Shown: positions 1 through 64,000 of the stretch, in pieces
Layout: the number at the start of each line of letters is the position of its first letter
Position numbering within the stretch: position 1 is the first letter of the stretch
NCBI GenBank assembly: GCA_963846325.1
Contig: CAWJVO010000009.1
Span: 251,083-315,082, forward strand
Direction: 5' to 3'
Source: an uncultured bacterium
GTDB lineage: Bacteria > Krumholzibacteriota > Krumholzibacteriia > Krumholzibacteriales > Krumholzibacteriaceae
Length of the DNA: 64,000 nucleotides
Translations under genes and position numbers: made by a program
The notes under the pieces: model-generated
The model's input: only the letters and a program-made list of their open reading frames with translations
The model's database searches: none
What the model was told of the DNA's origin: nothing

Positions 1-486
1 GTCGGAAAGCTCGCTTCTCCGAGCAACCCGACGCTCACGTATCTGGACGGAAGGGGAGGACAGATCTTGAGAAGCAGCTCCGTGTCTCCGATGCCGCCGC
101 GCGTCCTCGTCTCGAAGACGTCCTTCACCTCTTCGTCCTCTCCGACCTGCATGATCCAGTTTTTCACGTTGAGCACCGCGGAGAACTCGATGTAGTCGCT
201 CAGGCCGAAGGTCAACGCCGCGCGCGACGAGAAGAAATGATAATTGACGTCCGCCAAGCTGTCGCCCGTGCCGTTGAGGAGACTGTAGTCGCCCCGTGTC
301 AGCGTCTCCCCGCTCCGGTAATACGACGTGCCGAGCGAGAAGATGAGCTTGCCCCGTCCGACCGTGCTCGCGCTCTGCACGTGGAGCAGACCTCCGGTGC
401 CCTTCCACGCCTCCTGGCTGAGCGCCGGACCCGCCGCCGAAGCGACGAGGACGACCGCGAGAAGCGCCCGTGCGAATGCTTTCATA
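1..486 (-). CDS. secreted/outer-membrane protein, N-terminal part (gene runs off the window start)
   Basis: The minus-strand ATG at 486..484 translates to MKAFARALLAVVLVASAAGPALSQEAWKGTGG..., a classic signal peptide. It is followed by Gly/Ser/Tyr/Thr-rich beta-like sequence. The frame stays open to position 1. Confidence 0.55.
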
Positions 487-525
487 CCGTTCCCTCCCTC
501 GTGAGAATCCGCGATCGAATCGATC

Positions 526-861
526 CTAGTCGTTCTTCTCGGCGCCTTCTTCTTCCCCGCCTTCCCCCGCCGCGCCCTCTTTTTCCCGATTCGATTCGTC
601 GAGATAGTTCATTTGCAGCTCCGTGAGCACGGCGTTGAGGATTCTCTGCTCCTCAGGCAGAAGATTTCCCGCCGTTTTCTCGCGGATCATGACCAGCATA
701 TCGATCGTGATGCGCGATTGACGCATATCCCGTTCCACTTTTCCGGTGATCGGACTGACGAGCTTGCCCAGTTGCTGCAGCGCGAGCGTCTCGAACATCG
801 CAACGAGGTGCGTGAAAAGAAACGCGTTCCGTTCCCCGTCGTCGGAAGTATGTGCCATCAT
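526..861 (-). CDS. small hypothetical protein with an acidic C-terminus (111 aa)
   Basis: A complete ORF in the track. Its composition is not Arg-rich (MMAHTSDDGERNAFLFTHLVAMFETLALQQLG...), and the C-terminal tail is Glu/Gly-rich. The family was not recognised. Confidence 0.45.
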   Translation of the reverse strand: MMAHTSDDGERNAFLFTHLVAMFETLALQQLGKLVSPITGKVERDMRQSRITIDMLVMIREKTAGNLLPEEQRILNAVLTELQMNYLDESNREKEGAAGEGGEEEGAEKND

Positions 862-930
862 CCGTCCCTCCTGTGTGATCGAGCCAGACTATAGGAGGGG
901 GGCGAAACGCCGTCAACGAAAAAGGAGCCG

Positions 931-964
931 AAAAAAGAGCCGCCGGCCCCGCGGCCCGCGGCTC
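931..964 (-). terminator. rho-independent terminator downstream of the HTH-cupin regulator gene
   Basis: On the minus strand the sequence reads GAGCCGCGGGCC-GCGG-GGCCGGCGGCTC followed by TTTTTT. This is a GC-rich 12-bp stem with one mismatch plus a U-run. It lies about 50 nt after the stop at 1016. Confidence 0.45.
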
Positions 965-1015
965 TCGATCCAGGTCGGATTTGTCCGGCTCCGGGAGCGT
1001 TCCGCTCCGACGGAA

Positions 1016-1579
1016 TCAGTCCACCTTTCGTTCCGAGGCGAACCAGATCATCTTCGCCTGTTCGCTCCCCGAGGCGTTCGCGTAGCCGTGATCCTGGTTC
1101 GCGAGGAAATAGATGCTGTCCCCTTCTTCGAGATCGTAGTCTTCTTCCGCGATCTTGAAACGCACCCTGCCCTGAAGAACGAGCGCCGTTTCGTCCCCTT
1201 CGTGGGCGTGGAGCGAAACCTCCTGCGGCGGAACCGGCGCCAGGGTGATGAGCCGGGCGTTGATCTTGCCGCTCGGAATCGATTTCGTGAGCATCTCGGC
1301 CGTCCCCTTGCAGCGCCCGAGCGCGCACTGCCTGCGGTCCTCGAACGCGACGAAGGAGACGTCGCTCAGCTCCTGATCCTCGATGAAATACGCGGGGTCT
1401 CTCTCGAGCGCATCCGCGATCCTGATGAGCGCTCCTATCGTCGGGGAGGTCTTCCCGCGCTCGATCTCGGAGATATGGGTCGCGGAGATGCCGGCTTTCG
1501 CCTCGACGTTCTTGAGGGTGAGATGCTGCTCTTCCCGAATCTTCTTGATCCGTTTTCCGATTTCGTCCTTGGATATCAT
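1016..1579 (-). CDS. XRE-family HTH transcriptional regulator with a C-terminal cupin domain
   Basis: The N-terminus has the HTH_3 signature (LTLKNVEAKAGISATHISEIERGKTSPTIGALIRIADAL). The C-terminus is a cupin-like beta fold (GDETALVLQGRVRFKIAEEDYDLEEGDSIYF). Confidence 0.8.
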   Translation of the reverse strand: MISKDEIGKRIKKIREEQHLTLKNVEAKAGISATHISEIERGKTSPTIGALIRIADALERDPAYFIEDQELSDVSFVAFEDRRQCALGRCKGTAEMLTKSIPSGKINARLITLAPVPPQEVSLHAHEGDETALVLQGRVRFKIAEEDYDLEEGDSIYFLANQDHGYANASGSEQAKMIWFASERKVD

Positions 1580-1613
1580 CTGGCCACGATCCTCCTCGCC
1601 GGCCGGGCGGCGC

Positions 1614-2174
1614 TCACAAGCTGTACGGCGGCAGCGTCACCCAGATCGCGCGGCACTTCGCGTCGCCGATATTCCGCATCGCGTGGGGTTTCGCCGCCTT
1701 GTAATGGATGCTGTCCCCTTCCTTGAGAATGAACTTCTGATCCCCGATGATGATCTCCATGACGCCCTTCGTGACCATCGCGAACTCCTCGCCGTCATGC
1801 GTGCTCGTCTCCTCGGGACGCTTGATGCCGGGCTCGAGCTCGACCTCGAGGAACGATACCCTCGGCATCGGAACGTCCTTGGCGAGGGAAAAGTATGTGG
1901 CGCCCCAATCCTTGAACTGCATTCTCTTGCGTTTGGATTTATTGACGACGGAGACCTTCGACAGGTTCTTCTTTTCGACGAAATACGCCACGTCGGTTCC
2001 CATCGCCTCGGCTATCTTCGCAAGGGCCCCCACGGTGGGAGAGGTCATCCCGCGCTCGATTTCCGAGACATGGGTCGCGGAAACCTTCGCCTTGACCTCG
2101 ATATCCTTGAGGGTAAGTCCCTTGGAGAGGCGGAATTGCTTGATTCGAGCCCCGATTTCGTCCTTGCCGTTCAT
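1614..2174 (-). CDS. XRE-family HTH + cupin transcriptional regulator (tandem paralog)
   Basis: It has the same architecture as the 1016-1579 gene, with about 50 % identity over the HTH region (LTLKDIEVKAKVSATHVSEIERGMTSPTVGALAKIAEAM) and a cupin C-terminus. Confidence 0.8.
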   Translation of the reverse strand: MNGKDEIGARIKQFRLSKGLTLKDIEVKAKVSATHVSEIERGMTSPTVGALAKIAEAMGTDVAYFVEKKNLSKVSVVNKSKRKRMQFKDWGATYFSLAKDVPMPRVSFLEVELEPGIKRPEETSTHDGEEFAMVTKGVMEIIIGDQKFILKEGDSIHYKAAKPHAMRNIGDAKCRAIWVTLPPYSL

Positions 2175-2427
2175 TGGCTTCCCCCTGCATGCCCCATGAA
2201 TTGAAAAAGACCGAAAAACATCGAGCAGCTTCTATAGTAAAATAAAAACTATCCATTTTCAACAAATAATTTTCCCATTAATGATTAAATCCATATTAGT
2301 GCAATTCGCAGCAAATAAAGAATATATCCGCGCCCCATCCGCTCCCCCCCGCGCGGCGGCGGGATGGATATATCTCTTTTATTATTCTAGACTTGATCGC
2401 TCTCTTCACGTATATTCGACCGCCGAG
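2175..2427. promoter_or_regulatory. AT-rich divergent intergenic region (candidate divergent promoters)
   Basis: A sharp GC drop is visible here (e.g. tagtaaaataaaaactatccattttcaacaaataattttcccattaatgattaaatcc). The region lies between the minus-strand regulators and the plus-strand LPS-core genes. Confidence 0.4.
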
Positions 2428-3477
2428 ATGGAGTTAATCGCGATGCCGCAGGATTCAGGCAAAATCTGCATAATCCGCCTGGGCTCCCTCGGGGATCTCG
2501 TGCTCATGGTTCCCGTGCTGAGGGCGCTGCGTTCGGCTTTTCCTACGAAGGAGATACATCTCGTCTGCAAGGAGAAATTCGCGGGGCTCTTCGATGGAGG
2601 CGGCCTCGTCGATTCGCTCATCCCGGTGCGGCGGGGCGATCTCCGTGAGATCGTCGATCTGCGCTCCGCACTCGGCCGCGCGGGATACGAGACGATCGTC
2701 GACGCCCACGGAGTCATCCGAAGCCGCCTGCTTCTTCTGGGACTCCGCGCGCCGACGAAGATCCGGATTCGCAAGGATGAGATAAAGAAAGCTGCGCTGA
2801 TCGTCGGCAGGATGAATCTGTATCGGCGCGTGACGTCGCAGACCGAGCGCTACGCCGAGCTCGCGCGCGCGCTCGGCGTGGAAGTGCGCGAACCGTTCGC
2901 GGAGCTGCCCCTCTCTCCCGCCGCCGAGAGGCGCGCCGAGATGGTTCTCGGCGGGATCGGCGGCCCGTTCCTGATCGCGTTCGCTCCAGGCGCGCGCTGG
3001 CCGACCAAGCGGTGGCCCGCAGAGCATTTCGCCCGGTTGATTTCAGAAACTGCGGCCCGCGGATTCGAATGTCTTCTCATCGGAGGAGCCGAGGATGCCG
3101 CGACGAACGCCGAAGTGGCGGCACTCTCCCGAAGCGCCCCCCTCGATCTCACGGGCTCTCTCTCGATCATCGAATCCGCGGCGGTCCTGAAGCGGTGCAG
3201 GGCGCTCGTGACGAACGACTCCGCGCCCCTCCACCTCGCCGAGGCGGTGGGAACGCCGGTGATCGCCTTCTTCGGTCCGACGGTGCGCGAGTTCGGCTAT
3301 TTTCCGCGCCTCGCCGCGAGCAGGGCGCTCGAAACGGCGCTCCCCTGCCGTCCCTGCTCGAGAAACGGCAAGCGCGCGTGCCCATACGGCACAAAGGAGT
3401 GCCTCATGTCGATCGAACCGGAGGCCACGCTTGAAGTGCTCCTCGGAACCCTCGAGAAAACGCGGGGGCATTCATGA
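2428..3477 (+). CDS. glycosyltransferase family 9 (ADP-heptose:LPS heptosyltransferase-like)
   Basis: The GT9 N-terminal hallmark is present (ICIIRLGSLGDLVLMVPVLRAL). The gene length fits, and the C-terminal Cys-rich tail is typical of the family. The track ORF begins at 2281 inside the AT-rich spacer, so the in-frame ATG at 2428 (MELIAMPQ...) was chosen as the start. Confidence 0.75.
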   Translation: MELIAMPQDSGKICIIRLGSLGDLVLMVPVLRALRSAFPTKEIHLVCKEKFAGLFDGGGLVDSLIPVRRGDLREIVDLRSALGRAGYETIVDAHGVIRSRLLLLGLRAPTKIRIRKDEIKKAALIVGRMNLYRRVTSQTERYAELARALGVEVREPFAELPLSPAAERRAEMVLGGIGGPFLIAFAPGARWPTKRWPAEHFARLISETAARGFECLLIGGAEDAATNAEVAALSRSAPLDLTGSLSIIESAAVLKRCRALVTNDSAPLHLAEAVGTPVIAFFGPTVREFGYFPRLAASRALETALPCRPCSRNGKRACPYGTKECLMSIEPEATLEVLLGTLEKTRGHS

Positions 3478-4787
3478 GAATCAGACTCGCCGCATACAAC
3501 GCCCTTCTTCCCGCCGCGGCTCTCGCGGCCCGCGCCGCCGCGCCGTTCAACGCGAAGATCGCCGAGGGGCTCAGGGGGCGCACAGGGTTCAGGGATCGTT
3601 GGAAGGACAAGGCGTCCGCGATCGACCGGCAGGGACGCCTGATCTGGTTTCACGTCTCGTCGGTCGGGGAGTTCGAGCAGGCGAAGCCGGTCATGGAGCT
3701 GCTCGAGCGCAACCGCGGGGCGTCCCTCGATCTGGCGCTCACCTTCTTCTCGCCGTCCGGCATGAGCTACTACGAACGGTTCGATCGCTCGCGGAGAATC
3801 CCGTCGCTGCGATTCGTCGAGTATCTCCCCGTCGATACGGCGCGCAACATGCGATTCTGCCTCGACACGATCAGGCCCGACATGATCGTCTACGTGAAGT
3901 TCGATATCTGGCCCAATCTCGTCGTCGAGGCCGCGCGGAGATGCGTTCCGCAGATCCTCGTCTCGGGGACCCTGTCCCCCGGCTCACGCCGGCTCTCCTC
4001 GCTCGTGAGAAGCTTTTATGGCGGGTTATTCTCGATGCTCGACGCCATCGCCGCGATCTCCGCGGAGGACGCGGAGCGCTTCAGGGCGATCAGCCGAGGC
4101 GCGGTCGAGATCGTCGAGGCGGGCGACACGAGATACGACCAGGTCTGCCGGAGAATCGACTCGTCCGGCGCGAAGATCCCCGGAGCGATCGCCGCGGCAG
4201 GGAGGACGTGGATCGTCGCGGGAAGCACCTGGCCGAAGGACGAAGAAATCGTGATCCCGGGATTCGCCGCGCTCAGGCGCGCTCATCCCGGCGCCGGGCT
4301 GATCGTCGTGCCGCACGAGCCGACGAGGGAACGGCTCGACGCGATCCGCGAATCGCTCGAAAAGGCGCGCCTCCCCTTCCGCCCGCTCTCGGGTTTGAGC
4401 GACGCGGACCTCCTCTCGGAGCCGGTCGTCGTCGCCGACGGCGTCGGCTACCTCGCCGAGCTCTACCGGGCCGGCGCGATGGCGTACGTCGGCGGCAGCT
4501 TCACGACCGGAGTGCACAACGTGATGGAACCCGCGGTCCTGAAGCTTCCCGTCTTCTTCGGGCCGCGCATCGACAACTCTTTCGAAGCGCGGGAGCTCGT
4601 CCGGCTCGAGACCGCCGCGATTCTGAACACGGCTGACGATTTCGCGAGGGAGTGCGGCGCGCTTCTCTCCGACCGGAAGCGGCTCGAGGAGAAGGGAACC
4701 GCCGCGGAGCGGTTCGTACGAAATCATTGCGGAGCCGCCCTCCGTTGCGTAGATTTGATTGAAAAATACCTCGAAAAAGAAAGGTAA
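3474..4787 (+). CDS. waaA: 3-deoxy-D-manno-octulosonic acid (Kdo) transferase
   Basis: The N-terminal motif LIWFHVSSVGEFEQAKPV matches the KdtA/WaaA WIHAASVGE signature. The length is 437 aa. Its ATG overlaps the stop of the upstream GT9 gene as ATGA. Confidence 0.8.
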   Translation: MRIRLAAYNALLPAAALAARAAAPFNAKIAEGLRGRTGFRDRWKDKASAIDRQGRLIWFHVSSVGEFEQAKPVMELLERNRGASLDLALTFFSPSGMSYYERFDRSRRIPSLRFVEYLPVDTARNMRFCLDTIRPDMIVYVKFDIWPNLVVEAARRCVPQILVSGTLSPGSRRLSSLVRSFYGGLFSMLDAIAAISAEDAERFRAISRGAVEIVEAGDTRYDQVCRRIDSSGAKIPGAIAAAGRTWIVAGSTWPKDEEIVIPGFAALRRAHPGAGLIVVPHEPTRERLDAIRESLEKARLPFRPLSGLSDADLLSEPVVVADGVGYLAELYRAGAMAYVGGSFTTGVHNVMEPAVLKLPVFFGPRIDNSFEARELVRLETAAILNTADDFARECGALLSDRKRLEEKGTAAERFVRNHCGAALRCVDLIEKYLEKER

Positions 4788-4790
4788 GCG

Positions 4791-5651
4791 TTGAACGATT
4801 ATTTGAAATTGCCCTCCCAGCCGCGGTACATCCAGATCGAGACGATACTCGGCTGCGACGCCGAATGCCCGTTTTGCCCGCAGAAGACGATCGATCGCAC
4901 ACCGGTCGTCATGAGCGAGACGACGTGGAAAAAGATCGTCGACGACACGAGAGGACTCGGCATCACCTATCGCCCGTTTCTCCAGAACGAGGCGCTCATC
5001 GACAAGCGGCTGCCGGCCATCGTTAAATATATCAAGGAAGATCCGACCGCCCGCGCCGAGATCAACACGAACGGGAATCTCCTCGACGCGAAACGCGGCG
5101 ACGCCCTCATCGAGGCGGGAATAGATCTCGTTCGCTTCAGCATCGACGCGTTCTCGAGCGAAACGTACGCCGCGTGCCGCGTCGGGCTCGACTATCGGAA
5201 GGTCGTCGACAACGTCAACCGGTTCATCGAGGCCGCCGCGAGGACGCGCGGGAAGGTCGTGACCGAGGTGCGGATGATCGACATGGAATCGAGCCGGCAC
5301 GAGCAGCGGGATTTCGTCGACTACTGGGGCGCCCGCGCCGACCGGGCGCTCATCGTGCCGCTCTACCACTGGCCCTGGGACGCCGGCGTCGAGATGGTCC
5401 GCAAGCCGTGCCTCAAGATGCGCGAGGAGATGTTCTTCTACACCGACGGACGCGCGGTTCTGTGCTGCTGGGACATCGCGGGGCGCGCGGTGATCGGGGA
5501 CGTGACGAAAGAGAGCGTTCTCGATATCTGGAACGGCGCGGCGAGACGCGAGTGCGCCGAATACCTTTCCCGGGGAGAGCGCGACAGGATACCTCTCTGC
5601 TCGCGCTGCGACGCGTACCGCGATCGGCGCTTCGACGGCTTCGACGATTGA
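4791..5651 (+). CDS. radical SAM protein with a C-terminal Cys-rich SPASM/twitch-like region
   Basis: A CDAECPFC (CxxxCxxC) cluster sits after the N-terminus, and a second Cys cluster is near the C-terminus (CCWD...CSRCDAY). The start is TTG, preceded by a GAAAGG Shine-Dalgarno-like sequence. Confidence 0.7.
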   Translation: MNDYLKLPSQPRYIQIETILGCDAECPFCPQKTIDRTPVVMSETTWKKIVDDTRGLGITYRPFLQNEALIDKRLPAIVKYIKEDPTARAEINTNGNLLDAKRGDALIEAGIDLVRFSIDAFSSETYAACRVGLDYRKVVDNVNRFIEAAARTRGKVVTEVRMIDMESSRHEQRDFVDYWGARADRALIVPLYHWPWDAGVEMVRKPCLKMREEMFFYTDGRAVLCCWDIAGRAVIGDVTKESVLDIWNGAARRECAEYLSRGERDRIPLCSRCDAYRDRRFDGFDD

Positions 5652-5658
5652 CTCCCGA

Positions 5659-6297
5659 TCATCCCGCGAACGGCCAGGGATAGCCCCCCGCGCGAACGAG
5701 GAGCGGCGCGCCGCGCGTGAAATCGACGATCGTCGAAGGCAGCGCCGGCGATCGTCCCCGCCGGGACAGGTAGCCCCCAAGCCCCGGAAACACCCTTCTG
5801 ATATCGGCGATTCTCGTCATCGGCTCGCGTCCCGAGCGATTGACGCTCGTCGAGACGACGGGCTCCCCGATCGTTTCGATGAGCGCCCGCAGATCCGCCC
5901 GGGCGGGCACCCTGACGGCGACCCTCCCCCCCGGCGAGAGCAGCGGAGAGAGCGTCTTCCTCGCGGGGAGAATGGCGGTCAGCGGGGCGGGCCAGATTCG
6001 AAGAAGCGTTCTCCGCGATTCCCCCGGCCAGCGCGCGACGAGCGTGTCCGCCATCGCCGCGTCGGCGGCGAGCAGGATGAATCCTCCCCCCGCGCGCCTT
6101 CCCTTCAACGCCAGAATCGTCTCGATCGCGCGGCGATTCGAGACGGCGCAGTGAAAGCCGTAGATCGTATCGGTGGGAAGGACGGCCACGCCGCCCGACG
6201 CGAGCGCGGCGGCGGCCCTTCGAACGGACGATCGCCCGAACGGGCCGGAGACGCACGGGGTCTCCCCGCGGCGCGGCGCGCTCACTTCCGGCGCCAT
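5659..6297 (-). CDS. tsaC: L-threonylcarbamoyladenylate synthase (YrdC/Sua5 family)
   Basis: The YrdC signature VAVLPTDTIYGF is present, followed by the STSVNRSG motif. The length is 212 aa. Confidence 0.8.
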   Translation of the reverse strand: MAPEVSAPRRGETPCVSGPFGRSSVRRAAAALASGGVAVLPTDTIYGFHCAVSNRRAIETILALKGRRAGGGFILLAADAAMADTLVARWPGESRRTLLRIWPAPLTAILPARKTLSPLLSPGGRVAVRVPARADLRALIETIGEPVVSTSVNRSGREPMTRIADIRRVFPGLGGYLSRRGRSPALPSTIVDFTRGAPLLVRAGGYPWPFAG

Positions 6298-6749
6298 TCC
6301 GCGCGCATCTCATCGAGACGCTTCGCGATCGACCCGTCGGACAGGGAGAGAATCTCCGCGGCGAGAATCGCGGCGTTCCGGGCTCCCGCCTTCCCGACGG
6401 CGACGGCGGCGACCGGGACTCCCGGAGGCATCTGGACGATCGAATAGAGCGCGTCGAGCCCGCCGGGCAGCCCGCTCGCCAGCGGGACGCCTATCACGGG
6501 CCTCGTCGTGAGGGAGGCCACGAAGCCCGGCAGCGCCGCGGACATTCCCGCTCCCGCGATGAAGACCTTCGCGCCCCGCTGGAGCGCGCCCTCGACGTAT
6601 TCGGCTGTGAGCTTCGGCTGCCGGTGAGCCGAATGAACCTCGAGCTCGGCGGAGACGCCGAGCTTCTCGAGCTCCTGGAGACACGTTTCCATGGCCTCCC
6701 GATCGGATTCGCTCCCCATGAGCACGGCGACCTGCAATTCATGTTTCAT
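6282..6749 (-). CDS. purE: N5-carboxyaminoimidazole ribonucleotide mutase
   Basis: The VAVLMGSESD...GAGMSAALPG...IGVP motifs are characteristic of PurE. The length is 155 aa. Confidence 0.9.
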   Translation of the reverse strand: MKHELQVAVLMGSESDREAMETCLQELEKLGVSAELEVHSAHRQPKLTAEYVEGALQRGAKVFIAGAGMSAALPGFVASLTTRPVIGVPLASGLPGGLDALYSIVQMPPGVPVAAVAVGKAGARNAAILAAEILSLSDGSIAKRLDEMRAEWRRK

Positions 6750-6753
6750 GCGC

Positions 6754-8019
6754 TTATCTCAATCCTTTCTTCCCGATGTCGCTGCGGGAAAAGCAGCCGG
6801 TGAAGGAGACCGCGGCGACTCCCCGGTACGCGGTTTCGATGGCGTCCCGGAGCGCCGGCCCCGTCGCGGCCACCCCGAGCACCCTCCCGCCGTTCGTCAC
6901 GATCGCGCCGTCCCTGGCCTCGGTGCCCGCGTGAAACACGATGCAGCCCTGCTCGCGGGCCCGTTCGAGACCGTCGATCGGATAGCCTGTGCCGTACGTG
7001 CCGGGATACCCTTTCGACGCGACGACCACGCATGCGGCGGCTTCCGCGCTGTTCTCGAACGGCGCTTTCTCGAGCCCTCCACCCGCGGCTTCGAACATCA
7101 CCTGGGCGAGATCGCCCGCGAAGAGCGGGAGAATGACCTGCGTTTCGGGATCCCCGAACCTGCAGTTGTACTCGAGGACCTTCGGCCCCGCGCTCGTGAT
7201 CATGATCCCGAAGTACAGGACGCCGCCGCCCGCGATCCCCTCGCTCCGCATGCCCTCGAATGTCGGCTCGATGATCTCCTTTTTCACGCGCGCCGCGAGC
7301 CCTTCGTCGTACAGAGGGACGGGCGCGTACGCGCCCATGCCGCCGGTGTTCGGCCCCTCGTCGTTGTCGAGCGCCCTCTTGTGATCCTGCGAGGGAACGA
7401 GCAGCCGGTAGCTCTTTCCGTCGTACAGGGCGATCACCGAGACCTCTTCGCCGCTGAGAAATTCTTCCAGAACGATCCGCTCGCCGGCCGTACCGAACCC
7501 CCCCCTCTTCATGACGAGCTCGACGGCCCCCCGCGCTTCCCTGGCCGTTTTCGCGATGATGACCCCCTTGCCCGCGGCGAGCCCGTCCGCTTTCACGACG
7601 TACGGCGCCTCCATCGAATCGATCGCCTTGATCGCCGAGGTCGCGTTGCCGAACGCGCGGAACTCGCCCGTCGGGATGCCGTACCGGATCATGAACTCCT
7701 TCGCCCAGACCTTGCTTCCCTCGAGGCGCGCCCCCTTTCTGTCGAATCCGAATATCCGCAGCGCTTTCGAGATGAAAAGATCGACGATGCCCGCGACGAG
7801 CGGGGCTTCCGGACCGACGACGGTGAGATCGATCTTCTTTTCGAGCGCGAGCTTCAAGAGCCCGTCGAGATCGTCCGCCTTGACGTCGACGCATTCGGCG
7901 TGAGCGGCCATGCCCGGATTCCCCGGCGCCGCGTATATCTTCTTTACCGCCGGCGATTGCGCGAGCTTCCAGACGAGCGCATGTTCGCGACCGCCGCTAC
8001 CGACAACGAGAATATTCAT
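6754..8019 (-). CDS. purD: phosphoribosylamine--glycine ligase
   Basis: The N-terminus MNILVVGSGGREHALVWKL and the ATP-grasp body are typical of PurD. The length is 421 aa. Confidence 0.9.
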   Translation of the reverse strand: MNILVVGSGGREHALVWKLAQSPAVKKIYAAPGNPGMAAHAECVDVKADDLDGLLKLALEKKIDLTVVGPEAPLVAGIVDLFISKALRIFGFDRKGARLEGSKVWAKEFMIRYGIPTGEFRAFGNATSAIKAIDSMEAPYVVKADGLAAGKGVIIAKTAREARGAVELVMKRGGFGTAGERIVLEEFLSGEEVSVIALYDGKSYRLLVPSQDHKRALDNDEGPNTGGMGAYAPVPLYDEGLAARVKKEIIEPTFEGMRSEGIAGGGVLYFGIMITSAGPKVLEYNCRFGDPETQVILPLFAGDLAQVMFEAAGGGLEKAPFENSAEAAACVVVASKGYPGTYGTGYPIDGLERAREQGCIVFHAGTEARDGAIVTNGGRVLGVAATGPALRDAIETAYRGVAAVSFTGCFSRSDIGKKGLR

Positions 8020-8133
8020 ATGAATCGGGTTTCCTCCGTCCCGTCAAAGAGATCGATGCGAACGGGCGAGCCGCCGCGAATCCGATTATACTCGCCCACG
8101 GCACGATAGAAAAAGAGATATTACGCGCGGCGG

Positions 8134-9402
8134 CTATCGTTTTGCGGGTAGGAACCGTGATCCATCCGCGATGACGAGGATATCCTCGTCCGCAATGCCT
8201 TCGAGGAGATACTCCTCGTAGCCGGGTTTCCAGGGGCAGATGCCGAAACGCGCGACGAGATCGTCCGGGAGCGTCGATCGGAGATAGATCGAGTGGCGCG
8301 CCGCGAGCTCGCACGTCGATATCGCGGTCTGAGAATTGAGCGTGTACTTTCTTCTCACCGCGTCGCCCACCGCGTGCCATCCGTTTTCGAAAGCGGCGAG
8401 ATACGAATCGGAACCGACGCCCTCCGGGCAGGCGGCGGCCGCGAGCAGGAGCCCTCCCTCCTCGAGAGCGTTCGAAGCGTGTCTCAGAGCCTTGTGGCTC
8501 TGGAGAAGATTGATATCCCTCGGAAAGCCTCCCGCCGAAACGATCACCGCGGGATAGAGCCGGTCGACGGGGAAGCGAAAACGCGCCGCGACGAAATCGC
8601 ACGCCGCCCGGTGGGAGACGTCGAGCTCCCCCGCGTTGACGAACAGAACGCCCCCCGAGGCGTCGCTCACCGAGTTGACGGCGAAGATCCGCGCGCCGAG
8701 GAGACGGGCCCCCGCGAGCATGTCCTCGTGCACCGGATTGCCGTCGAGCGCGCCGGACCGGCAGCCGCGCGAGAGTCCCGCCCCGGGATCCCGCCCGAGC
8801 GACAGCCGGTGATTCGCGACGATCGTCTCCTCCCCCGCGACGCCGGGAAGGATGAGCTTGCGCCCGCCCCCGTACCCTGCGAAATAATGGAACGAAACCG
8901 CTCCGAACGCTATGACGAGGGAGGATTCGGCGACGGCTCTGTTGAACAGGCACGGCGTTCCGGCGGGAGTCGTGCCGACGTCGAGAAGCGAGGCGCCGTC
9001 ACGCGCGTCGTGCGCGAGCACCTTCCATCGCCGGACGACGTCCGCGCCGACGTGCGCTTCGAGCTCCCCCTCGCGGAAAGCGCGGTGCATCCCGAGAGCC
9101 GCGACGACGGCGACGCGATCGGGCCCCGCCCCGTTCGCTTCAAGGTACTCGAGGAGACCGGCGAGCATCCACCGCGCGATTCCCCCCCGGGTGAAATCGG
9201 AGATCAGGACCGATATTCCCCCGGAGCGCGGGATCAGCTTCCGGAGCGCCGGAGCGGCGGCCGGCTTTTCGAGGGCCTCCGCGAACGAACGCTCCGGATC
9301 GGTGAGGGGAGGCGGATAGACGTCGCCCGCCACGCTGACGCCGCGCCGTTCTCCGAGATCGACGTCGAGGGTGCCGCCGTGATAGCGAAGAGCGCACTTC
9401 AC
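8134..9402 (-). CDS. LarA-like (DUF2088/lactate-racemase family) putative nickel-pincer-cofactor-dependent racemase/epimerase
   Basis: The length (422 aa) and overall pattern resemble the LarA N-terminal domain (GISVLISDFTRG ... GAVSFHYFAGYGGGRKLILPG). The assignment is by recall and was not verified. Confidence 0.5.
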   Translation of the reverse strand: MKCALRYHGGTLDVDLGERRGVSVAGDVYPPPLTDPERSFAEALEKPAAAPALRKLIPRSGGISVLISDFTRGGIARWMLAGLLEYLEANGAGPDRVAVVAALGMHRAFREGELEAHVGADVVRRWKVLAHDARDGASLLDVGTTPAGTPCLFNRAVAESSLVIAFGAVSFHYFAGYGGGRKLILPGVAGEETIVANHRLSLGRDPGAGLSRGCRSGALDGNPVHEDMLAGARLLGARIFAVNSVSDASGGVLFVNAGELDVSHRAACDFVAARFRFPVDRLYPAVIVSAGGFPRDINLLQSHKALRHASNALEEGGLLLAAAACPEGVGSDSYLAAFENGWHAVGDAVRRKYTLNSQTAISTCELAARHSIYLRSTLPDDLVARFGICPWKPGYEEYLLEGIADEDILVIADGSRFLPAKR

Positions 9403-9477
9403 GCGAACCTCCGGCGCGGGCGCGGAAGCGCGGCGCCCGCGAATGCGAATCCGATGCGAGGAAAAGCGCCCCGCGAA

Positions 9478-10419
9478 TCAGTCGGGAAGAATGTGCGTGC
9501 CGACGTTTCCCTTGCAGGCGTCGAGCAGCATGGTGGCATCGGAGATGATGACCCGTTTTCCGCCCGATTCGAGAAAATCGATCGCGGCTTCGATCTTGGG
9601 ACCCATGCTTCCCGGCGGGAACTCCCCCGCCTCGTGAAGCTTCCGTATCTCGGCGAGCTTGATCCTGCGCAGCGCCTTCTGATCCGGCGCGCCGAAATGA
9701 ACGTACACTTCGGATACGCTCGTGAGAATCACGAGGCGTTCCGCCTGTATCATCTCGCCGAGGACCGCGGCCGCCCGGTCCTTGTCGATGACCGCTTCGA
9801 TTCCGGCGAGCTCGCTGCCGCTGCGCACGACCGGGATGCCGCCGCCGCCGGCCGCGATGACCACGACGCCGAGCTTGAGCAGCTTCGCGATGATATCCGC
9901 CTCGACGATCTCGAGGGGCCGCGGGGAGGGGACGACGCGGCGGTATCCGCGATTCGCGTCCATGATCATCGTGTACCCTTTTTCCTTCGCCAGTCTATCG
10001 GCCTCTTCCTTGCCGTAGAAAACGCCGATGGGCTTCGTCGGGCGCTTGAAGGCCTCGTCCTCTTCCGAAACGACGACCTGCGACACGATCGTGACGACCT
10101 CGCGGTGGACTCCCCGCACGCTCAGCTCGTTTCTGAGCGATTGCTGGATCATGTAGCCGATTCCGCCCTGCGAATCGGCGCCGCACACGTCGAGAGGCAT
10201 CGGCGGTATGCGGCCCTTCACCGCCTCGTTCCGCTCGAGGATGTTTCCCACGATGGGGCCGTTTCCGTGCGTGATGATCACCTTCCGTCCGGAGATGATG
10301 AGCTCGGCGACCTGCCGCATCGAGATCGACGTGAGCTCGCGCTGGGCCTCGATCGTTCCGCTTCCCTTGGTCGGGATGATCGCGTTTCCGCCGAGGGCGA
10401 CGACGTCCATTCCACGCAC
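9478..10419 (-). CDS. arcC: carbamate kinase
   Basis: The amino-acid-kinase fold motifs are present (VVALGGNAI ... IITHGNGP ... AAGGGGIPV). The length is 313 aa. Confidence 0.85.
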   Translation of the reverse strand: MRGMDVVALGGNAIIPTKGSGTIEAQRELTSISMRQVAELIISGRKVIITHGNGPIVGNILERNEAVKGRIPPMPLDVCGADSQGGIGYMIQQSLRNELSVRGVHREVVTIVSQVVVSEEDEAFKRPTKPIGVFYGKEEADRLAKEKGYTMIMDANRGYRRVVPSPRPLEIVEADIIAKLLKLGVVVIAAGGGGIPVVRSGSELAGIEAVIDKDRAAAVLGEMIQAERLVILTSVSEVYVHFGAPDQKALRRIKLAEIRKLHEAGEFPPGSMGPKIEAAIDFLESGGKRVIISDATMLLDACKGNVGTHILPD

Positions 10420-10440
10420 GAGCGATAACCTCCCTAAAAA

Positions 10441-10490
10441 AGAGTCCCCTGCTGAAGGCTCCCGCCCTCAACAGGGGGTATTCGGTCTAT
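10441..10490 (-). terminator. possible weak terminator after the aminotransferase gene
   Basis: On the minus strand CCCCTG...CAGGGG arms with a long loop are followed by a T-run (CTCTTTTTTAGGG). The stem is poor. Confidence 0.2.
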
Positions 10491-10500
10491 GCCGCGGTCC

Positions 10501-11652
10501 CTACAGGACGCTCCTGATTTTCTCGAGCGCCTTCTTGATGTTCTCCTGCGAGTTCGCGTAGGAGAACCGCAGGTATCCTTCACCGTATTTCCCGAAGCTC
10601 GTGCCGCTGAGCCCCGCCACGCCGGCCTTCTCGAGGAGGTGCACCTCAAGCTCCTTCGATTTCATGCCGGTTCCCGTTATGTTCGGGAACACGTAGAAGG
10701 CGCCCTTCGGCTTGAGGCACGTGAAGCCCGGGATCGAGTTGAGGCCGTCGACGATGAGATCGCGGCGCGCCTTGAATTCCTTGACCATCTTCCGCGACTT
10801 GGATTGGGAACCGGTCAGGGCCTCCATGCCGGCGATCTGCGTGAAGCTCGCCGTGCAGGAGTTCGAGTTGGTCTGGAGCCTCGCGATCGCGTCGGCGAGC
10901 TTCGGGGGCATGATGCCGTATCCGAGCCTCCATCCGGTCATCGCGTAGGTCTTCGAATGGCCCTCGAGGAGGATGGTGCGGTCCTTCACTTCGGGGAAAT
11001 CGTAGATGCTCGCGTGCTTCCCCTCGTATATGATCTTGCTGTAGACCTCGTCGCTGAGAATCCACGCGTCGTATTTGTCGGCGAGCTCGGCGACGACCTT
11101 CAGGTCCTTCTTCGTGAGAATGCCGCCCGTGGGATTCTGCGGCGAGTTGATGATGATGAGCTTCGTCTTCTCGTTCACGAGCGTGCGAAGCTCGTCGACG
11201 TCGAAGGAGAATCCCTTTTCCTCGCGCAGCGGGATCGGCACCGGTTTGGCGCCGACGAAGTTGATGACCGACTCGTAGATCGGAAATCCCGGATTCGGAT
11301 AGACGACTTCGTCCCCCTTGTCGACGAGCGCGAGAATGCTGAAGAAGAGGATCGGCTTGGCTCCCGGCGTGATGACGATATTCTCCGGCTTCACCTCCAC
11401 CCCGCGGTCCTTCGTGATGTGCGCCGCGAACACCTTCCGCGCGTCGAGCATACCCGCCGAGGGCCCGTAATGCGTGAATCCCGACTTGAGCGCGTTGATC
11501 GCGGCCTTGACGATATTCGGCGGCGTATCGAAATCGGGCTCGCCGATCTCGAGATGAACCATGTCCCTGCCCTCCGCCTCCATGGCTTTCGCGCGGGCCA
11601 GCACCTCGAAAGCGGTCTCCGTGCCGAGTCTGCTCATCCGTTCAGCGAACAT
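10501..11652 (-). CDS. class I/II PLP-dependent aminotransferase (aspartate/aromatic aminotransferase-like)
   Basis: The N-terminus MVHLEIGEPDFDTPPNIVKAA matches the family, and the lysine-containing SKTYAMTGWRLGY motif is present. The length is 383 aa. Confidence 0.85.
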   Translation of the reverse strand: MFAERMSRLGTETAFEVLARAKAMEAEGRDMVHLEIGEPDFDTPPNIVKAAINALKSGFTHYGPSAGMLDARKVFAAHITKDRGVEVKPENIVITPGAKPILFFSILALVDKGDEVVYPNPGFPIYESVINFVGAKPVPIPLREEKGFSFDVDELRTLVNEKTKLIIINSPQNPTGGILTKKDLKVVAELADKYDAWILSDEVYSKIIYEGKHASIYDFPEVKDRTILLEGHSKTYAMTGWRLGYGIMPPKLADAIARLQTNSNSCTASFTQIAGMEALTGSQSKSRKMVKEFKARRDLIVDGLNSIPGFTCLKPKGAFYVFPNITGTGMKSKELEVHLLEKAGVAGLSGTSFGKYGEGYLRFSYANSQENIKKALEKIRSVL

Positions 11653-11820
11653 CTCTCCTCCTCGAACTCCAGGTAGATGGCCAATCTCTCAATAATTGAA
11701 CAATATCTATATTAGGATGGGGAATCCTCTTTGTCAATGGAATATGGGGATCGAATGGAGCGGAGCGGTTCGCGCGCAAGGAGTTACGGCTCCGGGTGGA
11801 GCGGGACGGCCGGCATCCGC
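11653..11820. promoter_or_regulatory. AT-rich intergenic promoter region upstream of the aminotransferase
   Basis: The GC content drops here (caataattgaacaatatctatattaggatgg). The region lies directly 5' of the minus-strand start at 11652. Confidence 0.35.
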
Positions 11821-13368
11821 TCAGCTGAGGCTCCCGAGGTAATGCTGGATTTCCCGCCGCACCTCGTCGCGGATCGTGCTGCCTTTCCCGGCGAACCGCG
11901 CGAGCGTCGCCTTGTCGACGAATCGCACGTGGATAAACTTGCGGAGAGCCGAAACCGGCACCTTCCCGGGATTCTGGAGGAGGTTCACCGGCACCTCCTT
12001 GTTGGCGTAGCCCGTATAGAGATCCCGTCTGTTCGCGATAATGGAGAGAATCCGCATCGAGCGCGATCTCAGCGAGATGAGCGCGATGATACCGGGCTGC
12101 GCGAGGATGCGCGGATTGTTCAGGAGCTCGAAGATGAAGTTGTCGTTGTCGAGATAGGTCATCACGAGGGTCCGATAGCTCACGACCTGTTCTTTGTGAA
12201 TATTCGTCCAGTCCACGTCCCGGGGGATCCGGTCGATGTCGATGAAATGAGCGGGCGGCACCCGCTTGACGTCGATCGTGAGGACCTTGTGGTTGAGCTC
12301 GAAACCGGGAAGATCGAGAAGCATCTTGAGAATGTTCACCGCGGCGAGCTTGTGCAGGAGAATCTCGAGGATACCCTGCCCCGCGTGATTGACGAAGAGC
12401 GCGAGACAGCTCAGGTAGTCCGGTTTCCTCTGGATTCGGAGAAGAAGCGGGTGCATGAGAAGAGCCCGGATGATCGCGGTGCCTATCTTCAGATGGGGAT
12501 ACGGATGCACCCTGGCGAGCTGCATATCGAAGAGATCGGCGAGAGCGGATCCCGCCGGAGTCTTTCGAAGCTCCGCGACCGCCGGATCCCACTTTTCCCC
12601 GAGCCTTTGCCGGATGAGGAGCGCGGCCTCTCCGTAGCGCTGGTAGGCGCCCTCGAGCGCCTGCATCCGCCACTTCGTCTCTTCGGCCTGGGCGATCAGG
12701 TAGATCGTCGAACGTTCCTTTCCCATGAAATTGATCGCGGCGAGCGCGGTCTTGATGCGCAGGTCGAGCGCCTCGAGCTCCGCCTTCGCGCGTTCCATGA
12801 TCGCCTTGTCCCAGCGCCTGTCGGGGTCCGAGATCGCCCGCCTCACCCCGTCGTTCCAGCCGAGCCAGGGCTCGCCGTCCGGAGCGCCCGAGGAGCCGGG
12901 CAGAGGGTGCGAGATCGAGAGAAGCACGATCTTCTTCTTGAACCAGTCCTCGCTCTCTTTGAGCGTGTTCCCCGCTTTTTCCTTCAGGGCGATCCGAGCC
13001 ATCACGCGCTTCACGTTCCTGAATTCGACGAGCTCGGTCACCATCATTTCGGCCGGCGGGAGCGCGAGGAGCGCGGCGTAGAGCAGCTTGAGCCCCGCGC
13101 CTTCCCCCTCGGCGGCCAGCGCCGCTATTCTCAGTATCTCCTTGTGAGGTTCGCTCGACGTGGCGAGGTATTCGCCGAGCGCGTCCGCCTGCTGAAAGGC
13201 ATGCTCGACGGCGGCGATCCTGAGAAGGCCGTCCCTGCTTTCTCCGGTCGGCTTCGAATAGAGCAGCTCGTTGAGGTGCTCGAGAAAAGGCATCTCCGGC
13301 GGAAAGGTGACTACCTTTCGGCCATAGGTCTTGTCGTCATATACGATTGTGCGAACGGAATCCACCAT
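11821..13368 (-). CDS. conserved hypothetical protein (515 aa, no recognisable domain)
   Basis: A long ORF with balanced, non-Arg-rich composition and a helix-rich look. A clean start codon is followed by an AT-rich upstream region. Confidence 0.6.
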   Translation of the reverse strand: MVDSVRTIVYDDKTYGRKVVTFPPEMPFLEHLNELLYSKPTGESRDGLLRIAAVEHAFQQADALGEYLATSSEPHKEILRIAALAAEGEGAGLKLLYAALLALPPAEMMVTELVEFRNVKRVMARIALKEKAGNTLKESEDWFKKKIVLLSISHPLPGSSGAPDGEPWLGWNDGVRRAISDPDRRWDKAIMERAKAELEALDLRIKTALAAINFMGKERSTIYLIAQAEETKWRMQALEGAYQRYGEAALLIRQRLGEKWDPAVAELRKTPAGSALADLFDMQLARVHPYPHLKIGTAIIRALLMHPLLLRIQRKPDYLSCLALFVNHAGQGILEILLHKLAAVNILKMLLDLPGFELNHKVLTIDVKRVPPAHFIDIDRIPRDVDWTNIHKEQVVSYRTLVMTYLDNDNFIFELLNNPRILAQPGIIALISLRSRSMRILSIIANRRDLYTGYANKEVPVNLLQNPGKVPVSALRKFIHVRFVDKATLARFAGKGSTIRDEVRREIQHYLGSLS

Positions 13369-13560
13369 GCCGTCCTTCTCTGCATGAATGATTCCAATTC
13401 ACCCGGGGAAAGGCCCCTTGAGATAGGATCAGAGACCGCTCGACCCCTGCAAGGAGATTTCCGGCGCCTGCCCGCCTTCCAGCGCCACATGAACTATAAA
13501 TTCTATCCTTTTGATATATATGCCAATTAACAGCGTCGACATTAATGCGTTTCGCGAGAC
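13369..13560. promoter_or_regulatory. AT-rich segment upstream of the 515-aa gene (candidate promoter)
   Basis: The sequence tataaattctatccttttgatatatatgccaattaacagcgtcgacattaatgcg is atypically AT-rich. It overlaps the 3' tail of the predicted 13429-15162 ORF. Confidence 0.3.
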
Positions 13561-14981
13561 GAAACGTATGGGATAGCTCCCGCGAAGCGAGGGTTCGTAG
13601 AAATAGCAGTCCGGATGCCCGGAGAGCGCCCTGTAGGCCGCGACCGACGCCGTCCCCCTTAATCGGGCCTTGAAGAGATCGACGCGAAGAACCGGCGCGG
13701 CGAGCCATCCAAGGCCGTCCTCCTCGCTGATCCTTTTCAGAGCCAGGCCGAGGCTCGTCTTTCGATTGACGCGCCATTCCGAAGCGAGCCCGAGAGAACG
13801 CGAGCATTCGAGCCCGGTATCCCCCGCGGGAGGGTACGGAACGACGTCCCGCCGCGCTTCCCCCGCGTCGATCCAGGCGAGTCTCAGAGAGCTTCTTTTC
13901 CCGCGGCGCTCGACCTCGAGCCGAGCCGTTCGCCGGACCGTTTCATGGAAACCGTCGGCCCGCTCGTACCGGTCGATCGACGCTCTCGCGCGCACGCGCC
14001 GATAGACCTCGCGTTCGACGACGGCGGCCGCGCCGCCGATCGAGGAGACCGCCCCCGGCGTTCTGCCGTTCACCGAGCCGAAGAATCCGGCGGCCCCCGG
14101 CGCGACGGCGTAGAGAAAGAGCGCGGCTCGAGCTCCCGGGACCCTGTATGAGAATCCGGACAGCAGGCTCGGCTCCTCCGATCGGCCGAATCCGATTTCG
14201 ATTCCGGCGTTCACCCGATCCGACCTCCATCGCCCGTCGAGCGCGCACACGTATCCCCCGGATCCGGATATCCCCGTCGATCCCGAGAATCCGATTTCGG
14301 CCCTGCCGCGACGGGCCTCGATTCGCGCCCCTGAAACACGGGCGTCTCCCGTTTCCGGACCGTTCGGACCATAGGTCACCGGCCGCCCTTCGAAGATCGA
14401 CGCGTACACGTTTCGACAGCGAATCTCCGCGGCGGCGCCATGGAGGGTCTGCAGGAAAAACGAAGTCGTGCCGGCGATCCGGCGCGGACCGCGAAACGGA
14501 AACGAGCTCGAGGAAAGGGACGCCCCCCCCGACGCGCCGAAGACCAGCCCGAGCGCGTAGTCCGGCACGAAGCTGCCGGCGTGAAGCCGCACGGCGCCCG
14601 AGAGAGCGTTTCCTGACAGATACCAGGAAATCGCGCCCGCCGCTCCGTCCGTTCGCCTTCCGCGAAGAAGCGCTTTCCATCGGCCGGCGCCGAGATCCAG
14701 ATACGCATCCGATTTCTCTCTGCCCGGAACGGAAACCATCCCTTCCGTCAATCTGCAGCCCACACGAAAGGGAAATCCGGCGTCGGGATCGGGATAATCG
14801 AGGCGCTCGGCGATCTCGAACTCCTTCCGGGCGCCATCGGGCTCCTCGCTCCCCCGTCGAACGATCTCGTCGACAACTCCGCTCCGCGGCTCCGGAATCT
14901 CGAGACCGTCCGCCGGACGACGCGCGGCCCCGCACGACACGACGGAAAAGGCGACCCACAGACGAGCCAGGATCTTCACCA
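13429..14981 (-). CDS. predicted lipoprotein / outer-membrane protein (hypothetical)
   Basis: An internal start gives MVKILARLWVAFSVVSCGAARRP, a signal peptide with a Cys. The body is Gly/Ser/Ala-rich and beta-like. The true 3' end is uncertain: a Phe-terminal SYPIRF precedes the AT-rich tail. Confidence 0.45.
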
Positions 14982-15830
14982 TTCCCACGACCTCCCCGCT
15001 CCGGCCGTCACCGTGCCTCCCAACGCCGGATGCCGGCTCCATGAAAAGTCCAGAATCGCCCGCGAGACCTTGACGGCCAGCCCGCTCGATATCTCGCCGG
15101 TTTCCCACCGGTACCCCGACATCACTGCGCATCTGTCTCCGAGCCACGCCGCGAGCGCGCATTGAACGTCCGCCCCGCGCGCTCCGGAGATCGCCCCGTC
15201 GACGGCGAGCGAAAGTGAGCCGGCGCGCAGGAACAAGAAGGCCCGCTCATCCGGCGCTCCCGGATCGCCTCTCCCTGAGGGGGCGCGCGCGTACCCGACG
15301 CACGCGCTCCCCCGCCAATCGTACGAGACGGCGAGCGACAACGAGCGGCTTTTCCGGGCGCCGAAACCCTGCGCCGCGCGCCTTTCGAACGCCGGAATCG
15401 CATAGAGCCGGAGCCCGTCGATGAAGGGACATCGAATCCCCATCGCCGCGGCGACGCGATCCTCCCGGTAGAGCGCGTGAGCGAGACGGCGCCAATCGAG
15501 CCACGCCGAAAACGATTCTCCGTCGATTCCGGCGAGAAGATCCGAGGAGACGAGACCTTCGAGCATGTATGGATTCGCCGCGGTCGCATGGAATCCCGCG
15601 CGCCTTCTTCCGCCCGCGCTCTCGAAGAGATAGCTTCCGGACGCGACTCCGCGCGGGCAGCCGGCGAGCAGACGAGCGGGGCATTCCACCGCGCCCGAAT
15701 CCGCGGCCGCCGCGACCGGGGCGGCAGCGTTCGCGGGAGCTGCGAGGCACAGAACGCATATCAGCGCGATCGAGCCCCGAACGGTTCCTAGTCCTCCGCC
15801 ACGACGATGCACGTCTTTTCCTTTCTGCAT
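14976..15830 (-). CDS. secreted hypothetical protein
   Basis: Starting at MQKGKDVHRRGGGLGTVRGSIALICVLCLAAPANAAAP gives a signal peptide. The upstream part of the track ORF is Arg-rich junk. Confidence 0.45.
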   Translation of the reverse strand: MQKGKDVHRRGGGLGTVRGSIALICVLCLAAPANAAAPVAAAADSGAVECPARLLAGCPRGVASGSYLFESAGGRRRAGFHATAANPYMLEGLVSSDLLAGIDGESFSAWLDWRRLAHALYREDRVAAAMGIRCPFIDGLRLYAIPAFERRAAQGFGARKSRSLSLAVSYDWRGSACVGYARAPSGRGDPGAPDERAFLFLRAGSLSLAVDGAISGARGADVQCALAAWLGDRCAVMSGYRWETGEISSGLAVKVSRAILDFSWSRHPALGGTVTAGAGRSWEW

Positions 15831-17503
15831 ATCGCTCCTCCCTGCCCGATATACTCGACGAGGCAGACATAGAGCCCGGTCCGCGCGACGACGCCGCCGC
15901 TCGATCGGCCGTCCCATCGGCACGAGAACACGTCCGCTCCTCCGCATTCGCCGAAAACGCGCCGCAGCTCGTACCCTTCGCGATCGAATATCCTCGCCGA
16001 AAAACCCGTCTCCCCCCCGGCGCGCATTCCCGTCACCGTGACTTCGCCGTCGCGCCGCGGGCAGAACGGATTGGGCGAGACGGAGAGCCCCCGTGAACGC
16101 GCAGGACGATCCGCGCGCGTCGAATTCTCCCGCCCCGGAGTCGCGCGGAGACGCCCTGCCGAACGGTGCCAGATCCCTCCGGCGCGATCGCTGCAGAACG
16201 CGGTCGACGCGCGCTCGATGCTTCTCCCGCGCTCGATTCCGAGCAGGTCGCGATACGAAACCCTCTCGGCGAGAACGCCCGAATCGTCGAAGAGCGCGAC
16301 GGCGTCCGCCCGATCCCCCTTGTCCGTATCGTTCAGGGCGGGCCAGCCCCCCTCGACGGAGCGCACCGGCGCCTCGCAGGCGGGGAATTCGCACGCGAAC
16401 GACGCGGAATCCTTCGCGAGTATCATGTATCCCCCGGGCGGAATAATCACGCCCTCCGAGGAAACGAGCCGCTTCGACCCGGTCGCGTCGCAGAGCGCCC
16501 ATCCTCCGAGGTCGCAGTCCGCGTCGGAGACGTTCACGATCTCGATCCATTCGCTCATCTCCTTTTCGGGGCGATACATGATCTCGTTAATGACGATCGC
16601 TCCCGGGGACGCGCCGAGCGATACGAAGGAAGTGTCGTTCGCGGGGTTTTCGTCGGGGGCGCCGCCGAGATACGCCCTGACCTCGAAGCGCGGCGATTGC
16701 GGCCCACCGAGCGTGAGCTCGATCGAATCGCCTGACGAGACCGCGAGATCGAGATCGCGCTCCACGTCGACGGACGACGCGACGAAGCCGAACTCTCTCG
16801 CCTCGGCATGAATCGATATGCGGCCGCTCATCGGATCGAGGCCGCGGTTCGCGATTCTCAATCGCAGGGAGAACGGCGCGCCGCGGCACGGAAGAACGTC
16901 CTCGCCGGCGAGGCGGATGCCGGCGTCGCGCCGGAAGAAATTCCTTCGACCGGGTGTCGGGAGCGCGGGGACGAAATCGGCGTCGTTCCTGCCGCTGTCG
17001 GAGCCGTCCGGTTTTCTCGCGAGGCTCGCGCCCGCGGCGACGTCGGGCGCGGGAGCCGTCTCAGAGAGATCGCCCGACGCGCACGCGCCGTATCCGACGA
17101 GATCGGCGACGCCCGAGGGGGAGACGAGCCGCACCGCGTCGGGGCCGTTCCCCAGCGTCCCCTTGAGCAGGAATCCGGAGGAAGGCCCGCGCGCGATTCC
17201 GGCGACGCAGAGAAAGCCGTTCGCCCCGATGATCGCGCCGGACGGGGCCGTCCACACGACCTTCGCAGCGCCGGTTGCCCCGTCGAGAGCCTCCAGGAAC
17301 CAGCCCGAAAGCGCGTGGGGAACGGTATCGGGATTGTGAATCTCGACGAACTCCCATCCGTCGTCCACGCCCGGGTGATCGTAGTAGACTTCGTTGACGA
17401 CGACGCCTGCCGCGCACGAATGCGCGAAAACGATTTCGATGAATGCGCCCGCACAGAGCGCGCCGAACGAATGGAAATGAAAAAGGCTCCACCGCCGCAT
17501 CAT
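15788..17503 (-). CDS. lamin-tail-domain (LTD) protein with T9SS C-terminal sorting domain
   Basis: A signal peptide (MMRRWSLFHFHSFGALCAGA) is followed by two LTD signatures (VVNEVYYDHPGVDDGWEFVEIHN and IVINEIMYRPEKEMSEWIEIVN). The C-terminus resembles a T9SS CTD (NPFCP...GLYVCLVEY). Confidence 0.65.
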   Translation of the reverse strand: MMRRWSLFHFHSFGALCAGAFIEIVFAHSCAAGVVVNEVYYDHPGVDDGWEFVEIHNPDTVPHALSGWFLEALDGATGAAKVVWTAPSGAIIGANGFLCVAGIARGPSSGFLLKGTLGNGPDAVRLVSPSGVADLVGYGACASGDLSETAPAPDVAAGASLARKPDGSDSGRNDADFVPALPTPGRRNFFRRDAGIRLAGEDVLPCRGAPFSLRLRIANRGLDPMSGRISIHAEAREFGFVASSVDVERDLDLAVSSGDSIELTLGGPQSPRFEVRAYLGGAPDENPANDTSFVSLGASPGAIVINEIMYRPEKEMSEWIEIVNVSDADCDLGGWALCDATGSKRLVSSEGVIIPPGGYMILAKDSASFACEFPACEAPVRSVEGGWPALNDTDKGDRADAVALFDDSGVLAERVSYRDLLGIERGRSIERASTAFCSDRAGGIWHRSAGRLRATPGRENSTRADRPARSRGLSVSPNPFCPRRDGEVTVTGMRAGGETGFSARIFDREGYELRRVFGECGGADVFSCRWDGRSSGGVVARTGLYVCLVEYIGQGGAICRKEKTCIVVAED

Positions 17504-17591
17504 CCACCACCACATCCTTGAGCCGAAGATACTATACCGCGAAGGCGCGGATTATTTCAACAGAAAAAAAATCAGCCCTGACGGAATTCGA

Positions 17592-18887
17592 TCATCTCGT
17601 CAATCCCAGCCTCCTGAGCGTCTCTTCCCCCCGATCGCTCCCTTTCTCGTAGCCGTACCATCCGTCGGCGATCCTGCCCCGGATATCTATGATGTAGTTG
17701 AGCGGCAACGCGCTCAGTCCCGTCGCCGTCCGGTATTTGCCGTGAAACACCTCCCGCGCCGCGGCCGTCGTATCGACGACGTTCGGGAACCGTATCGACT
17801 CCTCGCGAAGAAATTCCTCCGCCGGCTCCCTGCCGTCCGCGAAGTTGAAGCCGAGCACGACGAGCCCCTCTCCCGCGTATTTGTCCTGAAGGCCCTGCAG
17901 ATGGGGAAGCTCCTTGCGGCACGGCAGGCAGCTGAGCCGCCAGAACGAGAGCCAGACTACTTTGCCGCGATGCTCCGACAGCCGGAATCGCGAGCCGTCG
18001 AGAAGTACGAGATCGAAATCGGGCGCTTCGCTCCCCGGTTTCAAGAGACCGTCGTCGAGCGATTGCAGCCGGTACTCCTCCCATCCGGGGGGAGGCTTCC
18101 ACTTGAAAATGTCCTTCGAAATCGCGCCGTCGACGACGACGTCGCGCCACCGCTCGCGCACGACGATATCGCGCTTTCCTCTCACGGTTTCCTCGAGCAT
18201 CCGGGGCAGGCGGTCGCGTCTCGCGATCCAGAACACCCTCGTCCGCAGGCCCTTCAGATAGCTCGCCTCGACGATATCGCACACTTCGCCGTCCGCGTTG
18301 ACCGAGCCGCCGCTCCTCACGCTTTCGAGAAGCGCGTCCATGAGATCGGGACTTCCGTGGAAGATGCTCGGATCGAGGATCGTCATCGACATCCCGGTGC
18401 CGAGAACGCTCGTTTCGCGCGCGATCGAGTGATCGCCTTTCCGCGCGTCCTTCCGGAGATACGAACTCCCGACGCCCCGCGCGTTCGACGCGGAATCGCT
18501 CTCGTGGATATAGGGTCTTCCGTCCGGCCAATAGATCCACATCTGCCGGCCGTCGAGGACGATGACGCCCGTTTTCGTCCCGTCCTCGCTCTTCGATTCG
18601 AGCCGCGCGTAGTTGGGCTTCGCGAGCGAAAGCCGATAGAGCGAGCGGCCGATATCCTTTCCGCCGGTCTCCCGGACGTACTCGCTCTCGAAGGAAAGCG
18701 AGCGCGCCTCCCGCATCGCCGCGTGCATGCCCCGGTAGATCGCGAGCGCCGCGGCGTCCCCCCGCACGGCGACGCCGGATCCTCGCCCGCTCGGCGCCGC
18801 TCCGAAAGCGGAGAACGCCGCGAGCGCCGAAAGAAGGCCCGCGACGAGCGCCGAGACGTTCCCGAACCCCTTCATACGAGTCCCCAT
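17592..18887 (-). CDS. TlpA/ResA-like thiol-disulfide oxidoreductase with N-terminal LolA-like domain
   Basis: A signal peptide (MKGFGNVSALVAGLLSALAAFSA) is present. The C-terminal thioredoxin fold has a CxxC site (WLSFWRLSCLPCRKELPHL). Confidence 0.7.
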   Translation of the reverse strand: MGTRMKGFGNVSALVAGLLSALAAFSAFGAAPSGRGSGVAVRGDAAALAIYRGMHAAMREARSLSFESEYVRETGGKDIGRSLYRLSLAKPNYARLESKSEDGTKTGVIVLDGRQMWIYWPDGRPYIHESDSASNARGVGSSYLRKDARKGDHSIARETSVLGTGMSMTILDPSIFHGSPDLMDALLESVRSGGSVNADGEVCDIVEASYLKGLRTRVFWIARRDRLPRMLEETVRGKRDIVVRERWRDVVVDGAISKDIFKWKPPPGWEEYRLQSLDDGLLKPGSEAPDFDLVLLDGSRFRLSEHRGKVVWLSFWRLSCLPCRKELPHLQGLQDKYAGEGLVVLGFNFADGREPAEEFLREESIRFPNVVDTTAAAREVFHGKYRTATGLSALPLNYIIDIRGRIADGWYGYEKGSDRGEETLRRLGLTR

Positions 18888-21019
18888 GCCTTCCTCAATA
18901 TCCATTCGATTCCGAGGAGCAGGACGATGCCCGCGAGAATCGCGGCGTTTCCGCGAACCTCCCGGGTATCCCTCCGTTCGACGCGCCGATCGGAGAGATT
19001 CAATCGCCGGGGGAGCGAGTCGAGACCGGCGCCCTCGAGATATGAGCCGCCCGTGTCCCTCGCGATCCTTTCGAGGAGGGAGGCATTCCGCGACGGGTCG
19101 AGGAGCTCGACCGATACGCCCGCGACGGAGAAGGAGGCCGCCGCCGAGATTCCGCTCCCGGAACCGCTCGTTTCCGAAACGGTCACGGCGTAATCGCCGG
19201 GGGGCAGCGGATCGAGCGCCGCGCGGTAGTACCCCCGCCGCTTCGGATCGGGCTCGAAGGCGACGGTGCTCACGGAAACGTCGCGGCCCTCCCCTTTTCT
19301 TCGCACCTCTCCCCGTATCCCTTCGGGAGGGCGCCTGCTCCCGATATACGCGCCGAGCTTCACGCGATCTCCGGTGCGATAGACGGTCCGGTCCGGATCG
19401 ACCGCGAGCGCGGGCGCGCCCGCGCCTTCGGCAAGGCTCTGCACGAGCCCGCCGAAAAACGATTCGTATACCTTCCGCCCCTCCTCTCCGGCGAGCTTCC
19501 ATCTCCAGAGAGGAAAACCGAGAACGGCGCCCGAGAGCCCTTCGCCGGACCGCCCGAGGACGAGAAAGGGCGTCCTCGCTCCGCGATCCTCGAGAACGAG
19601 CGGTATCCGCGATCCCGAAGCCGCCGCGAGTCCCGCGATCCTCGCCGTGAGCGGCGGCATGGCGTCGAGACCTCCGTCCTCGGCGAGGCTCGAAACGATC
19701 GCGTCGCCGGCTCCCTCCGCCGAAACCCGGGCGAAGCCCTCCGCGTACTCGATCCTCGGACCGGATGTGCGCCTGAGGCCCAATACCGGCTGAAGCAGAT
19801 CGAACGACACCCCCCTCGCGAGGGGGGAATTCTCGTCCGCGACGAAGAGAACGCTTCCGCCCGCCTTGACGAACGCGTCGAGAGCCTCCGCGTTCGGCCG
19901 CGCGTCGAAGAGCTTCGCGTCGTCGGAGACGATCACGAGATCGTACCTCCCGATCCCCGCCGCGCCCGCGGCGAACGTCCATGGCGCGTTCCCGGGATCG
20001 ACGGCGAAACCCCCGCCCGCCTTCCATGAAACGGTTTCGACTTCGAGCCGTTTCGAGCCCTTGACGAGATCCCGGACGAACGTCATGTTCCAGTCGGGAT
20101 ATTGATCGATATAGAGAATCCGCACCTTGTCCTTGAGGACGTCGAGCCTGAACGATTCGACGTTGTTTTCCCGGTGCTCCTCCCCCGCGAGGGGCAGCGC
20201 CTCCACCGAGAGCCGGCGCTCCCCTTCGGCGTCCGCCGCATAGTCGAGGGTGACGCCGATTATCTCGTCGTCCTTCTTCACCGTCAGATTCGCGCTGTCC
20301 TTGATCCGTTCCCCCTCGAGAAGGCGCACGACGATCGTCGCGCCCTTGAAACCCGCGGCGCGGATAACCGCCTCGACGGGGACGGTCGTTCCGCGGTAGC
20401 CGACGCGGTCCGCCGCGATTTCCTCGATGGAGACGTCGGCCGCGGCGATCGTATCGCCGAACCCGACCGCATGGACCGGCGCCGCGACGGGCTCGCCCGA
20501 GGAGACCATTCCGCGCGTGACCCGGCCGTCCGTGAGGATCACGATTGCGGCGGGATTCCGGGAACGGTACCTTCTCTGCACGGCTCCGAGAGCCCCCCAA
20601 ATGTCCGTGCCCTCCCCGTCGGCCCTGACCGCGCTGTCCGCGCGGAGCGGATCGCTCGAAAGCGCGTCCGCGAAGGGCACGACCTCGACCTCCGCTTTCG
20701 CGCTCTCGAGAGCGGCGCGAAACCGCGCGAGGCGCCCGAGGGCGTCGTCGAATCTCGATTTTCCCGACGAATCCCTGATTTCCATGCTGCGGGAGCGATC
20801 GAGAAGAACGAGCACGAGCGGTTTTCTGATCTCGACCCTTTTCGAGATGAACACGGGATTGACGAGAAGAAGAGCGAGGAGAGCGAACGCCCCGATCCTC
20901 ATCGCGGCGAGGAGCGCGCGACGAACGAAGGGAAGGGGCGGGAACGTCCTTCGATACAGAATGAACGTGAGCGCCGCGAGCGCCGCGGCGACCGGTATTT
21001 TCCAGGGCTCGAGATGCAT
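18872..21019 (-). CDS. BatA-like membrane protein with von Willebrand factor A domain
   Basis: Two N-terminal TM helices are followed by a vWA MIDAS-like motif (VLVLLDRSRSMEI...ILTDGR). A C-terminal TM is present (ILAGIVLLLGIEWIL). The start is taken at the internal Met MHLEPWKIPVAAALAAL. Confidence 0.65.
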   Translation of the reverse strand: MHLEPWKIPVAAALAALTFILYRRTFPPLPFVRRALLAAMRIGAFALLALLLVNPVFISKRVEIRKPLVLVLLDRSRSMEIRDSSGKSRFDDALGRLARFRAALESAKAEVEVVPFADALSSDPLRADSAVRADGEGTDIWGALGAVQRRYRSRNPAAIVILTDGRVTRGMVSSGEPVAAPVHAVGFGDTIAAADVSIEEIAADRVGYRGTTVPVEAVIRAAGFKGATIVVRLLEGERIKDSANLTVKKDDEIIGVTLDYAADAEGERRLSVEALPLAGEEHRENNVESFRLDVLKDKVRILYIDQYPDWNMTFVRDLVKGSKRLEVETVSWKAGGGFAVDPGNAPWTFAAGAAGIGRYDLVIVSDDAKLFDARPNAEALDAFVKAGGSVLFVADENSPLARGVSFDLLQPVLGLRRTSGPRIEYAEGFARVSAEGAGDAIVSSLAEDGGLDAMPPLTARIAGLAAASGSRIPLVLEDRGARTPFLVLGRSGEGLSGAVLGFPLWRWKLAGEEGRKVYESFFGGLVQSLAEGAGAPALAVDPDRTVYRTGDRVKLGAYIGSRRPPEGIRGEVRRKGEGRDVSVSTVAFEPDPKRRGYYRAALDPLPPGDYAVTVSETSGSGSGISAAASFSVAGVSVELLDPSRNASLLERIARDTGGSYLEGAGLDSLPRRLNLSDRRVERRDTREVRGNAAILAGIVLLLGIEWILRKAWGLV

Positions 21020-21163
21020 CGGCTTCTCCCTCGCGCGCGGCCGTCGATGCATGCTAGCAGAGAGAGGAGCCGGCGTCAAAATCGAAAGACCGATTCGCAG
21101 CCCGGGGCGGGCGAATAGTGAACGTCCGGGGACGGCGCGGCGCACCGGCGGGAAGAGAGAGAG

Positions 21164-21622
21164 CTATTCGGTCTTGTGCCCCGGCGAGGTCACGACCCGG
21201 GCGCCTTTGCCGTCCGAAGCCGGATTTTCGCCGGAATCGACGGACTTCGCTCCGGCGTCCCCCGAGGCCTTCCGGTAGCTCTTCACGGCCTCGTCGACCG
21301 TATCGAAGCTCTGGAGAATGGTCTGGAACTCGAGCAGCTCGAAAACTTCGTAGACGTCGCCGATCATCGCCGCGAGCCTCAGATCGCCGCCGTTCTCTCG
21401 AATCGACTTGATCTCGCTGATGAATATGCCCCAGCCGGCCGAACTGATGTAGTTCACGCCGCCGAGGTCTATGACGATATTGTAGCGGCCCTTCTTGAGA
21501 AGCCTCTTCATGCTCTCTTCGAGCTCGGCCGATGTGGTAGTATCCACGTACCCCTGAACGGACAGCACCGACACATCCGCGTTCTCCTCGGGTCTCGAAA
21601 AAGATACGTTGATCCCTTCCAT
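21164..21622 (-). CDS. STAS-domain anti-sigma-factor antagonist (SpoIIAA/RsbV-like)
   Basis: The STAS phospho-serine motif is present (IVIDLGGVNYISSAGWGIFISE). Confidence 0.8.
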   Translation of the reverse strand: MEGINVSFSRPEENADVSVLSVQGYVDTTTSAELEESMKRLLKKGRYNIVIDLGGVNYISSAGWGIFISEIKSIRENGGDLRLAAMIGDVYEVFELLEFQTILQSFDTVDEAVKSYRKASGDAGAKSVDSGENPASDGKGARVVTSPGHKTE

Positions 21623-21649
21623 ACCAACCTCGTTTCTATAGCCCTTTCA

Positions 21650-22022
21650 TCAATCCTGAATCCTTGTATTCTGATGCAAAGCGAAGGCGGCGAGCGCCTC
21701 TTCCTTCGAATTATACGGCGTCAGGAGCGTATTGAACTCGAGAAGATCGAATACCTCCCGCACGTCGACGTGCATCGACGCGAGCTTGATGTCCCCGTTC
21801 CGCTGCCTGATTCCCTTGATCTCCCCGACGAAAATGCCCCATCCCGCGGAGCTGATGTATTCCACGTCGCCGAGATCGGCGACGATCCGCACGCTGTTCG
21901 ACGAAACGAGATCGTTGAACTTGTCCTCGAGGAACTGCGCCGTGCCCGAGTCGACGATCCCGCGCAATTTCAGGACGACGACGTTATCAACGAAATCTTC
22001 ATCTATAACGAGCTTGTCCATA
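21650..22022 (-). CDS. STAS-domain anti-sigma-factor antagonist (second stand-alone copy)
   Basis: The motif IVADLGDVEYISSAGWGIFVGE is present. The likely start is MDKLVIDEDF. Confidence 0.8.
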
Positions 22023-22066
22023 AATCTGCCGGTCCTCTCCTGTGCCCACCCCGATACTAGCAAACT

Positions 22067-23185
22067 TCAGTCCAATAGTGCCTTAAGGAGGATAAATATG
22101 CCTTGCCGGTCGTTCTCGGACAACCGGAGATTCTTCTGGGCCTTTTGATAGCTCGTGTTTATTTCGAGCGCTTTTCGGAAGGCTTTGCTCGCCATGTCCA
22201 TGTAAATCTTGCATTTTGCAGTATAGAGAATGCCAAGGCTGTTGTGACCGTCCGCGAAGGTCGGGTTCTGGTCGACGATCTCCCGCACGCGGTCGAGATA
22301 TCTCTCGATCTCCTCCTCCTGGAACTCCTCCCCTTCATAGATCAGCATCATGTAGAGATCGAGAATGATGTCGTCGATGCCGCCGCGGATCGACGGCTGC
22401 TTCGCCGACTCGAGAACCCCGTAGGCGCCGTCGTAATCCTTCCCCCTGAAGAGCGCCCGCGCTTCCTCGATGCGATCGTGCATGAGATACGGATCGAGCT
22501 GCTCGGCGCGCTCGAGGCTGCCCAGAAAGGTCTCGTCGAGGTCGCGCGACAGCTCGTAATCCTCCTTCACGATGGTATTGAGGAGAAACGCGCGCGCGAG
22601 ATTGAGGTACGGCTCGCCGTAGTAGAGGTTGAGCTCGATGGCCCGCTTGAAGCACTCGATCGCCGGCTTGCACTTCTGCTGCTTGAGATGAATCTTGCCG
22701 AGAAGGTTGTGCATGTCGGGATAATCCGGCGTTCTCTCGAGGCCGGTCCGCGTCGCCTCGAACGCTCTCTCGAAATCCCCCATCTCGTAGTACGATTCTC
22801 CGATGATCATGCCGGACAGGGAATCCTTGTTCCCCTTCTTGACCGATTTCAGCGCTTCCTGGATCGCTTCGTCATAGAGATGCCGCTTGAACAGCGCCTG
22901 GGCGATTCTGAGATGAGGTTTCGGATCCTCCGAGGAACGGATCCGCCCGCTCACGTCGAGAATGAGCATGAATTTCCGCTTGTTCTCGAGATGCGCTTCC
23001 TTCGTCTCGCGGCGCGCGTCGTCGGGCGTCCCTTTGCCGTCGACTTCCGTCTGAACCGTATCGAAGAGGACTCCGTCCTTGAAGAACGAGCTCTGAATGA
23101 CGCCCTTCTTCATCAGGAGACTCGTCTGGAGGAAATATTTCTTTCCTCCATGATCGATCTCTTCTCTCAATTCGAAACTGGTCAC
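22067..23185 (-). CDS. TPR-repeat protein
   Basis: Multiple tetratricopeptide-like helices are visible (AIECFKRAIELNLYYGEPYLNLARAF, AFRKALEINTSYQKAQKNL). The length is 372 aa. Confidence 0.75.
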   Translation of the reverse strand: MTSFELREEIDHGGKKYFLQTSLLMKKGVIQSSFFKDGVLFDTVQTEVDGKGTPDDARRETKEAHLENKRKFMLILDVSGRIRSSEDPKPHLRIAQALFKRHLYDEAIQEALKSVKKGNKDSLSGMIIGESYYEMGDFERAFEATRTGLERTPDYPDMHNLLGKIHLKQQKCKPAIECFKRAIELNLYYGEPYLNLARAFLLNTIVKEDYELSRDLDETFLGSLERAEQLDPYLMHDRIEEARALFRGKDYDGAYGVLESAKQPSIRGGIDDIILDLYMMLIYEGEEFQEEEIERYLDRVREIVDQNPTFADGHNSLGILYTAKCKIYMDMASKAFRKALEINTSYQKAQKNLRLSENDRQGIFILLKALLD

Positions 23186-23236
23186 TGTGCCTTCTTTCGG
23201 GCGAGGCGCCCTTCCGCGCGCGGGCGGGAGCGGACG

Positions 23237-24012
23237 CTAGAGACCCGGCGCCGCTTCCACGACATCCTCATGCGAACGTTCGAGACCGAGGATTTCCTCG
23301 GTGAGATGATAATAATCGAACGCGCCCCGCGAAAGCGGCGCGTGCTCGAATACCGTCTTGTTCTGGCCGGGCGCCTCGCGGATCGCGGCGTTCATCCGTA
23401 TGATCGTCGTGAAGATCCGCTCCCCGAAGCGCTCGCGCAGATCGCCGAGCATCTGGTGCGACAGCCGGACGCGGGAATCGTAGAACGTGGGAAGCAGCCT
23501 GAACGATATGGGCTTCCGGCTGTTGAGAGTCTGGATCTCCTCGATGATCCCCGCCGTTTGCTCCGCGCCCGCCCGCGAGAGGTAATCCATGGAGACCGGA
23601 ATGATGACCTCGTCGCAATAGGCCAGCGCGTTGATGTTGATGAGATTGAGGGACGGAGAGCAGTCGCATATCACGTAGTCGCATCCCTTGAGGTGCTTGA
23701 GCGAGTCCGCCAGCCGGCGCTCGCGGTGTTCCCGCGCCCCGAGCTTGAGCTCGACTTCCGCGAGCTTGCGCCCCCCCGAGTCGATGAAGAAGAGATTGTC
23801 GCGAACCTGGAGGATGTCGACCTCGCCCGACGTCAGAAGATCGGCGAGCCCCCGGGGACTCTCGACGCCGAAGGTGACCGCGACGCTCCTCTGCGGATCG
23901 CAATCGATGAGCAGGATGCGCCGCCCGGACAGCGAGAGGCCGTGGGCGAGGCTGACCGCCGTCGTGGTCTTGCCCGTCCCCCCTTCATCGTCATGATCGC
24001 GTACCGCTTCAT
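23237..24012 (-). CDS. ParA/MinD-like P-loop ATPase, apparently frameshifted at a G6 run in the Walker-A codons
   Basis: The ATG at 24012 gives MKRYAIMTMKGG, after which the frame is lost. The -1 frame continues GGTGKTTTAVSLAHGLSLSGRRILLIDCDPQ...CDCSPSLNL and reaches 23237. One extra G in the C/G run at 23978-23983 would restore MKRYAIMTMKGGTGKTTT. Confidence 0.65.
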
Positions 24013-24016
24013 AGGC

Positions 24017-27000
24017 CTATTTCTTCCGGTGCTTCGGGTTCTGTTCCGACTCCGAGAGCTTCTTCCCGTATTCCTCCCACCCCAGCTTCTTGATGCGGCG
24101 ATCCTTGTCCTCGCGCACGTCCGTGCGCTGCTTGAAATCGATGAAGATGACCTTCTCCTCTTCCTTCACGGTCTTGAGCGGTTCGAGAGGAATGATGTCG
24201 GCCTTGCCGAGCAGCGCGGAAGCGAGGTCCTGCCCCGCATCCTCCCGTTCGGCCGGACCGCCGGAGACGGATTCTTCCTTTTTCGGGCGGCTCTTCGCCC
24301 CCGCCTGCGCTATCTTCTCCCGGCGCGCGGCCTCCCCGAGCTTCTTCGGAAGCCTGAGCTCCTCGAGCGCGCGCTCGAGCGTCCCGAAATGCGGAATGAG
24401 CGGCTCGAAGCCGAGATCCCTGAATATCTTGAGTATCGTCGAATTCATCCCCGCGAGCGCGAGCGCGCCTCCCGAGGCCCCCAGCTTCTGCATATACTTG
24501 ACGACGATGCCCCATCCGCTGCTGCTGATATATACCATATCGGACAGATCGAGCACAAGGTGAGCGGGATCCTCGGCGAGGCACTGCTCGAGCCTGCTCT
24601 CGAGCTCGTCGGAAGTCGAGGAATCGACCGCCCCGGCGATCGAGAACACGACGATTCCCTTCGGGCCTTCCTTCGCTTTCGCCACGCCGATGGCGAGTCC
24701 CGGTTCTTCGGGCTCCGCGCCGATCGATCCGCCGGAAACCGGCTGAACGGGCTTCCCGGCCTCCTCCGTATCGACCGCGTCTCCGGAGATCGCTCCGTCC
24801 GGCGACGGAACCTTGAAATTCTCGATCGCTTCGCCGAGGACGCCGAACGACCGCATGATGGAATCGAATCCGAGCATGTGGAAGATGCTGTGCACCTCTT
24901 CATCCATGCCGAATATCTTGAAGTCTCCCCCGCGCGCCCGGATATCCTTTATTCTCGACGCGAAGACGCCCCACCCGCTCGAGCTCACGTATTCCACGCG
25001 CGACATATCGACGACGAGCTTCACGATGCCCCGGTCGACGAAGCTGTCCAGAACCGAGCGGAGCTTGACGCAGCTCACCGTGTCGATGACGCCGTCGAGG
25101 GAGAGGATCGTGATCTCGCCGCGATCGCCGACGGTTCCCGCTTCGATCTTGAGGGCCGTCCAGGGAGCCTCTTCGTCCTGAACGTCGAGAATCTCGGGAG
25201 CTCCGGGCGATTCGGAAGCCTGTCTGACCTCGACGGGCTTGAGCGCCGCCCGCCGCCGCGACACCTCTTCGAGCTTGTTCCGGCGCTCGACGAGCGGCAA
25301 GGCGACGTATTCGACCGCCGCTTCGACGTCCGCGAACTGCATGATGATCTCCTGGAAGCCGAGCAGCTCGTAGATATCGTACACTTCGCTCGTCATGCCG
25401 GCGAGGACGACGTCTCCGTCCCCCTCCCTGAGAGATTTCACCCTTCCCGTGAATATCCCCCAACCGCCGCTCGAAATATAGGTCACGTCCTTGAGGTCGA
25501 CGATGATCTTCCGATAGCCGTACTCGTAGACGCTTTCGAGGATACCTTCGAGCTCTCCCGCCGAAGAGGAATCGAGATGCCCCTTGACCCGGAGAACGAC
25601 GATCCCTCCCTCGAGCTCCTCCGAAGCGACCTCCACGGCGCGCCCCTCGCCCGACCCGAACTCCGGGTCCCGCGCGATACTCCGGTCGCGCGCGCGCGTG
25701 GGCACGGGTTTCGCCGGGCGGGCCGCCCGAGCAGGGCGCGGAGCGGGCGCTTCCTCGATCTCCGGTTCCCCGGGAATCGAAGCGATCCCTTCTCCGGCGG
25801 CGAGCTTGAACGCGTCCGGCTCCGCGCGCACCTGCGCGGCCAGCAGCGCCTTGAACTGCTCGTCGGTGATGATCTTGTTGCGGCGGAGGTACTCGAGCCT
25901 CAGATCGTACGTGTTGAGACGGATGCGTTTGAGCTCGTCGTAGACGATCGCCTGGGTGAGGCGCTCCTTCTCCTCCCGCCCTTCGTTGAACAAGTCCGCG
26001 ATCTTCTTCGCGCCGTACTTCGGATTCTTCCTGATGATCTCGAGTATGCCCTTGCGCTGCTCGAGGCTCACCCGTTTGATGTCGTCCTCTTTTCGAAGCG
26101 TCTTGTCCTGAAGCCCCCGGTCGCCCATCTCGACGACGCGCTTCTTGTAGCGATAATAGGTCGACGGCGAAACCTTCATCATGCGGCACGCCTCGGCGAC
26201 GGGGATCCCCTGGATCTCGACAAGATCGAGGAGCTTCTTGCGGATGCCGAAGAGCACCTCGTCCGCCATGAGCTTTTCCTTGATCGCGACGACGGTGATG
26301 TCGTCGTTCTGCGGCATGTCTCCGGTGAACTCCTTGATCGCCGCGCTCAGCCGATCGATGAACTCCTGCGGGGTGAGCTTTCCGCTCGCCTTGATGAGCT
26401 GAAGGAGACGCTCCTCGCCGTACTGAGCTCGATCGACGTTCATCGCTTCCGTGACGCCGTCGGTGTAGATGACGAGCATGTCGTCTTTTTTCAGCTTGAT
26501 CTTCTCGACGTCGATCGAGCGGCGAAACAGCGTATCGTCGGGAAGGCTGATCCCGACGGGGAATCCACGGGGATTGAGGAAATAGGTCTCGTCCGTCTCC
26601 GCGCGGTACAGAATCATCGGATTGTGCCCCGCGCTCGCGTAGCTGATGATCCGGTTCTTCGAGTCGAGAATCGAATAGAAGATCGTGACGAACATTCCCT
26701 TCTTCATATCCTCCGTCACGAAGTCGTTCATGCGGGCCATGACCTCGGCGGCGGAGTAGTTGCCGCGCGCTTCCATTCTGAGCGCGGTTCGTATCATCGT
26801 CATGACGAGCGATCCGGGCACCCCCTTGCCGGAGACGTCCGCCACGACGACGCCGAGCGTATCGTCGTCGACTTTCACGAAGTCGTAGTAATCCCCGCCG
26901 ACCTCCTTCGCGGCCTTGTAGTAGCTCGCGATGTCGTAGCCGCCGATCTCGGGCACCTTCTTCGGCAGGAGGGTGTGCTGGATCTCCTGGGCGACCTGCA

Positions 27001-28279
27001 TCTCCTTCTGGAGGCGCTCCTGCTCGACGACGTTCTTCTGCGCCGCGCGGAACTTCGAGGTGATTTCGTTGAACGCCCGCGCGATCTCGCCGATCTCCTT
27101 GGGGCCTTCGATCTTGAGCTCGTCGTTGAGCGATCCCTCGCCGATCGCCCGCACGCCGTCGGTGAGCGCCTGGATAGGCCGGACGAAAACCGCGATGAGA
27201 AGGTACAGGAGCGCGACGCCCGCGGCGAACACGCCGATGAGAAGCAGCGTCATCATCGGCCTCGGATCGACCAAATCCTCGACGACCGCGGCGATCGAGA
27301 CACCCATGACGATCCTGCCGATCGGTTCGGCGTTGGCCCGCTGCGTCCCCGCCCGGTACACGGGCTGATGAAACTCCCTGACCGCGCCGACTCCCGGCAT
27401 TTGAACGGTCCGCGACAGGCCTCCCTGCGCGAGCGCTTCCGTTCCGGCCGGAATGTCGTACGCCGCGAGGAGCTCGTCGACGTCGCTCGTGGCGACGACG
27501 ATCCCGTCGCCGTCGACGAGCCTGATATATTTCGTTTCGGGATACTTTTTGAGCTGCTTGATGAAGGTTTCGTTCAGGCGCATGCGCTCGACCGAGAACT
27601 GATCCTCGCCGAGAGCGTTTTCGCTCGCCGCGGCGATATTCTCGGCGACGGACTTGCGCTGGAGCCACACCTGCGCGTACCGCCCGCGAACCTCCTGCGT
27701 CTGTCGATAGAACAGGATCGACCAGAGAAATACGATGAGCCCGAGAAGACCGAGCGTCGCGCGAAGCGCGAACTTGAAGCGGAGCGTCGAAGTCCACCGG
27801 GGCTTCATGAGCGAGGCGAAGAGCGGTCTCTGGGCGACCGAAACGGCCGAGCTCTTCGCCATGTAGAGCCGGTTGCCCCCCGGCGCGGCCGAATAGCTGA
27901 GCGTGTCCATGAGCCGGTTCATGAGGTAGATGCCGAGTCCGCCCTTTTTCCCGATTTCGACGTAGAGATCGAGATCCGGCTCTTTCACTTTCGACCAGTC
28001 GAACGGCTCCCCTCTGTCGAAGATGTTGATCTCGATCTTCCCCGGCTCGGCCTGGACGTCGATCCTGACGTCCCCCACCTTGTCCCGGTACGCGTGCTTG
28101 ATGATGTTCGTGCACGCCTCGTCCACGGCGAGCTTCGTGTTGTTGGTCTCGCTCTTCGAGAAGCCCGCGCGATCGCAGACATCGGCGATGAAGTCCCTGA
28201 CCTCGCTCAGGTTGTTCTCGTCGGCGGGCACCTCGAGATGGAACGTTTCGCGATCGGTGAGGAGACCTTTCTTCTTCAC
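24017..28279 (-). CDS. 1420-aa multidomain membrane signalling protein: RsbW-type kinase + 2TM sensor + HAMP + PP2C phosphatase + HTH pair + 3 STAS domains
   Basis: A single uninterrupted ORF with a GTG start that overlaps the upstream stop as GTGA. See the domain sub-features below. An alternative Arg-rich frame and the long antisense ORF were rejected. Confidence 0.85.
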   Translation of the reverse strand: MKKKGLLTDRETFHLEVPADENNLSEVRDFIADVCDRAGFSKSETNNTKLAVDEACTNIIKHAYRDKVGDVRIDVQAEPGKIEINIFDRGEPFDWSKVKEPDLDLYVEIGKKGGLGIYLMNRLMDTLSYSAAPGGNRLYMAKSSAVSVAQRPLFASLMKPRWTSTLRFKFALRATLGLLGLIVFLWSILFYRQTQEVRGRYAQVWLQRKSVAENIAAASENALGEDQFSVERMRLNETFIKQLKKYPETKYIRLVDGDGIVVATSDVDELLAAYDIPAGTEALAQGGLSRTVQMPGVGAVREFHQPVYRAGTQRANAEPIGRIVMGVSIAAVVEDLVDPRPMMTLLLIGVFAAGVALLYLLIAVFVRPIQALTDGVRAIGEGSLNDELKIEGPKEIGEIARAFNEITSKFRAAQKNVVEQERLQKEMQVAQEIQHTLLPKKVPEIGGYDIASYYKAAKEVGGDYYDFVKVDDDTLGVVVADVSGKGVPGSLVMTMIRTALRMEARGNYSAAEVMARMNDFVTEDMKKGMFVTIFYSILDSKNRIISYASAGHNPMILYRAETDETYFLNPRGFPVGISLPDDTLFRRSIDVEKIKLKKDDMLVIYTDGVTEAMNVDRAQYGEERLLQLIKASGKLTPQEFIDRLSAAIKEFTGDMPQNDDITVVAIKEKLMADEVLFGIRKKLLDLVEIQGIPVAEACRMMKVSPSTYYRYKKRVVEMGDRGLQDKTLRKEDDIKRVSLEQRKGILEIIRKNPKYGAKKIADLFNEGREEKERLTQAIVYDELKRIRLNTYDLRLEYLRRNKIITDEQFKALLAAQVRAEPDAFKLAAGEGIASIPGEPEIEEAPAPRPARAARPAKPVPTRARDRSIARDPEFGSGEGRAVEVASEELEGGIVVLRVKGHLDSSSAGELEGILESVYEYGYRKIIVDLKDVTYISSGGWGIFTGRVKSLREGDGDVVLAGMTSEVYDIYELLGFQEIIMQFADVEAAVEYVALPLVERRNKLEEVSRRRAALKPVEVRQASESPGAPEILDVQDEEAPWTALKIEAGTVGDRGEITILSLDGVIDTVSCVKLRSVLDSFVDRGIVKLVVDMSRVEYVSSSGWGVFASRIKDIRARGGDFKIFGMDEEVHSIFHMLGFDSIMRSFGVLGEAIENFKVPSPDGAISGDAVDTEEAGKPVQPVSGGSIGAEPEEPGLAIGVAKAKEGPKGIVVFSIAGAVDSSTSDELESRLEQCLAEDPAHLVLDLSDMVYISSSGWGIVVKYMQKLGASGGALALAGMNSTILKIFRDLGFEPLIPHFGTLERALEELRLPKKLGEAARREKIAQAGAKSRPKKEESVSGGPAEREDAGQDLASALLGKADIIPLEPLKTVKEEEKVIFIDFKQRTDVREDKDRRIKKLGWEEYGKKLSESEQNPKHRKK
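24365..25624 (-). other. domains: three tandem STAS (anti-sigma antagonist) domains
   Basis: The phospho-Ser motifs are VTYISSGGWGIF, VEYVSSSGWGVF and MVYISSSGWGIV. Each lies in a module of about 105 aa. They are separated by Pro/Ala/Glu-rich linkers. Confidence 0.75.
25880..26233 (-). other. domain: transposase-type helix-turn-helix pair (HTH_28 / IS630-Tnp-like)
   Basis: The motif IPVAEACRMMKVSPSTYYRYKKRV is followed by RKGILEIIRKNPKYGAKKIADLFNEG. It resembles the N-terminal DNA-binding modules of IS630/IS3-family transposases. No catalytic domain is present. Confidence 0.45.
26276..26992 (-). other. domain: PP2C-type Ser/Thr phosphatase (SpoIIE/RsbU-like)
   Basis: The SpoIIE-like motifs are GGDYYDF, ADVSGKGVPGSLVM, ASAGHNP and YTDGVTEA. 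It covers aa 430-668. Confidence 0.75.
27020..27760 (-). other. domain: TM1 - extracytoplasmic sensor region - TM2 - HAMP
   Basis: TM1 is LGLLGLIVFLWSILFY. A hydrophilic segment of about 150 aa follows. TM2 is MMTLLLIGVFAAGVALLYLLIAVFV. HAMP-like heptads then follow (IQALTDGVRAIGEGSLNDELKIEG...IARAFNEIT). Confidence 0.6.
27860..28222 (-). other. domain: HATPase_c anti-sigma-factor Ser/Thr kinase (RsbW/SpoIIAB-like)
   Basis: The N-box is EACTNIIKHAY and the G-boxes are DRGEPFD and GGLGIYLM. It covers aa 20-140 of the 24017-28279 protein. Confidence 0.75.
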
Positions 28280-30180
28280 CGTTTTCCCTCCGGAACGCCC
28301 GTGTTCTCAAGCCGCTTCCGGGCTTCCTCGATATTCTTCGAGACGCTTTCGTTATCAGGATCGATGTCGAGAATCTTCTTCCACTGTTCGACGGCGCTCG
28401 TGTACTTGCCCTGGGTGAAGAATTTCATCCCTTCGATGTACAGCGCGCGAACCTGCGCCTTTTCCTTGTCGGTGAGCGGCGTCATGCGTCGCTGGGCGCG
28501 AAGCAGGAGCCTCCGTCCCTCCTCATGGGTCGGCTCGAGCCTGAGAAGCTCGCCGAGCCCGGCGGACGCCTCGGCGTACTTTCCGTCTCCGAACGCCTTG
28601 ACGGCGCCGTCGAAGAGCTCCATGACCCTGAGCTTCTTGCTCGTTTGCGTGTAATCCCTGCTCATCTCGTCGAGACGCCGGTTGATCCTGTCCGCGGCCT
28701 CTTTCGCTTCGACCGATTCGGGATCGAGCGTCCGAACGACGTTCCATTCGCCGAGGGCGGCCGCGAGCTGCCCCTGCCTCTCGAGCTCGCCCGCCCGCGC
28801 GCGATGCTGTTCCGCGAGGCTTCCGAGCTTCTCCTCGGTCTTCCCGAGGTACTCGAGCGCGCTCGCGTTCGACGAATCGAGCGCGAGGACGTTGCGCCAT
28901 TCCGCGCGGGACAGAACGTAGTCGTCCGTGCTGTAGTAATCGAGGCCGAGCTTGAAATGCCGGCTGATGAGAGCGGCCTTCTCGGCGTCCTGCGTGCGCG
29001 AGCGCTCCTCGGCGAGAATGGTCCGCTCCACGACGGCGAGCGTCTCGGCGACCGCCGTATTCGTCGGGTCGTACTCGAGGGCGAGCTTGAGCTCGTCGAG
29101 CGCCTTGCCGAGCGCTCCTTCCTTCCGGTAGCGTTCCGCCTCGCTCACGTGGCCGGAAATCCGCTTCGAGAGAATCTGCCGGATGCGTCCCTCCTCCTCG
29201 ACGAGGCGGCGCTGCTCGCGCGCAGCGATCTTCTCCTCGATCGACTCGCCGATGCGGGACGACAACGTCAGGGGATGCGAGCTCCCCGCGTCTCCGCGGC
29301 TGAAAAAGCCGTAGTCGAACGAGAAGCCCCGCCACCCGAGGCCGAGGCCCGCCGTGATCGACTCGGAATCGAATCCGACGCGGACGCTGACGAAATTCTT
29401 GAACAGGTATTCCGCGCCGAACCGGAACTCTTTCTCATCGCGCTGCGGAGCGTTCATCTGGAGCGCGAGCGAGAGCGACGAACCGTTCGCGAACGGATAG
29501 ATGTATCCCGCGCCCACCATGATCGTCCGGTCGACCTTGTCGGTCAGCGTGACGAGCTTCGTTTCCGCCCCGACGATATCCTGCAGGTTGCATCCCACGG
29601 CGACTCTCCGGACGTACTTCGGCCGGTACACGAATCCGATATCGAGCCCCGTTCCGGCGGCCGAGAGCTCGCCGACCCTCTGGTTGAGCACCTTGACCGA
29701 GGCGCCGGCCGTCACGTCGCCGACGTAACGCCACGGGAGATCGAACGCGTAGCCGAGAATCACCTGGCTCTCGCGGTAGTCGAGCTCTCCCGTTTCCCTG
29801 CTGAATTCGTCGAATCCTCTGATACCGCCCGTTCCGACCGTCATGATCCCGAGGCCGATCGAGCCGGCCGAGATCGTCGGATACACGAGCCCCAGAAAAT
29901 CGTACGTCGCGTCGCTGAAGCCCGACAGAAGCTGGATATGATTGAGCACCGCGCCGGGACGGCGGCACAGCCGCAGCGCCGCGGGATTGTAATAGAGAAC
30001 GGAAGCGTCGTCCCCGATCGCGGAAAAAGCGCCTCCGAGGGCGATCGCCCGGGATCCCGCGCCGATGCTGAAGACGGACCGCGTGCCCCCCGTTCCATCC
30101 TGCGCGGCGGCGTCAACCGAAGCGACGGAGAGAACGCAGGCGATCGATATGAGGATGACGAGCTTCTTCATGATACCCAC
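28276..30180 (-). CDS. FadL/PorV-like outer-membrane beta-barrel domain fused to a C-terminal TPR-repeat region
   Basis: A signal peptide (MKKLVILISIACVLSVASVDAAAQ) is followed by a FadL/PorV-type N-terminal motif (SRAIALGGAFSAIGDDASVLYYNPAAL). The barrel spans about 300 aa. About 330 aa of TPR-like helices follow (ALDELKLALEYDPTN..., AVEQWKKILDIDPDN). The family call rests on recalled motifs. The stop overlaps the downstream GTG start. Confidence 0.55.
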   Translation of the reverse strand: MGIMKKLVILISIACVLSVASVDAAAQDGTGGTRSVFSIGAGSRAIALGGAFSAIGDDASVLYYNPAALRLCRRPGAVLNHIQLLSGFSDATYDFLGLVYPTISAGSIGLGIMTVGTGGIRGFDEFSRETGELDYRESQVILGYAFDLPWRYVGDVTAGASVKVLNQRVGELSAAGTGLDIGFVYRPKYVRRVAVGCNLQDIVGAETKLVTLTDKVDRTIMVGAGYIYPFANGSSLSLALQMNAPQRDEKEFRFGAEYLFKNFVSVRVGFDSESITAGLGLGWRGFSFDYGFFSRGDAGSSHPLTLSSRIGESIEEKIAAREQRRLVEEEGRIRQILSKRISGHVSEAERYRKEGALGKALDELKLALEYDPTNTAVAETLAVVERTILAEERSRTQDAEKAALISRHFKLGLDYYSTDDYVLSRAEWRNVLALDSSNASALEYLGKTEEKLGSLAEQHRARAGELERQGQLAAALGEWNVVRTLDPESVEAKEAADRINRRLDEMSRDYTQTSKKLRVMELFDGAVKAFGDGKYAEASAGLGELLRLEPTHEEGRRLLLRAQRRMTPLTDKEKAQVRALYIEGMKFFTQGKYTSAVEQWKKILDIDPDNESVSKNIEEARKRLENTGVPEGKR

Positions 30181-30184
30181 GCTC

Positions 30185-33100
30185 TCACTTTGCGACGGCG
30201 ATCTTGAAGAGCGCCGATTGCGAGCCCGCCTCGACCTTGCACATGTACACGCCGTTTCTCACGAGCTCTCCCCGGTCGTTTCGGCCGTTCCACGGGATCT
30301 CGTGCCATGTCCCTTCCGGCGCGCCCGTGCCTCCGGCGTCTCCCGAGCCGATGCTCCTGGTCCAGACGAGCCGGCCGCCGAGGTCGTAGATCTTGATCGA
30401 AACGGCCGAGTTCTTCTTCAGGAAATAGCAGATCTTCGTCGGCTCGGTCCCCGCCCTGAACGGATTCGGATAGTTGTGGACGTATTCGTCGAAACGCGCG
30501 CTCATGATCGAGAGCGGACCGCTCCGGAAATGCCCCGCGATGTCGCCTCCGTCGAGCTCCAGCGCGACTCCGATCCGCGTCCCCGATTCGCTGATGGAGA
30601 CGACGACGTCCGCGCTGCGCCCGATCTCGAACCTGATCTCCCCGGCGAGCGCCCTCGCGGCGATGTCGGCCGCGAGCAGCAGCGTGTCGGCGCTGCCGGG
30701 CGCCAGGGTGAATCCGTGTCCGACGACGATCGGAACGGGATTGCGGCCCGCGACCGCGGCCGAATACTCCGATCCGCCGACCGCGCACGAGAGCGAAGCG
30801 ACCGACCTGGCCGGATCCGCGGCGGGACTGCCCCGTCCGTCCTCGATCGCCACGTAGAGCGTGTCGAGACCGATGGTGAAACCGGAAGCGTTTTTCAGGA
30901 CGATCCGCATCACGGGAACGTCCTGAGCGCCCTGAGGAACGACGAACGGCGGTATCGAATCCGCGCTCGACGCGTTCGACATCAGAACGGAGCCCGCCTG
31001 CGTCTGAACGGGGATGAACGCCGCTCCGGTCGATATCTCGCACGGGAGGTTCGTATTGACGTCGGTCGCGTACGGCTCGATGAGCCTCACCTCGATGTTT
31101 CCCGGGGAGGTCGGCGACGCGGGCGCCCTGACGTTCCATACGACGCTCTGTCCCGGGTAGAACGGCTTGCGATACGTCTCCGGGGCACCGTCGAGCGCAT
31201 ATCCCTGCCCGGCGGGTAGCACGATCTCCATCCGCGCTCCCGTCGTATCCAGCGCCGCTTCTCCCGATCTCGCCGCGGTCGCCTCGATCGTGAACGGCAG
31301 ACTGATCGACACGGATCCGTCGAGAGCCTCGTCCGGTCCCGAGATTCGAGCGCTCATGGCGAGCGCCGGCCTGATCAGCACGTGAACGGGAAAGACGACG
31401 CGGCACGTCCCGACGACGCGGCCGGAGTTGACGTCCTTCCCGCCCGCGCGAACGACGAGCGTGTCGGCGTCGACATGGCCCATCGGAGCCCTCATGATCC
31501 AATCGACCGTCACCTGCGTCCCCGTCCCCCTGCCGATGAACCGGGTCCGGTCGCCGATGACGGAGAATCCCGCCGGCGCCGAGATTTCGATCCATACCGA
31601 GTCGGTGCTCGCCGAGGGGCTGAAAATCGCCCGGGCCGTGAAATCCTGCTCGGTCGAGAGCGTGCCGTCGACGGCTCCCTGCGGAGCGGCGATCGAAATC
31701 GCGCATCCGCTCACGCCTCCCGCTTCCACGGTCCGGAGCGCCACGGCCGATTCGATCAGGCGGACGGCCGCCGGAAGGGCCGTATTGACGCCGTCGGGGA
31801 TCCGGCTGATGCGCGCTTTCACGGTGTCCTGCGACGGCGCCGCGGGCGCGACGAGCGTCCAGGAGACGGCGCTGCCGGTTCCGAGACGCTTCACGAGCGG
31901 ATCCGCCGAGTTCGCGAGGAGCACGGACGGCGGGAGCGCGAGAGTCACCTCTCCCGTCGTATCGACGAGCGCCTGCCCTTCGTTGGAGACGGCGGCGGTG
32001 ACGACGAAGGTCTGGCCGACCGAGAGCGTGTCGTCGAGAGCGCCCGCGGGGGCCGTGACCGAGACGCCGCACGAGAGGAGCGCGGGGAGCTCGATGCGGA
32101 GATTCTCTATCGACTCCGCCGCCTGGGCCGGATAGACGCGCTCGCCCGTGTTCACCGAAACCGCGTAGACGATCGACGAGGTCAATATCTCGCTCCCGGG
32201 CGCCGAAGCGGCGACGATCGAGAATGCGAAATCCCTTTCCGACTTCGAGGGGACGGACACGAGCGAATCGCCGACGATCGCGGTTCGCGTGGCGCCGTTC
32301 GAGACGAGGTGCACGTTGACGCTGTCGAGATCGTCCCCCCCCGTATTCTCGACGCGGACGGTCACGCCGAACGCCTGATCGGTATCGACGACCGACGTGT
32401 TGGGGAAGAGCGCGTTATTCGGCGCGTCGCTCGTCACCGAAACGATCCGCAGACCGGACGGCGCCTTGACGCGCACCGATCCCGAGCCGGCCGCGGAGCC
32501 AGGCTCGCGAAGCGGATCGTTCATATCCGTCCATCCGGCTCCGGCGTCGATCGCGACCATGCCCGTATCGCCGCCGGTCGAGGAGATGCGATAGATGAGC
32601 GAATCCGAGGCTCCCCCGGCGAGTGAGAAGGAGCTCGAGCCCGAGCCGAGCGTATCGGGAGCGATGACGAAATAATCGTAACGCCTCGTGCCGAGGAGCG
32701 AGAACGCAAGATCCGAAGCCGCCGGAGCGCGGAGCGCGAGAGGCGCCTCTCCCCTGTTCGCGATGGAGACGCTTACCGTCCAGTCCGCGGCCTGGCTTGC
32801 GTTCACCTCGCCCTGCGAAGGTCTGACGGAGAATATCTCGAGCGCCGCGAGGCTCTGTATGATCGCGCGCGTCGTGTCGTCGAGAGCCGGATTGACGCGG
32901 ACGAGATCGCTCTCGCGTGAGTTGCCGTCGAGAGCGCCCCTGATATGCGCCCTGAACGTTTCGAGCCCGCTCGCGGTCCCCGCCGTGATCCTGAAGGTGT
33001 CGGACTCCGCCGCCGCGCCGCTCAACGCGCCCAGGACGAGGAGGGTATCTTCGATGCCGGAAGAGCCGGAGTGTTCGAGCGCCACCCGAATACTCTCAGC

Positions 33101-36100
33101 CGGCGCCTCTCCTTCATTAATTACTTCAAATGATACTTGGAACCGTTGATCAATATTGATATAAGGAGATCGCGGAGCTTCATTCTCAACCTGCGCGATT
33201 CTGATCTGCGCCGGGGCCTGAACGCGCATAGCGCCCGAACCCGATCCCGCCTGCCTCGTGTCGAAAGCGCTGTATATCGAGCTGTTGCTCTCGATGAATC
33301 CCGCGTGCGCGTGCAGGACGATATCCGCGCCCGACGGAATATCGGGCGTCGGCGATACGGAGAATACGAGGTGCTTGCAGCTTCCTCCCTCGAGGACGAG
33401 GCCTCCTTCCGAGAACGCCGCGGGCGCGGCCTGCGAGAAGGGCAGCCTTCCGTCGTAGAACACGTACATGCTGTCCGTGACCAGCGTGAGATCGGCCTCG
33501 CCGCCGTTGCACACCTCGAGCGTGATTTCCCAGGGCGTCGCCTGACCCGAGGTCACCGCGGTTCTCTCCGGAGTCGTCCGCGCGATCGCCGGCGAACCCG
33601 GATTCTGGATGGCCGCGTAGCTGAAACCACCGTCGAATGTGTCGTCGACGATCGTGAGCCCGCTGTTGATGTCGACAGCCGTCACCTTTCCGTTCACGAG
33701 CGCGAGCCCGCTCGTCGAGCCCGTGGGCGTGACGACGAAGACGAGGCTGTCGACGGCGCCCCCGGCGAGCGTGTCGGTCCCGGATCCCTCGAGGCGATCG
33801 GGATAGTCGATCCCGTATTCGTACGTCCGGTCGCCGATCCCGACGAGATTGAAGTTGATGAAGGTCTTCGCCGCGTTGAAATCGATCACGACGGAGGCCT
33901 CGCCGTTATTCCTGAGCACCATGCGCGCCTGCCATGCGGCGCTCTGGGACCGGGTCACCGATTGCGGCACCACGATGCGGTTGATGCTGAGCTGCGGAGC
34001 CTGTTCGACGCTCACCGAATCGCTCAGCGCTCCGAGGACCGCGGAGAACGGATTGCCGTTCTCGGTGCCTTCGAGATGCAGGGACACGGGGAACGTCACG
34101 TGCGCGATGGCGGTATCGACAGGCGCGTTTCTGAAGAACAGGGTGATTTCTCCGCCGCTCGCGAGAACATGCTCCGAGACCGGAGAAAGGGTCGTCCTGA
34201 AGGTGTCGCCGTCGGCGTCACCGAAGCTCAGGAACACCTTTCCGGGATCGAGAACGAGCGTCGAGCGACTCAGCGCGTCGCTCGAGATTCGCGCTTCGAA
34301 CGAGACGCTCGCCCCGCTGCTCACGACGGCCGGCGTGAGGCTGCCGGCCACGTAACGCGGATCGGCACGGAGATCGAAGGAAACGCTGTCGTCGCTCGAC
34401 GGGGCGTACCGCTCCGCATGGAGCGTTCGTCCGCTGTTGTTCTCCGACGCGAGTATCGCCCCCGTAAGAACCTGCCTTCCGGGGAGGATCGAGCCCGTCG
34501 TGCGCACGACGAACGGGAGGATCGCGGTCGAACCGCCGCGGAGCGTCCGTCCGCCCCCCGGAATCTCCGCGGGATTCTCGATCGAGAAACCCGTGCCCTC
34601 GGGAACCGCGACCCACGTCGAGTCGACGCGGTCGAGAAGGAGCGTGGCGTCCGATTCGCCCGTGTTGCGGACTTCCATCTCGATCGTCCAGTCGCGTTCC
34701 TGGGCGATCGTCACCGGATCCTGCAGGGAGGCGAACCCGACGACTTCGAGATCGGCCTCCGATTGGACGAGCACGTCTCCATGAATCCCCGAGGCGCCGC
34801 TCGAAACCGTGAAAGCTCTCTCGCTGTTGATTTCGACGGCGCGTACCGTCGAGGTGATCGAGCAGACGCCGGGAACGGAGCCTGTCCGATCTATGCGATA
34901 GCGAAGCGTATCGGTCGAGCCCCCCTCGACCACGACGCCTCCGCCCGCGAGCTCCGAGGGGCTCGCGACCAGAAAATCGCCCGACGTCGAGAAAGCGAGG
35001 AAGGAGTTCGATTCGCTGAGGTCGAGAGCGACGTCCGATTGTCCGGTGTTCGCGAGAACGACATCCACCGTCCAGACCCGGCGCTGGTAGGCCGTCACGG
35101 TATCCGCCGAAGGGACGATCGCGGCGACGGCGAGGTCCGCCGGGGTCTGAACGAGATAGCTTCCTTTACCGCCGAACTCGGTCGTCGCGATGAGAACGGC
35201 GCCGCTGTTCATATCTCTGCCCCATATCTTCGATTCGACGACGATCGTCCCGGTCGTCATCGGTCCCGCGACGTTGTCCCTGAATCGCTCGGCGATGATC
35301 TTGTACGACCCCCCGTTCAACGTGTCGACGCCGGGATTGAGATTGAGCGCCGTGAGGACGCACTCGGAGGTGACTTCCGTCGAGCCCGCGTAGAGCCTGA
35401 CCTTGAGGCTGTCGAGACGAACCGCCGCGCCGCCGTTATTATCGACGCGGATCGAAGCGAACCACTCCTTCGCCTGATCCGCCGTGATGCTGTCCGACGG
35501 AAACACCGTCGTGCTCGCGATCGCGAGCTGCGGCGGGCTCTGGACCGCGATCGCGTCCGTCGGCGAGAGGTTCGTCGAGAAAGGCAAACCGTTTTCCGTT
35601 CCCTTGACCCGCACCGCGGGCAGATAGCTCCCCGTCGGCAAGGCGTCCGGAATCGTCACCGCGTTGAAATAGAGCGTTCTCGCGCCGGGCGCGACGGTTG
35701 TCCCGCGCGAACCGTCGAGCTTCGCCGTATAGACGACCGGGCCCGAAGAGAACGTGATCCAGGTCGAATCGGGATCGCAGGCGACCGTCGCCCCTCCCGA
35801 GTTGTCGATTCCGACTTCGAATGCGACCGCGCTCCGCTTGCTCACCGGCGTCGGCGCGATGCTGCCGGGACGATAGGCGAGCTGCGCCGGATCCACCACG
35901 ACGATCGCGTCTCCGAGAACGAGCGTTTGGCTGAACGATGCGCCGTTCTCGGTGCCACGGAGCCGGACCGAAACGGGCCAGCTCCCGGCATCCATGGCGA
36001 GCGGCACGGCCGCGGGCGGAAAGACGATATTCGTCACCGCGCCGCCGGGAAGCGCGCCTTCCGCGCCGAGGGCGACCCGCAGCGTATCGACTCCGTCGGT

Positions 36101-39100
36101 GAACGAGAGCCGCGTGCCGGAGCCGCTGAGAATGACCGCCGCCTGGCCGTCGTTTCTGAGAGACACGGAGAATCCGTGGCTTTGCCCCTTCGAAACGACG
36201 CCGGGGTTCAGCGAACCGGGCACATACGCGATCGAGGCGGCCGACTGCACGAAGATCGGAGCCGCGTTCGGATACGCGGACGCATCCTGGGCCTGCGAGC
36301 CGTCCACCGAAGCGGTGACGGAGGCGTCGATGGTATCGGCGCCGAGAGGCGAGTTCGCGAGCACGTACATGCTCCGCCGGTAATCCCGCTCCGCGCCGGC
36401 CGGAAGATTATCGGGAAGGGCCGGATTCCATGTCCCGGTCACGCCGAAATAGCCGTGCTCGTAGCTGGGCACGATATCGTTCACGGAGACGAACGATCCG
36501 CCGCCGTTCTTGATCCGCACGTCGACCTCGAAGGTGTCCCCTCTGCTCACGATCGACGGAGCGGTGACCCGCATGATTTCGATATCGGAGACGGAGACGC
36601 TGTTCGAACCGGCGCTGAATTCCACCTGGTACGGCGAGCCGTACACGTCGGTTCCGACGAGCCTGACACGCGGCGTGTACGTTCCGCCGAGCATGCCCGC
36701 GGGGACTGCCGTCGTCTCGAAATCGAGCGTGTCCGTCGCCGATCCTCCCAGAAGGACCGGCGCGGCCAGGTGCGCGTCGTAGATATTCGAAGCGCTGTCC
36801 GCGAAGGAAATGAAGGTCTGCGTCGTCAGGTTCAGCCCCGTCGCGCTGCCGTTCGCGGCCGAGCACCTGAAGGTCGCCGGCTGCGTCGGGGTGAGGTAGC
36901 GGGGCGCGAGATATCCCGCGTACGCGCAGGCCGGGGGCGGCGCGAACGCGACGTTGGCCGTGCCGGCGGCGCTCCCCGCCAGGCTCTGGAACTGTATCGC
37001 GGAGAGCCCCGGCGTCGTGCCCGATCGGATGAAAACGGATACGGCCCCGCTCGATTCGGTCTGCCGCTCGACGGTGAGAGGCGTCGACGGATCCTTGTCC
37101 TCGCTCCCCACGGATCCGAGACTCGGCGTCACCCTCACGAGGCTGCCCGTCGCGACGATATTGCCGTACGCGTCGCGGACCGGGTTCGTCGTGATCGTGG
37201 AAACGCTCGACCCGTTCGCCGTTATCGTGCCGGGCACGATCGAGAAGAACGTGATGGCGCCGCTCGGAACCGCCGGTCTCACCGTGATCGTGTCGCTCGA
37301 GCTGAGCGCCCCTCCGGCGAGCGTCTGGGCCCGCAGGACGAGCTTCTCCGCCCTGTTATCGTACACGGTCACCGCCGCGCGGCCGTTCGTCAGTGTCACG
37401 GGATTCACCGAGAATACGGCCGAGCCGTCGCTCGCGAGATTCACGCGGCTCGTGTCGTCCTGAGTCGCTTCGTTGCCGTCGAGATCGTAGGCGATGAGCT
37501 GGAGCGCAAAGCTCTGACCGGCCGTCTTCGAATAACCGTCGGGCAGGACGTCGAATCGCGCGATCGAGCCGGCGGCCGTTCCGACGGTGAACAGCACACG
37601 CTCGAGCGCCGGCGGATTCGCGTCCAGAATCGAGGCGGAAACCGAATTGACCCCGGAATGCGTATCGGTCGTGAGACTGCAGACGGCGGCGCCCGTCGCG
37701 TCGGTCAGAACGAGCCCGTCTCCCGGCGCTCCCGTTCCGTCCCAGAGGCTCGGGCTTCCGCCGAGGTTGCTTGTGATGACGAAGCGGACGATCTCGGACG
37801 GCGCCGCGTTCCCGTATTCGTCGCTCACGCGCGCCCTGAGGCCGATCTTCGAACCGACGGGGACGCCGAGCGTGTCTCCCCGCACCTCGACGATCCGATA
37901 CGCGGGTCCGGGCCGAATGGTGATGAGATCGCTCCACTCCGAGAGGCTGTCCCCCGCGAGCGACAGCACGCGAATGCGATTGAAACCCGCCGTCGAATCG
38001 GATGCGGAGAATGACGAACGTCCCGCGGCCAGCGTCATCACGCCCGGAACGAACGCCATCGTCGTGCGCCGCGCGACGCAGCGCAGCTGCGAGCTCGAAT
38101 CGGTATCGATCAGGTTGCCGTATTCGTCGTACGCCGCGACGTTCCCCGTGAACGACTCGCCCGCCTGGAAAGAAACCCCCGGCAGCTCGAGCGATACCCG
38201 GGCGATCGCGCTCTTCGGCACGGTCGTCACGGTGAAGCTCTGCGTCTCGAGCCCTTCCGGATTCGCGTCGAGAATCGACGCGCGCACACGGTTCGTGCCC
38301 TGCAGCGTGTCGGTCCTGAACCAGAGCGAGGCGTTCCCGTTTCCGTCGGTGACGGCCTGCGGAGCCGCGAGCCGGCCGCCTCCCTCCTGCACGGTGAAGA
38401 ACACCGTCTGGCCGTTCACCGCGTTTCCGTAGCTATCGGCGACCCTCACGCGGAGCCTCAGCGAATCCCCGACCTGCACGCCGGTGCTGTCCCCGCCGAG
38501 CTTCACGAGCTGGTAGGCGGCGGCGTTGTCGACGGCCACGACGCCGCTGTAGCCCTTGATTGGATTGGCGGCGCTCGCCACCTCGACGCGGATCGCTTCC
38601 GCGACGGTGTACCGGAACCCATTCCCGGTGAACAATCCATTGACGAGGCTCCCGTTCGCCACCGAGAGCGCGCCCGACGCGACCAGGGAGCTGTCCGCGG
38701 CCTGAACGGCCCGGAAATCGATCGTATATCCCGCGGTCGTGACCCTGTTGTCGAAACGGTCCCTCGCTTCCGCCGAGACCGTGAAATCGGCGCCCGCCGT
38801 CGCGTTCGACGGCGCGACGACGACGTATGAGCTCACCGTGTCGTTCGGCACGATCGTGATGCTGAACTGATCCGGGGAGAGCGCTTCGACCTTGTCCCTG
38901 ACCTGAATCGGCCAGATTCCCTGCTTCGATCCCCTCCCGTAGAGCGTGACGACGCCGCCCGCGAGATCGGCTTCCGCGACCGGCGCGCCGAAATTCGTGA
39001 GGCTGAACGTGAATCCCCCCGCCACCGGCGGTTCGAGAACGATCCGGCTCGCGTTCGTGAGGTCTCGGTTTCCGTTCCCGTCGACCGCCTCGATCCTGAA

Positions 39101-41641
39101 CGAGAACGTGACTCCCGCCTGGCTGGTCTGTCCGGAGATGACCGTCGCCGCGAGGTCGGTGGCGCCGCTCGCGACCGACGAATAGGTAACGTCGGCGACG
39201 TTCTCCGCCGGGATCGAGTTGCCGGCGTCGATGACGTCGGAGAGCCCGGCCGACGCAGGCGCGTTGTACGTCACCGCGACGGTGCCCGTGCTGTCGCTCT
39301 TGCCCCTGCGCGCGTAGAGGCCAAGCGCCTCCGTGGAGCTTCCCGCGGCCGCCGTCAGCGTTCCGTCGGGCGAATCCTTGATGAATATCGTTACATACTC
39401 GTCCGGTATGAGATTGCCGAAAGCGTCGCGCATCGTCGCCGTCGCGATCGTCGGAGAGTTGACGGTGACCGATTTGCTCGTCGGGGTCAGCACGATGGAG
39501 CTGATCGTTCCGTGGTCGGTCGTCGCGACGAACGACACCGTGCGTATCGAACCCGACGGCATCGAGGCGTCGAGAGCGTCGGAGTCGATCCCGCTCACCG
39601 TTCCGAGCCGCCAGAGCTCCCCTGCCGCCGTCCCGCCGCTCCCCGTGACCGAGGTCATCTGCTGCCCCCCGAGGGTGCGGCTCGCGTCGAAATAGCCTCC
39701 GCCGCTCGTAATTGCCCAGCTCACCGTCACGCCGGGAACCGGGTTTCCGAATGCGTCTTCGACCCGGACGACGAGGGACGCGGCCACTTCCTGATTGACG
39801 ACGGCGCGCTGATCGTCGCCGCTCACGAGAAGCATTCGATCGGGAGAGGCGTATCCCACGACGAGGGGCGTCGCGGACGACGATGTCACGGCGCCGCTCG
39901 AAGCGTAGATCGTGATCGATTCGACCTTGTTGTCGGTGATGCCGAGCTCGGCGTCGCCTCCATCCACGGGGACGAACTGATACCTGACCGTGTCTCCGAT
40001 CTCGGAGAGGATCGAACCCGCCGCGTTTCCGAGGCCCCACGTGATGAAGTCGCCCGGTACCGTCGAGCTCGTATATATCTTCGCGATGCCGCTGAAATCG
40101 GTAATCCTGTTATTCTGGGCGTCGCGCGCGTCGAACGTCACCGGGGACGATTGGCCCGCCGTCGCCGTGCCGGGGTGCGTCACGTTGAAATGATGAAGCG
40201 TCCCCGCGCCGAAGGTGACCGCCACGGTTTTCGTAATGTCCGCACCGTCCGCCTTCGCGCTGATCGTTTTCCCCTCGGCGACGGTCGATTTCAGACTTCC
40301 GATCGCGCGGCCGTTCCCATCGGTTACTTCGATGGGCTGGCCGAATATGTTCCCGCTGCCCGTCGCTGCAATCGTCACGGTCTTCCCTGCGATACCGTTT
40401 CCCTGCGCATCCCGCGCGTAGACCGTCACGGCTATCCCATCGATCCCGTCCGCGACGGCTGAAGATTTGTCCACCTGTACGTCCGAAACCGCCGCGCTGA
40501 AGAGTCCCGGGGCAAACGTCACGTTTTGCGTCTGCGTAATCGGCGTCGCACCCACCCTCGCGCTGACCGTCTTCAGCTCCGCCTTCGTCGACCGCAGCTT
40601 CCCTACCAGCCGCCCGTCCGCCCCCGTCACTCCCGACGAGGGAGTGATCGTGTTCAACGTCCCCGTCGCCTCTATCGTCACCGAGCTCCCCGCTATCGGG
40701 TTCCCCTGAGCGTCCGTCACAAGCGCCGTCACCGCGATCGAGTCAGTCCCGTTCGCCACAGCCAACGCCTTGTCCACCGTTACCGTCGAAACCGCCGCGC
40801 TGAAGAGTCCCGCGGCAAACGTCACATTTTGCGTCTGCGTAATCGGCGTCGCACCCACCCTCGCGCTGACCGTCTTCAGCTCCGCCTTCGTCGACCGCAG
40901 CTTCCCGACCAGCCGCCCGTCCGCCCCCGTCACTCCCGACGAGGGAGTGATCGTGTTCAACGTCCCCGTCGCCTCTATCGTCACCGAGCTCCCCGCTATC
41001 GGGTTCCCCTGAGCGTCCGTCACAAGCGCCGTCACCGCGATCGAGTCAGTCCCGTTCGCCACAGCCAACGCCTTGTCCACCGTTACCGTCGAAACCGCCG
41101 CGCTGAAGAGTCCCGCGGCAAACGTCACGTTTTGCGTCTGCGTAATCGGCGTCGCACCCACCCTCGCGCTGACCGTCTTCAGCTCCGCCTTCGTCGACCG
41201 CAGCTTCCCGACCAGCCGCCCGTCCGCCCCCGTCACTCCCGACGAGGGAGTGATCGTGTTCAACGTCCCCGTCGCCTCTATCGTCACCGAGCTCCCCGCT
41301 ATCGGGTTCCCCTGAGCGTCCGTCACAAGCGCCGTCACCGCGATCGAGTCAGTCCCGTTCGCCACAGCCAACGCCTTGTCCACCGTTACCGTCGAAACCG
41401 CCGCGCTGAAGAGTCCCGCGGCAAACGTCACGTTTTGCGTCTGCGTAATCGGCGTCGCACCCACCCTCGCGCTGACCGTCTTCAGCTCCGCCTTCGTCGA
41501 CCGCAGCTTCCCTACCAGCCGCCCGTCCGCCCCCGTCACTCCCGACGAGGGAGTGATCGTGTTCAACGTCCCCGTCGCCTCTATCGTCACCGAGCTCCCC
41601 GCGATCGGGTTCCCCTGCGCATCCGTCACAAGCGCCGTCAC
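30185..41641 (-). CDS. giant Big_1 (invasin/intimin-type Ig-like) repeat adhesin, C-terminal 3818 aa with T9SS C-terminal sorting domain
   Basis: Many Big_1 modules of about 100 aa are present (VTDAQGNPIAGSSVTIEATG...TVDKALAVANGTDSIAVTAL). The C-terminus carries a T9SS/FlgD-Ig-like CTD (YPNPFRAGTEPTKICYFLKKNSAVSIKIYDLGGRLVWTRSI...GVYMCKVEAGSQSALFKIAVAK). It is probably continuous with the 41638-45066 fragments. Confidence 0.8.
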   Translation of the reverse strand: MTALVTDAQGNPIAGSSVTIEATGTLNTITPSSGVTGADGRLVGKLRSTKAELKTVSARVGATPITQTQNVTFAAGLFSAAVSTVTVDKALAVANGTDSIAVTALVTDAQGNPIAGSSVTIEATGTLNTITPSSGVTGADGRLVGKLRSTKAELKTVSARVGATPITQTQNVTFAAGLFSAAVSTVTVDKALAVANGTDSIAVTALVTDAQGNPIAGSSVTIEATGTLNTITPSSGVTGADGRLVGKLRSTKAELKTVSARVGATPITQTQNVTFAAGLFSAAVSTVTVDKALAVANGTDSIAVTALVTDAQGNPIAGSSVTIEATGTLNTITPSSGVTGADGRLVGKLRSTKAELKTVSARVGATPITQTQNVTFAPGLFSAAVSDVQVDKSSAVADGIDGIAVTVYARDAQGNGIAGKTVTIAATGSGNIFGQPIEVTDGNGRAIGSLKSTVAEGKTISAKADGADITKTVAVTFGAGTLHHFNVTHPGTATAGQSSPVTFDARDAQNNRITDFSGIAKIYTSSTVPGDFITWGLGNAAGSILSEIGDTVRYQFVPVDGGDAELGITDNKVESITIYASSGAVTSSSATPLVVGYASPDRMLLVSGDDQRAVVNQEVAASLVVRVEDAFGNPVPGVTVSWAITSGGGYFDASRTLGGQQMTSVTGSGGTAAGELWRLGTVSGIDSDALDASMPSGSIRTVSFVATTDHGTISSIVLTPTSKSVTVNSPTIATATMRDAFGNLIPDEYVTIFIKDSPDGTLTAAAGSSTEALGLYARRGKSDSTGTVAVTYNAPASAGLSDVIDAGNSIPAENVADVTYSSVASGATDLAATVISGQTSQAGVTFSFRIEAVDGNGNRDLTNASRIVLEPPVAGGFTFSLTNFGAPVAEADLAGGVVTLYGRGSKQGIWPIQVRDKVEALSPDQFSITIVPNDTVSSYVVVAPSNATAGADFTVSAEARDRFDNRVTTAGYTIDFRAVQAADSSLVASGALSVANGSLVNGLFTGNGFRYTVAEAIRVEVASAANPIKGYSGVVAVDNAAAYQLVKLGGDSTGVQVGDSLRLRVRVADSYGNAVNGQTVFFTVQEGGGRLAAPQAVTDGNGNASLWFRTDTLQGTNRVRASILDANPEGLETQSFTVTTVPKSAIARVSLELPGVSFQAGESFTGNVAAYDEYGNLIDTDSSSQLRCVARRTTMAFVPGVMTLAAGRSSFSASDSTAGFNRIRVLSLAGDSLSEWSDLITIRPGPAYRIVEVRGDTLGVPVGSKIGLRARVSDEYGNAAPSEIVRFVITSNLGGSPSLWDGTGAPGDGLVLTDATGAAVCSLTTDTHSGVNSVSASILDANPPALERVLFTVGTAAGSIARFDVLPDGYSKTAGQSFALQLIAYDLDGNEATQDDTSRVNLASDGSAVFSVNPVTLTNGRAAVTVYDNRAEKLVLRAQTLAGGALSSSDTITVRPAVPSGAITFFSIVPGTITANGSSVSTITTNPVRDAYGNIVATGSLVRVTPSLGSVGSEDKDPSTPLTVERQTESSGAVSVFIRSGTTPGLSAIQFQSLAGSAAGTANVAFAPPPACAYAGYLAPRYLTPTQPATFRCSAANGSATGLNLTTQTFISFADSASNIYDAHLAAPVLLGGSATDTLDFETTAVPAGMLGGTYTPRVRLVGTDVYGSPYQVEFSAGSNSVSVSDIEIMRVTAPSIVSRGDTFEVDVRIKNGGGSFVSVNDIVPSYEHGYFGVTGTWNPALPDNLPAGAERDYRRSMYVLANSPLGADTIDASVTASVDGSQAQDASAYPNAAPIFVQSAASIAYVPGSLNPGVVSKGQSHGFSVSLRNDGQAAVILSGSGTRLSFTDGVDTLRVALGAEGALPGGAVTNIVFPPAAVPLAMDAGSWPVSVRLRGTENGASFSQTLVLGDAIVVVDPAQLAYRPGSIAPTPVSKRSAVAFEVGIDNSGGATVACDPDSTWITFSSGPVVYTAKLDGSRGTTVAPGARTLYFNAVTIPDALPTGSYLPAVRVKGTENGLPFSTNLSPTDAIAVQSPPQLAIASTTVFPSDSITADQAKEWFASIRVDNNGGAAVRLDSLKVRLYAGSTEVTSECVLTALNLNPGVDTLNGGSYKIIAERFRDNVAGPMTTGTIVVESKIWGRDMNSGAVLIATTEFGGKGSYLVQTPADLAVAAIVPSADTVTAYQRRVWTVDVVLANTGQSDVALDLSESNSFLAFSTSGDFLVASPSELAGGGVVVEGGSTDTLRYRIDRTGSVPGVCSITSTVRAVEINSERAFTVSSGASGIHGDVLVQSEADLEVVGFASLQDPVTIAQERDWTIEMEVRNTGESDATLLLDRVDSTWVAVPEGTGFSIENPAEIPGGGRTLRGGSTAILPFVVRTTGSILPGRQVLTGAILASENNSGRTLHAERYAPSSDDSVSFDLRADPRYVAGSLTPAVVSSGASVSFEARISSDALSRSTLVLDPGKVFLSFGDADGDTFRTTLSPVSEHVLASGGEITLFFRNAPVDTAIAHVTFPVSLHLEGTENGNPFSAVLGALSDSVSVEQAPQLSINRIVVPQSVTRSQSAAWQARMVLRNNGEASVVIDFNAAKTFINFNLVGIGDRTYEYGIDYPDRLEGSGTDTLAGGAVDSLVFVVTPTGSTSGLALVNGKVTAVDINSGLTIVDDTFDGGFSYAAIQNPGSPAIARTTPERTAVTSGQATPWEITLEVCNGGEADLTLVTDSMYVFYDGRLPFSQAAPAAFSEGGLVLEGGSCKHLVFSVSPTPDIPSGADIVLHAHAGFIESNSSIYSAFDTRQAGSGSGAMRVQAPAQIRIAQVENEAPRSPYINIDQRFQVSFEVINEGEAPAESIRVALEHSGSSGIEDTLLVLGALSGAAAESDTFRITAGTASGLETFRAHIRGALDGNSRESDLVRVNPALDDTTRAIIQSLAALEIFSVRPSQGEVNASQAADWTVSVSIANRGEAPLALRAPAASDLAFSLLGTRRYDYFVIAPDTLGSGSSSFSLAGGASDSLIYRISSTGGDTGMVAIDAGAGWTDMNDPLREPGSAAGSGSVRVKAPSGLRIVSVTSDAPNNALFPNTSVVDTDQAFGVTVRVENTGGDDLDSVNVHLVSNGATRTAIVGDSLVSVPSKSERDFAFSIVAASAPGSEILTSSIVYAVSVNTGERVYPAQAAESIENLRIELPALLSCGVSVTAPAGALDDTLSVGQTFVVTAAVSNEGQALVDTTGEVTLALPPSVLLANSADPLVKRLGTGSAVSWTLVAPAAPSQDTVKARISRIPDGVNTALPAAVRLIESAVALRTVEAGGVSGCAISIAAPQGAVDGTLSTEQDFTARAIFSPSASTDSVWIEISAPAGFSVIGDRTRFIGRGTGTQVTVDWIMRAPMGHVDADTLVVRAGGKDVNSGRVVGTCRVVFPVHVLIRPALAMSARISGPDEALDGSVSISLPFTIEATAARSGEAALDTTGARMEIVLPAGQGYALDGAPETYRKPFYPGQSVVWNVRAPASPTSPGNIEVRLIEPYATDVNTNLPCEISTGAAFIPVQTQAGSVLMSNASSADSIPPFVVPQGAQDVPVMRIVLKNASGFTIGLDTLYVAIEDGRGSPAADPARSVASLSCAVGGSEYSAAVAGRNPVPIVVGHGFTLAPGSADTLLLAADIAARALAGEIRFEIGRSADVVVSISESGTRIGVALELDGGDIAGHFRSGPLSIMSARFDEYVHNYPNPFRAGTEPTKICYFLKKNSAVSIKIYDLGGRLVWTRSIGSGDAGGTGAPEGTWHEIPWNGRNDRGELVRNGVYMCKVEAGSQSALFKIAVAK

Positions 41642-42895
41642 CGTCGACCGAGTCCAGCCCCGTTCGCCACAGCCAACGCCTTGTCCACCGTTACCGTCGA
41701 AACCGCCGCGCTGAAGAGTCCCGCGGCAAACGTCACGTTTTGCGTCTGCGTAATCGGCGTCGCGCCCACCCTCGCGCTGACCGTCTTCAGCTCCGCCTTC
41801 GTCGACCGCAGCTTCCCTACCAGCCGCCCATCCGCCCCCGTCACTCCCGACGAGGGAGTGATCGTGTTCAACGTCCCCGTCGCCTCTATCGTCACCGAGC
41901 TCCCCGCTATCGGGTTCCCCTGAGCGTCCGTCACAAGCGCCGTCACCGCGATCGAGTCAGTCCCGTTCGCCACAGCCAACGCCTTGTCCACCGTTACCGT
42001 CGAGACCGAGGCGCTGAACGGCCCCGGGGGTGAACGTCACGTTTTGCGTCGTGCGTGATAGCCGTCGCGCCCACCCTCGCGCGTGACCGTCTTCAGCTCC
42101 GCCTTCGTCGACCGCAGCTTCCCTACCAGCCGCCCGTCCGCCCCCGTCACTCCCGACGAGGGAGTGATCGTGTTCAACGTCCCCGTCGCCTCTATCGTCA
42201 CCGAGCTCCCCGCTATCGGGTTCCCCTGAGCGTCCGTCACAAGCGCCGTCACCGCGATCGAGTCAGTCCCGTTCGCCACAGCCAACGCCTTGTCCACCGT
42301 TACCGTCGAAACCGCCGCGCTGAAGAGTCCCGCGGCAAACGTCACGTTTTGCGTCTGCGTAATCGGCGTCGCACCCACCCTCGCGCTGACCGTCTTCAGC
42401 TCCGCCTTCGTCGACCGCAGCTTCCCGACCAGCCGCCCGTCCGCCCCCGTCACTCCCGACGAGGGAGTGATCGTGTTCAACGTCCCCGTCGCCTCTATCG
42501 TCACCGAGCTCCCCGCTATCGGGTTCCCCTGAGCGTCCGTCACAAGCGCCGTCACCGCGATCGAGTCAGTCCCGTTCGCCACAGCCAACGCCTTGTCCAC
42601 CGTTACCGTCGAAACCGCCGCGCTGAACGGGCCCGGCACGAACGTAACTCCTCGGGAATTCGTGATCCCGACCCCTCCCGCCTTTGCGCTGATCGTCTTC
42701 AACTCCGCCTTCGTCGACCGAATTTTCGAGATCATCCGCCCGTCCGAACCGCTCAATCCCGCGGGAGGACTGATCGTGTTCGAGCTGCCTGTCGCTTCGA
42801 CAGTCACAACGCTTCCGCTTATCGGATTCCCCTGCGCGTCGGATACAAACACCGTTACGGTGACCGAGTCCGCCCCGTTCGCCGTCACCGTCGTT
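40467..42895 (-). repeat. tandem array of 303-bp (101-aa Big_1) coding repeats, several copies 100 % identical
   Basis: Identical plus-strand shadow ORFs recur at 40770, 41073, 41376 and 42290 (period 303). Divergent copies flank the array at 40467 and 42593. Confidence 0.85.
41638..41991 (-). CDS. adhesin fragment (one Big_1 repeat unit) isolated by frame disruptions
   Basis: The 117-aa sequence is identical to the repeat consensus. It is flanked by indel-containing repeat junctions. Confidence 0.5.
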   Translation of the reverse strand: MDKALAVANGTDSIAVTALVTDAQGNPIAGSSVTIEATGTLNTITPSSGVTGADGRLVGKLRSTKAELKTVSARVGATPITQTQNVTFAAGLFSAAVSTVTVDKALAVANGAGLGRR

Positions 42896-45066
42896 TTGTC
42901 CACTTGCACGTCCGACACCGCCGGGCTGAACGCCCCGGACGTGAACGTCACGTTTCTCGTCTGCGTAATCGGCGTCGCACCCACCCTCGCGCTGACCGTC
43001 TTCAGCTCCGCCTTCGTCGACCGCAGCTTCCCGACCAGCCGCCCATCCGCCCCCGTCATACCCGACGAGGGAGTGATCGTGTTCAACGTCCCCGTCGCCT
43101 CTATCGTCACCGAGCTCCCCGCGATCGGATTCCCGCTCGCATCCGTCACAAGCGCCGTCACCGTCACCGAGTCCACCCCGTTCGCCACAACCGTCGTCTT
43201 GTCCACTGTCACCGTCGAGACCGAGGCGCTGAACGCCCCGGGGGTGAACGTCACGTTCTGCGTCGTCGTGATAGCCACCCCGCCCACCCTCGCCGTGATC
43301 GTCTTCAGCTCCGCCTTCGTCGATCGCATTTTCCCGATCAGACGTCCGTCGGCTCCCGTCACTCCCGACGAGGGAGTGATCGTGTTCAACGTCCCCGTCG
43401 CCTCGAACGCCACGAAGCTGCCGCTTATCGGATTGCCATAGACATCCGTCACGAGAGCCGTCACCACGATCGAGTCGGCCCCGTCCGCTACGGCCGTCGA
43501 CTTGTCCACCGTCACATTCGAGGCCGCGGCGCTGAAGGGTCCGGGGGTGAAGGTCACCCCGGTAGATTCCACGATATCGACGCCGTCGATCTTCGCCGTG
43601 AGCGTTTTTCCCTCCGCCTTCATCGAAAGGATGCTCCCGACGGCGGAACCGGTTCCGCTCGTAACACTCGAGGGCTGATGGAGAACATTGCCGGAACCCG
43701 TCGACGCGATCAGAATGGTCGCTCCGTCGACGCCGTTGTAGAATACGTCGCGAGCCCTGATGGTGACCTCGATCGAATCCACGCCGTTTGCGATCGCCGA
43801 CGCCTTGTTGACCGATATTTCGGATGTGCTGGTATCAAATGGAGCGTTATCGATGTAGATCTGGGCCGATGCGGCCTCGAGCGTGGGAGGAATTCCGTTC
43901 ACGTCGAGGAACGCGAGGTCCACGGGGACGGCCATTTCCTTATCCGTGTTCCGGTAATCGAGATATGCATGATCGGAGCCGCTCGGTATGACGATCGACG
44001 TGATCGGCGTCGCATGGTCGGCCGTCGAATAGAAATCGCCCGGCTGTCCGAAAAGCGATATTCCTTGATCGTTGAGGAGCGGACTCGCGTTGCCCTCCGC
44101 GTCCTCGACCCCGAGCCGGTACCTCGCGTAATCCCCCGCGACGACTGTCGTATCGGATGGAGAGGCCATGAGTCTGAAAGGGGCGCCGGGATCGACGGTG
44201 ATCGCCTGTTGAGCGTCCGTCCACGATTGGCCGGAAGCGGAAGCGGTGATGGTCTTTCCGCCGGCGACCGCATCCCGGTAGTACAGCGATACCGTATCGA
44301 GTCCCGACGCGACGACGACCACGCTCGTCTCGACGAAATTCGAGCCTCCGAGATGCGAGAACCGGCCGCCGATCGCGGTCGAGCTCAACGAGATATTCTG
44401 ATCGCCGCTCACCGGGGAGGGATTGCCGAACTCATCCTCGGTTCTCACGCGGATCACGGCGCTTTCGCCGTCGGCGGGAAACGTCTGCGGCGAAGTGACG
44501 AACGAGAGCTGCACGATGGGTCCCGCGACGACGTTGAGCGTCGGCGACGACGCTATCGCAGCCTTGCCGGAGCCGTCGGGATTCGATCTCACGATGAATG
44601 GGACGCCGCTCTCGGCGCCGGTCTGGGCAGTCGCCCGGCCGCCGAGGTCGATACTCGCGTCGCCATACACGATGTCGATCGTCTGCCCGACCGACAGCGT
44701 GTCGACGGATATGGAAATCGTTCTGACGGCTATCGCGATGGCGGGCGCGCCGAGCACCCCTTCGCTCGATACGGTCACATATCCGGCAAGAGACGATGCG
44801 GAGATCTGGGGCGCGGACCAGCCGTCGGGAATCTCGAGCTCGATCGCCCCCGAAGTGAATGCTTCGGCGGCGGTGTAACGGATCGTCCAGGTGCCCGACT
44901 CTCCGACTACGACGTCGCTCGAAGGATTGATCGTCGCCGTCCCCGAGCCTCCCGCGCCGAAGGCCGCACCCGCGGCGAGCAGCGCGAAAACGCAGAGGCT
45001 CGCGGCGAGCGCGCGGTGTCGCAAGGAGATCGGAATCCTACGCTTCATGTACTCGATCCTGTTCAT
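42037..45066 (-). CDS. adhesin N-terminal fragment: signal peptide + Big_1/Ig-like repeats (1009 aa)
   Basis: MKRRIPISLRHRALAASLCVFALLAAGAAFGAG is a signal peptide. The C-terminal part of the ORF runs into the same 303-bp repeat array as the 30185-41641 ORF. Confidence 0.75.
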   Translation of the reverse strand: MNRIEYMKRRIPISLRHRALAASLCVFALLAAGAAFGAGGSGTATINPSSDVVVGESGTWTIRYTAAEAFTSGAIELEIPDGWSAPQISASSLAGYVTVSSEGVLGAPAIAIAVRTISISVDTLSVGQTIDIVYGDASIDLGGRATAQTGAESGVPFIVRSNPDGSGKAAIASSPTLNVVAGPIVQLSFVTSPQTFPADGESAVIRVRTEDEFGNPSPVSGDQNISLSSTAIGGRFSHLGGSNFVETSVVVVASGLDTVSLYYRDAVAGGKTITASASGQSWTDAQQAITVDPGAPFRLMASPSDTTVVAGDYARYRLGVEDAEGNASPLLNDQGISLFGQPGDFYSTADHATPITSIVIPSGSDHAYLDYRNTDKEMAVPVDLAFLDVNGIPPTLEAASAQIYIDNAPFDTSTSEISVNKASAIANGVDSIEVTIRARDVFYNGVDGATILIASTGSGNVLHQPSSVTSGTGSAVGSILSMKAEGKTLTAKIDGVDIVESTGVTFTPGPFSAAASNVTVDKSTAVADGADSIVVTALVTDVYGNPISGSFVAFEATGTLNTITPSSGVTGADGRLIGKMRSTKAELKTITARVGGVAITTTQNVTFTPGAFSASVSTVTVDKTTVVANGVDSVTVTALVTDASGNPIAGSSVTIEATGTLNTITPSSGMTGADGRLVGKLRSTKAELKTVSARVGATPITQTRNVTFTSGAFSPAVSDVQVDKTTVTANGADSVTVTVFVSDAQGNPISGSVVTVEATGSSNTISPPAGLSGSDGRMISKIRSTKAELKTISAKAGGVGITNSRGVTFVPGPFSAAVSTVTVDKALAVANGTDSIAVTALVTDAQGNPIAGSSVTIEATGTLNTITPSSGVTGADGRLVGKLRSTKAELKTVSARVGATPITQTQNVTFAAGLFSAAVSTVTVDKALAVANGTDSIAVTALVTDAQGNPIAGSSVTIEATGTLNTITPSSGVTGADGRLVGKLRSTKAELKTVTREGGRDGYHARRKT

Positions 45067-45480
45067 CCTGAATCACCTGAAAGCGGCAAATGAAGGGCAT
45101 CGCGCAAGCTATGTGCCAATAGCATTTTTCAATTGGCATACGCCGCCGAAAATCCTTTCGCGCAGGAACGGGTCGCTCAATTCGAAAAACGGCACCCAGG
45201 ACGGGAATCGCTCCCGTTTCATAATATATTGGTATTATGACAAATACACGCGTCGTTCCGGACTTGTTCGCACGCCGTGCCGACGACATCGGCAACTCTG
45301 CCCCGATCGCGACGATAGGGCGGACCCGAACCCGCGATTCGCGATCGCCTGATCGGAACCAAAATAGCACACGCCGAAGCAAATTGCAATAACTAGAAAG
45401 TCTTTAACTCTTTGTATTAACGTTCGTTAGTAGACACTTCGGAAACGAGCCCCGAAAGAAACCTCGGCATCCCCGAAAAC
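45067..45480. promoter_or_regulatory. intergenic region upstream of the giant adhesin gene with a lower-GC tract (candidate promoter/leader)
   Basis: It is the only sizeable non-coding gap in the surface-protein array, and it is AT-richer (aaatagcacacgccgaagcaaattgcaataactagaaagtctttaactctttgtattaacg). The 45038-45382 ORF overlapping it was rejected. Confidence 0.35.
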
Positions 45481-45485
45481 CTGGC

Positions 45486-45507
45486 AGAAAACCTGGCACG
45501 CGCCAGG
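45486..45507 (-). terminator. possible terminator after the CBM48-lipoprotein cluster
   Basis: On the minus strand a CCTGGC-GCGT-GCCAGG hairpin is followed by TTTTCT. The stem is short. A direct repeat aaaacctggca x2 lies adjacent. Confidence 0.3.
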
Positions 45508-45529
45508 CGGCTATCCGGCGCATTCCCCT

Positions 45530-45925
45530 CTACCTGCGTACCTCGATGACGGAATTATACGCGCCGAAGCCGTCTTTGATCTTCTTCGGATTCCCGGGGT
45601 CGGGAATCCATTTTTCGCCGTCGATGAGAAACTTGTACTCGTAGCGTCCCGTTTGCAGCGGGAGCGTGATCGACCACACCCCCTTCTCCTCGCGATCGTA
45701 CATCGGATCGGCCCCGGTCGACCAGTTGTTGAAATCGCCGACGATGACGACCCGGTGCGCCTTGGGAGCATAGCAGACGAACCTCACTCCTCCCTCGACT
45801 TCCCGGGGTCCCGCCGACCGGATATCCTGCGCTTCCGTTTCCGGGCCTCTCGGCCCGCACGATACCGCGAGAACGGCGAGCGCCACGCAGAACGCGGCGC
45901 GAATCTTGATGAAAAGACGCTTCAT
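45530..45925 (-). CDS. lipoprotein with AMPK-beta/CBM48-type glycogen-binding domain
   Basis: A signal peptide (MKRLFIKIRAAFCVALAVLAVSCGP) is followed by VRFVCYAPKAHRVVIVGDFNNWSTGADPMYDREEKGVWSITLPLQTGRYEYKFLIDGEKWIPDPGNP. This is a strong AMPK1_CBM/CBM48 signature. Confidence 0.75.
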   Translation of the reverse strand: MKRLFIKIRAAFCVALAVLAVSCGPRGPETEAQDIRSAGPREVEGGVRFVCYAPKAHRVVIVGDFNNWSTGADPMYDREEKGVWSITLPLQTGRYEYKFLIDGEKWIPDPGNPKKIKDGFGAYNSVIEVRR

Positions 45926-45927
45926 AA

Positions 45928-46359
45928 TCACGGCACGATCAGGAGATTCGCCTTCCCCCCTTTTCCATCGTCGACGACCCTCGGATTTTCGGGATCGAGA
46001 TGCCACTCGGTCTCGTTGATGAGAAAACGGTAGCGGTAACGGCCCGGCCCGAGGCGGACCGCGAGCTCCCACACGCCCTTGTCGGCCGCTTTCTCCATGA
46101 GGCCGACAAGAACCTCTCCCTCTTCGGCGTCGCCGCGGGCCCAGTTGTTCCGGGACCAGTCGCCCGCGAGCTGAACCGTCCGCGCCGAGGGAACCTTGAC
46201 CCGGAAGGTGACCGTATCGCCCTCGATGCCCGGCATACCGAGCGATTTCTCGAGATACCGGCCGCAGGAGCCCGCGAGCAGGATTGCAGCCGCGATTGCG
46301 CACCGCCGCGTGACCGTTTTCGCGATAGACCGCATATTTCGATTATAATACCGTCGCAT
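45928..46359 (-). CDS. lipoprotein with CBM48-type glycogen-binding domain (paralog)
   Basis: The signal sequence with Cys is AIAAAILLAGSCG. The CBM48-like core is VQLAGDWSRNNW...GVWELAVRLGPGRYRYRFLINETEWHLDPENP. Confidence 0.7.
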   Translation of the reverse strand: MRRYYNRNMRSIAKTVTRRCAIAAAILLAGSCGRYLEKSLGMPGIEGDTVTFRVKVPSARTVQLAGDWSRNNWARGDAEEGEVLVGLMEKAADKGVWELAVRLGPGRYRYRFLINETEWHLDPENPRVVDDGKGGKANLLIVP

Positions 46360-48306
46360 CAGAAAGTAAAACCCGCTTCAACCGTGACGGCCCAATCCTC
46401 CGCGAGCGATTCCTCGGCTTCGAAGAGAACTTTCATCGATGCCGCTTCTCCGCTCGCCGCGAGCGAGCGAAAAACGCCGCGGTCCATGAGATACTCTTCC
46501 CTTCCGTGTCCGGAAAACGCGTACAGCCAGCGGTCGAAGGCGTACGGATCGACCCCCGTCCCGACGGCGCACCAGAGCCCTCGCCCGAGGTCGCCGCGAA
46601 CGGAAAGGAACGCGTCGACGAAATCGCGCGACGCGCCTCCATATTCATACGAAACGCCGCGCATATCGAGGAGAAACGTCACGCGCGGATGCACGGCGAT
46701 TCCGTTCGCGAGACGGATCTCCCCGAAACGGGGCCCGTCGGCGGCGCCGTCCCACGCTTCCGTTATCTCGATCAGCAGGCCGGTTCCCCAGGGGAGATTC
46801 GGGGGATTCTCGCGCCTCCAGCCGCACGAGAGCCTCACCTCGCAGATGTGCTTCGAGGAGAGGAACGGGACGCGATCGTACGTGAGCTCGTCGCCGTCGA
46901 GCCAGAAATTCGTCCTGCCGAGCCAGAATATCGAGCCGGTATTCATGGCGGAGTATCTCTCGAACTTCCCCGCGAGGCCGATCGAAAGCGCGGAATCCCC
47001 GAAGGCGAGAGTCCCGTCGAGGCTTTCCGTCGATCCGTCCGGCCTTCCGCCCCTCGCGGAACGCTCCCCTTCGAGCGTCGTCCGCCTGAATACGAGCCCG
47101 GCGCGCGATCGAACGCCCGCGCGCGAGATGCCGACCGAGAGCCGGCGCCCATGCTCCCATTCGCGCTCGGTCGAGACATGCTCGAAGGCGTTCGCGCCTC
47201 CGGCGTCCTCGAAGAGCCGTCCCGTCGCCGAGAGAAAGCTCCTGCCGAAGAGAAGCTCCCCGTCGAGAGCCACGCCGCTCCTCGGGGGAACCGTGAGAGA
47301 CAGCCCGTGGAACACGTCCCGCTCGTACCCGACGAAGAAATCGGCGCCGGCCGCCGGCAGGCGCCAATACCCTTCCTTCGCCCTTCGATCCTCCCTGAAC
47401 AGGTATCGGATCGCCGCGCCTTGTATCTTCGCTCCGAATCCCAGCCCGTAGAGGTCCGAATCGACGAGATCGCGGCGGGAAAAGAGATCGGACGAATCGG
47501 CCGTTCCCTCGAGACCCGAGCGATACCCGCGCAAACGGCTCGCATAGATGAACCGACCGTCGAGGTCGAAGGGCAAGATCCCCTCCACCTCCACTCCTCG
47601 ACTGAAAAGGCTCGCCGGGTATCGGTAGGGACCGACCGTTCCGATCAGCCCGATCGAGTCGCCGAGGTCGATCGCCGCTTCGGGACGGCTGAAGGCGCGG
47701 ATCGTCCCCCGTTCGAAACGATATGAAGCGAGGCCGCGCAGCACGAAAGCTTCTCCCGCGCCCGATTCTTCCTCCGGGAACTCCCCGGTCAGCCCGATCG
47801 CGAGATCGGCGTCGATTCGTTCGTCGATCGTGCCCCCGATTCCCCACACGGAGTGCAGAGCTCCCCCGCCGTCGCTCCCGACGGCGTCGATCCTGACGAC
47901 GGGCACGAGACTGGCCTTCGCGGATCCGGCCAGATTGGCCGTCGATTCCGCGAGGATAACCTCGAGGGCGCCGTCCCGTTCCCTGAGTATGAAGCAGGAG
48001 TTGCCGTTCGAGTCGACGCAGGGATTATCGGGATCCGTCTTCGAGGCGCCGTCCGCCATGAAACCGTACCGGTAGTTTCCCGGAAGGAGATAGAGCCGTA
48101 TCTCGAACCCGTCTTCCGTTTCGGCCATGAGATCGATCGTCGGATTCCAACCGTTGAAATCGCCGACGAGGAACACCTTGCCGGCCTTGAACCCCCCGAT
48201 CCTGAAGACGACCTCCTCCTCTTCGACGCCGACCGAGGCACGGCACTGCGCCGCGGCGAACAAGGCCGCCAAGCAGGAAACGAACGCCACCCATCGCCGC
48301 TTCATC
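46359..48306 (-). CDS. outer-membrane protein: N-terminal CBM48-like domain fused to a large predicted beta-barrel
   Basis: A signal peptide (MKRRWVAFVSCLAALFAAAQC) is followed by VFLVGDFNGWNPTIDLMAETEDGFEIRLYLLPGNYRYGFMADG. About 550 aa of Gly/Ser/Arg-alternating beta-like sequence follows. It ends in VEAGFTF, the C-terminal Phe signature of OM barrels. Confidence 0.65.
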
Positions 48307-49852
48307 TCGATCCCCCGCCTCCGAACCATATCCGCGTGAAGAACGTGACGAACCGGTCGTTCGACGCGGGATAGAATCCCAGCGCATACGCGTCGAACGA
48401 GCCGTCGAGCCGGACGCTCTCCTCCGACGGCACAAAAGACCCGAGCGCCGCCTGGAAGAGAAACCGCTCCCGCGGCCTGAATTCGATTTCGACGTTGTAA
48501 CGATTCAGGCGCGAGCGATAGAGAAAGAGCGCGCTCTTCGCCGAGACGCGCGAACCGAGATTGAGGGTCCCCCGCGCCAGATACGACATGAGGTTCGCTC
48601 CGCCGAGATCGTCGATGCGCACCATCATGACGATTCGGGATAACGCGTTGTCGTCGACGAAAGAGACCGCCGCCGAGCTTCTCTCTCCCTTGGCGCACAG
48701 AAGGCTCTGCCGCATCTCGAAGCCGCCGCGGTACCGCATTCGCGCGCTTCCGACGATCCTGCTGAAATCCTGTCCCCACCACGCGCCGTCGGCGGCGTCG
48801 ACGGAAAGGAGCGCGTCGTAGCTCGCCGGCTTCCACCACGCCAGCAGCCTGGCTTCGCGCAATCCTCGCGCAGTTTCACCTTCGGGATTCGCGAATCCGC
48901 GCCCGGCGTATCGATACCCCGGCACGAGACCGATCGCGCCCCGATCGCCCATTCCGACCCCGAGGCCTTCGATCTCTGCCGCGAAGGCGTCGTTATCCGA
49001 GAACAGCGCGCCGAAATCGTCGAGTCGCACGGCGCTCCAGTCCAGATCGAAAAGAGCGTTGTTTCGAAGCTCGTTCCATCCGCCGCTCTGCGTGCGGGCG
49101 AGCTCGGCGATAAGATCGATCCCCTTCACCCTGAAACCGACGTCCGTCCCGACGGTGACCCGGTCGTCGTACCGTCCGTCGATCATCTCCGAGATCGTGA
49201 GCCCGGCATGCCATCGGGCTCTCTGGAATCCCTCGAGCCTGAAGACCCGAAGACGATCCTCGTCTCCCCGATACGAGGGCAGTCCGCCATGGATCGCGAC
49301 GTCGTCGTGATCGCGGAGAACCGATTCGATATAGCCCAGCGAGAGATGCGCGCCCGCGTTCGCCGTGAGGGCGATCCCTTCGCCGCGATCGACGATGCCC
49401 GGCGATTCGTCCGACAGCAGCTTGAGGAGCCTTTGATCGGTTCGATACACCCGTTCGCGGGAGAAGAGCCTGCCGGAGACCGCGCCTCCCAGCAGATCGA
49501 AGCCGACGTGCCCCTGGTCGAGAACGAACTGCTGATCATGATACTCGCCGCCGAGGCGGAAGCCGGTCGCGCCCTTCGCGAATACCGCGATACCCCGGGG
49601 ATGGATCATTTCCCCGAGAACCGCGAGCCGGTCGTTGACGTGCGAGCGGCTCTGCAGATCGTTCCACGGAAAGCTCGAAGACCATTCCCTGACGTCGATG
49701 CGGCTCAGGTAGTGCGCGGACCATTTGAATACGACGGAAGAGTCGGAGTGCTCCTCCGCCCGCGCCGGCCGAGGCGCCGCGATCGAGATCAGGGAGAGCG
49801 CAACGAACGCGACGCGCGAGCGCCGCATGAAGCCCTCGTGCATCTCTCTCAT
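48302..49852 (-). CDS. secreted/outer-membrane hypothetical protein
   Basis: A signal peptide (MRRSRVAFVALSLISIAAPRPARA) is present. The start overlaps the upstream stop as ATGA. The body is beta-rich. The track ORF's upstream extension is Arg-rich junk. Confidence 0.5.
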   Translation of the reverse strand: MREMHEGFMRRSRVAFVALSLISIAAPRPARAEEHSDSSVVFKWSAHYLSRIDVREWSSSFPWNDLQSRSHVNDRLAVLGEMIHPRGIAVFAKGATGFRLGGEYHDQQFVLDQGHVGFDLLGGAVSGRLFSRERVYRTDQRLLKLLSDESPGIVDRGEGIALTANAGAHLSLGYIESVLRDHDDVAIHGGLPSYRGDEDRLRVFRLEGFQRARWHAGLTISEMIDGRYDDRVTVGTDVGFRVKGIDLIAELARTQSGGWNELRNNALFDLDWSAVRLDDFGALFSDNDAFAAEIEGLGVGMGDRGAIGLVPGYRYAGRGFANPEGETARGLREARLLAWWKPASYDALLSVDAADGAWWGQDFSRIVGSARMRYRGGFEMRQSLLCAKGERSSAAVSFVDDNALSRIVMMVRIDDLGGANLMSYLARGTLNLGSRVSAKSALFLYRSRLNRYNVEIEFRPRERFLFQAALGSFVPSEESVRLDGSFDAYALGFYPASNDRFVTFFTRIWFGGGGSR

Positions 49853-50718
49853 GGCGCCTCCCCGCTCGATCCCCCGGGAAGACGCGCCTCGCAGGCGAGC
49901 GTCCAGGTCACTCCCTCGCTCTCGGCCGCCGCGAACGCGATCGAGCCCCCCAGCCATGACCCGGTCCAGCGCGCTCCTCCCGACACGCGGCCGTCGGAGA
50001 GGCCGGCCAGGAGCTCGATCGGCACGGCGGTCTTGACGCCGACCCCGTAATGAAACGTCGTCCGGCCGGCGCGGCGCGCGGTCGCGAACGAGACGACGAC
50101 CGTGTTCTCCCAGAAGTACGAGGCGCCCCATCTCTGTTCGCGGCGCCACGCCTCGCCGCCGCGCGCTCGGTCGAGGCTCGCGTCCCTGATATTGCCCGCC
50201 GAATACGCGAACGAAACGACGGGGAGCGGCTTCAGAATGATCCCCGCGTCGCCGCTCGCGATCCACTCCGAACCCTTTTCCCCCGTATCGGCTCGTTCCC
50301 TCGAAATGCCGCCGATCGTCAGGCTCGCCCCGAACGAGAGAAACGATCCCTGCGTTCCTTCGACGAGCCGGTGCGCGGCTCCCACCGCGAAAAGGTCGTT
50401 CGATTCGCTCCCGGAGCCGGCGCGATACCAGCCGAGAGCGCCCCGCGTTCCGCCCGCTCCCGCCCCGAAGGCGACTCTCGATTCCCGTCCTCCCCGGACG
50501 CCCGCGGGCTCGGCGTAATCGAGATACAGCGCGGGACTGGCGGATATGACGATCCCCGCGGGATTCACGAAGAGCGCGGCGGGCCCGTCGGCGAGAGAGA
50601 CGAGCGCTCCTCCCATCGCCTGCGACCGGGCCACGGCCGCGGATTCGTTCAGCCGGGCTTCGACGCGCGCGCCCAGCAGACACGACACGCACAGCAGGAG
50701 GAGGCGGCGTTTCATCAC
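49849..50718 (-). CDS. FadL/PorV-like outer-membrane beta-barrel protein
   Basis: A signal peptide (MMKRRLLLLCVSCLLGA) is followed by SQAMGGALVSLADGPAALFVNPAG. This is the same R..A.GGA....D.....NPA motif seen in the 28276-30180 protein. The family call rests on recalled motifs. Confidence 0.5.
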   Translation of the reverse strand: MMKRRLLLLCVSCLLGARVEARLNESAAVARSQAMGGALVSLADGPAALFVNPAGIVISASPALYLDYAEPAGVRGGRESRVAFGAGAGGTRGALGWYRAGSGSESNDLFAVGAAHRLVEGTQGSFLSFGASLTIGGISRERADTGEKGSEWIASGDAGIILKPLPVVSFAYSAGNIRDASLDRARGGEAWRREQRWGASYFWENTVVVSFATARRAGRTTFHYGVGVKTAVPIELLAGLSDGRVSGGARWTGSWLGGSIAFAAAESEGVTWTLACEARLPGGSSGEAP

Positions 50719-51212
50719 AGGGGACCCTTGGCCTCGTCGATCCTCTTCAGGCCTTCGAGTATCAGGTGATCGAGCTTGACGTCGAGAAGGATGTCCTCGT
50801 CCTCGGGAAGGACGTCATGGAAGAAGATGAATTGTCCTTTTCGCCACGACAACACCTCGTAGACGACCTCTTTCATCTGCTCCTGTATCGCCTCGGCGAG
50901 GGAATTGTAGTCGAGATAGCCGCGCTCGATGAGCGCGCGGCCGATCCGGCCGCGCCCTTCCCTCGACACGGAATCGTGGAGCACCTTGCCGAGCTGCTCC
51001 TCGGTCAGCCATCCCTTTTCGATGAGGAACTTGCCCAGCTTCTTCTTTCGGGTGTCCATCGTGGCGTAGATGAGCTCTCCGCCCTTGAAATAGAAGCTCG
51101 CCACGTTGTCGTGCGTCACGAATTTGATCTCGCCCGTGAGAAGCGAGAAGCTCATTATCTGAAACGCGATCGAAGGCTCGAGTATCGAAAGGTCCCCCCC
51201 GAAATCCATCAC
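50715..51212 (-). CDS. DUF4388-like domain protein
   Basis: The N-terminus GDLSILEPSIAFQIMSFSLLTGEIKFV resembles the DUF4388 motif. The assignment is by recall. The gene overlaps the downstream gene start as ATGA. Confidence 0.45.
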   Translation of the reverse strand: MMDFGGDLSILEPSIAFQIMSFSLLTGEIKFVTHDNVASFYFKGGELIYATMDTRKKKLGKFLIEKGWLTEEQLGKVLHDSVSREGRGRIGRALIERGYLDYNSLAEAIQEQMKEVVYEVLSWRKGQFIFFHDVLPEDEDILLDVKLDHLILEGLKRIDEAKGPL

Positions 51213-51264
51213 GGACCTCCTCTGCCGCCATCCCCGCCGCGCGGGCGTTCGGACGGCGATCCTC

Positions 51265-54008
<2,744 letters not shown>

Positions 54009-54132
54009 CGGAGACCTCCTATTTTAAATCATTGCAACATGTTGTGAGACGCCCCACACCCTCCGCCCCACTCCGTAAGTTTATATCCAAACAGGCGGCA
54101 AATGGCAACGGAATTATACTCGGGATGGAAGG

Positions 54133-55866
54133 TCAGCGGACGAGGACGGCCTTTACGCTCTTCATGGAGCCCCCAATTTCGATCGCGAGAAAATAGACGC
54201 CGCTCGCCGCTCGATCCCCTCGATCGTTCGCGCCGTCCCAGTCGAGACTCAGCGACCGCCGCACGGCCCTTCCCTCGGCGAGCGTCCGAACGAGCGATCC
54301 GCGGCAATCGTAGATCCTGATCGTGATCGGGCGCGGGGAATCCAGCGTGACCAGGATCGTCGTCGCCGCGCTGAACGGATTCGGGAACGCCGTCACGGAA
54401 ACGGACGATTCGACGGGCCGCGCGGTCAGCGCCGCGTTCGGTATACCCCACCCGTACGTGTTGTCGGGAGCCGAGCTCCGGGAGGAAGTGGCGCGGAGAG
54501 TGTCCCTCATGTGCATCGGGCTCCACTCGGGATGGAGCTCGAGCAGCAGGGCGCAGACGCCTGCGGCGATCGGCGCCGCATAGGAGGTGCCGTTGTACGA
54601 ACCGTACCCGTCCGGATTCGACACGCTCCGCACACCCGCTCCCATCGCCGTGAGATCGGGTTTGATGCGTCCGTCCGCGGTCGGGCCGCGCGAGCTGAAG
54701 GAAGCGATGAGGCCCGTGCGATCGACCGCGCCGATCGCGAGCACGCTGTCTCCGTCAGCCGGAGCGACGAGCCCGGAGAGACCGCGATTGCCGGCGGAAT
54801 TGACGACCACGATCCCGTGGGACACGGCGATATCCGCGGCCCGCGTGCACAGGGCCGTGTTGCCGTCGAGCTGATCGTTCGTGTACCAGTCGACGTAGCC
54901 GAGCGAGCTCGTTACGACGTCGGCTCCCGCGCTGTCCGCCCACTCGATCCCGGCGATCCAGTGATCCTCCTCGACCGGGGTCTCGGAACCGATGATCTCG
55001 GTTTTTGCGAGAAGATACCGCGCGCCCCACGCAGGGCCCACGAGATCCCCCTCCGCGTACCCCGCCAGAACCCCGAGAACCGTCGTGCCGTGCGTTTCCT
55101 GGCCGGCGGGGTCTCCGGCCTCGTCGGAAGTCACGGAATCCCCGTTGATGAAATCGTACTGCGCCTCCACCTGGAGGGCCGCGAACGCCGGATGGCCGAG
55201 CCTGAATCCGGTGTCGAGAATCGCGACGAGAACGGGGCCGAGTCCCGAAACGCTCCCCGAGCCGTTATAGCCCCCTTCGAGAAGCTCGATGACGCCCACC
55301 TGATCCAGCTGATCGAAGCTCTCCCCGTAATCGATGGCGTGCGCGGCGCGGGGCGCGAGCCCCGGCGACGATCCTCGCGGCGCCTCGGGAAGCGCGCCGG
55401 GGAGCCGGCGGCGTGCCGCGACGAGATCCACCGCACGCACGAACTCAAATCCGCACACCGCTTCGATATCCCGCGCTTCCATCTCCGCGCTCACCGCGTT
55501 GAAATACCGCGACGCGTGACGGATCCGTGTCGCGTGAGCGCGGAGCGAATCGACGTAGCCGCGGTGAACGGGAATGTCGCGCGCGGAAACGGATGCGTCC
55601 CCGCGGATGGCGCGGCGATTCGCCGCGCGCGCGGAGCGGCAAAGCTCATTCGCCTTTCGCGGCGCGGATCCCCTGTCGGAGAAGAATACCCAGACGGCGA
55701 CCGTATCCGTCGGCAGGGCCGCGGCGCAAAGCCCGCGCAAGGATGAGGAGCATTTCGACGATGAGATCGAAACCGGCGACGGGGGGACCGGTCGGGCGCT
55801 CACGCCGCGCGAGAGGGGCCCGTCTTGCGCGGGCGCCGCTCCCGCGAGGAGAACGGACAGCGCCAT
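54133..55866 (-). CDS. subtilisin-like serine protease (S8) with T9SS C-terminal sorting domain
   Basis: The catalytic motifs are ILDTGF (Asp), HGTTVLG (His) and GTSYAAPIAAG (Ser). The CTD is FPNPFSAATTILVTLDSPRPITIRIYDCRGSLVRTL...SGVYFLAIEIGG. The start is approximate (MALSVLLAG). Confidence 0.75.
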   Translation of the reverse strand: MALSVLLAGAAPAQDGPLSRGVSARPVPPSPVSISSSKCSSSLRGLCAAALPTDTVAVWVFFSDRGSAPRKANELCRSARAANRRAIRGDASVSARDIPVHRGYVDSLRAHATRIRHASRYFNAVSAEMEARDIEAVCGFEFVRAVDLVAARRRLPGALPEAPRGSSPGLAPRAAHAIDYGESFDQLDQVGVIELLEGGYNGSGSVSGLGPVLVAILDTGFRLGHPAFAALQVEAQYDFINGDSVTSDEAGDPAGQETHGTTVLGVLAGYAEGDLVGPAWGARYLLAKTEIIGSETPVEEDHWIAGIEWADSAGADVVTSSLGYVDWYTNDQLDGNTALCTRAADIAVSHGIVVVNSAGNRGLSGLVAPADGDSVLAIGAVDRTGLIASFSSRGPTADGRIKPDLTAMGAGVRSVSNPDGYGSYNGTSYAAPIAAGVCALLLELHPEWSPMHMRDTLRATSSRSSAPDNTYGWGIPNAALTARPVESSVSVTAFPNPFSAATTILVTLDSPRPITIRIYDCRGSLVRTLAEGRAVRRSLSLDWDGANDRGDRAASGVYFLAIEIGGSMKSVKAVLVR

Positions 55867-55928
55867 GCAGCCGGCGCTCCGCGCTATCGCTTCCCTTCCG
55901 AATCGGGCCCGTTCACGAAGCGTGCGCG

Positions 55929-56849
55929 TTATCTCCTCCTCCGGCGCCCGATCGTCGCGGATCCGCGAAACCTCCCGATGCCGAGATAGCGCGCGATGTT
56001 GGCCTCCCGCTCGATCTTCGGTGCGACGAGATCTTTCGACGTCGTCATGATCACCGTGACTCCGGGACCGTGTCCGCTGACGACACACGACGCGTGGACG
56101 ACGACCCCGATCGTGATCGCGCCCGATTTGATCGATCGCCCGAACCTGCAGTCCGCGTCCCGGATGGCGACGACGTCGCCGAGGCGAAGGCTCTCGATCC
56201 CGTACTTCCGCACGAGATCGCTGTCCGCGACCTGTATATCGAAATCCCCGCTGAAGCTGTGCCGCGATCCCGTCCCCGAGCCCATGATCGAGGCCGGAAT
56301 GACGTGCGTCACCGGTACGGCCAGCCGATCGCCCCGAACGGCTATTCTCAGCTTGCGAAGCAGCCCCGGATCGAGGCTCATCACCTGCACGTCGGGAAAA
56401 TCCTCGAGCCTGAGCCCCTGGCCGACCGCCTTGATCTGGATGCGGTCGCCGACGGCCAGCTTCTCGAGAACAGGCCGGGGGAAATCGACGATGACGTGCT
56501 CCACGCCGCCGTGCTTGCCCGTCACGACGCCCCGAGCGTCCAGCGCGGCGCCGCTCACGACGCGCGCCTCGTTGCCGACACACGCGAGTATGCAGAGCGC
56601 TCCGAGGCTCGCGCCGTCCCTTTCCCTCTCGTCCAGGGTCATGCTCACGCCGGGCTCCACATGATCCCCCGCGAAGCTGAAGGCCGAATCGCCCACGGCG
56701 ACGTTATACGTGATGCCGCCGACGCCCGGAAGTATGTGAACCCCCCCTCCCTGATCGACGAGGTACGGGTTTTTCAGCGGGATCCGCGGATGGACGATCC
56801 CGCCGGCGACCGACTGGATGACGCAGAATTTCGAGTTCGTTCTCAGCAC
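55929..56849 (-). CDS. conserved hypothetical protein (possibly DUF4438 family)
   Basis: A 306-aa ORF with non-biased composition. A GC-hairpin terminator of the upstream gene lies just 5' of it. The family call is by recall and was not verified. Confidence 0.45.
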   Translation of the reverse strand: MLRTNSKFCVIQSVAGGIVHPRIPLKNPYLVDQGGGVHILPGVGGITYNVAVGDSAFSFAGDHVEPGVSMTLDERERDGASLGALCILACVGNEARVVSGAALDARGVVTGKHGGVEHVIVDFPRPVLEKLAVGDRIQIKAVGQGLRLEDFPDVQVMSLDPGLLRKLRIAVRGDRLAVPVTHVIPASIMGSGTGSRHSFSGDFDIQVADSDLVRKYGIESLRLGDVVAIRDADCRFGRSIKSGAITIGVVVHASCVVSGHGPGVTVIMTTSKDLVAPKIEREANIARYLGIGRFRGSATIGRRRRR

Positions 56850-56945
56850 GGATATGTCCTTTCATTCGATCGCATCTCGCGAACATCCGACGGTGAAGCG
56901 TGATGTTCCCAAAAAACGCTTCGAACGTCAAGAGGCGAGGACAAG

Positions 56946-56975
56946 AAAAAGCCGCCCCTCGATGCGGGGGGCGGC
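56946..56975 (-). terminator. rho-independent terminator after the 57008-58288 gene
   Basis: On the minus strand GCCGCCCC...GGGGCGGC is followed by TTTTTCTTG. It lies about 35 nt after the stop. Confidence 0.5.
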
Positions 56976-57007
56976 TCGATCACGCCGGGCGCCGGTTCGG
57001 ATCGGCA

Positions 57008-58288
57008 TTATCTGATAACGACGATCTTCCCGTAGGCATCCGATCCGTCGGCGGAGTTCTTGCAGCGATAGAGATAGACACCCGAGCCGACTTCCTGTCC
57101 GCGCTGATTCTTCACGTCCCACGAAATGATCCCGTTCTCTCCCGTCGGGCTGCTGTGATGCGCTTCCCAGATGAGATCCCCCGATACCGTATAGATCTTG
57201 ATATCGGCCTCTTTCGGCACGTTGAAGAACTTGATGCTGCGATCGGGATAGTTGTGATAGAAGGGATGCGTTTCGGCCGAGGTCCCGGTGCGATAGGGAT
57301 TCGGAACCGCGAATATCAGCTTCATGTCGGTCCCCGCTCCGACCGTCATCGCGATGACCTTGCTGGCGTCTTCGCAGGGCACGGGATTATCCGGATCCGC
57401 CGGATTCGCGAGGTCCTCGTCGCAGATGAAATTATCCGTCTTGTTGAACTGCGTCAGACCCCGGAAATAGCCCCTGTCGAAGCTGGTCACGACGTAATAA
57501 TAGGTGAATCCGGCGAACGCGTTTTCATCGACGAACTCGTAGTATGGCCTCCCCAACGCGTCCATTTTGGGCCATTCCAAGAAATAGAGCGAATCGTACT
57601 CAAACCCGAGAAAAGCGGCGTCGCGCGAGAGCTCGGCGATGACGCTCATATGGGTCGGCAGCGGAGAAAGCCCCCGCCAGACATGGAACCCTTCGTTCGT
57701 CTGAAGATCCAATTCGAAGGACGCGGGGGATCCGTCGAACGTCGTATCGACAATCCCCGCGCTGAACGCGAGACTGATGCCGAGCTTGAGCGTATCGCCG
57801 GTGGCCAATCCCACCAGATTGATCGGAATGCGGGTCCCCGGAGCATAGTGACTCGCGCCGAGATTGAATTCCCTGTAATACGTATCGAAACGATCACGCA
57901 GCTCGGCATACATCCGGATCGACGACTCGACTCCGATCGTGTCCACCGTGGGATTCGTGAGCACGATTCGCCCGACCTTGAGGGTCCGATCGACGGTGCC
58001 GCCGTACACGCCGGTGATCTCGACTTCGGAGATGTTCGGATCGGGTCCCCGCCAGCCGGTCCAATGCCGCGATCCTGTGATCGAGCCCTGAACGGATTCG
58101 AGCAAGGAGCCCGGGGGATACCAGCCGACGACGATATCCCGCCCGTTTCTGATCGCGTAGACGGAATCGGGCGGCACAATATCCAGACGCATCGTATCCA
58201 CGGCGCTTTGCGCTCTCGTATCGGCGCATATGGCCGCGATCCCGAGGAGCACAAAAGCAAATACCATTCCCCGTCGAATCAGACTCAC
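57008..58288 (-). CDS. secreted hypothetical protein with T9SS C-terminal sorting domain
   Basis: The signal peptide is MVFAFVLLGIAAICADTRAQ. The CTD is AVPNPYRTG...IKIYTVSGDLIWEAHH...SGVYLYRCKNS...GKIVVIR. Confidence 0.65.
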   Translation of the reverse strand: MSLIRRGMVFAFVLLGIAAICADTRAQSAVDTMRLDIVPPDSVYAIRNGRDIVVGWYPPGSLLESVQGSITGSRHWTGWRGPDPNISEVEITGVYGGTVDRTLKVGRIVLTNPTVDTIGVESSIRMYAELRDRFDTYYREFNLGASHYAPGTRIPINLVGLATGDTLKLGISLAFSAGIVDTTFDGSPASFELDLQTNEGFHVWRGLSPLPTHMSVIAELSRDAAFLGFEYDSLYFLEWPKMDALGRPYYEFVDENAFAGFTYYYVVTSFDRGYFRGLTQFNKTDNFICDEDLANPADPDNPVPCEDASKVIAMTVGAGTDMKLIFAVPNPYRTGTSAETHPFYHNYPDRSIKFFNVPKEADIKIYTVSGDLIWEAHHSSPTGENGIISWDVKNQRGQEVGSGVYLYRCKNSADGSDAYGKIVVIR

Positions 58289-58325
58289 CGTGCCTCCTTT
58301 TCAGTCCTGTGCAGCAGGGCGACGA

Positions 58326-60617
58326 TCATGGCGTCGCCAGAATCTGCCATTCTTGGAAAATCGTGTTGATGACGGTCCGCCCCTGTGTCCGGTCGAAGAA
58401 CCAGAGCTCGAAGCCGAAATGCGCGCTCGGCGCCGCCACGGCGACCCCGGAAGCCACTTCGGGGACTATTCGCGCGTACTTCGTCACCCAGACCGCTACG
58501 GTCTGGTTATTGACGGCGGAAGTCGTGTTTTTCGCCTTCATGCGGTACATCGGATTGAAACAGGCCTGGTTCCGCACGCTGTTCCGATTCATCCAATACG
58601 CGGGATCGTATATCTCGACGGGGGTGAATCCGCCGGGACGCGGCGACGGCTCATTCGGAGCGAAATAGCGCCCCGCGACCAGAATCTCCGACCAGAGATT
58701 GAGGGTGCTCGGCATGCCCGGAACGCTATCGTGCCACGCGTTGACCGCCATGACCGCCCCCGGATACATGCAATCGTAGTTGCGTATCCTTCTCGTCGGC
58801 ATATCCGCATCGGTGCGGAAAGCGCCGTCGATCTTGTCGAGCATCGTGATGCAGTAGTCTTTGTACGGATAGGAGTTGACGGCGCTCGTATCTCCCTCGC
58901 AGCCGTCGGAGTTCCCCAGGATCTCGCATTTGATGTTGAGCGGGAATCCTCTCGCCGCCTGCACGACCGGGAGGATCGCGGCGAGGCCCGCCGCCTTTTC
59001 GGACATGCCCTCGGTCAGGACGTGTCCTCCCTTCGCGAGGAAAATCGGGAGAAAATTGAGCGCGATCGCCGACTGGCTGATCATCGACTCCGGCGTGAAT
59101 CGAATGATATCGTCATAGCAGCTCGTCGTGAGATCGGAGTTGAACGTCCACAGGATATTCTTGTACCGGCCTATCAGGGATATCTTCGGCGCCGCCGAGT
59201 TGTATCCGCCGTACACTGCGTCGTACACGTCGCGCGTTTGATCGAATCCGATCGTGCGCCGACAGTGGCCGAGCCAGAAATTGTCGTGCTCGTCCTCCCT
59301 CGGGAAATTGTAGTCGATCTGCTGAAAGTCGTTCGTCGATCGGAAGTCATCGACCCAGAGAAGGTTGCGGTCCATAGTGAACGGAACGACGCTGATCTCG
59401 ATCTGGCCGAGCGTTTCCGAACCCGAGTTATCCACGCACCGCACGTAGAGCGTATGCACACCCGAGTACCAGATCGCCGAGCAGCCGAGATTGAACTGGC
59501 TGCAATCCGAGGCCCAGTCGCTCGGGTTATTCAGATCCGCGACGTCCCACCCGTACTGGTAGCACGTGATCTCGCCCCCGTACGCCGTGGCATCCCCCCG
59601 CCACCGGAAGTTCAGCGCGACTCCGGGAGGAAGCTCGCGCTTCTCTCTCTTCGAATTCGTTCCCGTGAACTGGAATCCCCCGAGAAACGGCTCGGTGACG
59701 GTGAGCAGCGGATACGCGGTGACCGACACGATGAACTGCCGCACGTTCCATCCCCGCCTGAAGATCGCGCTCACCGCTCCGGCCTCGTCTTTCGCCTGCA
59801 CCGCGAAGATGTGCGATCTCCGCAGCTCGAGTATCTCGTCGTCCCCGAGCCACGTGGAGCGGCCCGAATCCCCCGGCGCGCGATAGGAAATCCACGGGCT
59901 CCAGCTTTCCTCGTACCGCCAGGGATTCTCGTTCAGGTCCAGAACCATATCGTAATCGGGCTTGTAGCCGTAGCCCGGGCTGTCGACCCGGTGGTACATG
60001 TAGCGTATCGAGTCGGGATCCTGCGTGTTGTCCGGCGAATCGATCGGATCGGTCCCCCGCCACTCCCAGTTGATGACCTTGCCGAGCGACACCGTCGCGT
60101 TCCGGTTGCTCGGCGGGTGCGGCAGCGTGATCTCGATGTATGGGGCGAGCGTCCACGCGGTAAACGACCGGTACACCGGATCGGAGCGCTTCCCCTCGAG
60201 GTCTATCGATCGGATGAAGAAGGTATGCACCTTGTCGTAGCGCGTGTACCACGTTCCATTCAGATATACGGAGTCCGCGGCCGCGGTATCGTCCGCCATC
60301 ACGCGGAAAATGCTGTCATGGAGGGACGTTTGCGCCCATTTGTCGAGCCCGGTCGTATCTTCGTGATTGAATCCGAAAGGAAATCCGTCCACCACAACGA
60401 ATTCATACGAGCTCACTTCGCCGTCCGGATCCCAGCCACCCCAGTAGAAATGCACCTGATATCCGGTCGTGGTTCCTTCGACGGGGCCGCTCGAAAGCCA
60501 AACCTCGGGCGATTTATTCCGCTCGGGCAAGCCGATGAAGGTTTTCTCGCAACCGAATATGAAGGCGAAGACGGCAGCCATGAGAAGCACGGCGTACACG
60601 AGCAATGATCTCTTCAT
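58326..60617 (-). CDS. hypothetical lipoprotein
   Basis: MKRSLLVYAVLLMAAVFAFIFGC is a signal peptide with a lipobox-like Cys. The protein is large and Trp/Tyr/Asp-rich. It is a paralog of the 60670-62679 product. Confidence 0.6.
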   Translation of the reverse strand: MKRSLLVYAVLLMAAVFAFIFGCEKTFIGLPERNKSPEVWLSSGPVEGTTTGYQVHFYWGGWDPDGEVSSYEFVVVDGFPFGFNHEDTTGLDKWAQTSLHDSIFRVMADDTAAADSVYLNGTWYTRYDKVHTFFIRSIDLEGKRSDPVYRSFTAWTLAPYIEITLPHPPSNRNATVSLGKVINWEWRGTDPIDSPDNTQDPDSIRYMYHRVDSPGYGYKPDYDMVLDLNENPWRYEESWSPWISYRAPGDSGRSTWLGDDEILELRRSHIFAVQAKDEAGAVSAIFRRGWNVRQFIVSVTAYPLLTVTEPFLGGFQFTGTNSKREKRELPPGVALNFRWRGDATAYGGEITCYQYGWDVADLNNPSDWASDCSQFNLGCSAIWYSGVHTLYVRCVDNSGSETLGQIEISVVPFTMDRNLLWVDDFRSTNDFQQIDYNFPREDEHDNFWLGHCRRTIGFDQTRDVYDAVYGGYNSAAPKISLIGRYKNILWTFNSDLTTSCYDDIIRFTPESMISQSAIALNFLPIFLAKGGHVLTEGMSEKAAGLAAILPVVQAARGFPLNIKCEILGNSDGCEGDTSAVNSYPYKDYCITMLDKIDGAFRTDADMPTRRIRNYDCMYPGAVMAVNAWHDSVPGMPSTLNLWSEILVAGRYFAPNEPSPRPGGFTPVEIYDPAYWMNRNSVRNQACFNPMYRMKAKNTTSAVNNQTVAVWVTKYARIVPEVASGVAVAAPSAHFGFELWFFDRTQGRTVINTIFQEWQILATP

Positions 60618-60669
60618 TAATCCCCGACCTCCTCCCATCCTTGACGTCAGGAGGGAATCTGGTTGTGCG

Positions 60670-62679
60670 TTACTTGACCAATTTCAGGTACAGCGGTATC
60701 TGCCGCGTATCCCTTCGGGCGTAATTGGCGAAATAGTACTCGTTCACTATCCAGTGATTGCCCGGTATCACGTCCCCGTTCTCGTCGAACTCGGGACTCT
60801 CGCCCCTGAGACCCTCCATGAACGATTGCGTATCCTTGTAGTCGAGACCGTTCACGGTTATCGCCTGTTGACCGAGGAACGCGGGCGGATTCGCGATGAG
60901 CGAATCCTCGGACGCCGCGTTATGCGCCGCGGCCACGGGAATATACCGGCCGAGCGGCTTCCAGAAAGGTATGGTTATGCTGAAGACGACCTCCTGCTCG
61001 TATAGATTGAGCGGCTTATCGAACTGCCATTCCCCTTCCTTGTAGTAGGGGCGATCGTCGTCGGGATCGAAAATGCCGAATCTCCAGCCCTTGATCCCCG
61101 AACGCGGAGGATCCCGCCGGTCATCGTGCCCGCCCGCGCGTATGAGGAACCGATAGGAGCGGGTTCTCAGGGCGAGAGTGTCCGCCGTCGTCGTTATCGC
61201 ATACGGGCAGAGCGTATCGCCTCGCGCCGTGGTGGAGGAACTGTTCCACCCGATCACTATCGTATCGTTCGTCGTCCAGACGAATCTGGCGTCCGGCGGC
61301 CGCGTAGGGAAGCCCTGCCGCGTCCAGAATCCGGTCTTGAGACTGTCGATGCGAGGCGGGAAGTTGCCGATGAAGCTCACTTCCGAGGGAGTCCCGTCGG
61401 GCTTCTTCTGCTCGTCGAAAGCCCGGGCGAGGAAACGGTAATTGAACGTCCCTACCCGCATGGTCGTCGAATCCCGATCCCGGTAAAGGTCGGAAACGCC
61501 GGCGCCGGGATTGGTATCCTCGGGATTCTTGAGCGGATACCACGGCGACAACTTGTCGGCGACCCTCGCGCCGGTCTCGTCTATCGACCAGCGGTTGTAC
61601 TGGAACTGGAACCGTATCGGCACCGGCGGATCGAATTCAAGGTTGGCGCGGTCCTTCGGATCGTCCCAACCCCAGTACACCATGCGCACGAGCGAGCTGT
61701 CCGGAAGCGTATCGGGAACGCCGTCGGTGAAATCGACGTCCACCTGACGGGGGACGCCGTCCTGCGGGGTGTACGAGAGAACGCATTTCGTATCGAACCG
61801 CGTGTCGGGGTCATGATTCACGACGACCCTGCATACTCCCACTCCGGTCGCGAGATCGGTCCGGGAAATGGCGCCTGCCTCGTCGCGCGCGATTCCCTTG
61901 AAGTTGAATATGCCGCTCGGAATCACCTGGCTCCCCGAATTGGGAAGCTCCACGGCCACGATCTCGTTCTGATCCGCCGGGATGTACCAATCGGGAGACC
62001 CGTCTCCGTTGTAATCGGGAAACACGAGGCTTCCGTAGCTCCAGCGGTATCCGGTGATGATATTATTGACCGTCCGCGCCCTGAACTTGACCGTGAAGGG
62101 GGTGAACATGCTGATCGTGTCGAGCGCGTTGGGATTGTACGGCACGTCGCCGCCGCCGACGTTGGTCCAGAACTGAATGACCGGAATCCCCTTGACCCGC
62201 GCGAGAAATTGCAGCCGGGCGGGGGTCGGATCGATTTCCCCGCCGTCGTCGATCGCGACGATGTGGAACGCCTGGCGATTGATCTGCGATCCCCTCTCCG
62301 CGTCGAATCCGGTGAACGTGATGACCGTATCGGTTCGTGTCGTGAACCTTCCCCTCAGATAATCGGCGATTCTCGCGGCGGGATTCCAATCGAGCCCCTC
62401 CGCGTCGGGATTGTTCTCCGGATCGAGAGTCACGAGCGTATCCGAAATGTACCACATGTATCGCGTGACGACCCCGTCGTTATCGGTCCCGCGCCAGTAC
62501 ATGTGGACGCGGTAGTCGGTCGCGGTCGTCTCGGCGGGAGAGCTCGTGAGAGACGTTTCGGGAGCTTTGTTCCGGTCCAGCGGAGGCTCTTCTTTCCTGC
62601 AGGCGGGTAGAACCATTACGAGAGCGAGAGCGCCGGCCATAGCAAGCTCGATCGCAAATCTGATCTTGACTCGTCCCAT
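60670..62679 (-). CDS. hypothetical lipoprotein (paralog of the 58326-60617 gene)
   Basis: ALALVMVLPAC is a signal/lipobox-like sequence. Near the N-terminus LDRNKAPETSLTSSPAETTATDYRVHMYWRGTDNDGVV in this protein matches PERNKSPEVWLSSGPVEGTTTGYQVHFYWGGWDPDGEV in the paralog. Confidence 0.6.
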   Translation of the reverse strand: MGRVKIRFAIELAMAGALALVMVLPACRKEEPPLDRNKAPETSLTSSPAETTATDYRVHMYWRGTDNDGVVTRYMWYISDTLVTLDPENNPDAEGLDWNPAARIADYLRGRFTTRTDTVITFTGFDAERGSQINRQAFHIVAIDDGGEIDPTPARLQFLARVKGIPVIQFWTNVGGGDVPYNPNALDTISMFTPFTVKFRARTVNNIITGYRWSYGSLVFPDYNGDGSPDWYIPADQNEIVAVELPNSGSQVIPSGIFNFKGIARDEAGAISRTDLATGVGVCRVVVNHDPDTRFDTKCVLSYTPQDGVPRQVDVDFTDGVPDTLPDSSLVRMVYWGWDDPKDRANLEFDPPVPIRFQFQYNRWSIDETGARVADKLSPWYPLKNPEDTNPGAGVSDLYRDRDSTTMRVGTFNYRFLARAFDEQKKPDGTPSEVSFIGNFPPRIDSLKTGFWTRQGFPTRPPDARFVWTTNDTIVIGWNSSSTTARGDTLCPYAITTTADTLALRTRSYRFLIRAGGHDDRRDPPRSGIKGWRFGIFDPDDDRPYYKEGEWQFDKPLNLYEQEVVFSITIPFWKPLGRYIPVAAAHNAASEDSLIANPPAFLGQQAITVNGLDYKDTQSFMEGLRGESPEFDENGDVIPGNHWIVNEYYFANYARRDTRQIPLYLKLVK

Positions 62680-62820
62680 GTTTCCCTTCTCTTTGTCTGA
62701 ATCGAACGCGTTTCCACCCCAAACCTACAATTAATATAAGCGTTTGATTTCGTCTGTCAATTAAAATTCCATGGGGGCAATTGACGATCCCGAATGCCCT
62801 TACGGCGTTTTGGCGGATAT
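62680..62820. promoter_or_regulatory. AT-rich intergenic region, candidate promoter of the 60670-62679 gene
   Basis: The sequence reads ctacaattaatataagcgtttgatttcgtctgtcaattaaaattccatggg. It lies between a strong terminator and the gene start. Confidence 0.35.
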
Positions 62821-62856
62821 AAAAAAGAGGCCGGGAGATTTGACTCTCCCGGCCTC
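62821..62856 (-). terminator. strong rho-independent terminator after the 62892-end gene
   Basis: On the minus strand GAGGCCGGGAGA-GTCAAA-TCTCCCGGCCTC (a perfect 12-bp stem) is followed by TTTTTTAT. Confidence 0.7.
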
Positions 62857-62891
62857 TCAGGGCCTTCGTCAAACCCTGTCAATGGTATGCG

Positions 62892-64000
62892 CTAGCGCAG
62901 CATGACCATCTTCTTGGTCTGGCTGAAGTCCTTCGTTTCCATCTTGTAGAAGTAGATACCGCTCGCCACCGCGCCACCCCGGTCGTTCATGCCGTCCCAG
63001 GTGACCGTGTACGTATTGGCATCCTTCACACCGTTCACGAGCGTCCGGACCAGCTGTCCGGCGACGTTGTAAACCTTCAACGTCACGAATCCCTTGTCCT
63101 TCAGGTCGAACTTGATCGTGGTCGACGGGTTGAAGGGGTTCGGGAAGTTCTGGGCCAACGTCGTGGACTTCGGCGTCTCCGCCGGAGTGATGGTGATGTT
63201 CACGGTGTTCTGCATCCAGGCGAACACGTCCCGAGCGATCTCGAAACGGTCGACCGGCGCCGTGACGACGTCGTCACGAACGTACTGATAGCTGAATCCG
63301 AACCACATGGTGTTGACGGCGTAGCCGCCCGGGTTCAGCTGCGAAGACGCGATAGCCGCATAGCGGTTGACCGCGAGCTTCACCGGATAGAACGCCGCGT
63401 ATTTGCCGTTCGCCGTCTTGTCGAGCACGTCGAACTGGTTGATGACGAAGCATCCGCCGTACGCGTAGAACTTGTCCGGAACACCGGCGTGGACGAAGAT
63501 GCCCGCGTCGGCGTCGCCCGTGACGAGCGGCGTCACGGTGCCGCCGCCTGTGCGGCCGCCGGTTTCGTCGAAGTAGCTCGTCGCGATGAAGTCGACGCCG
63601 CACCAGGTGCTCATAAGGGTGAGCGCCGGGGTCGATGCGAGGCCGTCCAGGTCGTACGCGACGTCGTCGCCGCAGACCCAGAGACCGCACACGTGCTCGG
63701 ACTGCTCGAACCAGTTGATGAGCATCGTGCAGTCGTTCGACTTGTCGCTGTTGACCGTACCGTCGGAGATCGTGATGGACTCGAGGTCTCCGCTATCCCA
63801 TACGATCTTGTGGTACTGGTCGATGAGCTGCTTGGTCTTCGCGCGGCTTCCGGGACCGTTGCCGACGCCGGAAGACGGGCCGTTCACGTCATACTTGTCC
63901 ACGTTGTTGTTCGGCGGAGCAAGCACGGCGTCGAATACCGGCATCCAGTAGTTCTCGACCGAGCCGACGAACGAGCCGCGGCCCGTGAAGTCGTCGACGA
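62892..64000 (-). CDS. secreted protein with T9SS C-terminal sorting domain (5' end beyond the window)
   Basis: The C-terminal CTD is FPNPFNPSTTIKFDLKDKGFVTLKVYNVAGQLVRTL...SGIYFYKMETKDFSQTKKMVML. The frame stays open upstream to the window edge. Confidence 0.65.
   Translation of the reverse strand, partial: VDDFTGRGSFVGSVENYWMPVFDAVLAPPNNNVDKYDVNGPSSGVGNGPGSRAKTKQLIDQYHKIVWDSGDLESITISDGTVNSDKSNDCTMLINWFEQSEHVCGLWVCGDDVAYDLDGLASTPALTLMSTWCGVDFIATSYFDETGGRTGGGTVTPLVTGDADAGIFVHAGVPDKFYAYGGCFVINQFDVLDKTANGKYAAFYPVKLAVNRYAAIASSQLNPGGYAVNTMWFGFSYQYVRDDVVTAPVDRFEIARDVFAWMQNTVNITITPAETPKSTTLAQNFPNPFNPSTTIKFDLKDKGFVTLKVYNVAGQLVRTLVNGVKDANTYTVTWDGMNDRGGAVASGIYFYKMETKDFSQTKKMVMLR

Follow-up and report, generated by a model that had tools for sequence, protein, structure and literature searches.

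Six consecutive minus-strand genes (F-E-D-C-B-A) exactly fill positions 45530–51212 of the window, a 64,000-nucleotide stretch of the genome of an uncultured Krumholzibacteriota bacterium, and form one tightly packed operon. It encodes three outer-membrane barrels, two CBM48 lipoproteins and a likely c-di-GMP sensor. Our leading interpretation, held tentatively at a probability of about 0.4, is that this module is a TonB-independent, non-Sus system for capturing or taking up α-glucans, coupled to a T9SS surface protein, which would constitute an undescribed route; our search turned up no characterised system of like composition, in line with the original prediction.

Genes and products of the operon

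The operon and the elements downstream of it, all on the minus strand, are as follows.

F, 50715..51212 (−): 165 aa, cytoplasmic PATAN/DUF4388 protein; translation probably starts at the ATG at 51209
E, 49849..50718 (−): 289 aa, small outer-membrane barrel with signal peptide
D, 48302..49852 (−): 516 aa, outer-membrane β-barrel of ~24 strands with signal peptide
C, 46359..48305 (−): 648 aa, signal peptide, N-terminal CBM48-like β-sandwich and barrel of ~22 strands
C, CBM48-like sandwich, 47955..48242 (−): residues 22–117
C, barrel of ~22 strands, 46362..47915 (−)
B, 45928..46359 (−): 143-aa lipoprotein with a degenerate CBM48 domain
A, 45530..45925 (−): 131-aa lipoprotein with an intact CBM48/AMPK-β-type glycogen-binding domain
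Conserved upstream element TTGCAATTTGCT-N6-TNTGCTATTTT, 45361..45389 (−): in the A–adhesin spacer
Sigma-54-type −24/−12 element TGGCACATAGCTTGC, 45104..45118 (−): 38 nt upstream of the adhesin start codon
Giant adhesin, 30185..45066 (−): ~4960 aa, with a signal peptide, numerous repeats of the Big_1/Invasin_D3 kind and, C-terminally, a T9SS type A sorting domain
PorV/PorQ-family barrel with TPR repeats in fusion, 28276..30180 (−): directly downstream of the adhesin

The F/E, E/D and D/C junctions are GTGA/ATGA overlaps, C and B overlap in TGATG, and B and A are separated by 2 nt; overlaps measure 1–4 nt wherever they occur, and GC3 is 0.76–0.82 across all six genes. ppdK, which is frameshifted in this assembly, lies directly upstream at a distance of 52 nt. 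The original prediction of a gene cluster downstream of ppdK is thereby confirmed in its packing, domains and conservation: the three CBM48 calls hold in Pfam profile searches (marginally for B), as does DUF4388 in F, the FadL/PorV-like assignment of E stands, and both large proteins, C and D, are barrels. The label ‘non-Sus, non-TonB’ was also apt, since domain searches detected neither a TonB-dependent plug nor SusD in the cluster.

Among A, B and C, the full set of sugar-binding residues is kept only by A, a restriction that had been missed previously. A scores 56.9 bits with CBM_48 (cut-off 22.4) and 47.1 bits with AMPK1_CBM (cut-off 26.8) in Pfam, matches the AMPK β2 CBM (2f15) at 4e-8 in phmmer, and carries W, K, W, F (for L) and N at the five AMPK-β sugar-contact positions in 12/12 orthologues from two phyla. 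Its domain appears fully competent by sequence, and A would be expected to bind glucans. B is marginal (CBM_48, 23.3 versus 22.4 bits; AMPK1_CBM, 26.1 versus 26.8 bits), mostly retaining both tryptophans, with the K, L and N contact positions altered. The domain of C scores 40.2 bits with AMPK1_CBM, and in the Krumholzibacteriia the equivalents of K126 and W133 are lost; given these losses and the degenerate state of B, some of the CBM48 modules may be structural. A shares the fold family and the five contact positions with the CBM48 domains of AMPK β, GlgB and pullulanase; in contrast to those, the cluster domains are exported, two as free-standing lipoproteins and one as a barrel fusion, and none is attached to a kinase or glycoside hydrolase. 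The signal peptides of A and B end in a small-residue–Cys lipobox (...AVSC/G in A, ...AGSC/G in B) that is kept in all orthologues, and no obvious Bacteroidota-type acidic surface-export motif follows the lipid cysteine on inspection by eye.

The barrels of C and D are both wide, and neither contains a TonB plug. D matched no known family, and its own family comprises only 64 clusters among 1.84 billion representatives. In C, a linker of ~13 residues joins the CBM48 domain to the first barrel strand, helices (residues 601–636) precede the last strand, and the C terminus reads AGFTF. In outer-membrane barrels an even strand number puts an N-terminal domain at the periplasmic face or in the lumen. 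Because of this rule and the short linker to an even-stranded barrel, the CBM48 domain of C more likely lies within the lumen or on the periplasmic side than at the surface, and the ‘surface-exposed’ placement proposed originally is not borne out.

Its sequence profile marks E as a divergent PorV/PorQ (FadL-like) relative. It carries the FadL/PorV N-terminal motif, and the NCBIfam model PorV_fam matches 10/10 E orthologues (best E-value 4e-8), all of them under the 90-bit cut-off. The E profile also weakly matches the FadL-type protein CymD (6z34) through the N-terminal GG...NPAG motif.

F has no signal peptide and scores 88.6 bits with DUF4388 (Pfam cut-off 25). It is a standard stand-alone PATAN domain with a two-repeat helical insert, like PATAN proteins with an alpha-clip insert. 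The insert (~residues 55–112) consists of two c-di-GMP-binding motifs of MshEN type in tandem (NF053729, 56.9 bits versus 38, NCBIfam), a feature that had gone unremarked. A profile of 13 F orthologues matches solved c-di-GMP-binding domains of the MshEN receptors (PilF 6f8l, 5e-17; PilB 5tsg, 5e-9; MshE 5htl, 4e-7), a group that also includes NfrB. Motif residues G60, L63, L74, L78, G91, L94 and Q112 are invariant, and R89 is almost so. Between the two motifs lie 7 residues, compared with 5 in MshE. F is a likely sensor that would bind c-di-GMP; no report of such binding by a PATAN insert was found in the literature searched. Synechocystis PATAN proteins bind the pilus motor PilB/PilC (bioRxiv 10.1101/2021.06.11.447907). 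F differs from PATAN/MshEN systems in heading an operon of outer-membrane proteins, and the F–A cluster contains no pilus or type II secretion genes.

Conservation and linkage to giant T9SS proteins and α-glucan genes

All six genes keep their order, F-E-D-C-B-A, in 13 distinct loci from the Krumholzibacteriota and Latescibacterota, which bears out the conservation as a unit on which the original prediction hinged. A Big_1 giant comes next in 6/6 loci with gene calls (L001, L003, L004, L085, L086 and L087); this invariable link to a T9SS-type giant was overlooked in the first reading of the DNA. Synteny in these phyla reaches well past the cluster (DUF4438–S8 peptidase–ppdK–...–adhesin), so the neighbouring adhesin may owe its place in part to general synteny.

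The adhesin of the window contains Big_1 (336 and 335 bits), Invasin_D3 and CARDB domains and a sorting domain (TIGR04183, 27.7 bits versus 23), and no glucan-binding domain was recognised in it. Its reading is interrupted in this assembly by frame changes within a tandem array of a 303-bp repeat at 40467–43542 (tblastn against the L001 orthologue). Allowing up to 1 mismatch, the window holds no sigma-54-type match other than TGGCACATAGCTTGC, and 9 distinct related loci (10 with the duplicate L002) have TGGCAY-N5-TTGC in the equivalent position; this predicted promoter implies a transcript for the adhesin apart from that of the operon. In the same spacer, TTGCAATTTGCT-N6-TNTGCTATTTT forms an invariant block in a six-locus alignment, with the exact pattern in L001, L002, L003, L005 and L006, and is a candidate promoter or regulator-binding site. 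The gene following the adhesin scores 104.4 bits with PorV_fam (cut-off 90, NCBIfam) and has TPR matches in Pfam.

A distant version of the module, made up of E, D, C and a CBM48 protein, is found in Fibrobacteraceae-like and unclassified bacteria. C is homologous over its full length to proteins of loci L044 and L025 (98.7% and 99.0%, hhalign). E aligns over its full length with its L044 homologue (99.5% probability, hhalign), which itself passes PorV_fam at 91.7 bits, and the L025 counterpart is matched only by the E-family HMM (77 bits). D is connected to the distant barrel D′ by transitive homology (D profile to P0192, 9e-15; P0192 to L104 D′, 7e-39; L104 D′ to L025 D′, 2e-30). The distant gene order is giant T9SS protein–E–D–C–CBM48 protein, adjoining α-glucan genes, which are neighbours in 8/8 loci with enough flanking DNA (L025, L044, L088, L089, L092, L096, L100 and L104). 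These neighbours are MalF/MalG/SBP_bac_1 importer genes (the ABC importer being present in L044-, L088- and L092-type loci), a GH57 gene with CBM48 and Glucodextran_C, or two GH13 amylases. The giants of these loci carry Glucodextran_C, Big_1/Invasin_D3 and a T9SS tail; they have only the Big_1 repeats and the tail in common with the adhesin of the window, and the giant lies on opposite sides of the module in the two deep branches.

The suggestion of α-glucan uptake made in the original prediction thus finds support in distant E, D and C homologues that adjoin MalEFG-like importer and GH13/GH57 genes, but not in this lineage, where none is adjacent: the 13 Krumholzibacteriota and Latescibacterota loci contain neither an amylase nor a sugar importer within 10 kb, so the functional link rests on relatives with ~17–25% identity in C.

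Known systems and alternative readings

A close parallel is with SusC/D/E/F/G and Sus-like loci of Bacteroidota, which likewise belong to the FCB group and combine a 22-strand barrel with small lipoproteins bearing starch- or glycogen-binding modules; amylases adjoin the module in its relatives. In contrast to Sus, the cluster has no TonB box, a CBM48 domain is fused to the N terminus of the barrel itself, D and the PorV-like E add two further barrels, and the linked partners of the module are a giant T9SS cargo and, in this lineage, the PATAN/c-di-GMP protein; its binding modules may also face the periplasm rather than the surface. In proposed function the module resembles LamB with MalEFGK, and CymA, which pass α-glucan oligomers through a barrel independently of TonB to an ABC importer. 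C and D have no sequence similarity to these porins, have ~22–24 strands against 18 in LamB and 14 in CymA, and binding would come from dedicated CBM48 modules, not from an in-channel greasy slide.

Uptake is favoured by A, which passes both Pfam models and keeps its five glycan contacts, by sister modules embedded in α-glucan loci, and by the width of C and D without a plug. Against it also stand the absence of a recognised glucan-binding domain from the adhesin of the window and the adhesin’s own predicted promoter. In a rather unlikely alternative, which is compatible with uptake, the two not being exclusive, the module would be an attachment platform for the giant adhesin, unrelated to nutrition. 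E and the PorV/PorQ–TPR protein would bind the sorting domain as PorV/PorQ or PorP/SprF-like proteins bind their cargo, D and C would form the membrane base, the CBM48 domains would act as protein–protein or envelope-glycan tethers, and F would couple display to c-di-GMP, under whose control adhesins commonly stand. Its merits are the PorV/PorQ kinship of E, encoded beside a giant T9SS cargo like the partners of SprB-like giants; the giant T9SS-type Big_1 protein as the one partner in both deep branches, albeit on opposite sides; the type A sorting domain of the adhesin, followed by a second PorV/PorQ-family protein; and the CBM48-like regions in the NCBIfam T9SS plug model, which A matches weakly (E-value 0.002) and tandem-CBM48 proteins match at up to 47.6 bits. 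The strict conservation of every glycan contact in A, however, is hard to square with a purely structural role, and the location of sister modules inside α-glucan loci is hard to account for. E also differs from known anchors in falling far under the family cut-off (20 bits versus 90) and in being shorter; PorU and PorZ, needed by known attachment complexes, are absent from the cluster, and known anchors include neither CBM48 proteins nor two extra 22–24-strand barrels.

An apparatus for exporting or retaining a c-di-GMP-controlled α-glucan exopolysaccharide or capsule, with C or D as the pore and CBM48 modules guiding or retaining the polymer at the envelope, is improbable: the MshEN-type motif of F recalls the c-di-GMP-activated glycosyltransferase NfrB and a periplasmic orientation is predicted for the CBM48 domains, but in none of more than 30 loci does the cluster contain or adjoin a glycosyltransferase, synthase, co-polymerase or flippase, and sister loci hold catabolic enzymes and an importer, with no biosynthetic genes. 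Least probable is an envelope tether, also raised in the original prediction, in which the N-terminal sandwich of C would bind a periplasmic glycan layer, be it peptidoglycan or a secondary polymer, and so tie the outer membrane to it as the SLH-porin OmpM does, with A and B Lpp-like; a globular domain at the periplasmic end of the barrel fits, but CBM48 is an α-glucan module whose contact set A retains, the OmpM1 match is limited to the barrel, and a housekeeping tether is expected neither within amylase loci nor to be as rare as the D family.

Proposed mechanism

In the preferred uptake reading, the operon would build an outer-membrane complex of barrels E, D and C with three CBM48 modules (on C, B and A), catching α-glucan chains such as glycogen, starch or maltodextrin and passing them inward through the outer membrane. 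The giant protein would dock by its C-terminal sorting domain on E, holding substrate or substratum at the surface, and C and/or D would provide the conduit. CBM48 modules, that of C at the periplasmic mouth, would bind the incoming chain and block its back-sliding, a ratchet replacing TonB energy, before periplasmic enzymes or importers, whose genes lie elsewhere, take the chain over. Through F, expression or activity would depend on c-di-GMP and hence on the switch to surface-attached life. On this reading, E, D, C and a CBM48 protein would form an ancient FCB-group unit acting jointly with a giant Big_1 surface protein that is secreted by the T9SS.

Layout and conservation of the six-gene cluster

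The minus-strand cluster at 45530–51212 consists of six nearly unspaced genes, termed F, E, D, C, B and A in order of transcription and encoding proteins of 165, 289, 516, 648, 143 and 131 residues, respectively. Four-nucleotide overlaps (GTGA or ATGA) occur at F/E, E/D and D/C, the C/B junction shares a single base (TGATG), and B and A are separated by 2 nt; GC3 is 0.76–0.82 across all six genes. Upstream, ppdK ends 52 nt before F, and downstream the next gene, a giant one, follows A after a spacer of approximately 460 bp. The nearest relatives in databases carry the annotation Candidatus Krumholzibacteriota, and a diderm organism would be consistent with the LPS-core genes (heptosyltransferase and Kdo transferase) located elsewhere in the window.

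As far as contigs reach, the order F-E-D-C-B-A is the same in 13 distinct related loci (L001, of which L002 is a second, independent copy, L003–L010, L012 and L085–L087), among which the sequence identity of C ranges from 78% down to 27–29%, the lowest values belonging to genomes annotated as Latescibacterota. The expectation that the cluster is conserved as a unit is thereby borne out. In the wider synteny, DUF4438 is followed by an S8 peptidase bearing a T9SS-type tail, then by ppdK, in most cases by a CDP-alcohol phosphatidyltransferase, and then by F to A, a spacer of 370–490 bp and the giant Big_1 gene. The S8 peptidase (window 54133–56849) is positioned just 5' of ppdK in six of six gene-called loci (L001, L003, L004 and L085–L087), which span Krumholzibacteriota and Latescibacterota, and is preceded by the DUF4438 protein in the window, L001, L003 and L086, so that synteny reaches well past the six-gene cluster.

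In most relatives, ppdK and F are separated by the CDP-alcohol phosphatidyltransferase, which abuts or, often, overlaps F and may be an operon member in the lineages that have it there; it is missing from this position in the window, in L001 and probably in L005. Only the Latescibacterota-type loci have an extra gene between F and E, which encodes 383 residues and has no Pfam or other family match. The coordinates of both within their loci are as follows.

L003, 6250–6987: CDP-alcohol phosphatidyltransferase
L004, 5124–5897: CDP-alcohol phosphatidyltransferase
L085, 5087–5959: CDP-alcohol phosphatidyltransferase
L086, 6261–7037: CDP-alcohol phosphatidyltransferase
L087, 5115–5912: CDP-alcohol phosphatidyltransferase
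L004, 6375–7526: extra 383-residue gene
L085, 6431–7582: extra 383-residue gene
L087, 6390–7541: extra 383-residue gene

The window's ppdK switches frame at a run of seven G (52767–52800), with residues 1–403 in one frame and 415–912 in another, which is probably a homopolymer assembly error, the alternative being a real pseudogene. Two minus-strand ORFs of 770 and 669 residues (58326–60638 and 60670–62679), without Pfam or NCBIfam match, adjoin a small protein (62892–63944) that has a clear T9SS sorting domain.

Glycogen-binding-type domains and outer-membrane barrels

The CBM48/AMPK1_CBM signatures predicted in three of the proteins are confirmed by Pfam in A (56.9 bits for CBM48, PF02922; 47.1 bits for AMPK1_CBM, PF16561) and C (40.2 bits for AMPK1_CBM), all above gathering thresholds, and are borderline in B (CBM48, 23.3 bits with a cut-off of 22.4; AMPK1_CBM, 26.1 with a cut-off of 26.8). 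The signal peptides of A and B end in a small-residue-Cys lipobox conserved in every orthologue, which agrees with their description as small lipoproteins. No obvious acidic surface-export motif of the Bacteroidota type was seen by eye after the lipid cysteine of either protein, the rules of Bacteroidota being possibly not those of this phylum.

Residues W100, K126, W133, L146 and N150, which we take to be the sugar-contact positions of the AMPK beta CBM (Polekhina et al. 2005), were transferred to A, B and C by alignment through PDB entry 2f15. A has an intact predicted sugar-binding site, with W, K, W, F and N at these positions in 12 of 12 orthologues. The set is not kept in B (K replaced by R, L or Y; L by K, R or P; N by A) and is lost from C in Krumholzibacteriia (K replaced by G, R or M; W by S), W and K being retained in the versions of C from Latescibacterota and from L044, a locus of an unclassified bacterium. 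Separately, the NCBIfam T9SS plug model NF052315 cross-matches CBM48 domains at model positions of approximately 250–345 (A at E 0.002; Bacteroidota tandem-CBM48 proteins at up to 47.6 bits), which suggests, at the level of sequence profiles, that the T9SS plug protein contains a CBM48-like sandwich.

The module contains the 22-strand barrel fold of TonB-dependent transporters and SusC; the N-terminal domain of C is a CBM48 sandwich. Neither C nor D matches Plug or TonB_dep_Rec in Pfam or NCBIfam, and no SusD-like lipoprotein turned up, either in the window cluster or in the scanned or called genes of related loci; the designation 'non-Sus, non-TonB' therefore stands. D has no family match and is predicted to form a barrel of approximately 24 strands (pLDDT 78.6) with generic fold matches. 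Sequence-profile searches of the PDB with the D and C barrels returned nothing meaningful, and C and D show no detectable relationship, so that the idea of their being paralogues was rejected (hhalign probability 1.8%). A barrel-only alignment, used as a homologue query, yielded mostly close relatives and no new distant members; exact-sequence look-up of C gave no record, although its sequence has a 100% identical cluster representative. When the strand number of an outer-membrane barrel is even, both termini lie in the periplasm. Given this rule and a linker of only about 13 residues between the CBM48 domain of C and strand 1, the domain is more likely to be periplasmic, or plug-like inside the lumen, than surface-exposed.

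At its N-terminus E carries the FadL/PorV-superfamily motif GG...NPAG and, as anticipated, is FadL/PorV-like. It scores 20.3 bits on the NCBIfam PorV/PorQ model (PorV_fam, NF033709), short of the family cut-off of 90, and the model is matched by 10 of 10 orthologues (best E 4e-8), all under the cut-off. The E profile aligns to the L044 homologue, which passes PorV_fam at 91.7 bits, with 99.5% probability over 263 columns (hhalign). The observed tie between E and T9SS cargo is gene adjacency, and binding of sorting domains by E is putative.

The PATAN protein and the giant adhesin

F is the DUF4388 protein of the original prediction, whose description proved correct in all testable elements (CBM48 domains, borderline in B, lipoproteins, barrels, FadL/PorV motif and DUF4388). 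Its PATAN/DUF4388 domain (PF14332, 88.6 bits with a threshold of 25) is matched in two stretches flanking a helical insert, which scores 56.9 bits on the MshE-related c-di-GMP motif model NF053729 (threshold 38). The insert is composed of two 24-residue repeats, KLGKFLIEKGWLTEEQLGKVLHDS and RIGRALIERGYLDYNSLAEAIQEQ, in which the key G, L and Q positions do not vary across 13 orthologues. Relative to the MshEN consensus, which we take to be a tandem 24-residue pair of RLGxx(L/V/I)(L/V/I)xxG(L/V/I)(L/V/I)xxxxLxxxLxxQ (Wang et al. 2016), the first motif of F ends in S instead of Q and the inter-motif spacer has 7 residues instead of 5. The profile of F orthologues matches solved c-di-GMP-binding domains (PilF, 5e-17; PilB, 5e-9; MshE, 5htl, 4e-7), and F, with its tandem MshEN-type motifs, is a predicted c-di-GMP-binding protein. 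Inserts of this type, termed 'alpha-clip', have long been known from PATAN domains and also from the N-terminal regions of the ATPases of pili and type II secretion; compared with known PATAN/alpha-clip proteins, F is ordinary in type and its operon is unusual. In Synechocystis, the partners bound by PATAN proteins include PilB and PilC (bioRxiv 10.1101/2021.06.11.447907).

Three features lie 3' of A.

45361–45389, minus strand: invariant block TTGCAATTTGCT-N6-TNTGCTATTTT in the spacer between A and the adhesin, 5' of the sigma-54-type element
45104–45118, minus strand: sigma-54-type -24/-12 element TGGCACATAGCTTGC, a perfect match, 38 nt 5' of the adhesin ATG
45066–30185, minus strand: adhesin of approximately 4960 residues, full of Big_1/Invasin_D3 repeats

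The C-terminal 100 residues of the adhesin match the T9SS type A sorting-domain model (TIGR04183) at 27.7 bits, with a cut-off of 23. Its repeat array at 40467–43542 contains 10.1 copies of a 303-bp unit with 89% identity, encoding 101-residue Big_1 repeats. The frame is broken two or three times within this array, near 41620–42100, and these breaks, together with that of ppdK, look like putative assembly indels. Directly 3' of the adhesin, a PorV/PorQ-family barrel with C-terminal TPR repeats, an unusual fusion (28276–30180, minus strand), passes the family cut-off (104 bits, cut-off 90). A long ORF or series of ORFs at 24017–28279 (minus strand) contains HATPase_c_2, sCache, HAMP, SpoIIE phosphatase, HTH and three STAS domains; these partner-switching-type signalling domains probably represent several genes or a frameshifted stretch.

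The element TGGCACATAGCTTGC is the sole sigma-54-type match within the window, and TGGCAY-N5-TTGC occurs at the same position in nine distinct Krumholzibacteriia-type loci (ten with the duplicate L002); it was not found at this position in Latescibacterota-type loci. Its conservation before the adhesin indicates that this gene is probably transcribed on its own. The block further upstream, which includes the palindrome ATTGCAAT and recurs as an exact pattern in L001, L002, L003, L005 and L006, may serve as a promoter or as an enhancer/regulator site. The presence in the spacer of a riboswitch, for example of the c-di-GMP type, or of another known RNA was rejected, there being no Rfam match window-wide at gathering thresholds and none over 44900–45700 even at E up to 1.

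Distant modules and proposed function

HMMs built from the window-type orthologues found E-like and C-like genes in L044 and L025. In L044, a T9SS-tailed protein is followed, in this order, by E, a gene encoding roughly 500 residues without family match, a 707-residue protein with an N-terminal CBM48, a three-CBM48 protein, two MalF/MalG-type permeases, an SBP_bac_1 binding protein and a GH57 enzyme with CBM48 and Glucodextran_C. In L025, from a Fibrobacteraceae MAG, a set consisting of T9SS tail, E, D' (the D counterpart of amylase-linked loci), C and a small CBM48 protein adjoins two GH13 amylases. The C family aligns with the C-like proteins of both loci (98.7% and 99.0%, hhalign) over the full length including the barrel, and the E of L025 is matched by the E-family HMM only, at 77 bits. 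Direct profile comparison of D with the D' proteins of L044 and L025 gave a probability of 1–2% and no link. In an exhaustive HMMER search, the D profile matched only 64 clusters among 1.84 billion representatives, the weaker of these matches, with E values reaching 9e-15, being amylase-linked D' proteins; through these intermediates, D and D' are homologous by transitivity.

A metagenome scan with the D' alignment identified 19 further loci. D'-type loci have the order giant protein-E-D'-C-CBM48 protein, as far as contigs reach, and MalEFG-like genes and/or GH13/GH57 enzymes are present in all eight loci with sufficient flanks (L025, L044, L088, L089, L092, L096, L100 and L104), with unrelated genes further out. 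Their giants, of approximately 2050–2200 residues, contain Glucodextran_C, Big_1/Invasin_D3, CarboxypepD_reg and a T9SS-type tail; orthology of the window adhesin to them is unsupported beyond Big_1 repeats and tail. A genome-collection scan with the full C alignment, which used the generic pattern GDFN[GN]WNP, returned mostly unrelated CBM48 proteins, the informative loci being only L005–L013, L025 and L044. High-scoring C-like matches in Bacteroidota and Spirochaetota were rejected as tandem-CBM48 proteins with no barrel fusion. Those of L014, L016, L023, L026 and L028 (Bacteroidota) and L033 (Spirochaetes) are uncharacterised secreted proteins of about 400–500 residues; the scanned subset (L014, L016, L023 and L033) has several tandem CBM48 domains unrelated to the C barrel fusion.

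The conserved core is made up of E, D, C and one or more CBM48 proteins, beside a giant T9SS Big_1 protein, and is read here as an outer-membrane glycan-handling locus; in one deep branch it forms part of apparent alpha-glucan utilisation loci. Literature searches on exported CBM48 lipoproteins, on T9SS in Krumholzibacteriota/Latescibacteria and on PATAN-MshEN yielded no account of this gene set. In its logic of barrel, glucan-binding lipoproteins and amylases, the module is similar to Sus, and it lacks the defining features of Sus, the TonB plug and SusD. The preferred reading, with a probability of about 0.4, is alpha-glucan capture and outer-membrane uptake without TonB or SusD, with a T9SS-displayed giant. 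The intact sugar site of A, the plug-less wide barrels C and D, the PorV-like E and the status of the giant as T9SS cargo fit such an uptake device, in which the displayed giant would work with the module, possibly docked by E, and the CBM48 of C would bind the incoming chain and act as a ratchet. The estimate takes account of the window's own lineage, where no amylase or importer is adjacent to the module, no recognised glucan-binding domain was found in the adhesin, and both C and B have degenerate CBM48 domains. For the same reasons, the module may have shifted in this lineage toward adhesin display or envelope tethering.

A platform for anchoring the adhesin is unlikely, if still credible: the module resembles T9SS anchors through E, and differs from them in lacking PorU and PorZ and in having two large barrels added. 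Glucan export through the barrels is improbable, because the synthase or glycosyltransferase and co-polymerase that accompany exopolysaccharide exporters of the AlgE, PgaA, PelB and Wza types were not found in the window cluster or in the related loci that were gene-called, Pfam-scanned or compared with reference proteins. Envelope tethering as the general function, which the amylase-linked loci do not suggest, is very improbable.

Taken further, the uptake reading would make the E-D-C-CBM48 module an unrecognised, mechanistically new class of importer in SusCD-less FCB bacteria, ratchet-driven, giant-coupled and c-di-GMP-controlled, a proposal that is unlikely but has a real chance of being true. 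In such a machine, a binding ratchet would replace TonB energy, with CBM48 domains both fused to and tethered at the periplasmic mouth of a plug-less 22–24-strand barrel; the PorV-like barrel would physically couple the module to a giant, T9SS-delivered, polymer-capturing surface protein; and the PATAN protein would place it under c-di-GMP control in Krumholzibacteriota and Latescibacterota.

Present understanding of how large glycans are taken up through the outer membrane comes mainly from SusCD-type TonB-dependent systems and from small specific porins. The gene set described here, conserved yet rare and present in at least three FCB lineages, brings together plug-less wide barrels, exported glycogen-binding modules and a T9SS giant. 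Were it an importer, it would represent a third architectural solution to glycan uptake, provide a function for families now labelled 'hypothetical' or 'glycogen-binding domain-containing', and help to explain the feeding or attachment of uncultured Krumholzibacteriota, Latescibacterota and Fibrobacterota. F would allow the role of a PATAN/alpha-clip protein as c-di-GMP receptor to be put to the test and, if the new-class reading is true, would be the first functional tie of such proteins to an outer-membrane system instead of a pilus motor. For giant T9SS adhesins outside Bacteroidota, the module also supplies a concrete set of candidate partners.
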